A stretch of DNA of 43,950 bases, from positions 1-43,950 of IMG/VR virus record IMGVR_UViG_3300032216_000553. One strand, 5' to 3'. The stretch comes from a virus (taxonomy: Duplodnaviria; Caudoviricetes). Position 1 is the stretch's first letter, and each line of letters opens with the position of its first letter. Below, in pieces: positions 1-43,950 of the stretch. Below the pieces are notes generated by a model. The model was not told where the DNA came from, ran no database searches, and worked only from the letters and a program-made list of their open reading frames with translations. A program made the position numbers and the translations under genes.

Positions 1-759
1 ATCGCTGGCCCTAATGCAGCCATCATTGCATCGGGTATTGTGTACTGGATGGGTGTGGATAAGTTCTACATGTATGACGGTCGTGTTCAGACTCTAAACT
101 GTGACCTGCGCCGCTTTGTGTTCTCTAACATCAACCTTGGACAAGCGCAGCAAATCTTTTGCAGTACCAACGAGGGCTTTAACGAAGTCTGGTGGTTCTA
201 CTGCTCTGCCAATTCGTACACAGTGGACAGCTATGTGGTCTACAACTACGTTGAGAAAATTTGGTACTACGGCACGATGGCGCGAACCGCTTGGTTGGAC
301 TCCGGTCTAAGGGATTATCCGGTAGCTGCCACCTACACCAAGAACCTTGTGAACCAAGAGTTTGGCATCAACGACAACGAGACGGGTACAACCTTACCCA
401 TCAACGCCTACATCTCTTCATCTGAGTTTGATATTGGCGACGGTCACAACTTTGGTTTTGTGTGGCGTATCCTGCCAGACTTGACGTTCAATAACTCCAC
501 CAACTCTCCTGCCAATGACGCACCCAAAGTCACGATGGAGTTGTATGGCCTGACCAACTCAGGCTCGGGTGTGACCAGTGATGCACAGCAGCCGGTCAAG
601 AGCAGCAGCACCTACTACATCACCGAAGAATTTACGGGGCAGATTTACACGCGCTTCCGTGGCCGTCAGATGATCTTCAAAATTGGCTCTAATCAAGTTA
701 ACACCTCTTGGCAGCTAGGTGCGCCCCGCATTGACATCAGACCGGATGGCCGTCGATGA
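1..759 (+). CDS. Tail tubular/packaged-DNA stabilization protein (P22 gp10-like), 5' truncated
   Basis: Frame is open from base 1. Aromatic, beta-rich sequence (EVWWFY, YVVYNYVEKIWYYG) and a C-terminal RxRGRQ...WQLG motif typical of podovirus tail nozzle proteins. Lies upstream of the ejection genes. Confidence 0.65.
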   Translation: MAGPNAAIIASGIVYWMGVDKFYMYDGRVQTLNCDLRRFVFSNINLGQAQQIFCSTNEGFNEVWWFYCSANSYTVDSYVVYNYVEKIWYYGTMARTAWLDSGLRDYPVAATYTKNLVNQEFGINDNETGTTLPINAYISSSEFDIGDGHNFGFVWRILPDLTFNNSTNSPANDAPKVTMELYGLTNSGSGVTSDAQQPVKSSSTYYITEEFTGQIYTRFRGRQMIFKIGSNQVNTSWQLGAPRIDIRPDGRR

Positions 760-1643
760 CCACTAAGATCGTCACCACCGATTACGCAATCGACAAGATT
801 GCTGCGCCTAACTTACCACTTGCACCAGACCAGTGGGATCGTCGGTATCAGGATCAGTTTGCCAACGTCTTGCGTTTGTACTTCAACCGTCTTGATGACT
901 TTATTGCTCGGCTAAAAGTAGGCAGTGGTGTAATCAACGGTTCCGGGCTTCAGTTCCCTTATGGGGCGTTTCATCAAGACGGGTATACAACTTTAACTAA
1001 CGCCATACCGACTTCAGGCTCAACCGCGACTATTGTTGTTGGTTCAACTGCCGGGTTTGCCTCTGCGGGGACTATCCTTATCCAAAAAGAATTAATTAGT
1101 TATACGGGCAAAACTTCCACTACATTTACGGGTATTACTAGATCGCAGTATGGTTCATCAGGTGCTTCACACGCCGCAGGTCTTTATGTAACGGAAGCTC
1201 AGGCAGTGCCTTCCGCAACTACGGCTTTAGCTATTCCATACGATACAACAGATACCAGCAATCAAATATCTTTAGACCCCGCAGATAGCAGCAAGATTAT
1301 TTTTGCTGTTGCTGGGTATTACAACCTTCAATTTAGCCTTCAACTTTTAAACGCTAAAAGTGCAATAGATAACGTAACTCTTTGGTTTAGGCAAAACGGG
1401 GTTGACATTCCAAATACGGCTGGAATTACAACCGTTCCTCTTGGCCCCGGCACCACTTTAGGCGCTACTATCGCAGCTTGGAACTTAGTTACGCCTGTAA
1501 ACGCTGGTGATTATATTCAGTTAATGATGGCTTCAGATTCTGGAGACACAGTAGCTGGTACTTACCCGCCCGGAACAGCGCCCGTGCATCCAGTATCCCC
1601 CGCCGTTATTCTTACCGCAACATTTGTCTCAGCACTTTATTGA
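756..1643 (+). CDS. Virion tail-associated protein
   Basis: ATGA overlap with the previous gene. N-terminal APNLPLAP..LRLYFNRLD segment, Thr/Gly-rich middle, beta-sandwich-like C-terminus (GYYNLQFSLQL). Confidence 0.55.
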   Translation: MTTKIVTTDYAIDKIAAPNLPLAPDQWDRRYQDQFANVLRLYFNRLDDFIARLKVGSGVINGSGLQFPYGAFHQDGYTTLTNAIPTSGSTATIVVGSTAGFASAGTILIQKELISYTGKTSTTFTGITRSQYGSSGASHAAGLYVTEAQAVPSATTALAIPYDTTDTSNQISLDPADSSKIIFAVAGYYNLQFSLQLLNAKSAIDNVTLWFRQNGVDIPNTAGITTVPLGPGTTLGATIAAWNLVTPVNAGDYIQLMMASDSGDTVAGTYPPGTAPVHPVSPAVILTATFVSALY

Positions 1644-1658
1644 TAAAAGGTATAAATC

Positions 1659-3218
1659 ATGGCCTACACCGACGCACAAATTCAAGCTGCCATTGATGCT
1701 TCACGAAAGCAAGGCTTTACCGACCAGCAAATTCAGCAGGGTTCTCTTGCTAACTTGGGTATCGACACAAGCAAATTTTTTAGTTCGCCTGCTCAAGGGA
1801 TTGCCACTCTTCCACAAGAAGTTGCACCTCAGCTGCAAGCGGCTCAACCTACTTATCATGTTTCTCCTTCTGAAAATGTAAGTAGCAATAAGTTAGATGT
1901 ATCTCGTTTGCCTTCCGATGTCATTGGTTTTAATCCAGATGACAATGGTCAGCCAACGATGTATTCGCAAAACATTCCAATTGACCCTAAAAATCCTACA
2001 GGAGCGGGTGTATATAAATCTTGGGATGCCGCTGGTAATCCTGTAGAAACAAAAAAATATGGATCGTTAATTACCGATAACGGAGGCTTCCTTAGTGGAG
2101 GTTTCTTTGGACATAATAGTCTCTTTGGAACCCTTGCTCCTATTGCAGCTGCCGCTTATGGCCTTAACGAAGCGGGTTTGTTGGGGGGTGCAGGAGCTGG
2201 AGCAGGCGCTGGTATTTCTGATGCTGCTTTGCTTGGCGGCGAATATGCAGGCGGTTTAGGACAAACTGGCGCTCTTACCGGAGGCATTACCAATGCTGCT
2301 GCTTTAGGTGGCGAATATTTGGGTGGATTAGGCGCTACTGGAGCACTCACAGCTGGGGTTAGCAGTCTGGCTGGTTTAGAAGCAGCTGAAAACGCAGACC
2401 TTACAAAAATGATGGCTGATTATGGTTTGGGGCCAAATGGACCAGTTCCTGTTCCGGGATATGTTCCTATTACACCAACGCCTGTTGTTCCCGTTACACC
2501 CACTACATCGGTTGCTCCCGTTACACCCACCACACCAGTTACACCCACCACACCAGTTACACCTACTACGCCCGTAGTACCCGGTGGAACAAGCCTTATT
2601 GACGCTGCCGCTAAAGCCACTGGTTTATCGACAAATACCTTGTCTGGGCTGCTCGGTGCTTTGGGTGGTGCGGGGGTTTCTTCTTTGCTTGGTGGCGGAC
2701 AACAGCAGCAGGCACCTACATCTGCGCCCCAAAAAGATATGTTGGCTGGTTTGAGTTCCAGCTATACGCCTACCCGTTACAAGCCGTATGCAGATGGTGG
2801 CATCGCTACTTTGGGCCAAAGCGGTAACTTAACCGTGGGCGGCAACCCCGTGGATTTATCAGATTCCAACAGAGGGTTTGACTGGCAGTCTAAGTCGTTC
2901 CCCACAGTATCTATGGCAACGGGCGGCATCACTGATTTGGGTAGTTATTCTGATGGTGGTCGTCTGCTGCGCGGCCCCGGTGATGGGGTATCTGACAGCA
3001 TCCCTGCAATGATTGGCAACAAGCAGCCTGCCCGTTTGGCTGATGGCGAGTTTGTGATTCCAGCCCGCATCGTGTCTGAACTTGGTAACGGTTCTACAGA
3101 GGCTGGTGCCCGTCAGCTTTACGCCATGATGGATAGAATTCAGCATGCCCGCCGCAAGACAATTGGCAAAGACGCCGTAGCTACCAATACTAAAGCGGCA
3201 AAATACCTGCCAACATGA
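1659..3218 (+). CDS. Putative internal virion/DNA-ejection protein
   Basis: 519 aa with Gly/Ala-rich hydrophobic stretches, PVTPTT repeats and C-terminal GPGDGVSDSIPA...LADGEFVIPA motif seen in phage tail/ejection proteins. Confidence 0.6.
   Translation: MAYTDAQIQAAIDASRKQGFTDQQIQQGSLANLGIDTSKFFSSPAQGIATLPQEVAPQLQAAQPTYHVSPSENVSSNKLDVSRLPSDVIGFNPDDNGQPTMYSQNIPIDPKNPTGAGVYKSWDAAGNPVETKKYGSLITDNGGFLSGGFFGHNSLFGTLAPIAAAAYGLNEAGLLGGAGAGAGAGISDAALLGGEYAGGLGQTGALTGGITNAAALGGEYLGGLGATGALTAGVSSLAGLEAAENADLTKMMADYGLGPNGPVPVPGYVPITPTPVVPVTPTTSVAPVTPTTPVTPTTPVTPTTPVVPGGTSLIDAAAKATGLSTNTLSGLLGALGGAGVSSLLGGGQQQQAPTSAPQKDMLAGLSSSYTPTRYKPYADGGIATLGQSGNLTVGGNPVDLSDSNRGFDWQSKSFPTVSMATGGITDLGSYSDGGRLLRGPGDGVSDSIPAMIGNKQPARLADGEFVIPARIVSELGNGSTEAGARQLYAMMDRIQHARRKTIGKDAVATNTKAAKYLPT
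2517..2570 (+). repeat. 18-bp coding tandem repeat (PVTPTT x3, plus degenerate copies upstream)
   Basis: cc(c/a)gttacacc(c/t)ac(c/t)ac(a/g) repeated in frame. Confidence 0.85.
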
Positions 3219-3641
3219 AGATTTCTTACGTCCCTGTCGGGCAAATATCTGGACTTATACCAGCGCTTTTGCCATACTTAACCAAGTCTGAGCAGTGGTC
3301 TGACGGGCGCGTATCTGTTGATGATTTACTACGCCTTATGCTCAATGACCTGCTTCAATTGTGGGTCGTGCATGAGGAAACAACCATACACGGTTTCTTT
3401 GGCGTAGAGGTCAAACAATATCCGCAAGCCAAAATGCTGACGGTTCAATACTGTGCAATGGAGACGGGTACTGGATGCGGTAGACAGTCAGATGATGGAC
3501 ATAGCAGAAGATGTTGCCAAGAAATCCGGTTGTGCTGGCGTAGAGTTTATTGGCCGTCCCGGCTGGAAGAAAATTGTTCAAGACCACGGGTACAACGTGC
3601 AAAGCGTCATGTACCAAAAGTTCTTTAAGGAGTACCTATGA
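3215..3641 (+). pseudogene. Acetyltransferase-like (GNAT-type) virion-module gene split by a frameshift near 3470
   Basis: N-half (QLWVVH..GFFGVEVKQYPQAKML) is in the 3215 frame; C-half (AKKSGCAGVEFIGRPGWKK..GY) is in the +1 frame ending at 3641. Together they make one coherent protein of about 142 aa. Confidence 0.7.
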
Positions 3642-4750
3642 GTACCGGTTCCGCACAACAAACGTCAACAACCACAGCGGGCGTATCACCGTTTGCACAG
3701 AATTATGTGAACTCCATGCTGGGTGCCGCACAGCAGCAGGTGTTTAATGTTGACCCCACAAGCAATCAGATTACCGGCATCAATCCTTATCAGGCGTTTG
3801 GTTCACCTGTAGCTGGTTCCCAATATGCGGCAGGTATGGGGCCGGGCGAACAAGCAGCAGCCCAAGCGGCGGTAGCTGGGCCTAGCGGGTTACAACAGCA
3901 AGCCTATCAATCTGCCGGTCAAATGCAGACCCCCGGTCAATTTGGTACCGCTACAGATATTGGTCAGACGGCTGGTTATGGCTTGCTTGGCACGGCTGGT
4001 CAGGCTCAAGGTCTTCAAAACCTCGGTATGCAGGCTGTCCAACAAGGTCAGCAGTATGGTCAAAACCTGACCAACCCAGCCATTACTCAGCAATACATGT
4101 CGCCCTACATGCAGAATGTGGTGGACGTACAGTCGCAACAAGCTAAACGCCAAGCGGCAATTGCAGATCAAACCCGCCAAGCCCAGTCAGCGCGTCAGGG
4201 TATGTTTGGTGGTGTGGGCGATGTGCTTAGTCGCAATCAAGCCAACGCTGAGTTGCAACGTAACCTGCAAGGTATCCAAGCGTCTGGCACACAGAGCGCA
4301 TTTCAGAATGCCCAAGCACAGCAAGCTGCGGCACAGCAACAAGCCATGCAAGGTTTGCAAACTGGCATCCAAGGTTATGGTGCTGGCATTCAAGGTCAGC
4401 AGGGTGCATACGGTACCGCTCTCCAAGGCGCTGGCACTTTAGGTACGTTAGGTTCGCAGCAGCTTTCAGCACAGCAAGGTATTGCAGGATTGCAAAATCA
4501 ATTTGGTCAGCAACAGCAAACCAATCAGCAGGCTGTTATCAACCAAGCTATGCAAAACCTGCAAAATCAAAAGATGTATCCGCAGCAGCAGTTGCAGTAT
4601 CTCAGCGGCATGTTGTCTGGTTTACCGGTTAGTTCTACTGGTAACGTCACTAATATTCCTGCGCCTAATTTGACCTCTCAAATTGCTGGTTTAGGTATGA
4701 CAGGTATTGCCGGTTTGGGCTTGTATAACGCAATGAACCCCATCAAATAA
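3638..4750 (+). CDS. DNA ejection/pilot protein (Gln/Gly/Ala-rich)
   Basis: SD AAGGAG. YMSPYMQNVVD...GMFGG motif and Q-rich coiled segments typical of podovirus ejection proteins. Confidence 0.65.
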   Translation: MSTGSAQQTSTTTAGVSPFAQNYVNSMLGAAQQQVFNVDPTSNQITGINPYQAFGSPVAGSQYAAGMGPGEQAAAQAAVAGPSGLQQQAYQSAGQMQTPGQFGTATDIGQTAGYGLLGTAGQAQGLQNLGMQAVQQGQQYGQNLTNPAITQQYMSPYMQNVVDVQSQQAKRQAAIADQTRQAQSARQGMFGGVGDVLSRNQANAELQRNLQGIQASGTQSAFQNAQAQQAAAQQQAMQGLQTGIQGYGAGIQGQQGAYGTALQGAGTLGTLGSQQLSAQQGIAGLQNQFGQQQQTNQQAVINQAMQNLQNQKMYPQQQLQYLSGMLSGLPVSSTGNVTNIPAPNLTSQIAGLGMTGIAGLGLYNAMNPIK

Positions 4751-4759
4751 GGAGTAGCC

Positions 4760-6316
4760 ATGTCTGGTATTGTGCAAAAAGTAATGGCTGACCCATCCAA
4801 GTACTCAGTTGATGAGTTAAAACATGGAGTGCAAGTAGGAGTTATACCCGCCTACATTGGCATTCCGTTAATCCAGCAAAAAATGCAGGAAGACCAAAGA
4901 ATGCGGGCAGCGGCTGCTGGCCCCCAACAACAGACTCCGATTGCAGAAGAAGTTTTGGCTGGTGTTGACCGCCTTCGTACTAACCTTCCCCAACAATACG
5001 CGGGTGGCGGCATCATTGCGTTTGACGAAGGTGGTTCTGTACCACGGTTTCAAGTGGGGGGTTCAACTGCTGGTCTTCTTGGCAAACTGTTTGACCCCTA
5101 TGCAAATTTAACTCCTGTAGAGCGTGCGCGAATGGAGGCTTTGCAACGAGAAAAAGGACTTGCAACTGCTAGTTTTGCATTACCTCAACCTCCTGCTGCA
5201 CCTACTGAACAAGATGTTTTGCCTAAACCATTTGTAGCCAATAATTTATACACACTGGATAAAAACCCTACTACTGCTCCCGCAGTAAACCCGCAAACAC
5301 CGCCACAAACACCACCACAAACACCGTCCACCATTCCCGGTGCAAGTGGTTTTAAGATGCCAACACTGCCTACGGTTACATTGCCACAGGCACCAGCGCT
5401 AATTGACTACAGCACGTTTACAGCCAAACTGCCAGAGAACATGAAAAGCGCATCGGAAGAGGCGGTCAAAGCAACTCAAAAAGAGTTGGAAGGTTTTGAT
5501 AAACCGGGCTTTGAAGCACGTGAAGCTAGACTTGGCAAACGTGAAACTGGTCTGCAAAAAGAAACTGAAATCGGTCGTTGGATGGCACTCCTCAAAGGTG
5601 GCCTTAAAACTTTTGGTGGCACGTCTCCTTTTGGTTCCGTGAATCTCGGTGAAGGCATGGCTTCCGGTGTAGATGAACTTATTCGTGGTGAAGCCGCAAA
5701 TCGCGTTGCCAAGGACAGGCTGGAAGATGCACGTGACAACTTAGAGCAACAAAAAGTTGCTGCCAAGAAAGGCAACTATCAAGCTGCTCAAGCTGCGGGT
5801 AGCCGTGCGGCTGATGATGTTCGTGCAAGTGCCCAGTTCTCGATGCAGGGTGCTCATTACGGTAACACCGACTCATTGCAACGCACTCAACTTTTACAGC
5901 AAGGCATACTTGGAAAAGCTCAACAAGAACAGTCGGGCATATTGGGTCTTGCCAATTTAGGGCTTCAAAAAGAACACCTTGCTCAAACTGGAGCGATTGC
6001 CAAACAACAACTTCAACTTGGTCAAGAAAAACTTGATCTACTTAAAAACCAAATTGCCGCTGGTAACAAAGCGGCTGAAGCTAAGTTGGCTGGCGCACAA
6101 ATACAAGCCGCAAAACTTTTCCAAAACGACTCTGCATACAACATACTTGTACGTGACTTAGTGAAACGATATGGTAATTTGAACCATCCTGATGCTCAAA
6201 AAGAAATTGCGGATGCTCGTAACCGTTTCATGGAAACTACGGTTCCTCAATTGCTTGGTGGTGCCGGGGGGCCTCAAATCCCATCTTTCAATGATCTGAT
6301 CAAAGCAACGGACTAA
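4760..6316 (+). CDS. Putative DNA ejection/internal virion protein
   Basis: SD AAGGAG. Helical and Q/A-rich, with YAGGGIIAFDEGG motif. Sits between two ejection genes. Confidence 0.55.
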   Translation: MSGIVQKVMADPSKYSVDELKHGVQVGVIPAYIGIPLIQQKMQEDQRMRAAAAGPQQQTPIAEEVLAGVDRLRTNLPQQYAGGGIIAFDEGGSVPRFQVGGSTAGLLGKLFDPYANLTPVERARMEALQREKGLATASFALPQPPAAPTEQDVLPKPFVANNLYTLDKNPTTAPAVNPQTPPQTPPQTPSTIPGASGFKMPTLPTVTLPQAPALIDYSTFTAKLPENMKSASEEAVKATQKELEGFDKPGFEAREARLGKRETGLQKETEIGRWMALLKGGLKTFGGTSPFGSVNLGEGMASGVDELIRGEAANRVAKDRLEDARDNLEQQKVAAKKGNYQAAQAAGSRAADDVRASAQFSMQGAHYGNTDSLQRTQLLQQGILGKAQQEQSGILGLANLGLQKEHLAQTGAIAKQQLQLGQEKLDLLKNQIAAGNKAAEAKLAGAQIQAAKLFQNDSAYNILVRDLVKRYGNLNHPDAQKEIADARNRFMETTVPQLLGGAGGPQIPSFNDLIKATD

Positions 6317-6319
6317 CCC

Positions 6320-9300
6320 ATGATCATCACCCTGCCCAAACTCGGCCCAGTACGTTTTGACGATAACTTATCGCCAGAAGAGTTTCAGCAGCAGGTTGAA
6401 ACGCTTTCTAAAAAATACGATTTTAAGATTCCAAAACCCGATGTAGGGATTGGCACCCTCCTTGGGCGGGGGTTTATGCGTGGCATGGGGGAAACAGGTA
6501 TCGCTTTGGGCGACATCCTTCCTGCTATGGGCGCATCTGCGCTTGGTTTTGAAGACTACGCCAAAAAACAAATGGGTGAAGCTGCCGCATCACGTGCGGA
6601 GCTAGAGCGTAAGTACCCCACACAGTTCAAGTCATATGAAGAAATTAGCAGTCCTTATGAGGCACTGCAATACGGCGCAGAAACTTTGGGTGAACTTGGC
6701 CCTACTGCACTGACCGCCATGATTCCCGGTATTGGTGCGGAAGCTGTTGGCGCTAGGTTGGCTGGTCAAAGTGCGCTTCGTGCCGCACAAGCGGCTGGCC
6801 CTGTGTCCCGTGCTGGTCTAGCTGCTGTTGAAAAAACCGCTGAGACTGCTGGTCGCCGTGCAATGTATGGTGGTGTGTATCTTGGGTCGTTTGCCCAGAA
6901 CGCTCCTGAAGTGTTTGAAAGCATCTACAAAGAAACCAACAAGATGGAGCCGGGGATTGCTGCCCTTGCTGGTGGCATCTCATCGCTCTTAGATTCTGTG
7001 GTTCCGGGCCAAGTGATGGACAACTTGGGCAAGTACGGCAAGATGAAGGTTGTTGAGCAGTTGGTCAAAGACTCCGGTGCTGCACCTAAAGTATGGAAGT
7101 ACATCGGCAAAGAAGCTGTTAAGACCGCAGGTGCTGAAGGTCTAACTGAAACCGCGCAAGAGGCTATCAATGCCGCTGCTGAACAAGTTGCTGGTAGTAC
7201 CAAAGGTTTGCTAGACCCAGAGAACATTCAGCGCTTCAAAGAATCGTTTGTCAAAGGTGCAATCGGTGGCGGCGCGTTTGGTACTGTCGGTGGCACAAGC
7301 CAAGGTCTTACTGCACGTAAAGAATACCGCAACACCAAAGAAGCTGAAGAAGCACTGCAAGCCCAGTATGAAGCTGAGAAGGCGGCTGGCACACTTACAC
7401 CCGAGAAAGCTGCTGAATACGAAGCACAAATCGAAGCTGCCCGTAAACAGCGTGAAGCGGAGCTAACTCAAACCTTTGCGGGTCTGCCTGACTTCAACCA
7501 GCGACAAGTTGAGTTGCAAGCATTACAAGCGCGTATGGATCAGGCGCGTCCCGGCTCTCCTGCGTATGCTGAATTGGAAGAAAAGATCAAAGCGGCACAG
7601 GAAGAAGTTGCTGCTGAACAAGCCAAGCAAGCTGAGATTGATGCCAAGAAAGCCGAAGGTAGTGCGTTTGCCAAAGTGCCCCCCACGCCCGGTACTGGTG
7701 GAATGTACAAGCCGGGGCTAGAACAACAACGTGCAGAACAGCAAGCGGCTACCCGTCAGTTTGCGTTTGGGCCTGTAGCTACAAACGTCCCCGGTGACCC
7801 AGTTACTGTTGACACTCTAAAAAATCTTAAGGTGTCTGACCGTTCTAAGGTTGGCATGGAGTTGCTTGGCACTGACCTTGATACTGCCGATGGTCGCCGT
7901 AAATTTATTCAGACGCTGGAGAACCCCAGCTTCATGGGTAACATCGACCCCGCTGCCTACGATGACATCATCAGTACGTTTGACCCCAAAGAGGTCGCTG
8001 CGGCACGTGCTGAAATGAAAGCAGAGACGCTTTCTCCCACAAAGCAGAAACAGCAAGAGCAAACACGAACATTTGCATTTGGAGCACCTAATGTTACAAG
8101 ACCTAACGCCCCATCAGCTGGAGGAAGCGCTGGCATGGCTGGCAAGTCCGATACAGGAGGCACCACCACAACCACTGAAGGAACTGAACCCGGTGGAATG
8201 GTATCTACTGGAACAACTACTGAACAACCTACTGACGGAGAAGGACAGCAGTCCACTACAGTAAATGAAGGAATCGCAACTGATGGCACTACGACCACTA
8301 AAACCCAGCAAACAGAAACGCAAGGACAAGAAGCACCAACCGCTGGAACCCCAACAGTAACTGTTTCAGACCAAGATATTGTGCATGCCAAGTTAGGACA
8401 ACGAGGCGTGAAACTGGATGAGCAGGGTAAGGATGCAAAAGCCTATTTTGGCAAAGTAACGGTTCCGCTTGCGTTGGATTCAATTGCCAACGACTTGGTG
8501 TATCAACCCACGGCGTATCGCAACGCCAAAATGAAAGCGTTTGAGAACCACCCCAATGGCCCTCAACCAGCGTTTAGTAACGAAGCAGAGGCTGCATTTT
8601 TCTTAGGGCAAGGCGGGGTGCATGCTAAAAATGCTGCTGCGTGGGTTCGTGCAAACATGTCCCCAGAATCTGTGGCGTTCATGGAGCAGAAGGTTGCACA
8701 GTACGAGAAAGAAAAGCGCCGGTCTGAATCTGTGCGCCGCCGTCAAGAAGCACAGACTAAAGTTCGCAAAGCCACTAAGCAGCAAGTTGCTGATGAGACT
8801 GCCACTGCTGAAGCTGAAGGCGAATATGTACCGACCAAAGATGACATCAAAGAGTTCTACGGCACCAAATCCAAAGCTGGTAAAGAAAAAGGTCGCCTGC
8901 AACGCCTAGCCAACGAGTTGGCACAGGAAGATTTGTATGGTGATCTGGATAACATTGCAGATAGCGATCTTGGCAACTTGTTGGCAGACGAAGAGCTTGC
9001 CGCGCTACATTCACAGGCCCACCCGGTAGTCTTGAACCAGTTAGCGAATAACAACTTGGTAGGTGCGTTGAACGCGCTGGCCGAAAGCGGTTCGTCTAAA
9101 GGCGCTGAACTTTTTGCACGTCTGCTGGCTAAAGTTGTTGGTGATGTGAATGTTGTGTATGGCGCTGAGAAGTCCATGTACGACCCAAAGACCAACACTG
9201 TGTATCTGCGTGATGGCGCTAGTGAGTACGAGATTATTCACGAGGCATCTCATGCTGCCATGTCTCACGTGCTGGATAACCCATCGCATCCAGTCACTCG

Positions 9301-12300
9301 CCAACTGACAACTTTGTTTAATCAGTTGAAGAGCAGCACTGAAGGAACTTATGGAGCGCAGAACTTACAAGAGTTTGCGGCCGAAGCGTGGAGTAATGAT
9401 GCTTTCCGTAGCCATCTGAAACAGTTCAAACCCACTGGCGAAAAGCTCACTGGTTGGGAGCGGCTGGTCAATGCCGTGCGTCAGTTGTTCCGTTTGCCAC
9501 CCAAGCATGAGACTGCGTTGACTGCAATTGACCGCATGCTCAATGAGATTGTTAGCCCACCACCCGAGACTCGCACGGGTGAAACTTTGTACGCGCAGTC
9601 ACTGCACAATCCTAATGTGGTGCAGGAGATGTTCACAAAGATGAACAAAACCATCCGCAAGCAACCCGTGATGAATACTGAACGTGCAGTTGGGTTTTGG
9701 AAAGCTGCGGAAAAAGTAGGTGCCACGGGCCGCACGTTGATGTACAAGTCGCTGAACTTGTTTGCTTTGGGCGATGTTGCCAAGAAGTATTTGGGTGACA
9801 GTGCTGTCCGATTTGCCAACACTATTGAAGAAATGGCTGGCTATCAGGAGAAGCTGCGTGAGGCAATGATTCCTTTGCACAACCGTCTTGAAGCGTTCCG
9901 TCAGTCTGACCGTTATCAAGCATGGTCTACGCTGGTGAACGACACAACCCGCGAAGATGTGAATCCCGATGCTCCGTTGAGCAAGTACCAAGGCAGTCCT
10001 GAAAAGGTAGCCCAGTGGAAACAGTTCAATGCCCGGTTTAACAAGCTGACAGATTCTGAAAAGAAACTGTACCGTGATTTGTTTGCCACTTACAAAGCTC
10101 TTGATGATGAGTTCTTGAAATCGTTGGAGCGCAATGTCGAGGCCACGGTGGGTGACAAAGCCAAGGCAGCATCTGCTTATCAAAAGATTTTGTTTGAATT
10201 GAGCACCCTGCGTATTGACCACTATGCCCCGCTGTTCCGCGAAGGGCCATTTTGGTTGCAGTACGACATCAATGGAGATGTTGAGAAGCAGACGTTTGCC
10301 TCTGAAGCCGAGCGTGACTTTGCACGTAAGCAACTGGAAGCCAAGGGCGCGACTAACTTTGACGCTTACTCACGCGCTGATCAACTGACTACCAAGACAG
10401 TACCGTCCGGTTCGATGCTTGCCGACATCATGAAGATCATGAAAGACAACGGTGCCGGTGAAGATGCGATTAACGACTTGATACAACTTGTTGTTAAGTC
10501 CATGCCCGAGGCCAGCATCCTCAAGAGCCGTCAGAAGCGTACCGGTATTGGCGGTTACATCGACAACGCAGCTTATGTGTTTGATCGTGTGAGCAGTGGC
10601 ACAGCGCGGCAATTGGCCCGGATGCAGTATGGCCCTGAACTACAACGTCTTGTGAAAGAGATGGAAGAGACGGTCAACAAAGCACGTGGCGATGCAAACA
10701 CCTATGGTGTGGAACTTCTCAAAGAGTTTGAAGGTCGCCGCCAGTTTGCGATGAAGCCCACTCTGTCCAATTTGTCGCAGTTTGCCAGTAGCGGCGCGTT
10801 CTATTACAACTTGGCCGGTAACGTATCTTCTGCACTGGTCAACTTGTTGCAGACTCCCATGATTGTCTTCCCGCAATTGGGTGGTGAGTATGGGTTCAAA
10901 GCTGCTGGTGACGCACTGAACAATGCCCGCAAACTTTATACAGGCAGTGGCTTCTCACGCAAAGTTACCGAACTGACGGGTGAGGCTTCTGATCAAAGGG
11001 CAATGACTTCTATTGAGAACTTGGTCAATGCTGGCAAAGCTGAACGCTATCGTGCCCTCATTGAAGCCATGAAGTCCCAAGGCATGTTGACTACATCAAC
11101 AGCACGTGATGCGTTGTATTCAGAAAACGACAACAAATCACTGTACGGAAGCACAGGCAAACTACAACGTATCACTACGTTGGTAGGCTCGTTCATGTTC
11201 CATCACGCCGAGCGCATGAACCGTGAGATTACCGCAGTGGCTGCATTTGATTTGGAGATGCAGAAGCTAAAGAACTCCAAGATGTCTGATGCGGAAAAGC
11301 AAACGCAAGCCATCAACAAAGCCATGAAGATGGTGGAGTATTCGCACGGTGCTGGTAGTACGCTGTCTGGGCCTAGCCTCGGTCAGAGTGACCTAGGAAA
11401 AGTTTTGATGGTGTTCAAACGCTATGCGTTCAGCATGTACTACATGTTGTTCGATACCATGATGCGTTCGCTCCCCGTGAAAGGTGCGACAGGTGAACAG
11501 CTTGAGCAGATCAAAGCAGCACGTAAACAACTCGCTGGCATTTATGGCATGGCGGCATTGTTCGCAGGTGCGAAGGGCGTACCTTTGTATTGGGTGGCTG
11601 AATTGGCTTACAACATGTTCCAAGGCGATGACGATGATGACTTTGATACTGTCATGCGCGGATTCCTTGGTGACTTTGCGTACAAAGGCCCAGTTAACTA
11701 CCTGACTAACCTGAGTGTTGCTGATCGTGTGGGTTGGACAGACTTGTTGTGGCGTGAGCAAAAAGGTAGCAAAGCCGACGCAAGTGCGTTGTCTCAGTTT
11801 GTGGAGGGGGTGCTTGGTGCTCCGTACTCAATTGCTGACAGCATCTTGCGGGGTAAAGACCTGATGGCCGAGGGCCAGTTTGAGCGTGGCATTGAGGCTA
11901 TGCTGCCTGTGTCTCTGCGTAACATCATGAAGAGCATCCGATACGCAAATGAAGGTGCTAATACATTGCGTGGTGATGCAGTGGGAGATGTGAACGGTTA
12001 CAACGCTGCCATGCAGATATTAGGTTTTGCACCCGCTGACCTGATGAAGCAGTACGAAGAAAATGCGTACATGACTGGCAAAGCCAAAGCCATCCGCACT
12101 CAAGAGAAAAACGCACTAAAGAAATACTATGCGGCTATGCGGGAGGGTGATACCGATGGCATGATGGACGCGCAAGAAAAGTTGTTTGACCTTGGTACAA
12201 AGTATCCCGAGTTGGGTATTACCCAAGACACACTGAATAAGTCAGTAGCTTCCCGCGAACGCATTTCAAGAGAGATGTATCACGGTGTGCAACTTGACCG

Positions 12301-12352
12301 TAAGCTGGCACCGTATCTGAGGCAAGCCGCAGCAGGAGCATACGGCGAATAA
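6320..12352 (+). CDS. Giant internal virion/ejection (polyvalent) protein with zincin-like metallopeptidase domain
   Basis: 2010 aa, last gene of the structural arm. IIHEASHAA followed by a downstream QEFAAEA motif; hydrophobic helices at the N- and C-termini. Confidence 0.7.
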   Translation: MIITLPKLGPVRFDDNLSPEEFQQQVETLSKKYDFKIPKPDVGIGTLLGRGFMRGMGETGIALGDILPAMGASALGFEDYAKKQMGEAAASRAELERKYPTQFKSYEEISSPYEALQYGAETLGELGPTALTAMIPGIGAEAVGARLAGQSALRAAQAAGPVSRAGLAAVEKTAETAGRRAMYGGVYLGSFAQNAPEVFESIYKETNKMEPGIAALAGGISSLLDSVVPGQVMDNLGKYGKMKVVEQLVKDSGAAPKVWKYIGKEAVKTAGAEGLTETAQEAINAAAEQVAGSTKGLLDPENIQRFKESFVKGAIGGGAFGTVGGTSQGLTARKEYRNTKEAEEALQAQYEAEKAAGTLTPEKAAEYEAQIEAARKQREAELTQTFAGLPDFNQRQVELQALQARMDQARPGSPAYAELEEKIKAAQEEVAAEQAKQAEIDAKKAEGSAFAKVPPTPGTGGMYKPGLEQQRAEQQAATRQFAFGPVATNVPGDPVTVDTLKNLKVSDRSKVGMELLGTDLDTADGRRKFIQTLENPSFMGNIDPAAYDDIISTFDPKEVAAARAEMKAETLSPTKQKQQEQTRTFAFGAPNVTRPNAPSAGGSAGMAGKSDTGGTTTTTEGTEPGGMVSTGTTTEQPTDGEGQQSTTVNEGIATDGTTTTKTQQTETQGQEAPTAGTPTVTVSDQDIVHAKLGQRGVKLDEQGKDAKAYFGKVTVPLALDSIANDLVYQPTAYRNAKMKAFENHPNGPQPAFSNEAEAAFFLGQGGVHAKNAAAWVRANMSPESVAFMEQKVAQYEKEKRRSESVRRRQEAQTKVRKATKQQVADETATAEAEGEYVPTKDDIKEFYGTKSKAGKEKGRLQRLANELAQEDLYGDLDNIADSDLGNLLADEELAALHSQAHPVVLNQLANNNLVGALNALAESGSSKGAELFARLLAKVVGDVNVVYGAEKSMYDPKTNTVYLRDGASEYEIIHEASHAAMSHVLDNPSHPVTRQLTTLFNQLKSSTEGTYGAQNLQEFAAEAWSNDAFRSHLKQFKPTGEKLTGWERLVNAVRQLFRLPPKHETALTAIDRMLNEIVSPPPETRTGETLYAQSLHNPNVVQEMFTKMNKTIRKQPVMNTERAVGFWKAAEKVGATGRTLMYKSLNLFALGDVAKKYLGDSAVRFANTIEEMAGYQEKLREAMIPLHNRLEAFRQSDRYQAWSTLVNDTTREDVNPDAPLSKYQGSPEKVAQWKQFNARFNKLTDSEKKLYRDLFATYKALDDEFLKSLERNVEATVGDKAKAASAYQKILFELSTLRIDHYAPLFREGPFWLQYDINGDVEKQTFASEAERDFARKQLEAKGATNFDAYSRADQLTTKTVPSGSMLADIMKIMKDNGAGEDAINDLIQLVVKSMPEASILKSRQKRTGIGGYIDNAAYVFDRVSSGTARQLARMQYGPELQRLVKEMEETVNKARGDANTYGVELLKEFEGRRQFAMKPTLSNLSQFASSGAFYYNLAGNVSSALVNLLQTPMIVFPQLGGEYGFKAAGDALNNARKLYTGSGFSRKVTELTGEASDQRAMTSIENLVNAGKAERYRALIEAMKSQGMLTTSTARDALYSENDNKSLYGSTGKLQRITTLVGSFMFHHAERMNREITAVAAFDLEMQKLKNSKMSDAEKQTQAINKAMKMVEYSHGAGSTLSGPSLGQSDLGKVLMVFKRYAFSMYYMLFDTMMRSLPVKGATGEQLEQIKAARKQLAGIYGMAALFAGAKGVPLYWVAELAYNMFQGDDDDDFDTVMRGFLGDFAYKGPVNYLTNLSVADRVGWTDLLWREQKGSKADASALSQFVEGVLGAPYSIADSILRGKDLMAEGQFERGIEAMLPVSLRNIMKSIRYANEGANTLRGDAVGDVNGYNAAMQILGFAPADLMKQYEENAYMTGKAKAIRTQEKNALKKYYAAMREGDTDGMMDAQEKLFDLGTKYPELGITQDTLNKSVASRERISREMYHGVQLDRKLAPYLRQAAAGAYGE
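8091..8264 (+). CDS. Putative overprinted small protein (57 aa) in the +1 frame of the giant gene
   Basis: GGAG at 8081-8084, ATG at 8091. Amphipathic-helix-like sequence MLQDLTPHQLEEALAWLASP...EWYLLEQLLNNLL. The main frame is low-complexity here. Confidence 0.55.
   Translation: MLQDLTPHQLEEALAWLASPIQEAPPQPLKELNPVEWYLLEQLLNNLLTEKDSSPLQ
8283..8360 (+). CDS. Putative overprinted basic peptide (25 aa)
   Basis: AAGGA upstream of ATG 8283. MALRPLKPSKQKRKDKKHQPLEPQQ, same +1 frame as the 8091 ORF. Confidence 0.35.
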   Translation: MALRPLKPSKQKRKDKKHQPLEPQQ

Positions 12353-12380
12353 AAAAAGACCCCGACCGAAGTCGGGGTTC
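12351..12380 (-). terminator. Rho-independent terminator at the convergence of the two arms
   Basis: On the - strand: GAACCCCGAC-TTCG-GTCGGGGTC followed by T7. Confidence 0.9.
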
Positions 12381-12420
12381 AAGGAGACAGCAACTAACAG
12401 GAGAGAGTGACAAGTTGCTA
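12351..12420 (-). ncRNA. Candidate small RNA with anti-Shine-Dalgarno loop
   Basis: Extended -10 (TGcTAGAGT, 12434-12426) upstream. 7-bp stem AGCAACT/AGTTGCT with 17-nt loop TGTCACTCTCTCCTGTT, then the terminator. Confidence 0.5.
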
Positions 12421-12439
12421 GGCGAACTCTAGCACACTG

Positions 12440-12643
12440 TCAAATGATTCGCCAGAATCTCACCCCTTGCATGTCGCGCTCCAGTACAAAACGTAGTTTT
12501 ATTTTCATACCCCGCTCTTTAGCGTAGGCTATTACTTGTTCTGCAACATCATGGCGATCTAAGCACGGTATGTAGAAGGAACTTCCTACTACAAACTTAT
12601 GCCATTCTATTACAACAGGTACGCCATCAGCCTTTATTGTCAT
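12440..12643 (-). CDS. Small hypothetical protein
   Basis: ATG at 12643 overlaps the primase end. VGSSFYIPC...GVRFWRI motif resembles small phage DNA-binding proteins. Confidence 0.65.
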   Translation of the reverse strand: MTIKADGVPVVIEWHKFVVGSSFYIPCLDRHDVAEQVIAYAKERGMKIKLRFVLERDMQGVRFWRII

Positions 12644-15473
12644 GGCTAGTTTGGACTTCACCCTCGGGGTCAAGCTCCGTTGCTACTGAACAGTCGATCA
12701 CCAGTGCAAACACCGATGGGGTCGCAATGTCCGAACCTTTGGACAGACTCTTCTTAATCACGCCTGTGGTGATCTTGTTTTTCTGCAAGTCTTCGCACAG
12801 CATCTTGTAAGAGATTTGGTTGTCACTGCACCATTCACGCAATGCTTTTGAAGAGATGTAGAGCAACTTCTTATCAGGCTCGTATCTCGTCATCAGCTCT
12901 CCACGGGGTTCACGGATTGGCGCTTCGGTAAGCCCCGACCGTTTGTCCACGTTGCTGTTGATGATGAGCATATTGTTGTTGTTCTCGTTGAGGAACATAC
13001 CGATGCGGCTCAATGGGGTCATGCCATCAGAGCGCACTTCAACCCGCATGCGGCTCAATGTAGCAACTGCCCACTCATAAACTTTCGATACGTCAATGTC
13101 GTGCAGACCCAACTTCTTGGTAATGATGCCCGATGTGATGGCGCATGCTGCCGTTGCTGACCAAAAGCGTTCGCGTTGTGTAAACCCTGCGGCTTTATCT
13201 AACTTGCGTTGGACTGCTGCTAAAAGGCGTTGCACTTCAGGCAGGTTGGCGATCACGTAACGTATAAAGATTTCACCAGCCACCCCAAAGTTTTCGTACA
13301 TGGGGTTGAACATGGCATCTGATTCAGCCTTACTGAGGTTGTCGTTCTTGGCAACTGCAAACTCCAGTACCCGCATGAGTTCGCCCTCGGGAAAGTCTTT
13401 GAGGTTATACAACTGATCGTACAAACTCTTGTTGCCTGATGTAATCGCAATTAAATACCAGCGCAGTGAATTGCTACGCTCTGCATTAGTCTGCGACTGC
13501 ATGCGGTTACGGCCTCGACCATGCGTAATAGCGTAAGCCATCGCACTGACTTCTTCGTCAGGCATGTTGGTCAACTCGTCAATTGTCGGGGGCAGATTGC
13601 CAAGCACCGATACACGGTGCATACGCGCCAAGTATTTATCTTCTTGGTTCATCAACGGTTCAACAGGGCGACCCCAAATACTATTCACCAAAAGTTGGAT
13701 CGTGGTTTTACCTACTCCTGAGCCATTGTTTGTCAGGTGAATGATTGCCCCGTTTAATTTCGTGAACTTGTAAAGCGCAGACCCAAAACCTGCGAACAGG
13801 GTGAAGGCACGTACTTCATTGCCGGGCGCTGCGTAGATGTTGGCAACCTTCTTCCACTCTGCTACCGTACCTTTCTTTGTGTAGTAGGCGGCAACTTCTG
13901 CGGTTGCATTTGATGAGGGGCTGTAGTTAACCCCTGATGCGGTAACTTCGCGGTTGCCAATAATGAACTTGGTGTCATCTTCATGCCAACCAAATTGTTG
14001 CCGTGCTTTTTCTGCTTCAGACATATGTTGTAACTCCTGTACCCATTTTGTTATGTAACCCATAAGTGCATCCAATCGTTTGTTGTAGGCAGTGACCCCT
14101 TGGAATGCCAGCACCTCACGCAGCTTGTCTTTAGATAAAACGCTGGAAAGCGGTGCGGAAAATTCACGGATTCCATCTTTGGGCATATGCAAACGCATCC
14201 ACAAAGATTCCCCAGTGTCAGGGTCATCTAGCCTTTTGACTACGTAGAAGTCGTACTCATAAACCAATTCATCTTTTTGGTCTTCGCCCTTCTCGTCTTT
14301 GCCCCAACCTCGCTTGTAAACACCGCCATTTTTGCCACGGAAATATGGATGCGGATACTCGGGGATTTCAACCGTCACATCTTCTTCAAGCACTGCGTTA
14401 CGCATCACAACGATGTTGTCTTCCGCCTTGGCTTCAGCAATACGTGCCCCGATCTGTATGGGTGATGTGATCTTGCCTTTGTTAGGGCAGTCTTGGCATG
14501 GTGCGGAATTAATGCCAGTGAAGGTTGTGCATTTGTATGGCTTGTCGCGTAGTGCGTTGGCTTTGTTAAATGTCTCGTGCGGGTCGTACTCAGGGTGCTG
14601 ATTACTAATCTTGTGGATGGATGTTTCTCCATCTTCACAGTTGACTGCGATAGAAAGCCCTGCCCTCCACAGCGGTTCTTCTACAGTATCTTGTTCGCGG
14701 TAGATGCGGAGCAGTTGAGCGCAGCCTTCACCTTCAATACTTTTACGCATGATGGTCGTAAACTTTGATACGCTGTTACCCATCAAAGCGCGAGTCGTTG
14801 CGTCTATTGGTCTACGAGGCGGGGTGTCGGAGCCAAACAAACCAGTGGGTTCATCAGGTTCATCTTCGACACCTATCAACGTCTTGAACCGTGCAAACTC
14901 CACGGGCTGCGACTCTACCAATACAGCGACTTGTTTAGGTGGGCTGTCTTTATAGTTCAGCGTTTCGGGTATGCGTAAGATTCGTGCGGCATCTGCTGTA
15001 ACCGCAGGGTCTGCGTCTAGGTTGTAAGAAGCACAAAACTTTTTCAGTGCTTCGGCTGTTGGCTTCCAATCGTTGTAGCCAATAGTTTCCGTCAGTGTCC
15101 AGTAAACGTGTATGCCACGCCCTGAGTTGACAATAGTGGGTCGAGGTAGCCCAGTTGTTTTAACAAATTGTCTGAGGGCATCCAATGCGGATGCTTGTGT
15201 GGCGTATGGTTTGTTTTCCCCGCAATCAAGATCAAGCCAAAATGCTTTGAACCACTTTGCGTTTTTCGCTGTGCGGCCTTCAGTATCTAGCAGGTACTTG
15301 GCACAACCAAAGTATGTGTCGTACCCCTGTGTAATCAGGCCATCAACTACGCCATCAATCTCATCAACTGTTTCTACAAATGTTTGCCTCACCACGCTCT
15401 TCTTCAACCCAACCACGCAATACAAACCTTCAGGGGCAAGCACGGTGGAGAGAAAGTTAGTCCGTGATGTCAT
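12627..15473 (-). CDS. Primase-helicase (N-terminal AEP/RepB-like primase, Cys cluster, DUF927-like superfamily 3 helicase)
   Basis: WLDLD, SGRGIHVYW and RILRIP primase motifs; C..C..C cluster; Walker A GSGVGKTT and Walker B TIDE. Confidence 0.85.
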   Translation of the reverse strand: MTSRTNFLSTVLAPEGLYCVVGLKKSVVRQTFVETVDEIDGVVDGLITQGYDTYFGCAKYLLDTEGRTAKNAKWFKAFWLDLDCGENKPYATQASALDALRQFVKTTGLPRPTIVNSGRGIHVYWTLTETIGYNDWKPTAEALKKFCASYNLDADPAVTADAARILRIPETLNYKDSPPKQVAVLVESQPVEFARFKTLIGVEDEPDEPTGLFGSDTPPRRPIDATTRALMGNSVSKFTTIMRKSIEGEGCAQLLRIYREQDTVEEPLWRAGLSIAVNCEDGETSIHKISNQHPEYDPHETFNKANALRDKPYKCTTFTGINSAPCQDCPNKGKITSPIQIGARIAEAKAEDNIVVMRNAVLEEDVTVEIPEYPHPYFRGKNGGVYKRGWGKDEKGEDQKDELVYEYDFYVVKRLDDPDTGESLWMRLHMPKDGIREFSAPLSSVLSKDKLREVLAFQGVTAYNKRLDALMGYITKWVQELQHMSEAEKARQQFGWHEDDTKFIIGNREVTASGVNYSPSSNATAEVAAYYTKKGTVAEWKKVANIYAAPGNEVRAFTLFAGFGSALYKFTKLNGAIIHLTNNGSGVGKTTIQLLVNSIWGRPVEPLMNQEDKYLARMHRVSVLGNLPPTIDELTNMPDEEVSAMAYAITHGRGRNRMQSQTNAERSNSLRWYLIAITSGNKSLYDQLYNLKDFPEGELMRVLEFAVAKNDNLSKAESDAMFNPMYENFGVAGEIFIRYVIANLPEVQRLLAAVQRKLDKAAGFTQRERFWSATAACAITSGIITKKLGLHDIDVSKVYEWAVATLSRMRVEVRSDGMTPLSRIGMFLNENNNNMLIINSNVDKRSGLTEAPIREPRGELMTRYEPDKKLLYISSKALREWCSDNQISYKMLCEDLQKNKITTGVIKKSLSKGSDIATPSVFALVIDCSVATELDPEGEVQTSHDNKG

Positions 15474-15487
15474 GTTCGCTCTTTAGA

Positions 15488-15527
15488 CAAAAAAGCCATC
15501 CGGTCTACTGGCGATAGACCTTCAGGC
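15488..15527 (-). terminator. Terminator/attenuator-like hairpin immediately upstream of the primase
   Basis: On the - strand: GCC-TGAA-GGTCTA-7 nt-TAGACC-GGAT-GGC followed by T6. Confidence 0.5.
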
Positions 15528-15536
15528 GGGGGTAGG

Positions 15537-15785
15537 TTAGGATGCGGATGTAGCCGCTAGACGCTCAAGCAGTTCTGATAATACTTTGCGTTTATCGGGG
15601 TGCGGTAAGGATTTCCCCAAGAACCAAAGATAAATCGCCTGACGTGATACGTTGAGATAATCAGCAACATCCTGTACGGGAATGTCGCGTTCTATGCAGA
15701 TGCGCCCAAGCTGCACACCCAAATGAAATGGGTCTGCCGTCTTGTTGGCATCAACAAATTTACGAGAGTAGCCTCTGTTGTTCAT
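15537..15785 (-). CDS. XRE/Cro-like HTH protein
   Basis: PVQDVADYLNVSRQAIYLWFLG helix-turn-helix. Confidence 0.8.
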   Translation of the reverse strand: MNNRGYSRKFVDANKTADPFHLGVQLGRICIERDIPVQDVADYLNVSRQAIYLWFLGKSLPHPDKRKVLSELLERLAATSAS

Positions 15786-16107
15786 ATTCGTCTTTGCTAA
15801 CTACTTTCATTACGCGCTGACTACGACCTGAACGTGCTTTACGTTTTTCGCCTGTATCAACAATCCAACCCTTGCGAATCAGTGGGGCGTAACGTGGGCT
15901 AATTGTTTGTATGCCGTATTGAGGCAACATCTTCACAACGTCATCACCAATGCACCCGTTGGGAAACTGCTTGATGACTTCGTAAACGATGTGCTCCAGT
16001 TCGGTGGTATCAATTGACTCGGCGGCTTCATGGCTCGTCTCGGGGTCAGTGTCACGTGCCAAACCGGGGTTTAGGTTTGGCTCACTCGACAAATGATCTT
16101 GTTGCAT
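15760..16107 (-). CDS. Hypothetical winged-helix-like protein
   Basis: SD AAGGAG. ARDTDPETSHEAA and SPRYAPL..GWIVDTGEKR..SGR motifs common in phage proteins. Confidence 0.7.
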   Translation of the reverse strand: MQQDHLSSEPNLNPGLARDTDPETSHEAAESIDTTELEHIVYEVIKQFPNGCIGDDVVKMLPQYGIQTISPRYAPLIRKGWIVDTGEKRKARSGRSQRVMKVVSKDEYEQQRLLS

Positions 16108-16121
16108 GTCACTCTCCTTAT

Positions 16122-16200
16122 AGGTGGGGGTACTCGCTGCACTGTGTCTTTCGGTGCTATGTGCATAGCGACTCCAGCATCTGCTTTCCCCCCGTAACCT
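16122..16200 (-). ncRNA. Candidate structured intergenic RNA element
   Basis: GGGG-GAA...AGUA-CCCC (loop-E-like), GCUG/CAGU helix and GCUAU-GCAC-AUAGC hairpin fill the whole intergenic gap. Confidence 0.45.
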
Positions 16201-17081
16201 TACTCAGCCCAGTCGTCCAAGATGTCAGCCACATCTTTTGGTGCGGCTTTCTTAGCGCGTTTGGTAGGCTCGGCTTCTTCGACCGTTTCAGCAGCTACCT
16301 TGGGTTGCGCTTTGGGGGCAGGGGCTTCCTCCACAGGCGCGGCAATCTTTGGCTTCACGTTATCCATCTGTGCAACCGTTGCAGCGACCGCAGCCTTGGC
16401 TTCGGGGCTACGGCCTTTCTCTTGTGCCATTTCCAACTCTTCAGCTTCCAAGGGACGCACGGCTTTGAAGGTCAGGCGGGGCGTTGCGCTTGAGGTATCA
16501 AAACGCATCTCGGTCACAACGGCGGTCACGGGCAGACCATGACTACCCAAGAACTTAGCATATGCTTGCAGAGGCATTTTGCCGCTTTCAGCCGCACCAA
16601 AGATTGACTGTGCGGGGAGCGTCAATTGATAAATGTCTCCACGAATATCGTTCTCCAAGAGGACGGCAAGGCGCTGGCTGAAACGGCATGCACGTGAGTC
16701 ACCTTGGCCTGAGCCTTTGATGTTTTGAGCGCATGAGGCGCACTTGCTTGCTTGCGGTGATTCGACCTTGATGTCGGGTGTGATGCCATCGTTTGACCAG
16801 CATGAGGGTGCTGTAGATTGGCCTTCTTGGTATGTGCCTTCATAGTAACTTCTTGATACGTTCGCATTAGCTGCCGCGATGACGATGTTCATCGAACGGT
16901 CTTCGTTCTGTGCAACTTCTTTACCGTCAACCATCATACGGAAGACGCCGCCACGGATAGAGATACGCTTGCCACCAGTGCCGCCACCCATCAGGGCTTT
17001 GGTTGTCTCGTCCAGTTGCAGGTTCTTAAGGTGTGCGGGAAGGTTGTTGCCGCCTTTAGAAAACAGGGTCATTTCACTCAT
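16200..17081 (-). CDS. Putative single-stranded DNA-binding/annealing protein
   Basis: RISIRGGVF, CWSNDG..C..C..N..GS...CR motifs, Ala/Pro linker and acidic tail (ILDDWAE). Located in the replication module. Confidence 0.6.
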   Translation of the reverse strand: MSEMTLFSKGGNNLPAHLKNLQLDETTKALMGGGTGGKRISIRGGVFRMMVDGKEVAQNEDRSMNIVIAAANANVSRSYYEGTYQEGQSTAPSCWSNDGITPDIKVESPQASKCASCAQNIKGSGQGDSRACRFSQRLAVLLENDIRGDIYQLTLPAQSIFGAAESGKMPLQAYAKFLGSHGLPVTAVVTEMRFDTSSATPRLTFKAVRPLEAEELEMAQEKGRSPEAKAAVAATVAQMDNVKPKIAAPVEEAPAPKAQPKVAAETVEEAEPTKRAKKAAPKDVADILDDWAE

Positions 17082-17269
17082 TTGGTTTCTCCAGTTGTTA
17101 CAGATTTGGGTTGCATAAGGGCGTTGATGTCAGCGCGGTTAAACCGCACTTTGGCACCTACCCTGAAATGTGGGATTGTTCCCGCTTTGATCATGTTGTA
17201 AACGGTCTGCCGTGACATCCGCAGTAGCTTTGCAACTTCGGGTACGGTTAACGATGCTTCAAGTTCCAC
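17078..17269 (-). CDS. Excisionase-like HTH_17 DNA-binding protein
   Basis: LTVPEVAKLLRMSRQTVYNMIKAGTIPHFRVG. Confidence 0.85.
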   Translation of the reverse strand: MELEASLTVPEVAKLLRMSRQTVYNMIKAGTIPHFRVGAKVRFNRADINALMQPKSVTTGETK

Positions 17270-17666
17270 CTGTGGTTCTCCTTATGGTTACGCTGTATTT
17301 GCTGTCTATGTTCATGCCTACCGGCATGAGGTCAGGGTTCTCCTCCAGTAGTTGCTTCATGGTAGTTTGACTGACGCGCCTCTCCAGCAGTTCAGGCATC
17401 TTGTGTTCCAAGATAAACTTGTGCAGGGCTTCCCAGTCGCTTGTCCAGTAGCGTGTCTTCACAGTACGCATTACCGTACCGTGTTTGCTACCGAGTTTGT
17501 CGGCACCGATTTCCTTGCAGAGTTCCAATAACTTGGCTTCCACAAGCTCCATTTGTGCCTTCACAGAGCCGTCAACTTCTTCGTAGTCGCGTAGAAGTTC
17601 AGCCCTTTTGTCGCGCATCTTGATGTAAGCGGCGACGAGTTTATCAACCGATATTGTCTCGGTCAT
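17259..17666 (-). CDS. Conserved phage replication-module hypothetical protein
   Basis: SD AGGAG, ATG at 17666. Coiled N-terminus and DWEALHKFI..LLERRV motif. Confidence 0.7.
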   Translation of the reverse strand: MTETISVDKLVAAYIKMRDKRAELLRDYEEVDGSVKAQMELVEAKLLELCKEIGADKLGSKHGTVMRTVKTRYWTSDWEALHKFILEHKMPELLERRVSQTTMKQLLEENPDLMPVGMNIDSKYSVTIRRTTGGT

Positions 17667-17695
17667 GTCACTCTCCTGTTGATATTGTGATTGAA

Positions 17696-17723
17696 ATAAT
17701 AGCCGAAAATTTAACAATGTCAA
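17696..17723 (-). promoter_or_regulatory. Sigma-70-type promoter
   Basis: TTGACA-16 bp-TATTAT in the intergenic gap upstream of 17666. Confidence 0.6.
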
Positions 17724-17730
17724 GCGTTGT

Positions 17731-19287
17731 TCATCTTAGTATTTCCCCGTAGAGGTCAATGATTCTGTTGTGGATGTCCACCTTGTTTTCCAGCATCCGG
17801 TACATGCGCTTCTCGACACCACTGCCTTGTAGATGAACAACCACTGACGGGTTTTTCTGCCCTGCGCGATGCACTCGGGCGTTACATTGCAAGTAAGTCT
17901 CCACGGACATCACCGGACTCCAGTAGACAATCGTATTAGCCGCATGCAGGGTCACCCCGTGCGATGCTGCCTGTGGTTGTATGACCAACACTCGTAGGTC
18001 ATCTTTGGTTTGGAACCGCTCAAAAATTTCTGAACGCTTCCCTGCTGATACACCACCGTGAATGATGGCTGTCGGAAACCCATGCTGACGTAGGTCTTCA
18101 GCAACTACTTCGATGGCATGTCTGTATGGCACAAACACCAACACCTTGTGGCTAGACTCCTCCACTACTTCACGTAGAACCGCCAGTCGGTTGCTTGCGT
18201 CAAACTGAATCACTTCACCAGTGTCGGAATACACCGCGCCACCGGATAGTTGTAGTAACTTATTCAGATTAGCTGCCGCATTGACTGTCGTAATCTCCTC
18301 ACCAGCGGCTTGTACGATCAAACGCTTGCGTAGCAGCTCGTAGTATTTCTCTTGCTGTGCAGTAAGTGGTACGTCTCGCGTTACATAAGTCATCTCGGGC
18401 AAGTCCAAGCATTGCTCTTTTGTAAACCGAATAGCTGGCTGTAGCGCACGATGGACAACTTGTTCCGAATCTAGCTTCGGTATCCATTTGAACTGACTGA
18501 TCTTGTGCATTACCTGATCACGGAAGCCACCAAAGAACCGTGGGATTCCCTGCGGGTTAACCAACTTGGCGATGCCGTAAGCATCCAGCGGTGACTGCGA
18601 TGCGGGGGTGCCTGTCAGCATCCACAACCACGTGTCTGGCTTAAGCAAGTTGTTCAATACCTTCCAACGTCTTGTAGAGGGATTTTTATAGGCGTTAGCC
18701 TCGTCAATAACGATGAGGTCAAAACCACCCTTGGCGATGTCATTGGCAACAATCTCCACACCGTCATAGTTGACGATCACATACTCAGCACCCCCTGCGA
18801 TGATCTCCCTACGTTTCTCCGGTTTGCCGTAGGCAACGTCTACCTTGCGGTGCATTGCGAACTTGAACAAGTCATTGCGCCATGCCGAATCCATGATGGA
18901 CAACGGGCAGATAACCAGCACCCTCTTGATGATGCCCTTCGACATCAGATAGTCCGATGCCCAAATTACCGAACCTGTCTTGCCTGTGCCCTGCTCGTTA
19001 AAACAGAACGACCGCCGGTGCATCGTCAAGAAAGACGCTGTAACTTTTTGATGGTCAAACGGTTTATAGAGACCCGGCCATTTGTATGTAGCGTTGATGG
19101 GTGAAGGTACATCCTTGATCTTGAGATTCTTCAAAACGATGGACTCTTCCAAATCCCAATTGACCAACACCTCCGCAACTTCGCCATCATCTGCCAACAC
19201 CTTGCTCTTTGGTATCACCGTGGTGATACGGTCAGGGTTGCGTACCTTTAGCAGTAAGGCACGGTTATCTATGATCTGCATCGTCAC
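17731..19287 (-). CDS. SNF2-family helicase
   Basis: EQGTGKT, VIDEA, LTGTP, GVTL and ARVHRAGQ motifs. Confidence 0.9.
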   Translation of the reverse strand: MTMQIIDNRALLLKVRNPDRITTVIPKSKVLADDGEVAEVLVNWDLEESIVLKNLKIKDVPSPINATYKWPGLYKPFDHQKVTASFLTMHRRSFCFNEQGTGKTGSVIWASDYLMSKGIIKRVLVICPLSIMDSAWRNDLFKFAMHRKVDVAYGKPEKRREIIAGGAEYVIVNYDGVEIVANDIAKGGFDLIVIDEANAYKNPSTRRWKVLNNLLKPDTWLWMLTGTPASQSPLDAYGIAKLVNPQGIPRFFGGFRDQVMHKISQFKWIPKLDSEQVVHRALQPAIRFTKEQCLDLPEMTYVTRDVPLTAQQEKYYELLRKRLIVQAAGEEITTVNAAANLNKLLQLSGGAVYSDTGEVIQFDASNRLAVLREVVEESSHKVLVFVPYRHAIEVVAEDLRQHGFPTAIIHGGVSAGKRSEIFERFQTKDDLRVLVIQPQAASHGVTLHAANTIVYWSPVMSVETYLQCNARVHRAGQKNPSVVVHLQGSGVEKRMYRMLENKVDIHNRIIDLYGEILR

Positions 19288-19293
19288 TCCTCG

Positions 19294-19572
19294 TTAAACG
19301 GTTTTGCCTTTGCCGTTAAATTTCGTTGGCACTGCCTTGCTATACGTTGTAAAAGACTTCTGATATGGCTTCTCTGCGGGTGTGATGTAGAAGGGTTCCC
19401 CTCGTTTGATGCCCACCTCACTACGTTTTTTAGAGTTCTGCTTACCCGCTTCCGACTGCCTCAGATGTCGCATGTGGTCTTGCATCTCTTCTGACACTCC
19501 CGCTCTCCAGTTGAAATCGTTATCAAGGCTTCTAACAATCTTTGTGCCTTCCCAAAAATACGGATTAGTCAT
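19294..19572 (-). CDS. Hypothetical protein
   Basis: ATG at 19572 is coupled to the upstream small ORF (MTNPYFWEG...). Confidence 0.55.
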   Translation of the reverse strand: MTNPYFWEGTKIVRSLDNDFNWRAGVSEEMQDHMRHLRQSEAGKQNSKKRSEVGIKRGEPFYITPAEKPYQKSFTTYSKAVPTKFNGKGKTV

Positions 19573-19711
19573 TTGTCTCTTTGTCTTCAGTTGTTGGGGT
19601 TGCGTTTTGTCCGGCTTTGTAGCCCATCTCGTAAGCCAACTCCACTGCATCAATAGCAGACTGGTCAGCGTTGCACAGGCGCAATAGCGCCAGCAGTTCA
19701 TCTTTGGTCAT
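19565..19711 (-). CDS. Hypothetical protein (48 aa, not in ORF track)
   Basis: GGAG SD; MTKDELLALLRLCNADQSAIDAVELAYEMGYKAG...; overlaps both neighbours. Confidence 0.6.
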   Translation of the reverse strand: MTKDELLALLRLCNADQSAIDAVELAYEMGYKAGQNATPTTEDKETND

Positions 19712-19868
19712 CGTCGCTCTCCATGTCTTTAAGCATCTGATTCAACGCCATCAGTTGTTTGGTTTTTTGCATACGCTGTGCATGAAGTATGTTCATTGCA
19801 TCGCCCAAGGCTTGCGTAGCCCCGTACAGTTCAATGATCTCTTCTTTGATTTCCTCTTTGGTTTTCAT
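19698..19868 (-). CDS. Hypothetical protein (56 aa, not in ORF track)
   Basis: AAGGAG SD and ATGA overlap; MKTKEEIKEEIIELYGATQAL... Confidence 0.6.
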   Translation of the reverse strand: MKTKEEIKEEIIELYGATQALGDAMNILHAQRMQKTKQLMALNQMLKDMESDDDQR

Positions 19869-20125
19869 GTGTTCTTCTCCTTGAGTTTGGCTTCTATGGC
19901 TTTAGCAATGACGTAAGGGTCGTATGAAAAAACCTCATAGCAGGCTTGTTGCATCTCATCATCCGTCAACCCAACCCACTTTAGTTTGACACCTGACAAG
20001 ACATTGTCTGCCCTAATCAGGTCTTTCATTAGCTGCTCGTCTTCGTCATGCCAGTTCTCGGGGTATGTCTGTCTGAACGTATCAAGCGTGTCCCACGCAC
20101 GGCGCAATAGGTTGATGTCACTCAT
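19865..20125 (-). CDS. Hypothetical protein
   Basis: WVGLTDDE...AIEAKLKEKNT tail common in small phage ORFs; coupled to neighbours. Confidence 0.65.
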   Translation of the reverse strand: MSDINLLRRAWDTLDTFRQTYPENWHDEDEQLMKDLIRADNVLSGVKLKWVGLTDDEMQQACYEVFSYDPYVIAKAIEAKLKEKNT

Positions 20126-20312
20126 CTTTGCCCCACCTCACTGCTTCTACGCACAGCCGTGTGCCAAGGTATGAAAGCTGGTAGTTATTAACGTCCTTAG
20201 CGTTCCAGTACATCGTGCCGTCTTCATCAAACCAAGCCACGACATAAGGTTTGCCAGCAGGTACGTTCTCAACATGGCGTAAGCCAATGACTTTGTTTTT
20301 GTCTTCAGTCAT
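20118..20312 (-). CDS. Hypothetical protein
   Basis: GAGGAG SD and ATGA overlap (MTEDKNKVIG...). Confidence 0.55.
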   Translation of the reverse strand: MTEDKNKVIGLRHVENVPAGKPYVVAWFDEDGTMYWNAKDVNNYQLSYLGTRLCVEAVRWGKDE

Positions 20313-20536
20313 GTGTTTTTCTCCTCTTTGTTGTGTTTGTAAAGGGCTTCTATCCACAAACCGCCATGAGTAGCCCAACACTCGGGATACTTCTCTCGTG
20401 GCTTCTCTGCTTGCTCTATGGCTTGGCGTAGGGCGGTGATGGCATCCCATGCAATCTTTTCATCGTCTTGATCTTTTGTGTACGTTAATAAATACTCCAA
20501 CGCCTCAAGCGCCTGTTTCATTGCGGTGATGCTCAT
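20309..20536 (-). CDS. Hypothetical protein
   Basis: MKQALEALE...AITALRQAIEQAEK motif; coupled. Confidence 0.65.
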   Translation of the reverse strand: MSITAMKQALEALEYLLTYTKDQDDEKIAWDAITALRQAIEQAEKPREKYPECWATHGGLWIEALYKHNKEEKNT

Positions 20537-20748
20537 GTATTACCCCTTGCTCGGATGGCATCGCCGTATGTGCCACCAGCTTCTTTTAAGATATGGTCAA
20601 CCACCTTCGCACACGCCTCACGCTCGGCCTTGGCAATGTCGTCCACTATGTCGTACACCCTGCGCTTGAACTCGTTGGGCTTGGCGTGATACCACATAGC
20701 CATGTCGTAGAGTTTTTCTACAAATGGTTTAGCTTCTTCGTAAGTCAT
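20533..20748 (-). CDS. Hypothetical protein
   Basis: AEREACAKV...AIRARG motif typical of small phage ORFs. Confidence 0.65.
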   Translation of the reverse strand: MTYEEAKPFVEKLYDMAMWYHAKPNEFKRRVYDIVDDIAKAEREACAKVVDHILKEAGGTYGDAIRARGNT

Positions 20749-20776
20749 ATGTCACTCTTTCTTCAAAGTAAAACGT

Positions 20777-20934
20777 CCTGAACACGGTGTGTGTCAGGTT
20801 CTTATAGGCGACACCTTACGGGTGTCATTCGGTTAGTTCCCCCGCTGAAAGGGAGCGCGGTGCTAACTGGTATGGTTATATTGGGCTGATCTTAAATACC
20901 CTGTCTGCTACCACTCATACCTTACCTCGCAGAC
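20777..20934 (-). ncRNA. Candidate pseudoknotted structured RNA downstream of the HNH gene
   Basis: Helices GUCUGC/GCAGAC, GUUAG/CUAAC, GACACC/GGUGUC and CCUGA/UCAGG; loop GGUAUG is complementary to downstream CAUACC. Confidence 0.5.
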
Positions 20935-20946
20935 TTCATGAACACC

Positions 20947-21273
20947 TCACGATTTTTTGCGTTCCTTCGTGCTTGTCTCGGACACCACTTTGTGGTTTGA
21001 CCCACGTTTGAACGATCTGTTCTTTGACGCACTCTCAATGCGTACACCATTCTTGTTGCTACCGCCTTTGGATATTGCCACACGATGTGCAACATCTTTG
21101 CCTTCGCGGATTTCAGCAGTCTTATCTTTGTCTTTGGGGCTGTCGTAGTTCTTCTTGTCGATTGCTCGTCTTGCACGTTGTCGCTCCATTCGCGCTTCGT
21201 GTGCTTGGGGGCGTAGCTTCTCTAATTCGTATTCACGCTTGACGTTACGGTCAGCAGGGTTCTTGTAAGGCAT
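20947..21273 (-). CDS. HNH endonuclease-like protein
   Basis: KDVAH..AISKGGSN...N..NRS, a beta-beta-alpha-Me-like signature. Confidence 0.7.
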   Translation of the reverse strand: MPYKNPADRNVKREYELEKLRPQAHEARMERQRARRAIDKKNYDSPKDKDKTAEIREGKDVAHRVAISKGGSNKNGVRIESASKNRSFKRGSNHKVVSETSTKERKKS

Positions 21274-21274
21274 G

Positions 21275-21958
21275 TCAATTCCTTCCGTTATGTGAACAAT
21301 CTAATACAGGACACCACGCTTTGCAAGTGAAGTTTTTCTTGGGGTTGAACACCCCAGTTTCATAGGCCGTTTCACGTGAAACAAGCACCTCATCTAGCTT
21401 GGTAAAGATGTCAAACTTTTTGTGGAGGGGAAAGTCCACGGGGATAAAGTCCTTGCAAACTACAAACAATAGCCCTGCTCGGACAAACTCAGTTTCGGGG
21501 TAATGCACAAACACGCATGCTGCCATCAGTGCAAGTTGTTTAGGGTCAGCGTAACGGCTACTCTTACCGGTCTTGTAGTCGATAACACGTGCCTCTTTCT
21601 TTACACGATCAATGATCAGCAAGTCGGCGATGCCCCTGTACCAAACGTCTTTATCAAAGAACCCGCAAGGTGCAAACTTACCGTCCACCTTCTTGATGCC
21701 CATCTTCAGTTCGCAAATCTTTTCCCCATCAATCTTCATCAGCTTCTCAAGCAGAGGCTCCATGTATTTGTATTGCTCGGGGATTGGCTTGCCATCTCGC
21801 ACGTACTCTTCAGCCGCAGTGTGTACCGCAGTGCCATACAACATTGCTTCGCTCTCAGGCTCTTTGATGTCTTTGACCACACGCAAGTGGTAATACTTCT
21901 TAGGGCACTGATCAAACAATGTGATGCTTGAGTAACTCCATGCGGGGCTTTTGCTCAT
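21275..21958 (-). CDS. PD-(D/E)xK exonuclease (Cas4/AddB-like)
   Basis: WSYS..QCP, GTAVH, RGIADL, IDYKTGK, QL motifs and C-terminal CxxxCPxxxC (four-Cys Fe-S pattern). Confidence 0.85.
   Translation of the reverse strand: MSKSPAWSYSSITLFDQCPKKYYHLRVVKDIKEPESEAMLYGTAVHTAAEEYVRDGKPIPEQYKYMEPLLEKLMKIDGEKICELKMGIKKVDGKFAPCGFFDKDVWYRGIADLLIIDRVKKEARVIDYKTGKSSRYADPKQLALMAACVFVHYPETEFVRAGLLFVVCKDFIPVDFPLHKKFDIFTKLDEVLVSRETAYETGVFNPKKNFTCKAWCPVLDCSHNGRN
21368..21383. promoter_or_regulatory. parS-like palindrome
   Basis: cGTTTCACGTGAAACa, 15/16 match to the canonical chromosomal parS TGTTTCACGTGAAACA. Confidence 0.4.
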
Positions 21959-22134
21959 GTGGATTCTTTGATATGTTTGATTGAGTTGTAGGTCAGCTTC
22001 ACTTCTACCATTGCTTCAAGTGCCCGCTCCAGAGCAGTGTCGTAGTCACGCTCCAACATCGCGTTGTGTAATTCCTTCAAGGCTTTCTCAGCCATCATGC
22101 AGGGGTATGCGTAATCAACCAAAGAATTGTTCAT
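21955..22134 (-). CDS. Hypothetical protein (59 aa, not in ORF track)
   Basis: MNNSLVDYAYPCMMAEKALKELHNAML...; fills the gap, with ATGA overlap into the exonuclease. Confidence 0.65.
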   Translation of the reverse strand: MNNSLVDYAYPCMMAEKALKELHNAMLERDYDTALERALEAMVEVKLTYNSIKHIKEST

Positions 22135-22798
22135 AGCGTTCCATTACATCTTTCACCATCGTTATAAACGATGCGTACATTTGAGGGTCTGTTTGTTTGA
22201 GATGCTCAACCCATGCGGTATCACCCAGCATTGCCTTTACCTCATCCCGCTCCTTTTTGACCTTCGCTTGTTTCTCTTGGTAGTCGGTCAGGTTTCTAAA
22301 GTCCACCCATTTTTTGCGGTCGCTGTATTTTGCAATCTCTTGTTTTACTTCTTCGGTTGTCTTAGGGTTTAACGCCTGTCTCAACTTATCTATGCGTTGA
22401 GGGTGCTTCAAATACCGCAGGGCTTTGGCTTCTATCTGCCTGATACGCTCACGACTTACATCAAACCTAACGCCAACTTCTTCCAGCGTGTAGTCTTGTG
22501 TAAGCCCAACACCAAACCGCAAACACAAAACTTTAGCCATCCTCGGGGGCAAACTAAATAAGACTTCCCGAACCGAATTTGCCAACTCTTTTCTATACAA
22601 GATGTCATCAGGCGTCTCATTCGCCACATACTCCGACGGGGGTTGTGGCAACTCGGGCATCATGTCATCGTCTTTGTACCAGTGGTAATAGTACGCACTA
22701 CGCAGTGCAACAGGTGCATCCGCAAGCGTACCGTAAGGTATGGTGTGCCCTGACAATACCTTGCCGTATGGTCTTGGTGTTTGTTTAACAGTCTCCAT
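22115..22798 (-). CDS. Sigma-70 region 4 domain protein (RpoD-like HTH, no region 2)
   Basis: LPPRMAKVLCLRFG...YTLEEVG.RFDVSRERIRQIEAKALRYLKHP closely matches RpoD region 4. Confidence 0.85.
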   Translation of the reverse strand: METVKQTPRPYGKVLSGHTIPYGTLADAPVALRSAYYYHWYKDDDMMPELPQPPSEYVANETPDDILYRKELANSVREVLFSLPPRMAKVLCLRFGVGLTQDYTLEEVGVRFDVSRERIRQIEAKALRYLKHPQRIDKLRQALNPKTTEEVKQEIAKYSDRKKWVDFRNLTDYQEKQAKVKKERDEVKAMLGDTAWVEHLKQTDPQMYASFITMVKDVMERYEQFFG

Positions 22799-24605
22799 AG
22801 CTCTCTCCAAATCCTGCCTCGCAGTTCAGTGGTATGCCTTCAGCCCACGTAGGTGTGTAACGCATACACTCCATCACGTAAGCCATAGCTTCTTTGGCTT
22901 CTTCTTTTGGTGCAATACACGCCACAGCGTCATGCACAGTTAGCACTACCTTATAACGCTTACTTATGTGTATAAGCTGTTCACCAATGATGCAACGTGC
23001 CAAACCCTGACAAATGTTCTCTGTCAATTTGCCACCGTAGAGCTTCGTCACACCCTTGCGTGAGTCATAAATATACTGCTCTTTTCCGTCTTTGTCTTTA
23101 ACTTTTTTGAGGTTTGGGTAGCGTTGATATAAGCTGTTTGGCATCAGAATGCCACCCGCTCCGATAGCCACCGCTCCGTTACCCCACTTGGCAGTTTGAC
23201 CCTTACTCATTGCGGCAATTGCTGATGAACCTTGTGCCCACAGCGCAGGGATTTTGGGGTACGTCTCGCGGTACACACTTATGATTCGTTGGGTTTCCTC
23301 CAGCGATGTGTCAACACCAAACGTCTTGAGCTGCGTTTGGAATTTATTTGCACCCATGCCATATCCCGCACCCAAGATCGTAGTCTTGCCGACAAACCGC
23401 TCCTGTTTGTCAATCGCTTCGACATCCTTGTTATAAATAGCCGATGCCATGATTTTGTATACATCTTCGCCCTTTCTAAATGCTTCGGTTAAATCGTCCT
23501 GTCCAGCAAACCATGCCAGCACTCGCGCTTCGATTTGTGATGAGTCGCAGTCAATGATGACGTGACCCTCGGGCGCAAGGATGGCTGACTTGAGCTTGCC
23601 AGCGTTCTCACCACGTGACGGGAAGTTTTGGAAATTCAGTTTGTCCGAACCACCCCACCGTCCGGTGTGTGCGGCATAGTAAGAGAGGGGAACAGGTATC
23701 AAACCTCTTTCCGCGATGGCCAGCAGGCGCTCTGTACGTGTCTCCTCTAAAGTTGTTTTGTTGCCCAACCTTGCCGCTACCAAAATCTGCACACGTTCAT
23801 CAGGGTGTTCAGCCAACGCTTTGAATCCCTCGTCACTCTTCGCCATAGCCAACGTCTCTTTGCCCGTGGTCGGTGAAATTTTCATGGGGGGTTCAACGCC
23901 CAGTCCACGTAGTAGTTCTGCAAACTTCTGATTCGACATCAGGTCGTCCACAGTTGCACCACTTTCAACCAAGAGCTTGCGCTTGCGTCCCTTCACATCT
24001 ACAAGATGTTGCTGTAACAGCGGTACGTTGAGTCGCAACACCGGCTCTGTGAACATTCGTATGGTAGTGTCAACTAACTTAAGCTCCGTCTTCTGAAACT
24101 GCGGGAGCAAGGTCATGAACAAGTCATACGTCAGGTTCACGTCATTGATACAGTACGCCCCATACTGAGCAAGCTGTTGCTCTGTGAAGTCTTCACGGCG
24201 CAGGTTGATAGCCCACGTGGTGTCGTTGCCCTTCTTGCCTAGTTGGTAGTAGGTAGTTAGCTTGTCCAAGCTGTTGCCCACCTCAGTACCGTGTATCGCA
24301 CGTGCCATGCTCAACGTATCGGCAATTGCTTTAGGTCGGATGTTGAAGTGCCAGTTCAAAATCGCCATGTCGAATAGCGCGTTGTGGGCAATGGCAATAC
24401 TGCTGTTCCAATCGAACCGTGAAAGAAACTCGTGCGTCTCCTCGCGTGTCCCACTGAACCATTCAGTCTCGCCATCACCCACCTTCACCGCCACCCCGAT
24501 CACATGGAATCGAGGGTCACGTACATACTCCTCGGTCGTTTGTTTCTTGAAGCCCAAGTCACCGTTGGTGTAGTACGTCTCAAAGTCTATGGTTAGGATT
24601 TTCAT
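22785..24605 (-). CDS. polA: DNA polymerase family A with 3'-5' exonuclease
   Basis: Exo DFET and HNALFD; HTGRW; motif A DSSQIEAR; motif B RFVGKTTILGAGYG; motif C VHDA. Start moved to ATG 24605. Confidence 0.95.
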   Translation of the reverse strand: MKILTIDFETYYTNGDLGFKKQTTEEYVRDPRFHVIGVAVKVGDGETEWFSGTREETHEFLSRFDWNSSIAIAHNALFDMAILNWHFNIRPKAIADTLSMARAIHGTEVGNSLDKLTTYYQLGKKGNDTTWAINLRREDFTEQQLAQYGAYCINDVNLTYDLFMTLLPQFQKTELKLVDTTIRMFTEPVLRLNVPLLQQHLVDVKGRKRKLLVESGATVDDLMSNQKFAELLRGLGVEPPMKISPTTGKETLAMAKSDEGFKALAEHPDERVQILVAARLGNKTTLEETRTERLLAIAERGLIPVPLSYYAAHTGRWGGSDKLNFQNFPSRGENAGKLKSAILAPEGHVIIDCDSSQIEARVLAWFAGQDDLTEAFRKGEDVYKIMASAIYNKDVEAIDKQERFVGKTTILGAGYGMGANKFQTQLKTFGVDTSLEETQRIISVYRETYPKIPALWAQGSSAIAAMSKGQTAKWGNGAVAIGAGGILMPNSLYQRYPNLKKVKDKDGKEQYIYDSRKGVTKLYGGKLTENICQGLARCIIGEQLIHISKRYKVVLTVHDAVACIAPKEEAKEAMAYVMECMRYTPTWAEGIPLNCEAGFGESYGDC

Positions 24606-24790
24606 TGCTCTCGGGCTTTCAGCATGGCATCCGCTTGTTCGTAACACCACCGCGCAAGTTGTTCTTCGTTTTCATAGACACCGTTACATGCCATGATTCC
24701 TTGTAGTGCCTTAGCTGCAAAGTAATCGCGCATGGTCATGCCAATTTGAGGATTGAAATCTCCTGCTCGTGGAAATGCTGGTTCATTCAT
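24602..24790 (-). CDS. Hypothetical protein
   Basis: PAFP...GMTMRDYFAAKALQG...ADAMLKARE, a widespread small phage protein pattern; AAGGAG SD. Confidence 0.8.
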   Translation of the reverse strand: MNEPAFPRAGDFNPQIGMTMRDYFAAKALQGIMACNGVYENEEQLARWCYEQADAMLKAREQ

Positions 24791-24800
24791 GTCGTTCTCC

Positions 24801-25049
24801 TTAAAAGTTCAATCCAAAAAATGCTGCTATGTAGGGTTCAAACTCCGACTTTTTGAACATGCCCAACTCACCCGTAGGTAAGTAAGTTATGCCAAAAGCA
24901 TCAGGCTCGGTCTTCACGTCCCATATCATGTAGTTACCTACACGCATGTTTAACTGTATGAATGTGGCGTGTGGTAGGTTGAGCTGAGAAGGTTTGTAGC
25001 CCTCGTCTAACTTCGCACGTAACTTCTCGCCCAAGGTCATCTCGCTCAT
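24801..25049 (-). CDS. Hypothetical protein
   Basis: GGAGG SD; coupled. Confidence 0.6.
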   Translation of the reverse strand: MSEMTLGEKLRAKLDEGYKPSQLNLPHATFIQLNMRVGNYMIWDVKTEPDAFGITYLPTGELGMFKKSEFEPYIAAFFGLNF

Positions 25050-25648
25050 CTCACACCTCCAAAGATTTGGTTGAGTTGTTGATAGATCACCTTGGCTTCG
25101 CTGATGCCTAACGAATAGTTCGCGCCATCCTCGGTGCGGATAGTGATAAACATGGTCGTGGAACCGACTGCCAATGGGTGTGTGGCAACACGTTCCACAG
25201 CGGGAGCTACAAAATCTGGGGCCAGAGGAACGACGCTCTTTGTAGTAACTTTTTTAGGACGCCCCCTAGATTTTCGGATGCCTAAGTTCTTGCGGATTTT
25301 GCGCTCTTCATCAGTCAGTGCGGTGTATGCAAATGTTTGACGCTGGTTGTCTTTGCCTACAGTTGTTTCTACGCGCCTCACATAGTGCTTATCGAAAAGG
25401 TATTTGAGTATCGCTGGCACATGGCTCGATGGGGTTGAAGGACTAACCCTCAAGACATGGTTACGTAACTCTTTACCCGTGATCCCGGGGCACTTCTTGA
25501 TAGCATCTATCAAGATATTTGTAGTGTGTTTATGTGCAGATATTTTTTCCACTTTGGGGCTCTCTTCCTGTTTAGGTTCGGATTTAGGTTTTTCGTTCCA
25601 CTCTTGAAACGCTTGTTTGATCTTCTCTTCCATAATCGTGTTCATCAT
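25046..25648 (-). CDS. Hypothetical protein, possibly winged-helix DNA-binding
   Basis: AGGAG SD; PGITGKEL segment and basic RGRPKK stretch. Confidence 0.6.
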   Translation of the reverse strand: MMNTIMEEKIKQAFQEWNEKPKSEPKQEESPKVEKISAHKHTTNILIDAIKKCPGITGKELRNHVLRVSPSTPSSHVPAILKYLFDKHYVRRVETTVGKDNQRQTFAYTALTDEERKIRKNLGIRKSRGRPKKVTTKSVVPLAPDFVAPAVERVATHPLAVGSTTMFITIRTEDGANYSLGISEAKVIYQQLNQIFGGVR

Positions 25649-25941
25649 GCACTCCTTTCTATGTGCTGCATTAACGTATCAACATCTTCGTAGTTGTCCT
25701 CGTTCACCACGATGGCCAACCCACCTGTCTCCTTGATTCGTGCAATGTTCTTCTCCTGTAACGCTGTGGTCTTACCTTTCCCTGCCTTGCACTCAATCGC
25801 AAAGAACCTTCCTTGATAGCACCCAACAATGTCGGGCACACCTGATGCACCGTAGCCGCCTGTCACTGGGTAGAAGTAATAAACTTTGTACCCTTTCAAC
25901 ATAGAAACCACTGTGTTCTTAACTTTTCTCTCCGGTGTCAT
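25645..25941 (-). CDS. VRR-NUC domain nuclease
   Basis: TPE..VK, GVPDIVGC, AIECKA and T.LQ motifs. Confidence 0.85.
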   Translation of the reverse strand: MTPERKVKNTVVSMLKGYKVYYFYPVTGGYGASGVPDIVGCYQGRFFAIECKAGKGKTTALQEKNIARIKETGGLAIVVNEDNYEDVDTLMQHIERSA

Positions 25942-26050
25942 TCACTCTCTCCTTATTAAGTAATTTGAGTATGGCTAAGTAGAACTCGTAGGGGTCAGCA
26001 CCGCACCTAATCCATAAGCTCCTACATTCCATAGGTTGTAACTTCTTCAT
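25919..26050 (-). CDS. Hypothetical protein (43 aa)
   Basis: GAGGA SD; fills the gap. Confidence 0.4.
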   Translation of the reverse strand: MKKLQPMECRSLWIRCGADPYEFYLAILKLLNKERVNDTGEKS

Positions 26051-26068
26051 AGTGGCGCTTCCTCTATG

Positions 26069-26368
26069 TCACTCAGATCGCGTTTTGGTTTTCTTGAGCG
26101 TTTTGATACCACCTTCGGCATGACTATCTTCCCGTCCTTCACTGTCGGAAAAGGCCAAGTCGGTGTCTGCTTCTTTGTCTTTGGCATTGCGTCTCTCCTG
26201 TCTTACTCGTAGCATTTGTTCTGCAACATCATGTGACCACTGGGCTACACGCCACGGGTCTTTGTCATGCGTTTCAAAATTAAATGCTCCTGTTGACTCC
26301 CTTGCTATCAAGCCCATCATCGCAAGTCCTGCGTATAGGTCGTATAGATTACTCTCGTGTTCGTTCAT
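26069..26368 (-). CDS. Hypothetical protein
   Basis: DLYAGLAMMG...AEQML resembles the 24602-24790 family; AAGGA SD. Confidence 0.65.
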   Translation of the reverse strand: MNEHESNLYDLYAGLAMMGLIARESTGAFNFETHDKDPWRVAQWSHDVAEQMLRVRQERRNAKDKEADTDLAFSDSEGREDSHAEGGIKTLKKTKTRSE

Positions 26369-26565
26369 TTGGTTTTCCTTGCAACGTGTAACCACGTAGG
26401 TTCTTGAAGCGGCACAACTAATGCGGGTGTTTCTTTACCGCTAGGCGGTAACCACCCATACTTGCGCCATGTTGATTGCACATCCGCACCGCTTGTCCAC
26501 TTGAAGTCAGGATGACCTGCGGGAATCCAAGGGTACGTTTCTTTCATGACTTTGATTGTGTTCAT
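26365..26565 (-). CDS. Hypothetical protein
   Basis: FKWTSGADVQSTWRKYGW.PPS; coupled. Confidence 0.65.
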   Translation of the reverse strand: MNTIKVMKETYPWIPAGHPDFKWTSGADVQSTWRKYGWLPPSGKETPALVVPLQEPTWLHVARKTK

Positions 26566-26933
26566 TTCACTTCTCCTGTTCTGTCTAAGATGTAATACAG
26601 CGTGTCAGATACTTTGAACCCTAGCTCGGGCACAAGGTCACCCTCCTGCGCTATACGTAGCATGGATATGGATTCCATAACCCATGTAGGCACATCCTCT
26701 TGTGGAATGTTGTGCCGTGTTCTCCCTGAGATGGTAGGTAATGTGAAGTCCAGTATGTTGACCGTATCATCTTCATTCACCTCTACACGTAGAACATCTC
26801 TGTTGTTGATAACACCTTGCGTAAACATCTGTGCCCAATCGTTTAAGAGTATGCTGGTACGCATCGCTCGGTTTAGTTTGTCGAATGATTCCACCAACGC
26901 AGGGGCAACATCATTGAATGAATTGGTGATCAT
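26562..26933 (-). CDS. Hypothetical protein, paralogous to the C-terminus of 26930-27829
   Basis: ATGA overlap; EDVP...LRIA...GFKVS. Confidence 0.65.
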   Translation of the reverse strand: MITNSFNDVAPALVESFDKLNRAMRTSILLNDWAQMFTQGVINNRDVLRVEVNEDDTVNILDFTLPTISGRTRHNIPQEDVPTWVMESISMLRIAQEGDLVPELGFKVSDTLYYILDRTGEVK

Positions 26934-27829
26934 GCGAACACCCAAAAAGTTGTAGCTGAGATGCGAACACCCACATCCAAGATAGCGGTATCGTCACTTG
27001 CGATCTGTAGCACAGCCACCTTATCACGGATGAACTCAGGCACATCTTCGATGTTAGTGCATTCAATCGCTGGCGCACTCTCATCTGTGAAGCGGTACGT
27101 CAAGCTGGTAGGCTTGAGCCATACGAAACAAGCTCGTGGCTTGTAATTCACGACACGCTTTAATTCTGCACCCTCATTGGCTATCAAGTCAAATGCCGCT
27201 CTGAATTCATTAGTGACAGGTTGATACCCTGCGGCAATCATGTTTGCCACTTCAGTGTTTACCGTATCGCAACCCACCCTCGTTGCTTCATACAACTTGT
27301 TACGTGCAGGAGCACGGATTTGCCCAATGCCAGTGTCGAGATCGCGTTTGTATTTTTCTTTAAGGTCTTCAAAGCCCACGGGCACGAGTGTCTTCAGTGC
27401 AACCTTCAACAACTTATCCAAGTCTTTAGATGTGCGTGTGTTGTAACCATCGCTGTTGAACCGAAACTTCTCGTTCTTGATTCGCTTGGAATACACGTTG
27501 TAAACAACGTCATTCTTCTCAGTTGTAGAAATGAAAAGTTTACCTGCGGCATATTGTGGTGCGTCAGGAAACGCAATGCCTACGCCATCACACACGTTGT
27601 ACCATATCCCCGATGCTTCGTTTCGCACGGACATGATGTTTGCGTCCAAACGTGGAACGATGTTGTAGCGTTTGGCTTTGAACGCTTTGTAAAGCTCCAG
27701 TGCTTTGGGATGCACGGGGAAGTCACCAATCCAGTGTTGATGCCCCATCTGCTTCGCTTGTAGGTAAAGGTTGTTGAAACGGTTGAACGTAAAGCTGTCG
27801 CTCAAGAATGTATCTACTGTTGTTTCCAT
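26930..27829 (-). CDS. Hypothetical early protein
   Basis: 299 aa with strong RBS GAAAGGAAATCATC. Confidence 0.75.
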   Translation of the reverse strand: METTVDTFLSDSFTFNRFNNLYLQAKQMGHQHWIGDFPVHPKALELYKAFKAKRYNIVPRLDANIMSVRNEASGIWYNVCDGVGIAFPDAPQYAAGKLFISTTEKNDVVYNVYSKRIKNEKFRFNSDGYNTRTSKDLDKLLKVALKTLVPVGFEDLKEKYKRDLDTGIGQIRAPARNKLYEATRVGCDTVNTEVANMIAAGYQPVTNEFRAAFDLIANEGAELKRVVNYKPRACFVWLKPTSLTYRFTDESAPAIECTNIEDVPEFIRDKVAVLQIASDDTAILDVGVRISATTFWVFA

Positions 27830-27855
27830 GATGATTTCCTTTCAGTTATTAATGA

Positions 27856-29067
27856 TTAGTCGATGTGAATTACTTTGCCCACAGAGGGCACCACTTTGTT
27901 ACCACCCACGATAGTCCACAGTACGGGTGCAGACCACGTACCCCAACCACCGCTGATGTAACCATCAGTCAGCACGATCACACACTCGGGCTTGATCTGA
28001 TTCTTCTTCAGATACTCTGCAACGCATGTCACAGCAGTACCGCCACCACCTGCCGGTTTAGTGGATGAAGTTAACTTGTCCAGTTGCTCTTGCGAATACA
28101 CCTCGTGTGCCGCCACCTCGGTGTCCCAATACAACAAGTCCACCTTCTCGGGTTGAACCGTCACGCAGATGGCTTGCACCTCGGACAAGAACTTGTTCAA
28201 CTCATCGCCACCGATTGAACCTGATGTATCGACAGCCACCACGATACGGCCTATCGTTTCGCTGATAGTTGATGGCATGTAAACATCATGCTGAAGCCAA
28301 CGTCGATTAACACGTTGCCATGTGGAGATGTCCTTGCCTGCGGCCGTAGACGATATGAACTCACGCAACTGTTCACGCCAGTCAACCTTTGGCTCAAGCA
28401 ACTTGCCAAGCACCAACGATTGATTGCCACCCAACTTGCCAGCAGCTAGTTGACCCTGACGAATCGCTTGGTCGATTTCCTTGGTGACCTCTTCAATTTC
28501 TTCTTGGGACATTCCTTGACCCGATTCCCAATCGTGATCATCGAGACCTGTTCCCTCGCCCTCTCCCTCGCCCCCACCCTCACCATCATTACCTTGGCCA
28601 CCATCCTCGTCCTTCTCTTCTCGCAAGATGTTGTAGACCTGTAATGAATCCATGCCACGGAACCGCTCGTCTAACAACCCACCCTTGGGCAATGTCACGA
28701 ACCCATCCGTCTGCACAGACAGATCGTGAATGATCAGGTTGATCACGTAGTCGCATGCCATGTTAGCGGTGCGTCCATCTTCTTTGTAAAGATGCTGCCA
28801 CAAGAACATATGCTGAAAGACCTTGTGCAGATTCTCGTGCATGATCAACCCACGCAGGTCAGGGTCAGTCAAGTCTTTGATGAACTTGCTACCGTACTGA
28901 CAGTCGATACCGTTAGTCCGTGCAGTAGGTACATCGTCACGCACTTCGTACTTACCGACCATCAACACACCAGCATACGCTTGGGTGTGTGGGTTATCCA
29001 TCAACTCCACATGAGCACGATGGATACGCTGTGTTGCTGTTAACGAATTGACTTGAGTAATAAACAT
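27856..29067 (-). CDS. Metallopeptidase plus VWA domain protein (DUF2201-like)
   Basis: HENLH zincin motif, acidic Gly linker, MIDAS DTSGS, GGGT and LTDG. Confidence 0.88.
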   Translation of the reverse strand: MFITQVNSLTATQRIHRAHVELMDNPHTQAYAGVLMVGKYEVRDDVPTARTNGIDCQYGSKFIKDLTDPDLRGLIMHENLHKVFQHMFLWQHLYKEDGRTANMACDYVINLIIHDLSVQTDGFVTLPKGGLLDERFRGMDSLQVYNILREEKDEDGGQGNDGEGGGEGEGEGTGLDDHDWESGQGMSQEEIEEVTKEIDQAIRQGQLAAGKLGGNQSLVLGKLLEPKVDWREQLREFISSTAAGKDISTWQRVNRRWLQHDVYMPSTISETIGRIVVAVDTSGSIGGDELNKFLSEVQAICVTVQPEKVDLLYWDTEVAAHEVYSQEQLDKLTSSTKPAGGGGTAVTCVAEYLKKNQIKPECVIVLTDGYISGGWGTWSAPVLWTIVGGNKVVPSVGKVIHID

Positions 29068-29127
29068 AGTGAACTCCTGTTAGTTAAACGTAGGGCAAAT
29101 TCCCACCGTGGGAAATGCCCGTCACTC

Positions 29128-30216
29128 TCACGCAGACTTCTTAGCAAACATATAGTTGTTATCTGCCGCGAACTTGGCGAACTCTGTGTTCGTTGCCGCG
29201 ACCTGACGCTTGGGGCATTTGTCAGACATGATTGACCGAGCAAACAAACCCTGTGCTTCTTTGGGTAGACGTGTCACAAACTTCATCCACGCTTGGATAG
29301 TGTCACGTTCAATGCGTTGCACTGCCTTGCTTACCAACATACATGTAGCGGCAGCAGACGTTGGCACAGTCACAGTCTCGGGCGACTTGACCAAATCATC
29401 CCATGCCACCAACTGACTGTCGAGCTTGTCCATCGTCAAGATGTTGTGCATTGCTTTCTCACCCACCGTACCGGATAACGCATGGCACATCACATCATCA
29501 CCCAAGATGCGGGTACGCTCATACACATACGATGCCCGCTCCATAGAACGTGGTGTCACGAATGACTGACGCACAGTACGCGGGTCATTGATGTATGTAT
29601 TCTGCTCAGGCTTCTCGTACTGTTCAAACGATGCAAACATCTCGGGATACTCTGCAACCGTGCCAATGATGACGGGGTTGATACCGTTGGGGATAGCGAA
29701 CTCCTCAATCCACGTTTGTGCATTGGGCTTTGCCGCACGTACCACCGTGATACGGTTACGTGCATGTGGCGGCATGTTGTCACCCACACCCTCGATGGCA
29801 AGGTTAGTCGTACCGAACACGATACCGTCCAGCTGATACACACCCAACGAACGCTCATTCATTAGACGCAAGCAAGCATTCATCACACCGCCCTTGGCTT
29901 TGCCGATCTCATCGAGCATCATGATGACCTTCTTACCTTTGAAGTGGAACCCGAACTCCTCATTCGGAATGAACGCACACACCTCGTTACCGTCCACGTC
30001 CTTGATCTTGGGAACGATGAAGTCACCAACATCTTTGGTAGTGATGTCCACGTAGCAGAAGTAATAGTCCTTGAACTTAGGCATGGCTTTGAGCATCTTG
30101 AGGATGGCTGACTTGCCAATGCCCATCTCGCCCTGCACTAGGACAGTTTGTTGATCACCGACTGCGGCAATCAGGTCAGCACATTGCTTGAGAGTTAAAG
30201 AGTTATACAGAGACAT
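29128..30216 (-). CDS. MoxR-like AAA+ ATPase
   Basis: Walker A GEMGIGKS, Walker B MLDE, TTN sensor, NR finger and TPRS. Confidence 0.88.
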   Translation of the reverse strand: MSLYNSLTLKQCADLIAAVGDQQTVLVQGEMGIGKSAILKMLKAMPKFKDYYFCYVDITTKDVGDFIVPKIKDVDGNEVCAFIPNEEFGFHFKGKKVIMMLDEIGKAKGGVMNACLRLMNERSLGVYQLDGIVFGTTNLAIEGVGDNMPPHARNRITVVRAAKPNAQTWIEEFAIPNGINPVIIGTVAEYPEMFASFEQYEKPEQNTYINDPRTVRQSFVTPRSMERASYVYERTRILGDDVMCHALSGTVGEKAMHNILTMDKLDSQLVAWDDLVKSPETVTVPTSAAATCMLVSKAVQRIERDTIQAWMKFVTRLPKEAQGLFARSIMSDKCPKRQVAATNTEFAKFAADNNYMFAKKSA

Positions 30217-30303
30217 GATGATTTCCTTTCAGGGGGGTTGATTAAACTACTTACACAAACATAGGGCAAATTCCCACCGTGGGAAGAAGCCCCGCACTCA
30301 CAC

Positions 30304-31206
30304 TTACAGAGAGAACTTATCCAGCATGGCGTCCACCTTGCGCTTGGTCTGTTCACGCAGGGTATCGCTGTCACGCAGAGAGTCAGCATCGACACCACGC
30401 AGGGCATCTTCTAACTGCTTACGCATCTCGTCCATACGCACATCACCAGTGATGTTGAATGTCTTAAGCAAGCCAGCGATCTCCACGGCATTGTCAACAA
30501 GCGAGTCACGGAAAATCTTGCGCTTGCTCTCACCGTTGGCATCCGTGGTATCGGATAGACGCTCAGACATGCGGCTCAGGCAGTCATGCAAACGCTCCCA
30601 AGCATCTTGCATAGCACCTTCGACACGGGTCTTCAACACACCCTCATACTGCGCTTGCAATTCCTTCAAGCCAGCTTCGCCAATGTCCACACGGAAGTCA
30701 CCCGCCTGTGGCAATGGGGTCATGCTGTAGCGCAACCCAAACTTGGATTCAATGTGGTCACGTGTGGGATAGTCCTCACGGTTGAACAAGTCACCCAGTT
30801 GGAACGCTGCTGCCGCAACCAGCGTGTCGTAGTCATTCAGAAAGCTATTGACAGCATTACCAAACTGCTGCTCGTAGTCTGTGAGTCGATCTTTGAACTC
30901 CATGTAGTACGCCATGTTCAGCACACGATCACCGTTGTCACCCCACGGTTGGGTCACACCATACAACCAGCTACGGATAGCGTTGGCAATCTTGCCGATC
31001 TCCTCCAGCTTGCCGCTACCTGCCATCAGGTTCTTGTTGTAGTTACCTGCACGGGTCTTGGTTGATTTGGCTTGGTCAACTTCCTCGGACACACGCTTGT
31101 CCAGCTTACGCCCCGTCCATACGGACAGCGAGAGGTTCACGATCAGCGCAGAGGATGAGAGTTTGGACACGCTGAAGTTGTCCAAGTCGATTGCAAAGTT
31201 ACTCAT
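30304..31206 (-). CDS. DUF3150-like protein
   Basis: LSVWTGRKLD, PWGDNGDRVL and FNREDYP motifs; adjacent to the AAA/VWA pair. Confidence 0.6.
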   Translation of the reverse strand: MSNFAIDLDNFSVSKLSSSALIVNLSLSVWTGRKLDKRVSEEVDQAKSTKTRAGNYNKNLMAGSGKLEEIGKIANAIRSWLYGVTQPWGDNGDRVLNMAYYMEFKDRLTDYEQQFGNAVNSFLNDYDTLVAAAAFQLGDLFNREDYPTRDHIESKFGLRYSMTPLPQAGDFRVDIGEAGLKELQAQYEGVLKTRVEGAMQDAWERLHDCLSRMSERLSDTTDANGESKRKIFRDSLVDNAVEIAGLLKTFNITGDVRMDEMRKQLEDALRGVDADSLRDSDTLREQTKRKVDAMLDKFSL

Positions 31207-31290
31207 GATGATTTCCTTTCAAGGTTGTGACGTTTTCCCACTGTGGGAATTTACGTCTGCTTACTAACAAAATTAACTAACACAAACTAC

Positions 31291-31318
31291 ATTATAACAG
31301 ATTGACAAAGAATGTCAA
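31291..31318 (-). promoter_or_regulatory. Consensus sigma-70 early promoter
   Basis: TTGACA-16 bp-TATAAT with TGn extension; overlaps the inverted repeat TTGACA-N5-TGTCAA (31302-31318). Confidence 0.85.
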
Positions 31319-31443
31319 CCTGCCCGCCACACATACAGGTCTAAACACAGCACTACTAGTGCGGCAAGGTAGAGAAGAATCCACAAGATGTTGGTACGTA
31401 TGGATTTGATTTGCTCCGTTGTGAACTGCTCTTCGCGTCTCAT
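31315..31443 (-). CDS. Small membrane protein (42 aa)
   Basis: GGAGG SD and ATGA overlap; one TM helix ILWILLYLAALVVLCLDLYVW. Confidence 0.6.
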   Translation of the reverse strand: MRREEQFTTEQIKSIRTNILWILLYLAALVVLCLDLYVWRAG

Positions 31444-31643
31444 GTGTTTGCCCTCCATCCGTAGGTCTTGATGTTGTGTGGTGTGTTGAACTGCGTTGCC
31501 GCATACATGCGCTTGGCACGGGTGATCGTCAGCCCATCCCATTCGATGCGCTCGGTCTCAGTCTCCACGTAGAACGTATATGTAGTGGGCTTGTCCTCGG
31601 TGTCCCACATGTCCATCGTTAGGGTATCTTCAGGTTGTTTCAT
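31440..31643 (-). CDS. Hypothetical protein
   Basis: GAGG SD; in the early operon. Confidence 0.6.
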   Translation of the reverse strand: MKQPEDTLTMDMWDTEDKPTTYTFYVETETERIEWDGLTITRAKRMYAATQFNTPHNIKTYGWRANT

Positions 31644-31646
31644 GAA

Positions 31647-31871
31647 TTATTCACCTCTCAATATCTTTTGGTTTGTTTGTTTCAACGTCAAATGTGCAGA
31701 GTCACGTGTGACGAACATGTACCCGCCCTTGCCGTACTCCTGCACCACCGTCCAGCTTTTACGCTCTGCTCGTGCGGCATCCTCGCCACACCACAAACAC
31801 AGGGGTGTCAGTCGTGCCCTCTCAGGCGGGTCAATTTCATCACCGCATATGCGGCAGTCTGTTGCGCTCAT
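31647..31871 (-). CDS. Small zinc-finger protein
   Basis: CxxC...CxxC (CRIC, CLWC), resembling the DksA/TraR C4 finger spacing. Confidence 0.65.
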   Translation of the reverse strand: MSATDCRICGDEIDPPERARLTPLCLWCGEDAARAERKSWTVVQEYGKGGYMFVTRDSAHLTLKQTNQKILRGE

Positions 31872-32041
31872 ACCATCTCCTCCACGGGTTGGCGTAACTC
31901 ATGGGCTACGCATGCACCCCACGTTTTACTGTGAGTTTGTGCCCACATCAGGGCTTGCTCTTCACTGTCAAACAGTCCGAACACTTCGCTTGGCTCGTAG
32001 TCAAAGAACAATGTGACTACCCATTTCTTGTCGTTGTTCAT
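31868..32041 (-). CDS. Hypothetical protein
   Basis: AAGGA SD, ATG at 32041; FGLFDSEEQA..WA. Confidence 0.6.
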   Translation of the reverse strand: MNNDKKWVVTLFFDYEPSEVFGLFDSEEQALMWAQTHSKTWGACVAHELRQPVEEMV

Positions 32042-32765
32042 GTCACTTTCCTTTCGAGTTTCAAATTTCAAACGATGGCGAAACTGCCACCGCATAGCAC
32101 ACAGTTCGGTTCCTCTCGGTTCTTCCCTATGTGCTACACGTTATAGTTTCTTGATGTTTCGGTTTGTTTAGTGTTGGCTGTTCTAACTGCGATAGTGTTT
32201 GTCGTTCACGCATCTCCCATTTCCCATTTGTGGTCAAATTCCCACCGTGGGAAAACGGCTCGTGTTCCTAGAAGTTGTTGGTATGTGTTCGGTTTGTGTC
32301 GTCAGGCTTGCCGCCCATCAATAAATAAAATCAACACTCACTCTCACATACATACTCTTCGTTAGGGTTGTTGCACGTCTCCATGCAGAGCACCCCACAC
32401 GCACCAGCATTCACTCACGCTCATGCTGATTTAAGCAGTATCTATTTGGCTTTGCGCTTTGCTATCGGTCTTGTTCGGTGCGATTTGGCACACTACTGAC
32501 TTACACCACAAAGTGCCCCGACTGACTACGGGACGCCTATTCACGCATGGAAGGTTTCATGGGTTGTATGTATCGTGGGCTTCGCAATCCATCCTATACA
32601 TACAGACCTTTCTACCTTTGCGCTTCTTGCATCGAGCAAGCGGCGGTTTAGTTTGCAATTTCCCACCGTGGGAAATCGCTGGTTTGGCATGTTGTTAAAG
32701 AGCATGGCGGATAGGCGAAAGGCGAGGACGATGCCTGCATTTCTTAATCTAACCAACCAGCCTAC

Positions 32766-32794
32766 ATCTTAACACAAACTGTCTTAGTTGTCAA
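32766..32794 (-). promoter_or_regulatory. Sigma-70 early promoter
   Basis: TTGACA-17 bp-TAAGAT with TGn extension, followed by GTAG as in the 31291 promoter. Confidence 0.75.
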
Positions 32795-33258
32795 GTTGGT
32801 ATAGCGTGTTATACGGGAGTAATGGGAAGTGTTTTTTTCCTTTTATTCTCAAAAATTCTGTGAGCACAGAAAAAAGCAAACCCAATAGGCATGCGGGTTG
32901 CGAGAGGTTTTTGGTGTTTTTTTCCAAAATTCTGTGATTTTGAGTGTGAGCGGGAGAATACGGCAGAGGGCGTGAGAGAACACGCTTAAAAACCTAAAAA
33001 CAGGGGAAATAGGGAAGTTTTGAGAATTGTCTCTTCATATATATTTTTTAGAGAATAATAGAATAATAGGGGGAAAACCGTGCGTAAGTGCTTGATTTCA
33101 TTGGGCTTTATAAAATTCTGTGCGTGCAGAATTTTTCAGAAAAATTGAATTTAATCACATGCAGCACTGCCTTGTATCCGTTGGACATTTCCCACCGTGG
33201 GAAATTGGTTCCAACCAGTGGGATGTTGCTATGCGTAGCCCTATTTGATACAACCGCG

Positions 33259-33429
33259 TGCGGCCCGCATCTAGGGAACAGGTATCAATATGTTTTTGTA
33301 CGATTTCCCACTGTGGGAAATAACATAGCTTTTATGTGGCCAACATCTTTTGGTGTGATGACACGTGGCAACTTCTTTTGGTGTGTGGAAAGTACGGCCT
33401 GCGGCCCGCGTCGAGGGAACAGGTCTCAA
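33259..33429 (+). repeat. 30-bp imperfect direct repeat (33259-33288 and 33400-33429)
   Basis: TGCGGCCCGC(A/G)TC(T/G)AGGGAACAGGT(A/C)TCAA, 27/30 identical. Confidence 0.85.
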
Positions 33430-33489
33430 AAAGTTGTTGACGTGAGAACGTCAACACAATTAAAATCAGCCTATGGCTGATTTCAGGGC

Positions 33490-33520
33490 GAAAAAAAACC
33501 CCGACCTTTCGGTCAGGGCT
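33490..33520 (-). terminator. Rho-independent terminator after 33535-34035
   Basis: On the - strand: GCCCTGACC-GAAA-GGTCGGGGT followed by a T-run. Confidence 0.85.
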
Positions 33521-33534
33521 TCGAGAGTCAGGTC

Positions 33535-34035
33535 TTATTCGACCTTGTAACCTTCTGCTTTGAGCATCTCAATCACAATTTCAGTTATTGAACCCTCATC
33601 ATCATCGTAGGCAATTTCAATTGCAGCCAAGATGTCGAGACCTTCATCTGCTTTGATCATCTTGAACAGTGCATCAAGCGCAGGGTTTTCACGTTCCTGC
33701 TTTGGTGCTTTACCCTTGACTGCTTTGCGACCGCCTGCTTTGGTGCCACCCCAATCAGTTACCGGCTTACCAGTCTTCACTGCTTCTTTGAACAGCGACA
33801 AGTAGTTTTGAGCAGTTTTCTTTGCCCAGCCAGCACCAACCAAAGTGTCAACAAAAGATGTTGCAGTAGCACAAGTACCGTAGCGGCCGACCACTACTTT
33901 GGCCTTATGCATGACGGCCATTTCTTTGTTGGCATTGTCACGCAAAGATGTGGCCTTATCGTCATGGCCTTTAGCCTCAACCAATTTGATAGCCACGGAA
34001 GCAGCTTGTGCTGCGTAAGAGATTGCATTGGACAT
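33535..34035 (-). CDS. Isolated early hypothetical protein (166 aa)
   Basis: GAAAGGGACATC RBS before ATG 34035; has its own terminator. Confidence 0.7.
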   Translation of the reverse strand: MSNAISYAAQAASVAIKLVEAKGHDDKATSLRDNANKEMAVMHKAKVVVGRYGTCATATSFVDTLVGAGWAKKTAQNYLSLFKEAVKTGKPVTDWGGTKAGGRKAVKGKAPKQERENPALDALFKMIKADEGLDILAAIEIAYDDDEGSITEIVIEMLKAEGYKVE

Positions 34036-34432
34036 GATGTCCCTTTCAATGTGCAGATTGTTAAGGTAAGTATGAATCGACCGCACCTCGCCGATCCATG
34101 AATGAATTACACCACAAGTAGCTACAGATTGCACGGGATAGCACGGGCTTGACACCTAGGGCATCACAATTTCCCACCGTGGGAAGATCGACCCCCCACC
34201 CCCTAGATTCGGCCGGGTCTTTTGGGGCGGGCCTATGCACTGTAATATGCACAACCAAACAAAACGAAAAATATAAAAGACCCCCCTACCCCGTGCAAAT
34301 TTTCATAACCGTTAACCCCGTCCAATATAGATAACACCCCCCAACATCTTTGTATGTGAAATACCCCCACCCCATATATAATTTTTAAAAAAGCGTGTAC
34401 ACTTCGCACAAATTGGAGCCACAAACCGCGCC

Positions 34433-35059
34433 ATGATGCTCGTTACACCAGAACTAGACATCCCACTACCTTCTTCGCTTACCCCGCAAGAAGCTAAAAG
34501 TCTGCATGAAAAAGCCAAAATTGCTTTTGGCACGGTTGAGTTTTTAACCGCCAACGGGATGCAGCCTCCCGAACCTACCCCCAAAGACAGAAAAGAAGCA
34601 CGTGCTCAATTTTTTGAAGCACCTCATGCGGATATAGAAATAAAAAGTCCAGCTACGGCGCTTTTGCTCAAGACCATGCTGGATGAGTACGATGTAGAAG
34701 TCGTGCGAAACGCCGCGCAAGTTCGCAACTACGTGAAAATGCGGCTGATGATGTTGACAGATTCTTCTAAGGAGTCGGTGCAACTTAAGGCGTTAGAGCT
34801 TCTAGGTAAGATGAGCGACGTGGGTGCGTTTGCAGAACGTGTGGAAATCAACGTCACACACCGGTCTACTGAAGAACTGCAAGCAGAACTGGCCAACAAG
34901 TTGTCTGCTTATATGAATGACATCATTGATGTTGAAGCCAAAGCCATTGAAATTCCCGAGGAAAGGTATCTCAACAACGCTCCAGCGGTGCAAGTCATCG
35001 ACGTGGATGAAGAGTTGGGGTTGGCCGGTAATGAATTAAGTGGCCTTGACGATGAGTGA
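34433..35059 (+). CDS. terS: Putative terminase small subunit
   Basis: Directly upstream of terL; LKALELLGK..VGAF.ER.E motif. Confidence 0.65.
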   Translation: MMLVTPELDIPLPSSLTPQEAKSLHEKAKIAFGTVEFLTANGMQPPEPTPKDRKEARAQFFEAPHADIEIKSPATALLLKTMLDEYDVEVVRNAAQVRNYVKMRLMMLTDSSKESVQLKALELLGKMSDVGAFAERVEINVTHRSTEELQAELANKLSAYMNDIIDVEAKAIEIPEERYLNNAPAVQVIDVDEELGLAGNELSGLDDE

Positions 35060-36611
35060 AGTGGTAGATAAGTCGCCGTTAAGTTTAGTTCTGGAGAAAC
35101 TTCAGGCGCTACCTGTTGATCAGCAGAAGAAACTGATTAGCCGACTGCCAAAAGACGAGCAGCAAACCGTTACAGAGATTCTTGACGAGTTAAACACCCG
35201 CAAATTGCGGGGGAAAGCGTCTGATGATTTCATGGTGTTCGTCAACGAGATGTGGCCTAACTTTATTCATGGTCGGCACCACGAGAAAATGGCCCGTGCG
35301 TTTGAACGGGTAGCGCGGGGCGAGTGTAAAAGGCTCATCATCAACATGCCACCACGGCATACCAAGTCAGAATTTGCCTCATACCTGCTGCCAAGTTGGT
35401 TTTTTGGCAAGTTTCCGGGCAAAAAAATTATTCAGACCTCCCACACTGCCGAATTGGCGGTGGGTTTTGGCCGAAAAGTGCGTAACTTGGTGGATTCACC
35501 CAACTACAAACGTATTTTTCCAGCTTTAGACTTGCAATCTGACTCAAAAGCCGCAGGCCGGTGGAACACAAACTTTGGTGGTGAGTATTTTGCTATTGGT
35601 ATTGGCGGTGCGGTGACGGGTAAAGGTGCCGACATCCTCATCATTGATGACCCACACTCGGAGCAAGAGGCTACTTTGGCCGAAAACAACCCGGAAATCT
35701 ACGACAAGACGTATGAGTGGTACACATCTGGCCCCCGTCAGCGTCTACAGCCGGGCGGTTCTATTGTGGTTGTGATGACAAGGTGGTCTAAACGAGACTT
35801 AACCGCACAAGTATTGAAGTCCGCTGCACAACGTAGTGGTGAAGAGTGGGAAGTGATCGAATTTCCTGCAATTATGCCCAGCGGCCAGCCATTGTGGCCT
35901 GAGTTTTGGAGTTTGTCTGAGTTACAAGCGCTAAAACAAGAGTTGCCTAACGGCAAATGGATGGCGCAGTACATGCAGCAGCCGACATCAGATGTGTCGG
36001 CTATTGTGAAGCGTGAATGGTGGCAGATTTGGGAAGATGACCAGCCACCACCATACGAGTTTGTGATTCAGTCTTGGGATACGGCGTTCCTAAAGTCAGA
36101 ACGTGCCGACTATTCGGCATGCACCACATGGGGTGTGTTCTATAAAGACGATGACCGTGGCATCCCCCGATCTAATGTGATTCTCCTCAATGCGTTTAAA
36201 AAGCGTATGGAGTTCCCCGAGTTGAAGCAGCGGGCAATGGAGGAGTTCAAAGAGTGGGAAGTGGACAGTTTGATTGTTGAAGCCAAGGCGGCGGGTTCCC
36301 CGCTGATATTTGAGCTGCGGTCAATGGGAATCCCCGTGCAGGAGTTCACACCTAGTAAAGGTAACGATAAGATAGCGCGTTTGAATGCAGTGGCTGACAT
36401 ATTTGCATCTGGGCACGTTTGGGTGCCTAATACGCACTGGGCAGAAGAGTTAATTGAAGAGGTCGCCAGTTTTCCTTCGGGTGAGCATGACGACTTGGTG
36501 GACTCCATGACACAAGCACTGCTGCGCTACCGGCGCGGTGGGTTTATTCAGTTGGCGTCCGATGAAGAAGATGACCCACGGCAGTTCCGTAGGAAGCAGC
36601 CGTACTATTAG
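35052..36611 (+). CDS. terL: Terminase large subunit
   Basis: MPPRHTKS, IIDDP, SWDTA and HDDLVD nuclease motifs. Confidence 0.95.
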   Translation: MSEVVDKSPLSLVLEKLQALPVDQQKKLISRLPKDEQQTVTEILDELNTRKLRGKASDDFMVFVNEMWPNFIHGRHHEKMARAFERVARGECKRLIINMPPRHTKSEFASYLLPSWFFGKFPGKKIIQTSHTAELAVGFGRKVRNLVDSPNYKRIFPALDLQSDSKAAGRWNTNFGGEYFAIGIGGAVTGKGADILIIDDPHSEQEATLAENNPEIYDKTYEWYTSGPRQRLQPGGSIVVVMTRWSKRDLTAQVLKSAAQRSGEEWEVIEFPAIMPSGQPLWPEFWSLSELQALKQELPNGKWMAQYMQQPTSDVSAIVKREWWQIWEDDQPPPYEFVIQSWDTAFLKSERADYSACTTWGVFYKDDDRGIPRSNVILLNAFKKRMEFPELKQRAMEEFKEWEVDSLIVEAKAAGSPLIFELRSMGIPVQEFTPSKGNDKIARLNAVADIFASGHVWVPNTHWAEELIEEVASFPSGEHDDLVDSMTQALLRYRRGGFIQLASDEEDDPRQFRRKQPYY

Positions 36612-36620
36612 GGGTGAAAC

Positions 36621-37418
36621 ATGGCTGACAACAGAAAGTACGAGAAATACGACGACACCACAAGAGAATACTTGGCGCGTAATAGATTGCCTTCTCATGA
36701 AAGCAGTGCGCCTGTACGGGTGACTAGCCTGCCAATGCCATATACGTCTGCTGGCATCCCGGGGTTAACTGTTCGAGACATGCCGTTTTTAAGTGACACT
36801 AATTCACTTGGCTTTGTGTTGAACTCCAACGCCCTAAAAAATGAAATGTCCAACAGGACTATGAAGCCTAATATATTTGTTAGGCCCGACGCAGACAACC
36901 ATACGATTGGCCATGAAACCGAACATTTGTTGGCGCGACAAAATCTTGGGTTTTCTCAATCCACCCGCGATAAGTTTGAAGAGTTGTTGAAAGAAAGCGG
37001 TACCAAACCATACTTGGGAACCGCAAGTTTTCTTAATGGGTTGGCGGAGTCTTTACCGTACCTAAAAGAGAAGTACGGTATTTCAGATGGGTACATGGAT
37101 AAAGGGTTTATCAGAAGAGATGGCAGTGTTGGACTGCATGAACTTTTGGCTACATTAGCCGGTGCTGAATCCACGTTGGGTGTTGACCTGACAAAAGACC
37201 CCGAGTTGCGTAAAACAATGTTCAAGGACAAGAGTGTTCGTGAAGCCTACAACGCTGTGACTGGGTTACGCCAAACTCGTTTAGACCCACGTGACATTGC
37301 ACCCTACACTCGTGTAGAAGAACCCGCAGGGCCGGGCATCACAGACAAACTCAAGAGCATGCTTGGGTTTGCAAATGGCGGCATGGTGCCAGACGCTGGC
37401 AATACCAAATTGATTTAA
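36621..37418 (+). CDS. HExxH-containing hypothetical protein inserted between terL and portal
   Basis: IGHETEH motif; C-terminal FANGGMV. Confidence 0.65.
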   Translation: MADNRKYEKYDDTTREYLARNRLPSHESSAPVRVTSLPMPYTSAGIPGLTVRDMPFLSDTNSLGFVLNSNALKNEMSNRTMKPNIFVRPDADNHTIGHETEHLLARQNLGFSQSTRDKFEELLKESGTKPYLGTASFLNGLAESLPYLKEKYGISDGYMDKGFIRRDGSVGLHELLATLAGAESTLGVDLTKDPELRKTMFKDKSVREAYNAVTGLRQTRLDPRDIAPYTRVEEPAGPGITDKLKSMLGFANGGMVPDAGNTKLI

Positions 37419-37427
37419 GGACACATC

Positions 37428-39956
37428 ATGGCAATTGAAAAGTCACTGTATGCCGCCCCGCAAGGGATTGAGGAACTGATGGCGCAAAACGCCGAAGCGC
37501 CCGGTATTGAAATTGAGATCGAAGACCCGGAATCGGTAGACATTAGTGTGGGGGATTTAGACATCCACATGGAGCCGGGTGGGGAAGAAGACGATTTCAA
37601 TGCCAATCTTGCAGAAGAAATGTCCGAACAAGATTTGGAGTCTTTGTCCAGTGAACTTATCAGTGACTTTGGTGATGACATTGCTTCACGTAAAGACTGG
37701 ATGCAGACTTATGTAGATGGTCTTGAGCTGCTCGGAATGAAAATCGAGGAGCGCTCGGAGCCGTGGGAAGGCGCGTGTGGTGTGTATCACCCCATGTTGT
37801 CGGAAGCTCTGGTGAAGTTCCAGAGTGAGACCATGATGTCTACGTTCCCCGCAGCTGGGCCGGTCAAGACAAAAATTATTGGTCGGGAGACTCCGGCTAA
37901 AAAGGCGTCGGCAGTTCGTGTTCAAGATGACATGAACTACAAGCTGACGATTGAGATGAAAGAGTACCGCCCTGAGCATGAGCGCATGTTGTGGGGCTTG
38001 GGTCTGTCGGGTAATGCGTTTAAGAAGGTTTACTTTGACCCTAACTTGGATCGCCAAGTTTCTATTTTTGTACCCGCAGAAGATATTGTGGTGCCTTACG
38101 GCGCAAGTAATTTGGAGTCTGCCGAGCGTGTAACGCATGTGATGCGTAAGACCGAGAACGAGTTGACTAAGTTGCAAGTGGCCGGGTTTTACCGGGACAT
38201 TGACCTTGGCGCTCCTGATAATGTTTTAGACGAAGTAGAAAAGAAAATTGCCGAGAAGCTGGGTTTCCGTGCTACTTCTGATGAGCGTTACAAAGTTTTG
38301 GAAATGCACGTGGACTTAAACCTCAAAGGGTTTGAGCACAAAGAGGGCGGCGAAGCAACCGGCATCATGTTGCCGTATGTTGTTACTTTGGAAAAGGGAT
38401 CAGGCAAAGTTTTGGCTATTCGCCGCAACTGGGAACCTGACGACAAGACATACCAGAAGCGCCAGCATTTTGTGCATTACGGCTATGTACCGGGCTTTGG
38501 CTTCTACTATTTTGGTCTGATTCACCTCATCGGTGCATTTGCCAAATCAGGCACTTCGCTCATCCGTCAACTTGTTGATGCGGGTACTTTAAGTAATTTG
38601 CCCGGTGGCTTTAAGACTCGCGGTATGCGTGTCAAAGGTGACGATACCCCCATCTCTCCCGGCGAATGGCGAGATGTTGATGTGCCTAGCGGTACATTAC
38701 GTGACAACTTGTTGCCGTTGCCATATAAAGAGCCGTCACAAGTTCTTGCTGGGTTAATGGACAAGATTGTTGAAGAAGGTCGCCGTGCGGCTAACTCTAC
38801 TGATCTTGAAATTAGCGATATGTCGGCGCAAGCCCCAGTGGGTACAACACTGGCAATTCTTGAGCGCACATTGAAGAACATGTCGGCTATCCAAGCGCGT
38901 GTTCACTACAGCATGAAGCAGGAACTTGGCTTGCTCAAAGACATCATCGCTGCATACACGCCCGAAGATTACGACTACGAGCCAGAAGAAGGTAGTCGCA
39001 CAGCCAAGCGCAGTGACTACGATGACGTGGACGTGATTCCGGTCAGCGATCCAAATGCGTCCACCATGGCGCAGAAGATTGTGCAGTACCAAGCTGTATT
39101 GCAGTTGGCTCAAGGCGCACCTCAGTTGTACAACTTGCCGTTGCTGCATCGTCAGATGTTGGAGGTGTTGGGTATCAAGGACGCTGAGAAGCTGGTGCCG
39201 ATGGATGATGATATGCAGCCGTCTGACCCAGTAACAGAAAACCAAAACGTGCTGGCTGGTAAGCCCGTCAAAGCGTTCTTGTACCAAGATCACCAAGCGC
39301 ACATCACGGTGCATATGTCGGCAATGCAAGACCCCAAAATTCAAGCATTGCTCCAGAACAACCCAATGGCGCAGCAGATGCAGGCCGCGATGATGGCACA
39401 CATCAACGAGCACTTGGGCTTCGAGTACCGCCGTCAGATCGAGCAGCAGTTAGGTATGCCGTTGCCACCGCAGACAAATGAGTCGGGTGAAGAGCAGCAC
39501 ATGAATCCCGAAGTGGAAGCCCGTCTGTCTCCCATGTTGGCACAAGCTGCACAACGTCTGTTGCAGAGTAATCAACAGCAGGCTGCACAACAGCAAGCCC
39601 AGCAACAAGCGCAAGACCCGCTGGTTCAAATGCAGATGCAAGAGTTGCAGATTAAGCAAGCTGACCAACAACGCAAGGCACAGAAGGATCAGGCTGACAT
39701 TGCCCTCAAACAGGCACAGCAAGAGATCGAACGCCAGCGAATTGCGTCACAACAGGCCACAGACGGTAAACGTATCCAAGTGGACGCTATGAAAGCCGCA
39801 GCAGAAATGCGGCATAACCGCGAACAAGAAATGATGAACTTGGGTGTAGATGTGATTAAACATCTGTCAGACAAACATTCAGAAGCACAGGGGCGTCAAC
39901 AGCAAGAGCGCCAACATATTCGTCAAACATTAAACAAACCAACAAGAGGTGAGTAA
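37428..39956 (+). CDS. Portal protein (P22-like, with Q-rich C-terminal barrel)
   Basis: 842 aa after terL; GNAFKKVYFD motif and Q-rich coiled C-terminus. Confidence 0.85.
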   Translation: MAIEKSLYAAPQGIEELMAQNAEAPGIEIEIEDPESVDISVGDLDIHMEPGGEEDDFNANLAEEMSEQDLESLSSELISDFGDDIASRKDWMQTYVDGLELLGMKIEERSEPWEGACGVYHPMLSEALVKFQSETMMSTFPAAGPVKTKIIGRETPAKKASAVRVQDDMNYKLTIEMKEYRPEHERMLWGLGLSGNAFKKVYFDPNLDRQVSIFVPAEDIVVPYGASNLESAERVTHVMRKTENELTKLQVAGFYRDIDLGAPDNVLDEVEKKIAEKLGFRATSDERYKVLEMHVDLNLKGFEHKEGGEATGIMLPYVVTLEKGSGKVLAIRRNWEPDDKTYQKRQHFVHYGYVPGFGFYYFGLIHLIGAFAKSGTSLIRQLVDAGTLSNLPGGFKTRGMRVKGDDTPISPGEWRDVDVPSGTLRDNLLPLPYKEPSQVLAGLMDKIVEEGRRAANSTDLEISDMSAQAPVGTTLAILERTLKNMSAIQARVHYSMKQELGLLKDIIAAYTPEDYDYEPEEGSRTAKRSDYDDVDVIPVSDPNASTMAQKIVQYQAVLQLAQGAPQLYNLPLLHRQMLEVLGIKDAEKLVPMDDDMQPSDPVTENQNVLAGKPVKAFLYQDHQAHITVHMSAMQDPKIQALLQNNPMAQQMQAAMMAHINEHLGFEYRRQIEQQLGMPLPPQTNESGEEQHMNPEVEARLSPMLAQAAQRLLQSNQQQAAQQQAQQQAQDPLVQMQMQELQIKQADQQRKAQKDQADIALKQAQQEIERQRIASQQATDGKRIQVDAMKAAAEMRHNREQEMMNLGVDVIKHLSDKHSEAQGRQQQERQHIRQTLNKPTRGE

Positions 39957-40147
39957 TGGACAAGAACTTGGAGTACCTTTTGAATGAGTACAAGGAACGC
40001 ATGAGCATGCTTCAAGAAGCTGTTCATCGCGGGAACTGTAAAGATTTTGAGGAGTACAAGTATGTATGCGGCCAACTTCGGGGTCTGGAGGCCGCTTGCT
40101 TAATCATCACAGACCTTGCTAAACGATTGGAGAACGCGGATGACTGA
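39956..40147 (+). CDS. Small head-module hypothetical protein
   Basis: DFEEYKYVCGQLRGL motif; located between portal and GroES-like gene. Confidence 0.7.
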   Translation: MDKNLEYLLNEYKERMSMLQEAVHRGNCKDFEEYKYVCGQLRGLEAACLIITDLAKRLENADD

Positions 40148-40562
40148 ATCCATTTTGTTGGCTACAGACGCCAACAACCCCCAAGTTGTGGGAGCCTACA
40201 ACTTCACTGCCACCGCAGAGGAAAAAGGCAAACAACTACCCCAGCCGTCGGGCTATCGCATTCTTTGCGCCATCCCAGAAGTGGAAAAAGAATATGAAGG
40301 CAGCGGTTTGATTAAAGCAGACGAGACTATCCGCAACGAAGAAACGCTCACAACCGTTTTGTTTGTTGTTGATCTTGGCCCTGACTGCTACAAAGACCCA
40401 AGTAGATTTCCTAGCGGCCCTTGGTGCAAGCAAGGAGATTTTATTTTGGTAAAACCCTACTCAGGTTCACGATTGGTTATTCATGGCCGCGAATTCCGCA
40501 TCATTAATGACGATAGCGTTGAAGGTGTGGTGGATGATCCCCGTGGTATTAAACGTAAATAA
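40140..40562 (+). CDS. groES: GroES-like co-chaperonin
   Basis: PSGYRIL, SGLI, VVDLGP, GDFILV..YSG and IINDDSVEGVV match the Cpn10 pattern. Confidence 0.8.
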   Translation: MTESILLATDANNPQVVGAYNFTATAEEKGKQLPQPSGYRILCAIPEVEKEYEGSGLIKADETIRNEETLTTVLFVVDLGPDCYKDPSRFPSGPWCKQGDFILVKPYSGSRLVIHGREFRIINDDSVEGVVDDPRGIKRK

Positions 40563-40573
40563 AGGAGCACAAA

Positions 40574-41542
40574 ATGCCTTTAGGACAAGACGAATTTAAG
40601 TTTCCTGACGAAATTGAGCAGGAAGATAAGGGTAAACCCTTAGAAGCTAAAAACGATGAGAACGTCGAAATCGAAATTGAAATCGAAGACGATACACCTG
40701 TCGAAGATCGTGGCCGTCAACCGTTGCCAAAACCTTTGGTTGAGGAACTGGAAAAAGACGAGTTAGACAACTACGATGAAACCGTTAAAACCAAACTCAA
40801 GCAGATGCGTAAGGTTTGGCATGACGAGCGTAGGGAAAAAGAGGCCGCTCTTCGTGAACAGCAAGAGGCTATTAGCGTAGCTCAAAGGCTGTTACAAGAA
40901 AACAAACGGATTAAAGAAATTCTTTCCAATGGGGAGAAAGAATACGCTTCAACAGTCCAAAGCGCCGCCGAAATGGAACTTAGTATGGCTAAAAAAGCCT
41001 ACAAAGAAGCCTATGAAGCCGGTGATTCTGACCGAGTATTAGAAGCCCAACAAGCGTTGCAGGAAGCTAACCTTAAGCTCATGCAGGCTAAAAACTTCAA
41101 AATGCCCTCTTTACAAGAGGAAAAATATGAAGTACAACCTACACAACAGTATCAACCGGTACCAAAACCTGACCGTAAAGCTGAAGCGTGGCAAGAACGT
41201 AACACTTGGTTTGGTAAAAATAAAGGTATGACCGCTTATGCCTTGGGTTTACATGAAGAACTCAAGGAGAATGGTGTGGTGGTTGGTTCTGATGAATACT
41301 ACAACGCATTAGACAAAACAATGCGTAAACGATTCCCTGATACCTTTGGTATTGAGGAAGAAGAACAAACTAGCCGTGAACAGCCTCGGACAAAACCCGC
41401 GACTGTTGTGGCCCCGGCAACGCGCAGTACGTCCCCCAACAAGGTCAAACTGAAGCAGAGCCAACTTAACCTAGTCAAAAAACTGGGTATCACTCCTGAG
41501 CAGTATGTGAAGGAGTATTTAAAGGAGGCCCGAAATGGCTGA
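40574..41542 (+). CDS. Putative capsid scaffolding protein
   Basis: Acidic coiled-coil, W..RN.WFG and C-terminal LGITPEQY motifs; upstream of the capsid gene. Confidence 0.7.
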   Translation: MPLGQDEFKFPDEIEQEDKGKPLEAKNDENVEIEIEIEDDTPVEDRGRQPLPKPLVEELEKDELDNYDETVKTKLKQMRKVWHDERREKEAALREQQEAISVAQRLLQENKRIKEILSNGEKEYASTVQSAAEMELSMAKKAYKEAYEAGDSDRVLEAQQALQEANLKLMQAKNFKMPSLQEEKYEVQPTQQYQPVPKPDRKAEAWQERNTWFGKNKGMTAYALGLHEELKENGVVVGSDEYYNALDKTMRKRFPDTFGIEEEEQTSREQPRTKPATVVAPATRSTSPNKVKLKQSQLNLVKKLGITPEQYVKEYLKEARNG

Positions 41543-41984
41543 AAATAGACTCGCAAGAGAACTAGAAACACGTGTGATAGCAGAGCGACCCAAGCAGTGG
41601 TCTAACCCTGAATTGCTACCCGAGCCAGACAAACAGCCCGGTTATGCCTATCGCTGGATTCGTGTCTCAACGCTTAATACGGCTGACCCCCGTAACCTTT
41701 CGTCCAAAATGCGTGAAGGTTGGGAACCCGTGGCGATTGAGGAACAACCCAAATTTAGACTGTTAGCTGATCCAGCGTCCCGTTATAAGGACAATGTTGA
41801 GATCGGCGGATTGTTGCTTTGCAAGACTCCCAAAGAATTTGTGGATCAGCGAAACGAGTTTTTCGCCAAGCAGACACAAGCTCAGACCGAGGCTGTAGAC
41901 AACAATTTGATGCGTCAAAGCGACCCACGGATGCCAATCTTTAAAGAGCGGAAATCCTCAAGTAGCTTTGGTTCTGGCTCTTAA
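41535..41984 (+). CDS. Conserved head-module hypothetical protein
   Basis: PGYAYRWIR, REGWEPV and GGLLLCK motifs. Confidence 0.7.
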   Translation: MAENRLARELETRVIAERPKQWSNPELLPEPDKQPGYAYRWIRVSTLNTADPRNLSSKMREGWEPVAIEEQPKFRLLADPASRYKDNVEIGGLLLCKTPKEFVDQRNEFFAKQTQAQTEAVDNNLMRQSDPRMPIFKERKSSSSFGSGS

Positions 41985-42002
41985 TCCTTAACGGAGTTTA
42001 AT

Positions 42003-42860
42003 ATGGCTTATCCTACTGTATCGGCACCTTATGGTGTGCTGCCACAGAATTTGATTGGTGGCCAAGTTTACGCAGGTTCTACTCGTCAGTATCCTATTGC
42101 GTACAACTACGGCACCAACATTTTCTACGGCGATCTGGTGACTCTGGGAACTACCGGCTCTACCGCTGGTTGCATTATCCCTGCGGCTACTAACACTAGC
42201 TTGACCTCTAAAGGCACCGTTGGTGTCTTCTTGGGTTGTTCTTATACCAACCCCACCACCAAGCAAAAGCTGTTCTCGCAGTACTATCCTGCAAGCACCG
42301 CCGCTGGTGATATTCAGGCCATCGTCGCTGACGATCCTGATACCGTGTTCAAGATGGTGGCAGTGGCTTCGTCCTCTTCCAACGTCATCTCTTCGTTCCC
42401 CTCCGCTATGGTGGGCTTGAACGCTGTGGAGAACACTCCTGTGGGCAACACCACTACTGGCAACTCTGGTGCTGGTTTGGTTGCTGCAAACACCACCACT
42501 GCTGTGGGTTCCGGTGGCGCTTTCCGTATCTTGGGTCTTGTGCCCGATACCCAAATCACCACTTCCGCTACCTTCGTGAGCACCACCACAACCTCGTTTG
42601 TTGTGTCTGGTTTGACCGTTGGTCAAGTGATCCCCGTTGGCACTGACATCTTCCAATTGGTTGGTGGTCAGCTCCAGCAGCTTGGCGTTGGCGCAAACGT
42701 GGCTACTGCCGCTACTGTGTCCACCACTGGTAACACTACGCTGACCATCAGCGCTGCTGTGACCACTACGCCTTCGGCTGGTGCAACGATTGTCTTGGTT
42801 CAGTCTCCAGAAGTTCTGGTGAAGTTGAACTTCGGCGTTCATAACTACTACGCCGCTTAA
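42003..42860 (+). CDS. Putative capsid decoration/cement protein
   Basis: Thr/Gly/Val-rich; IFYGDLV, GVFLGCSYT and DDPD motifs; immediately upstream of the MCP. Confidence 0.6.
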   Translation: MAYPTVSAPYGVLPQNLIGGQVYAGSTRQYPIAYNYGTNIFYGDLVTLGTTGSTAGCIIPAATNTSLTSKGTVGVFLGCSYTNPTTKQKLFSQYYPASTAAGDIQAIVADDPDTVFKMVAVASSSSNVISSFPSAMVGLNAVENTPVGNTTTGNSGAGLVAANTTTAVGSGGAFRILGLVPDTQITTSATFVSTTTTSFVVSGLTVGQVIPVGTDIFQLVGGQLQQLGVGANVATAATVSTTGNTTLTISAAVTTTPSAGATIVLVQSPEVLVKLNFGVHNYYAA

Positions 42861-42870
42861 GGAGTAAATC

Positions 42871-43782
42871 ATGGCTATTTCACGTGCCCAACTACTGAAA
42901 GAGTTGCTCCCCGGTCTGAACGCTTTGTTCGGTCTGGAATACGCCCGTTACGGCGAAGAGCACAAAGAAATCTACGAAACCGAAACCTCGGAGCGTAGTT
43001 TTGAAGAAGAAACCAAGCTGTCTGGTTTCTCTGCTGCACCTGTCAAAAACGAAGGTTCTGCCATTCGTTACGACAATGCACAGGAAGCATGGACTGCACG
43101 CTACAACCACGAAACCATCGCTTTGGGTTTCTCGCTGACCGAAGAGGCCATCGAAGACAACTTGTACGACAGCCTGTCTGCTCGTTACACCAAAGCTCTG
43201 GCCCGTGCTATGGCGTACACCAAGCAGGTGAAAGCCGCTGCCGTTATCAACAACGGCTTCAACAACGGCTACCAAGGTGGTGACGGCGCTCCGCTGTTCA
43301 GCACCAATCACACTCTGGTGTCTGGTGGTTCTAACAGCAACACTCCTTCCGTTGCAGCTGACCTGAACGAGACTTCTTTGGAAGCCGCCGTGATTCAGAT
43401 CGCCGCTTGGACAGACGAGCGTGGCCTGTTGATCGCTGCTAAACCCAAGAAGCTGATCGTTCCTCCAGCATTGATGTTCGTCGCTACCCGCCTGCTCGAA
43501 ACCGAGTTGCGCGTTGGTACTACCGACAACGACATCAATGCTCTGAAGAACAACGGTTCGATCCCCGAGGGTTACACCGTTAACCACTTCTTGACCGACA
43601 GCAACGGCTGGTACCTCACCACCGATGTGCCTAACGGCATGAAGCACTTCGTTCGTACACCCCTGCAAAACAGCATGGACGGTGACTTCGATACTGGTAA
43701 CGTGCGTTACAAGTCTCGTGAGCGTTACAGCTTCGGCTGGTCTGATCCATTGGGCATGTTCGGTTCACCCGGCGCGTCCTGA
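42871..43782 (+). CDS. Major capsid protein
   Basis: MAISRAQLLKELLPGLNALFG, EG..I.YD, KLIVPP and RERYSFGWSD motifs; strongly biased codons; followed by a terminator. Confidence 0.9.
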   Translation: MAISRAQLLKELLPGLNALFGLEYARYGEEHKEIYETETSERSFEEETKLSGFSAAPVKNEGSAIRYDNAQEAWTARYNHETIALGFSLTEEAIEDNLYDSLSARYTKALARAMAYTKQVKAAAVINNGFNNGYQGGDGAPLFSTNHTLVSGGSNSNTPSVAADLNETSLEAAVIQIAAWTDERGLLIAAKPKKLIVPPALMFVATRLLETELRVGTTDNDINALKNNGSIPEGYTVNHFLTDSNGWYLTTDVPNGMKHFVRTPLQNSMDGDFDTGNVRYKSRERYSFGWSDPLGMFGSPGAS

Positions 43783-43790
43783 TGAGAGTG

Positions 43791-43822
43791 GAAAAGGGGG
43801 TCACAAGCCCCCTTTTCTTTTT
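43791..43822 (+). terminator. Rho-independent terminator after the MCP
   Basis: GAAAAGGGGG-TCACAAG-CCCCCTTTTC followed by T-run. Confidence 0.85.
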
Positions 43823-43925
43823 GTTTAATACGTGGTACAAACACACCACCAAGAATTTTTAACAGCTTACTGACTGGCTTGGCAGGCATCCTCAAGGACA
43901 GTAGGCGCAGATTGAGGACTACATC

Positions 43926-43950
43926 ATGGGATTCGCAACTCACCTTGGCC
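43926..43950 (+). CDS. Start of the next structural gene (MGFATHLG...), truncated
   Basis: GAGGA SD, then ATG at 43926; runs off the window. Confidence 0.55.

Follow-up and report, generated by a model that had tools for sequence, protein, structure and literature searches.

Two small genes, here called ORF-A and ORF-B, are nested in the +1 frame of a giant gene of the virus analysed, and comparison with relatives indicates that both frames are kept by purifying selection on their own proteins. ORF-A is almost certainly a real gene. This judgement rests on its relatives, in which the frame is intact and the substitution pattern inverted, and not on the single genome. ORF-B is very probably a real gene as well. 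From their sequences the two appear to represent new small-protein families; nested genes themselves are a known kind. The window, that is, the whole stretch of DNA analysed, is a virus record of 43,950 bases in which a profile search finds terminase, portal, capsid, polymerase, helicase and primase genes. The features discussed below are as follows.

6320..12352, plus strand: host gene, encoding a 2010-aa DarB-like polyvalent protein (ORF reading; profile matches)
8081..8084, plus strand: Shine-Dalgarno (SD) GGAG of ORF-A, 6 nt upstream of its ATG (direct reading)
8090..8359, plus strand: dual-coding linker of the giant protein, main residues about 591-680 (frame-wise pN/pS; insertions)
8091..8264, plus strand: ORF-A, 57 aa, +1 frame, tail [LIV][HQ] (ATG 8091, TAA 8262-8264)
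8268..8272, plus strand: SD AAGGA of ORF-B, 10 nt before its ATG (direct reading)
8283..8360, plus strand: ORF-B, 25 aa, +1 frame (ATG 8283, TAA 8358-8360)
9239..9253, plus strand: HExxH motif of a metallopeptidase-like domain, residues 974-978 (alignment of relatives)

The giant host gene belongs to the large polyvalent, DarB-like kind treated in PMC5512222. Residues 1365-2002, the C-terminal third of its protein, match phrog_10089 (DarB-like) with an E of 2.7e-73, which places it in the DarB-like family by profile; a match to LPD39 (E 6.7e-6) falls just short of the LPD39 cut-off. At less than 30% identity the protein has relatives in 68 phage records, many of them annotated as DarB-like or PLxRFG, and the cultured phages SopranoGao, Parlo, PEp14 and F116 also match at less than 30%. 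Its place in the late gene block makes it likely an internal virion (ejection) protein that is probably injected; the analogy is with gp47 of phi24B, which combines LPD and metallopeptidase and is reported to be present in virions (bioRxiv 10.64898/2026.04.10.717836). The H, E and H of the HExxH motif and two later Glu are invariant in 45 aligned relatives; Pfam Tox-MPTase4 matches the giant protein weakly (E 0.042), and a fold search with the peptidase domain gave no match at E<=1e-3. One binned contig carries the label Polaromonas, a label that does not establish the bacterial host. Elsewhere in the window, two overlapping ORFs of 137 and 62 aa (3215-3641) jointly match a single 140-aa gene of L220-L223, which suggests a frameshift near 3450 in the window copy, either an assembly error or a broken gene. 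A 285-aa gene at 42003-42860 (+) is covered entirely by an opposite-strand frame open for 294 codons (41988-42872, -), likely an effect of codon bias.

The original prediction placed within the giant gene a GGAG-N6-ATG leading a 57-codon +1 ORF and an AAGGA..ATG leading one of 25 codons. Direct reading finds both, and the quoted peptide ends agree. It further described the main frame around 8080-8360 as low in complexity with many A-ending codons, and the composition bears this out: T26, G16, A7, E7 and Q7 make up most of the 90 residues at codons 591-680, and A-ending codons reach 44% there against 20% elsewhere. The AAGGA of ORF-B begins three bases past the ORF-A stop, so placed that translational coupling of the two is possible; an alternative in-frame ATG at 8265 would lengthen the ORF-B product to 31 aa. 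Predicted folding at the start regions is weak (-4.6 kcal/mol for ORF-A and -3.6 for ORF-B vs a gene mean of -9.7). The single promoter-like site (7878-7905) is no better than chance would give. The giant protein contains a short motif twice, at residues about 477-490 and 578-590, and the second copy provides the SD of ORF-A.

The two products have opposite net charges, -7 for the acidic ORF-A and +6 for the basic ORF-B. ORF-B consists of 11 near-invariant N-terminal residues, a Lys/Arg run and a Pro-rich end. For ORF-A, AlphaFold2 predicts three helices (residues 7-18, 27-30 and 34-53; pLDDT 82.6). Of the earlier description of this product as an amphipathic helical protein, the helical part is thus supported by the model, whereas amphipathicity is only moderate, with hydrophobic moments of 0.32 in helix 1 and 0.14 in helix 3.

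In a single genome the occurrence of such ORFs is not beyond chance; across relatives it is. Synonymous shuffles of the giant gene (n=200) contain on average 1.09 SD-led +1 ORFs of at least 57 codons, and among 20000 resamplings the +1 frame stays open over ORF-A in 7257 and over ORF-B in all 20000. The giant gene of the window holds 4 further SD-led +1 ORFs of at least 20 aa, and 677 of them were counted in 190 related large ORFs (collapsed from 255; one, L219, is unrelated). Because single genes often hold such ORFs by chance, one might suppose that the +1 frames simply follow from how the linker uses codons, or from a motif conserved as RNA or DNA. Against this, change in the +1 frame is mostly synonymous, ORF-B codes its Ser as both AGC and TCN, the length and stop are fixed, and ORF-A occurs as a free-standing copy. 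In our opinion an artefact of this sort has next to no probability.

The comparison with relatives begins with 17 loci that were fetched via the downstream main-frame region and hence carry no bias for ORF-A. It is intact in 16 of them, with the same start and stop, two of these loci being at 29% main-frame identity; in the exception, L015, the region is missing, and L007 and L008 are identical. A further 80 loci were fetched by the ORF-A profile. In 96 of 98 sources ORF-A has a canonical start (L072 has ORF-A without one), and all copies are nested and in the same register. They range in length from 56 to 59 codons, and their starts are preceded by a purine-rich SD, the start picker having favoured SD-led codons. 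The +1 frame is open over ORF-A in 31/31 close relatives, the median over all the 57-codon windows of the gene being 6%. The SD, start and +1 frame, whose conservation the original prediction had named as a check, are kept in the relatives.

The companion check, substitution by frame, also came out in favour of the +1 frame. After identical ORF-A sequences were collapsed (96 to 68 distinct), pN/pS is 0.11 in the ORF-A frame vs 3.99 in the main frame for pairs at least 90% identical (n=20), and 0.17 vs 2.84 for pairs 80-90% identical (n=69), these pairs being not independent of one another. In a scan of 100 windows of 20 codons over 180 host pairs, position 1 of the main codons is more variable than position 3 only in five windows, at residues 581-680, which correspond to ORF-A and ORF-B. 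The in-frame insertions that relatives carry in the linker sit directly past the ORF-A stop. In the main frame the linker is kept open, but its amino acids are not conserved. The earlier idea that the linker is shaped by +1 coding is borne out by this inversion, confined as it is to residues 581-680, and the sequence comparison supports reading the low-complexity linker as a by-product of +1 coding.

A degenerate ORF-A pattern gives an estimate of 660 IMG/VR contigs. Among 122 loci, 120 have an ORF-A profile match, of which 81 are nested in a frame of at least 300 codons, 38 lie on short open pieces and 1 is free; L218 and L219 have no match. Protein databases contain 72 and 148 small unnamed relatives, so that gene callers do list ORF-A at times, probably on fragments. 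The suspicion that gene callers miss these small genes is thus right for nested copies, while relatives of ORF-A are sometimes listed. We also considered a programmed +1 frameshift into ORF-A and rejected it: the upstream frame is open for just 4 to 74 codons and is not conserved, the SD and start are conserved, and free copies exist.

The ORF-B core is found in 29 of the 68 ORF-A hosts, the remaining 39 having no ORF-B. Its start codon, which the search did not force, is present in 29/29 (ATG 12, GTG 12, TTG 5), and a strict list of SD sequences recognises one in 19/29. Its own frame shows 84% identity and the main frame 49%, and 59% of the differences fall at its own third positions; in three loci a stop stands one codon upstream of the start. 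Among 119 loci selected by pattern, in which positions 1-11 were forced by the search, every synonymous option that spares the main frame is used, Ser being one example, and the unforced positions 12-16 remain Lys/Arg-rich. The pattern is estimated to occur in 390 IMG/VR contigs. All 80 long viral ORF-B loci are nested, and in further matches the carrier frame is open in 116/121, with four contigs short or frame-broken.

The relationship between the two ORFs is loose in both distance and co-occurrence. From the ORF-A stop to the ORF-B start there are 5-8 codons in 16/29 relatives and up to 357 in others. ORF-B was found in 103 genes, 25 of which do not have ORF-A; in 77 of the 78 genes with both, ORF-A is upstream. 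None of 10 ORF-B-only records (4 of them at least 90% complete) has ORF-A elsewhere. The complete genome G003 has the giant gene with ORF-B and a capsid protein 92% identical to that of the window, and no detectable ORF-A. Three complete genomes have kept ORF-B with neither a detectable match to the window capsid or portal protein nor ORF-A; for this reason the head is unlikely to be the ORF-B target, which on the sequence evidence is probably a host molecule, and probably nucleic acid given the basic charge. One further copy (L346:1423-1533, minus strand) has a strong SD and is nested, in the +1 frame, in a 166-aa gene (1394-1894) that is unrelated and stands beside a Neck1 gene; among 22 distinct relatives of this 166-aa gene one contains it and the 21 others do not, and a chimeric assembly is possible. 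The giant gene of L013 holds two complete ORF-B cores and a third partial one. In L402, ORF-A and ORF-B are in different frames, with the carrier frame broken between them (an assembly indel or a real frameshift).

ORF-A can also leave its host gene. In L220 and L221 it is free-standing, with AGGAGG, between homologues of the window genes 3638-4750 and 4760-6316, while the relatives that are 54-60% identical to these free copies are nested. In G001, a 98% complete genome, the free copy is the only one. Trees were built for the neighbouring pilot-like protein (FastTree with 109 rows; IQ-TREE with 26 of the 109 rows, midpoint root), and in them the free pair falls within well-supported clades of nested-type loci, with IQ-TREE support around it of 100/100, 98/94 and 99/97. 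The free state looks derived, the nested state being ancestral to the one free lineage sampled. Loci were fetched with ORF-A or ORF-B patterns, and hence these counts are not population frequencies. As to the origin of ORF-A, either overprinting in the strict sense or capture of an older free gene would account for it.

Other nested ORFs were seen in related loci. In L018, L019, L021, L033, L132 and L166 a different SD-led +1 ORF of about 49 aa occupies the ORF-B slot after ORF-A; it belongs to one clade, and its sequence, Leu-rich and then basic, looks membrane-active. A nested +1 ORF of about 70 aa lies in the C-terminal third of the giant gene in 9 hosts (L056, L058, L059, L105, L106, L113 and L119 among the loci). 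Five loci that have no ORF-A (L226, L268, L277, L281, L291) carry a nested ORF upstream of ORF-B that is acidic, about 67 aa long and hydrophobic at its end; its profile matches one ORF-A copy at 7e-5, and it may be a remote relative.

The searches for known families gave little. The window copy of ORF-A has no useful match in Pfam or PHROGs, nor in the ESM Atlas or BFVD. When 64 relatives were searched against Pfam and PHROGs, one member matched Phage_TAC_7 at 6.6e-5 and 10/64 matched phrog_5825 weakly; no CIII match appeared among them or for ORF-A itself. The tBLASTn of the 57-aa peptide that the original prediction called for returned nothing useful from 50,697 phage records. Against PDB folds (VIA-align) the best Z is 4.9, with no fold match, and PDB sequences gave LRR-like chance matches only; P0073, a top HMM match, was set aside as a repeat artefact. 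For ORF-B nothing was found in the Atlas, PDB sequences, Pfam, PHROGs or phage records, and the searches lent no support to a resemblance, which we considered, between it and the N-terminus of ribosomal protein bL32. No description of either family appeared in the open-licence literature searched. In the main text of PMC5512222, on polyvalent proteins, the words 'overlap' and 'linker' do not occur.

One pointer to what ORF-A may do is its rate of change. Its mean identity is 53%, vs 19% for the host proteins and 21% for the peptidase regions (760 pairs). In five distant genomes compared with the window, identity is 43-63% for ORF-A, 82-89% for the capsid and 64-68% for the portal, apart from a single partial portal match at 47%; all five ORF-A genomes tested share one head family. 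Since ORF-A is far more conserved than the peptidase region, its partner is likely to be a head protein or some conserved protein of the host rather than the peptidase, which changes fast. The existence of a free-standing copy suggests that ORF-A acts in trans, and its apparent absence from G003 suggests that it is accessory.

The most distinct feature of ORF-A is its C-terminus. A tail [LIV][HQ] ends 200/213 database relatives, [LIV]H in 130/213 of them, and also 32/32 ORF-A copies in ORF-B-pattern loci and 16/16 in main-frame-homology loci, where the tail was not selected for; the background is 10/586 long ORF ends. The penultimate residue is L, I or V in 204/213 (Leu in the window) and the terminal one is His in 133/213. 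The window copy ends in Gln, as do 71/213 relatives and 73/164 nested copies. The antepenultimate residue is mostly Pro, not L/I, and the strict Lon degron motif fits 8/213. The host frame does not force this tail: it is kept in free copies, and 100 different main-frame tetrapeptides lie beneath it. In a possible host, 373 genes (542 kb, part of G017) show no enrichment of [LIV]Q or [LIV]H ends, a sample of little power.

Certain published tails resemble it. C-terminal x-L/I-L/I/V-H is an autonomous Lon degron that tolerates variation (VTLH, FTVH, LSLH), and working degrons deviate at the antepenultimate position too (PMC11986505); in one tested system an H-to-Q change raised the half-life from 152 to 402 min, Gln being among the poorer residues (Table S1 of the same paper). 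Caulobacter LarA acts on Lon through a C-terminal His tail (PMC10665427). Lambda CIII is a small amphipathic helical competitive substrate that inhibits an AAA+ protease (PMC1838920), and T4 PinA and T7 gp4.5 are small phage proteins that inhibit AAA+ proteases (PMC10286901). ORF-A resembles the Lon degron in its penultimate L/V/I and, in the 130 relatives ending in [LIV]H, in its terminal His; it differs in the terminal Gln of the window and about a third of its relatives, and in the Pro at -3. Its proposed likeness to CIII, PinA, gp4.5 and LarA is that all are small effectors of AAA+ proteases. None of these matches ORF-A in sequence, however, or is nested in a virion gene, and ORF-A often ends in Gln.

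We can now outline a possible scheme. Ribosomes would likely start ORF-A and ORF-B separately on the late mRNA, each at a binding site of its own. ORF-A would act in trans as an accessory late protein whose fixed tail is presented to a conserved host Lon-type protease, for which it would be a short-lived competitive substrate in the manner of CIII, and the protease would be buffered while the large, partly unfolded ejection proteins await packaging. ORF-B, a basic peptide, would work independently and bind some conserved molecule of the host, probably nucleic acid. That the tail is a protease signal is perhaps a little easier to accept than the scheme as a whole, yet we hold both only tentatively and would not be surprised to see either fail; that ORF-A shields the ejection proteins from the protease is a weaker claim than that of the tail signal. 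Gln, disfavoured by the tested Lon, is the last residue in the window copy and in at least a third of the family; the residue at -3 mostly departs from the strict motif; and a structural phage partner fits equally well an ORF that evolves at about the rate of the portal within one head family.

That last point leads to a reading which we rank close behind the protease-directed tail and regard as possible, if doubtful: ORF-A would be an adaptor that is accessory to assembly; docked by its tail on the portal, the capsid or a scaffold, as a conserved part of the head, it would help to load ejection proteins into the prohead, as Ulx may do for DarB in P1. Ulx is listed in PMC9024508 as helping DarB localization; it is a small helper encoded beside DarB, and the host gene here is likewise DarB-like. 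Ulx is a separate 17-kDa protein, however, and no PHROG connects it to ORF-A. The three complete genomes with other heads do not have ORF-A, the free copy remained in the same late block, and an H/Q exchange suits a binding pocket better than it suits the tested Lon preference. Against this reading, G003 has the same head family and is complete, yet ORF-A is not detectable in it, and in the searches made ORF-A resembled no known assembly factor in sequence or fold. It is also conceivable, though rather unlikely, that ORF-A uses its helical face and tail on a different conserved protein of the host, as a late takeover or counter-defence factor that is possibly packaged. Its conservation and dispensability agree with this, and small acidic helical proteins are frequent among phage inhibitors, but the searches made gave no candidate target, and a position in the late block is unusual for a takeover gene unless its product is packaged.

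The original prediction had offered a closer partner as one possibility: ORF-A or ORF-B, produced together with the giant protein, would chaperone or inhibit the metallopeptidase domain within it. Nesting does give co-expression, HExxH lies downstream of ORF-A in 61/62 long hosts, and self-processing by the MPTase has been proposed for polyvalent proteins (PMC5512222). There is also a precedent in E. coli GndA, an unstable amphipathic microprotein from an internal out-of-frame altORF of gnd that is reported to act on the host-frame product (bioRxiv 10.64898/2026.10.22.760973). GndA shares with ORF-A its out-of-frame internal origin, but the conservation of ORF-A, a phage family of hundreds of contigs, points away from the host-frame product. 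The gap of 53% to 21% in identity, the 25 of 103 ORF-B-carrying giant genes that do without ORF-A (complete genomes such as G003 included) and the ORF-B copy in a gene with no peptidase leave this idea unsupported so far, and we consider it unlikely; the alternative that the same prediction offered, a late regulator or accessory factor, is closer to the reading we favour. Less probable again is action in cis, likeliest for ORF-B, in which translation of the small ORFs would tune ribosome traffic, stalling or the stability of the giant mRNA. ORF-B has never been seen clearly free-standing, and it has the Lys/Arg run and Pro-rich end, but its conserved part is the N-terminus, its distance from ORF-A varies from 5 to 357 codons, one copy is in an unrelated gene, and ORF-A occurs as a free gene. 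A pair of antitoxin (the acidic, tail-destabilised ORF-A) and toxin (the basic ORF-B) would agree with their fixed order, opposite charges and frequent coupling. However, the toxin of a type II pair should not occur without its antitoxin, and ORF-B stands without ORF-A in 25 genes, with no copy elsewhere in the records inspected, while 39/68 ORF-A hosts have no ORF-B; we find this pairing very hard to credit.

Among known nested genes, the nearest are the spanins of lambda-like phages. Embedded and separated architectures of Rz/Rz1 both occur (PMC6139136), and there too a small gene lies wholly out of frame within a phage gene. ORF-A and ORF-B are not Rz1-type spanins, as they have no Cys, lipobox or transmembrane segment. 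The host gene of Rz1 encodes the i-spanin, whereas the one here encodes a 2010-aa DarB-like internal virion protein, and the nested genes described here, unlike Rz1, move between unrelated host genes. One could go further and speculate that mobile micro-gene modules, dual-frame and with a stop-free -1 frame, use the linkers of giant ejection genes as landing pads and hop between unrelated phage genes unseen by annotation; the slot would then have at least five unnamed families, ORF-A would be a Lon decoy co-translated with ejection proteins, and ORF-B a 25-residue host-targeting peptide near-unchanged across unrelated capsids. We mention this as a distinctly doubtful extension.

Nested genes of tailed phages are known mainly from spanins, and the two unnamed families reported here were hidden in a linker presumed to be disordered. 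As ORF-A and ORF-B illustrate, a low-complexity linker in a polyvalent virion protein can be a gene in the second frame, and the apparent fast evolution of such linkers is then partly illusory. The free ORF-A and the stray ORF-B copy show nested genes exiting and entering host genes. Finally, a 25-residue peptide and a 57-residue protein with a fixed tail may give new access to host proteolysis or to the machinery of nucleic acids.

Follow-up and report, generated by a model that had tools for sequence, protein, structure and literature searches.

A candidate anti-Shine-Dalgarno small RNA at the end of a phage replication operon covaries with the leaders of early genes

Described anti-ribosome-binding-site RNAs and the phage locus

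CarZ and OppZ of Vibrio cholerae are chromosomal, autoregulatory small RNAs derived from 3' untranslated regions, and the accessible part of their description has them cut by RNase E from a transcript with a single promoter and binding Hfq (PMC7398697). The betaproteobacterial "toxic" or double-hairpin small RNAs (Rfam RF02278), as far as the accessible portions of two papers describe them, measure 57-92 nt and contain two hairpins and two C/U-rich stretches directed against ribosome-binding sites (RBSs), being encoded on the host chromosome in several copies, with predicted metabolic targets (PMC5688073, PMC4603805). In phages P1 and P7, the available part of the source presents the c4 antisense RNA as a molecule of about 77 nt with three stems, processed by RNase P and controlling the antirepressor operon in lysogeny (PMC5320573). 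Moreover, of the phage regulatory RNAs covered in the accessible portion of a 2025 review of phage small RNAs, most are either antisense to a single overlapping gene, active in lysogeny or aimed at host mRNAs, and that portion contains no self-targeting case such as the one described here (PMC12197685). No description of the present element was found in the literature, where coverage of subscription papers was thin, and the part of the supplements of the Fremin 2023 viral RNA catalogue that could be compared gave no match (PMC10690425); the element may be an unnamed candidate there.

The window, that is, the whole stretch of 43,950 nucleotides analyzed here, corresponds to about 70% of a tailed phage genome of about 60-65 kb, judging from complete relatives. 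Its minus strand, from about 34000 to 12440, carries replication and other early-type genes, among them polymerase A, an SNF2 helicase, an exonuclease and a DUF927 primase/helicase, and the plus strand carries the virion genes. Where the two blocks converge, a gap of 87 bases houses the RNA element. The replication operon is headed by a gene for a 135-aa protein behind a TTGACA-type promoter, this sigma-70-type early pattern being found in 33 of 38 distinct regions upstream of the operon, and the terminator of the RNA lies 4.6-5.7 kb further on. The main features of this setting are as follows.

6320..12352, plus strand: 2010-aa virion-type protein, DarB-like (PHROG10089), convergent, its stop abutting the U tract of the terminator
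12440..12643, minus strand: 67-aa gene, the last of the operon, used as anchor for finding relatives
12627..15473, minus strand: 948-aa primase/helicase (DUF927), from profile matches
17078-17269 and 15537-15785: HTH_17 and HTH_3 genes, respectively, within the operon, from profile matches
17259..17666, minus strand: 135-aa protein, first gene of the operon, predicted as a long helix plus a beta part (model pLDDT 83)
17696..17723, minus strand: sigma-70-type early promoter of the operon, TTGACA ... TATTAT

The 67-aa gene has no Pfam or PHROG match. In the early block, an AAA ATPase adjoins a DUF2201 metallopeptidase/VWA gene (27856-30216, minus strand), and the virion block includes a GroES-like gene at 40140-40562. 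A search for bacterial copies or prophages returned only a 12-residue match at chance level in bacterial genome contigs, and the names of homologs of two proteins gave no host.

Set against the accessible description of CarZ, the phage element likewise closes an operon at its 3' end, shares the operon's terminator and is complementary to the translation start of the first gene (as in CarZ-carA); the combination typical of CarZ and OppZ, in which an operon's 3' end is complementary to one of its own start regions, is found here. However, it differs from what is described for these RNAs in its own conserved -10 motif, its phage setting and a wider set of early-strand targets, and a likeness in sequence is not to be expected. 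The element also resembles the RF02278 RNAs, as described in the portions available, in its predicted small size, its pair of hairpins and its two unpaired C/U-rich stretches directed against RBSs, whereas it is single copy, resides in a phage and has covarying targets in its own genome. Although RF02278 is its best Rfam match, the score is 26.7 bits, short of the cut-off of 50, and arises from the UCUCC motif and the terminator only. Of 20 relative loci, 9 reach 23.5-28.6 bits, and none of 5 records passes the cut-off; no match at gathering level was obtained in the window. As for c4, the likeness to the account consulted consists in a phage-encoded RNA whose loops would base-pair in trans with mRNA of the phage itself and occlude the RBS, with a variable part for specificity, whereas the phage element is two-stemmed and its predicted targets are replication-phase genes. 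The C4 Rfam model is absent from the 8 matches in the window to E 10. The antirepressor operon of a temperate phage, the context of c4, was not found either: no antirepressor was detected among the window proteins or in 75 of the 120 additional proteins encoded by complete relatives, nor a tyrosine integrase (PF00589) in five of five complete relatives. On the other hand, short imperfect complementarity to several distant RBSs under selection, as expected of trans-acting anti-Shine-Dalgarno (anti-SD) small RNAs, is present.

Architecture and conservation of the element

The element comprises the following parts, all on the minus strand.

12351-12434, minus strand: whole unit, running from the extended -10 through the C/U-loop hairpin and the C/U linker to the terminator
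12426..12434, minus strand: extended -10 TG-n-TAGAGT (TGCTAGAGT), a promoter predicted from sequence, with no canonical -35
12351..12419, minus strand: predicted small RNA of about 68 nt from the fold, with a presumed start at 12419
12389..12419, minus strand: stem-loop 1, with a 7-bp stem (12419-12413 / 12395-12389)
12396..12412, minus strand: 17-nt C/U-rich loop, the putative main anti-SD seed from matches and covariation
12381..12388, minus strand: second putative anti-SD stretch (GTCTCCTT) in the linker, which is C/U-rich and conserved
12351..12378, minus strand: intrinsic UUCG terminator with U7, ending both the RNA and the replication operon

What the preliminary description had stated on the sequences of the -10, the 7-bp stem, the 17-nt loop, the linker and the UUCG terminator is exact base for base. 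The MFE and centroid structures agree with this layout, with a fold z-score of -2.26 and equal stability in 5 of 200 shuffles, and the loop is predicted to be mostly unpaired. Only three intergenic matches to TGnTAnAnT exist in the window, the -10 of the RNA among them; generic promoter-scan output does not include this promoter because it has no -35. A reading on the plus strand, with a GGA loop acting as a protein decoy, was set aside, since the promoter motif and the U tract point to the minus strand. In the plus orientation (12352-12420) no U tract follows the hairpin, and late transcripts may read through, giving a full antisense to the RNA.

Relatives were retrieved via the neighboring proteins. 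Of the 44 close records, namely the window and 43 relatives, 43 have behind the 67-aa gene a unit of 66-79 nt that is bounded by an extended -10 and a terminator, as judged with a permissive pattern and with one record set by hand. In distant phages, in which the operon's first gene shares 39-62% identity, the primary sequence is unrelated and the layout recurs: 40 of the 53 usable loci hold, according to a script, an intergenic element together with a terminator, and of its 13 misses, 5 have the element by eye, 7 lack it and 1 is unclear. The terminator shows compensatory changes in 7 of 8 pairs (34 distinct copies). Stem 1 is paired in 93% of cells in 34 sequences, with changes to both partners seen in a single pair out of 6, and the RNAalifold consensus did not recover it, preferring another hairpin over the -10. 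In alignment A2 the rows were picked by the -10 pattern, which makes the invariant -10 columns circular, and they were left out of the evidence.

A covariance model built from the close copies locates distant copies at the operon end (558 kb scanned) and gives one match only in the window, at 89.7 bits. The same model has no match in a complete genome that lacks the 67-aa gene, nor in the cultured distant relative Pseudomonas phage Rollin, and at this place another cultured distant relative, Rhizobium phage RHph_TM3_14A, has a short terminator gap only. Among the loci examined, at least 7 distant ones have no element, as do 6 records that also lack the small gene. The element is dispensable in the phage group, then, because some members, one complete genome included, do without it.

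Some loci depart from the common layout. In G004 (L005:11063-11148), the RNA copy is degenerate, with many changes in stem and linker, and the first gene ranks 24 of 77, which could reflect decay. One distant clade (L434, L435, L424 and L425) has 2-4 copies of a tandem 10-bp repeat of the TTGTATGGAG type, with GGA motifs, at the operon end before the C/U element. The distant relative L129 carries a tRNA-Met gene at 10175-10251 (plus strand), the position held by the RNA in others; no tRNA was found in 13 stretches from 4 relatives.

The loop covaries with early leaders across phages, and not with late ones

In this genome, the loop matches the leaders of several genes on the early strand. The six leader matches of the preliminary description are all in place (25942, 17666, 16107, 20750, 19283 and 32041), and a further strong one, at 26567-26580, did not figure in it. 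The predicted targets are as follows.

17666..17680, minus strand: start and leader of the gene heading the operon, 15 bp interrupted by a 2-nt bulge (two overlapping 10-mers), the best conserved predicted target
25942..25953, minus strand: leader of an endonuclease (VRR-NUC-like), 12 bp, top rank in this genome
26567..26580, minus strand: leader of the 66-aa gene starting at 26565, rank 2 of 50
22801..22808, minus strand: leader of the Sigma70_r4-domain gene (22115-22798)
19283..19291, minus strand: leader of the SNF2 helicase, 7-nt match at 19283-19289
16107..16118, minus strand: leader of a 115-aa gene, 10-nt match at 16107-16116
20750..20758, minus strand: leader of a 71-aa gene, 9-nt match
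32041..32047, minus strand: leader of a 57-aa gene, 7-nt match, a weak prediction

Loop matches of at least 9 nt outside the element fall on the minus strand in eight of eight cases; six of these, at five genes, directly precede a called start and two (26192 and 29121) do not. The linker stretch at 12381..12388 is the predicted pairing site for the leaders of 19868, 24790 and 17269. In an accessibility-aware ranking of the 50 called genes, scripted with ViennaRNA, rechecked with uniform leaders and based on gene starts from our own caller, which rewards SD cores, the best 15 are all early-strand genes, led by 25941, 26565 and 17666, and early and late leaders differ with p 0.005. When the loop flanks were shuffled 1000 times with the CTCCT core fixed, the real loop was better on the six best early leaders (p 0.001), whereas late-strand leaders were bound no better than under this null (p 0.85). 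The match exceeds the expectation for a generic anti-SD sequence because the shuffled-flank null is beaten for early leaders. Regarding the shared GAGUGA(C)-type leader that had been proposed for these genes, an AGUGA class does exist here (7 of 33 early leaders) but not in G002 (0 of 27), whose loop has the same GUCAC end, so this class is specific to this genome in that comparison. The leaders of 27829, 30216 and 31206 (minus strand) share an identical 14-base end, GAAAGGAAATCATC, and form a second leader class that matches the RNA poorly.

In a comparison covering 57 gene families, the loop of each phage was set against the cognate leader and against permuted ones. First among the families is the 135-aa gene with its start at 17666, with z -5.85 (23 loops, p<=5e-5), in permutations that treat related genomes as exchangeable, a kinship effect that the late-gene control, the tree pairs and the held-out set offset only in part. 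Its mean energies are -20.3 kcal/mol for cognate and -16.7 kcal/mol for permuted leaders (23 loops). The next five families are likewise early-strand, and no late family among the 57 goes beyond z -2.0. In independent pairs taken from a primase tree, the gene is again the first, of 46 families, with the cognate favored in 8 of 9 informative pairs (p 0.039, uncorrected). The held-out set comprised 91 loci, 68 with a parsed RNA, from which pairs already seen were dropped; here the first gene replicates, with p<=5e-5 for 13 loops and p 0.001 for the 8 unseen ones, being the only one of nine families tested in close loci to do so, as eight others, helicase included, did not. Also, across 29 distant lineages the first gene gives z -6.5, with 24 in the right direction and 5 against it, and the leaders of the 293-aa gene, primase and helicase show a cognate effect too, three other families showing none. 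Within genomes, the first gene ranks 1-5 among all genes in 15 of 19 and poorly in four (G004, G014, G023 and G046).

The pairing idea at the core of the preliminary description held up with regard to conservation, covariation of loop and RBS, and shuffled controls, and its target list fared unevenly. The 17666 gene is a conserved and covarying target, whereas the VRR-NUC leader shows no covariation (p 0.13); its label rests on the PHROG93 endonuclease family and a weak Hjc match. The helicase leader has a cognate effect in the discovery set (p 0.0009) and in the distant lineages (p 0.001) but not in the held-out close loci (p 0.33). The VRR-NUC and helicase matches are real in this genome and not consistently conserved. 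In one clade (G021, G023, G031, G033 and G049) the loop is without the long CU run and the first-gene leader changes from GGAG-A to GGAG-T; these leaders carry their own upstream TTCCTC, a possible cis hairpin that would replace repression in trans.

The product of the first gene has no fold match in the PDB. Its BFVD structure matches, Gp157 (E 3e-5) and a host-nuclease inhibitor (E 1e-3), indicate a weak likeness of the modeled fold to Gp157 or Gam-like host-nuclease inhibitors, which may serve as a lead. PHROG13900 labels it a minor head protein, a doubtful label because the gene sits in the replication operon. The family is large and uncharacterized, with about 2100-3900 matching stretches estimated in IMG/VR, and on this account the mechanism proposed below could be common in lakes and seas.

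As a class, and with at most 22 leaders taken per genome, early-strand SD leaders show a cognate effect of z -7.4 (21 genomes, 405 leaders; right direction in 20 of 21), whereas late-strand leaders show none, at z +0.5 (15 genomes, 251 leaders). Without the first gene and with no maximum per genome, the early value is z -6.9, or -5.2 when limited to those 15 genomes. Since host SD style or base composition would touch late leaders too, the absence of any effect there argues against shared style. Moreover, the early strand accounts for 180 of 190 top-10 predicted targets, versus a background of 0.54.

The base that follows GGAG is A in 36 of 51 early families versus 6 of 25 late ones. In distant phages with the element, A follows GGAG in 91 of 133 early versus 23 of 49 late cases, and in those without it in 40 of 88 versus 18 of 41. 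GAGAG or GGAGAA leaders occur in 81 of 250 early versus 7 of 151 late cases in phages with the element, and in 34 of 168 versus 8 of 145 in element-less phages, the records of which represent few lineages. Because the split between early and late persists in element-less phages, purine-rich early leaders are partly independent of the element.

Readings of the element and its possible timing

The most likely reading, to which we give a probability of about 0.7 from sequence analysis, is that of a trans-acting anti-SD small RNA that represses the phage's own early genes and is anchored on the operon's first gene. We infer that the element is transcribed, acts in trans and represses. An extended -10 promoter dedicated to it, located where the replication operon has its 3' end, would drive an RNA of about 68 bases, and the C/U-rich loop and linker of this RNA would base-pair with the SD and start regions of the phage's early-strand mRNAs, blocking translation. 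The anchor target would be the cistron heading the operon, whose start at 17666 lies about 5.2 kb upstream; this would create a negative loop on the operon, and each phage would add a further, changing set of early-strand targets. An RNA of this kind appears to be directed at a class of genes in its own phage via their RBSs, with natural compensatory changes across dozens of lineages, and it would offer a phage with no RNA polymerase of its own a route to down-shift its replication genes. Also, the loci provide ready natural pairs of cognate and non-cognate small RNAs and leaders for testing how anti-SD RNAs gain specificity.

It is unlikely, although it accounts for several observations, that the unit is instead the 3' end of the operon mRNA, processed or pairing within the same transcript, with a CarZ-like feedback on the first cistron only and a -10 that is no promoter. 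The element does end an operon whose first gene is its best target, this gene alone of nine families replicated in held-out close loci, there is no -35, and CarZ is a precedent. Nonetheless, TG-n-TA-n-A-n-T keeps promoter-type positions and spacing in the close copies and in 29 of 40 distant ones (many overlapping a TGA stop), and the signal at class level is still there once the first gene is taken out. Moreover, in 21 of 24 loops the seed is predicted to be masked to a greater degree in a read-through mRNA than when the upstream sequence is shuffled, the mean opening cost being 6.1 versus 3.2 kcal/mol (2.1 for the RNA alone), with p 0.20 in this genome and masking bases that are coding and inherited. 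An inverted repeat, TGCTAG-N7-CTAGCA (spacer 7-8 nt), lies over the -10 and start (12416-12480, minus strand); together with loop-complementary upstream coding bases, it could mask the seed in read-through mRNA.

A generic anti-SD RNA aimed mainly at host mRNAs, whose matches to phage leaders would follow from the common SD usage of the host, is decidedly improbable. The best Rfam match and the two-hairpin layout with two C/U stretches, as in the Burkholderia RNAs so far as the accessible text describes them, would suit it, whereas the late leaders, read by the same ribosome and of the same genome composition, show no cognate advantage, and the shuffled-flank null is beaten on the early strand only. 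The repressor of early phage genes favored here may have additional host targets besides the phage leaders.

Still less plausible is a double-stranded DNA site for a phage protein at the early leaders, inverted at the operon end and involving no RNA pairing. Two comparisons meant to separate these cases do not set RNA pairing apart from dsDNA, as the G-U share is 0.43 versus 0.43 and sense against antisense gives p 0.06 in distant and p 0.81 in close phages; the HTH_17 and HTH_3 genes of the operon could likewise be cited for such a site. However, the matches fall on the SD and the start codon in a single orientation throughout, the copies need bulges and G-U pairs (for example, L116 with 15 bp and two G-U), and within the element these sequences occupy single-stranded regions flanked by a promoter motif on one side and a covarying terminator on the other. 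Finally, a terminator region alone, with C/U stretches due to chance or mutational bias, has a modest fold z-score and absence of the element in some relatives on its side but is hardly credible against replicated covariation with a late-gene control, and a same-strand bias would yield likeness rather than complementarity.

Returning to the proposed repressor of early genes, its promoter differs from the early ones. TTGACA is present at early promoters in 33 of 38 and 18 of 18 cases, whereas a TTG[AC][CA] -35 occurs in 1 of 30 distinct copies of the RNA promoter. The motif G(n)TAnAnT[TC]C[GC], a pattern chosen after the sequences were seen, is found at 23 of 30 RNA promoters and in 14 of 18 regions before the terminase operon, versus 0 of 38, 1 of 18 and 0 of 18 at early promoters; before another late family it is found in 0 of 19. 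In the window, the counterpart is the following.

34397..34406, plus strand: candidate late promoter -10 before the terminase operon, resembling the -10 and downstream bases of the RNA (12424-12433, minus strand)

The promoter motif, the seed masking and the lack of a tyrosine integrase in five complete relatives suggest a late shut-off role. We put at about even odds that the promoter is of the late class and that the RNA helps shut down replication-phase translation as the virion genes come on. A joint reading goes further and is offered tentatively, as one that we doubt somewhat more than we believe: aquatic lytic phages of about 60 kb would switch from early to late translation by an RNA and not by a protein, by means of a small RNA from a late promoter that silences an early regulon. 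Under it, a phage-specific SD extension, avoided by late genes, would mark the early-strand regulon, seed and regulon would co-evolve while the primary sequence of the RNA turns over completely, and the seed would be masked while part of the early mRNA, in a phage group that would be very widespread. As a separate observation, the Sigma70_r4-domain gene (22115-22798) would be a candidate activator of the motif-bearing promoters and is itself a predicted target.
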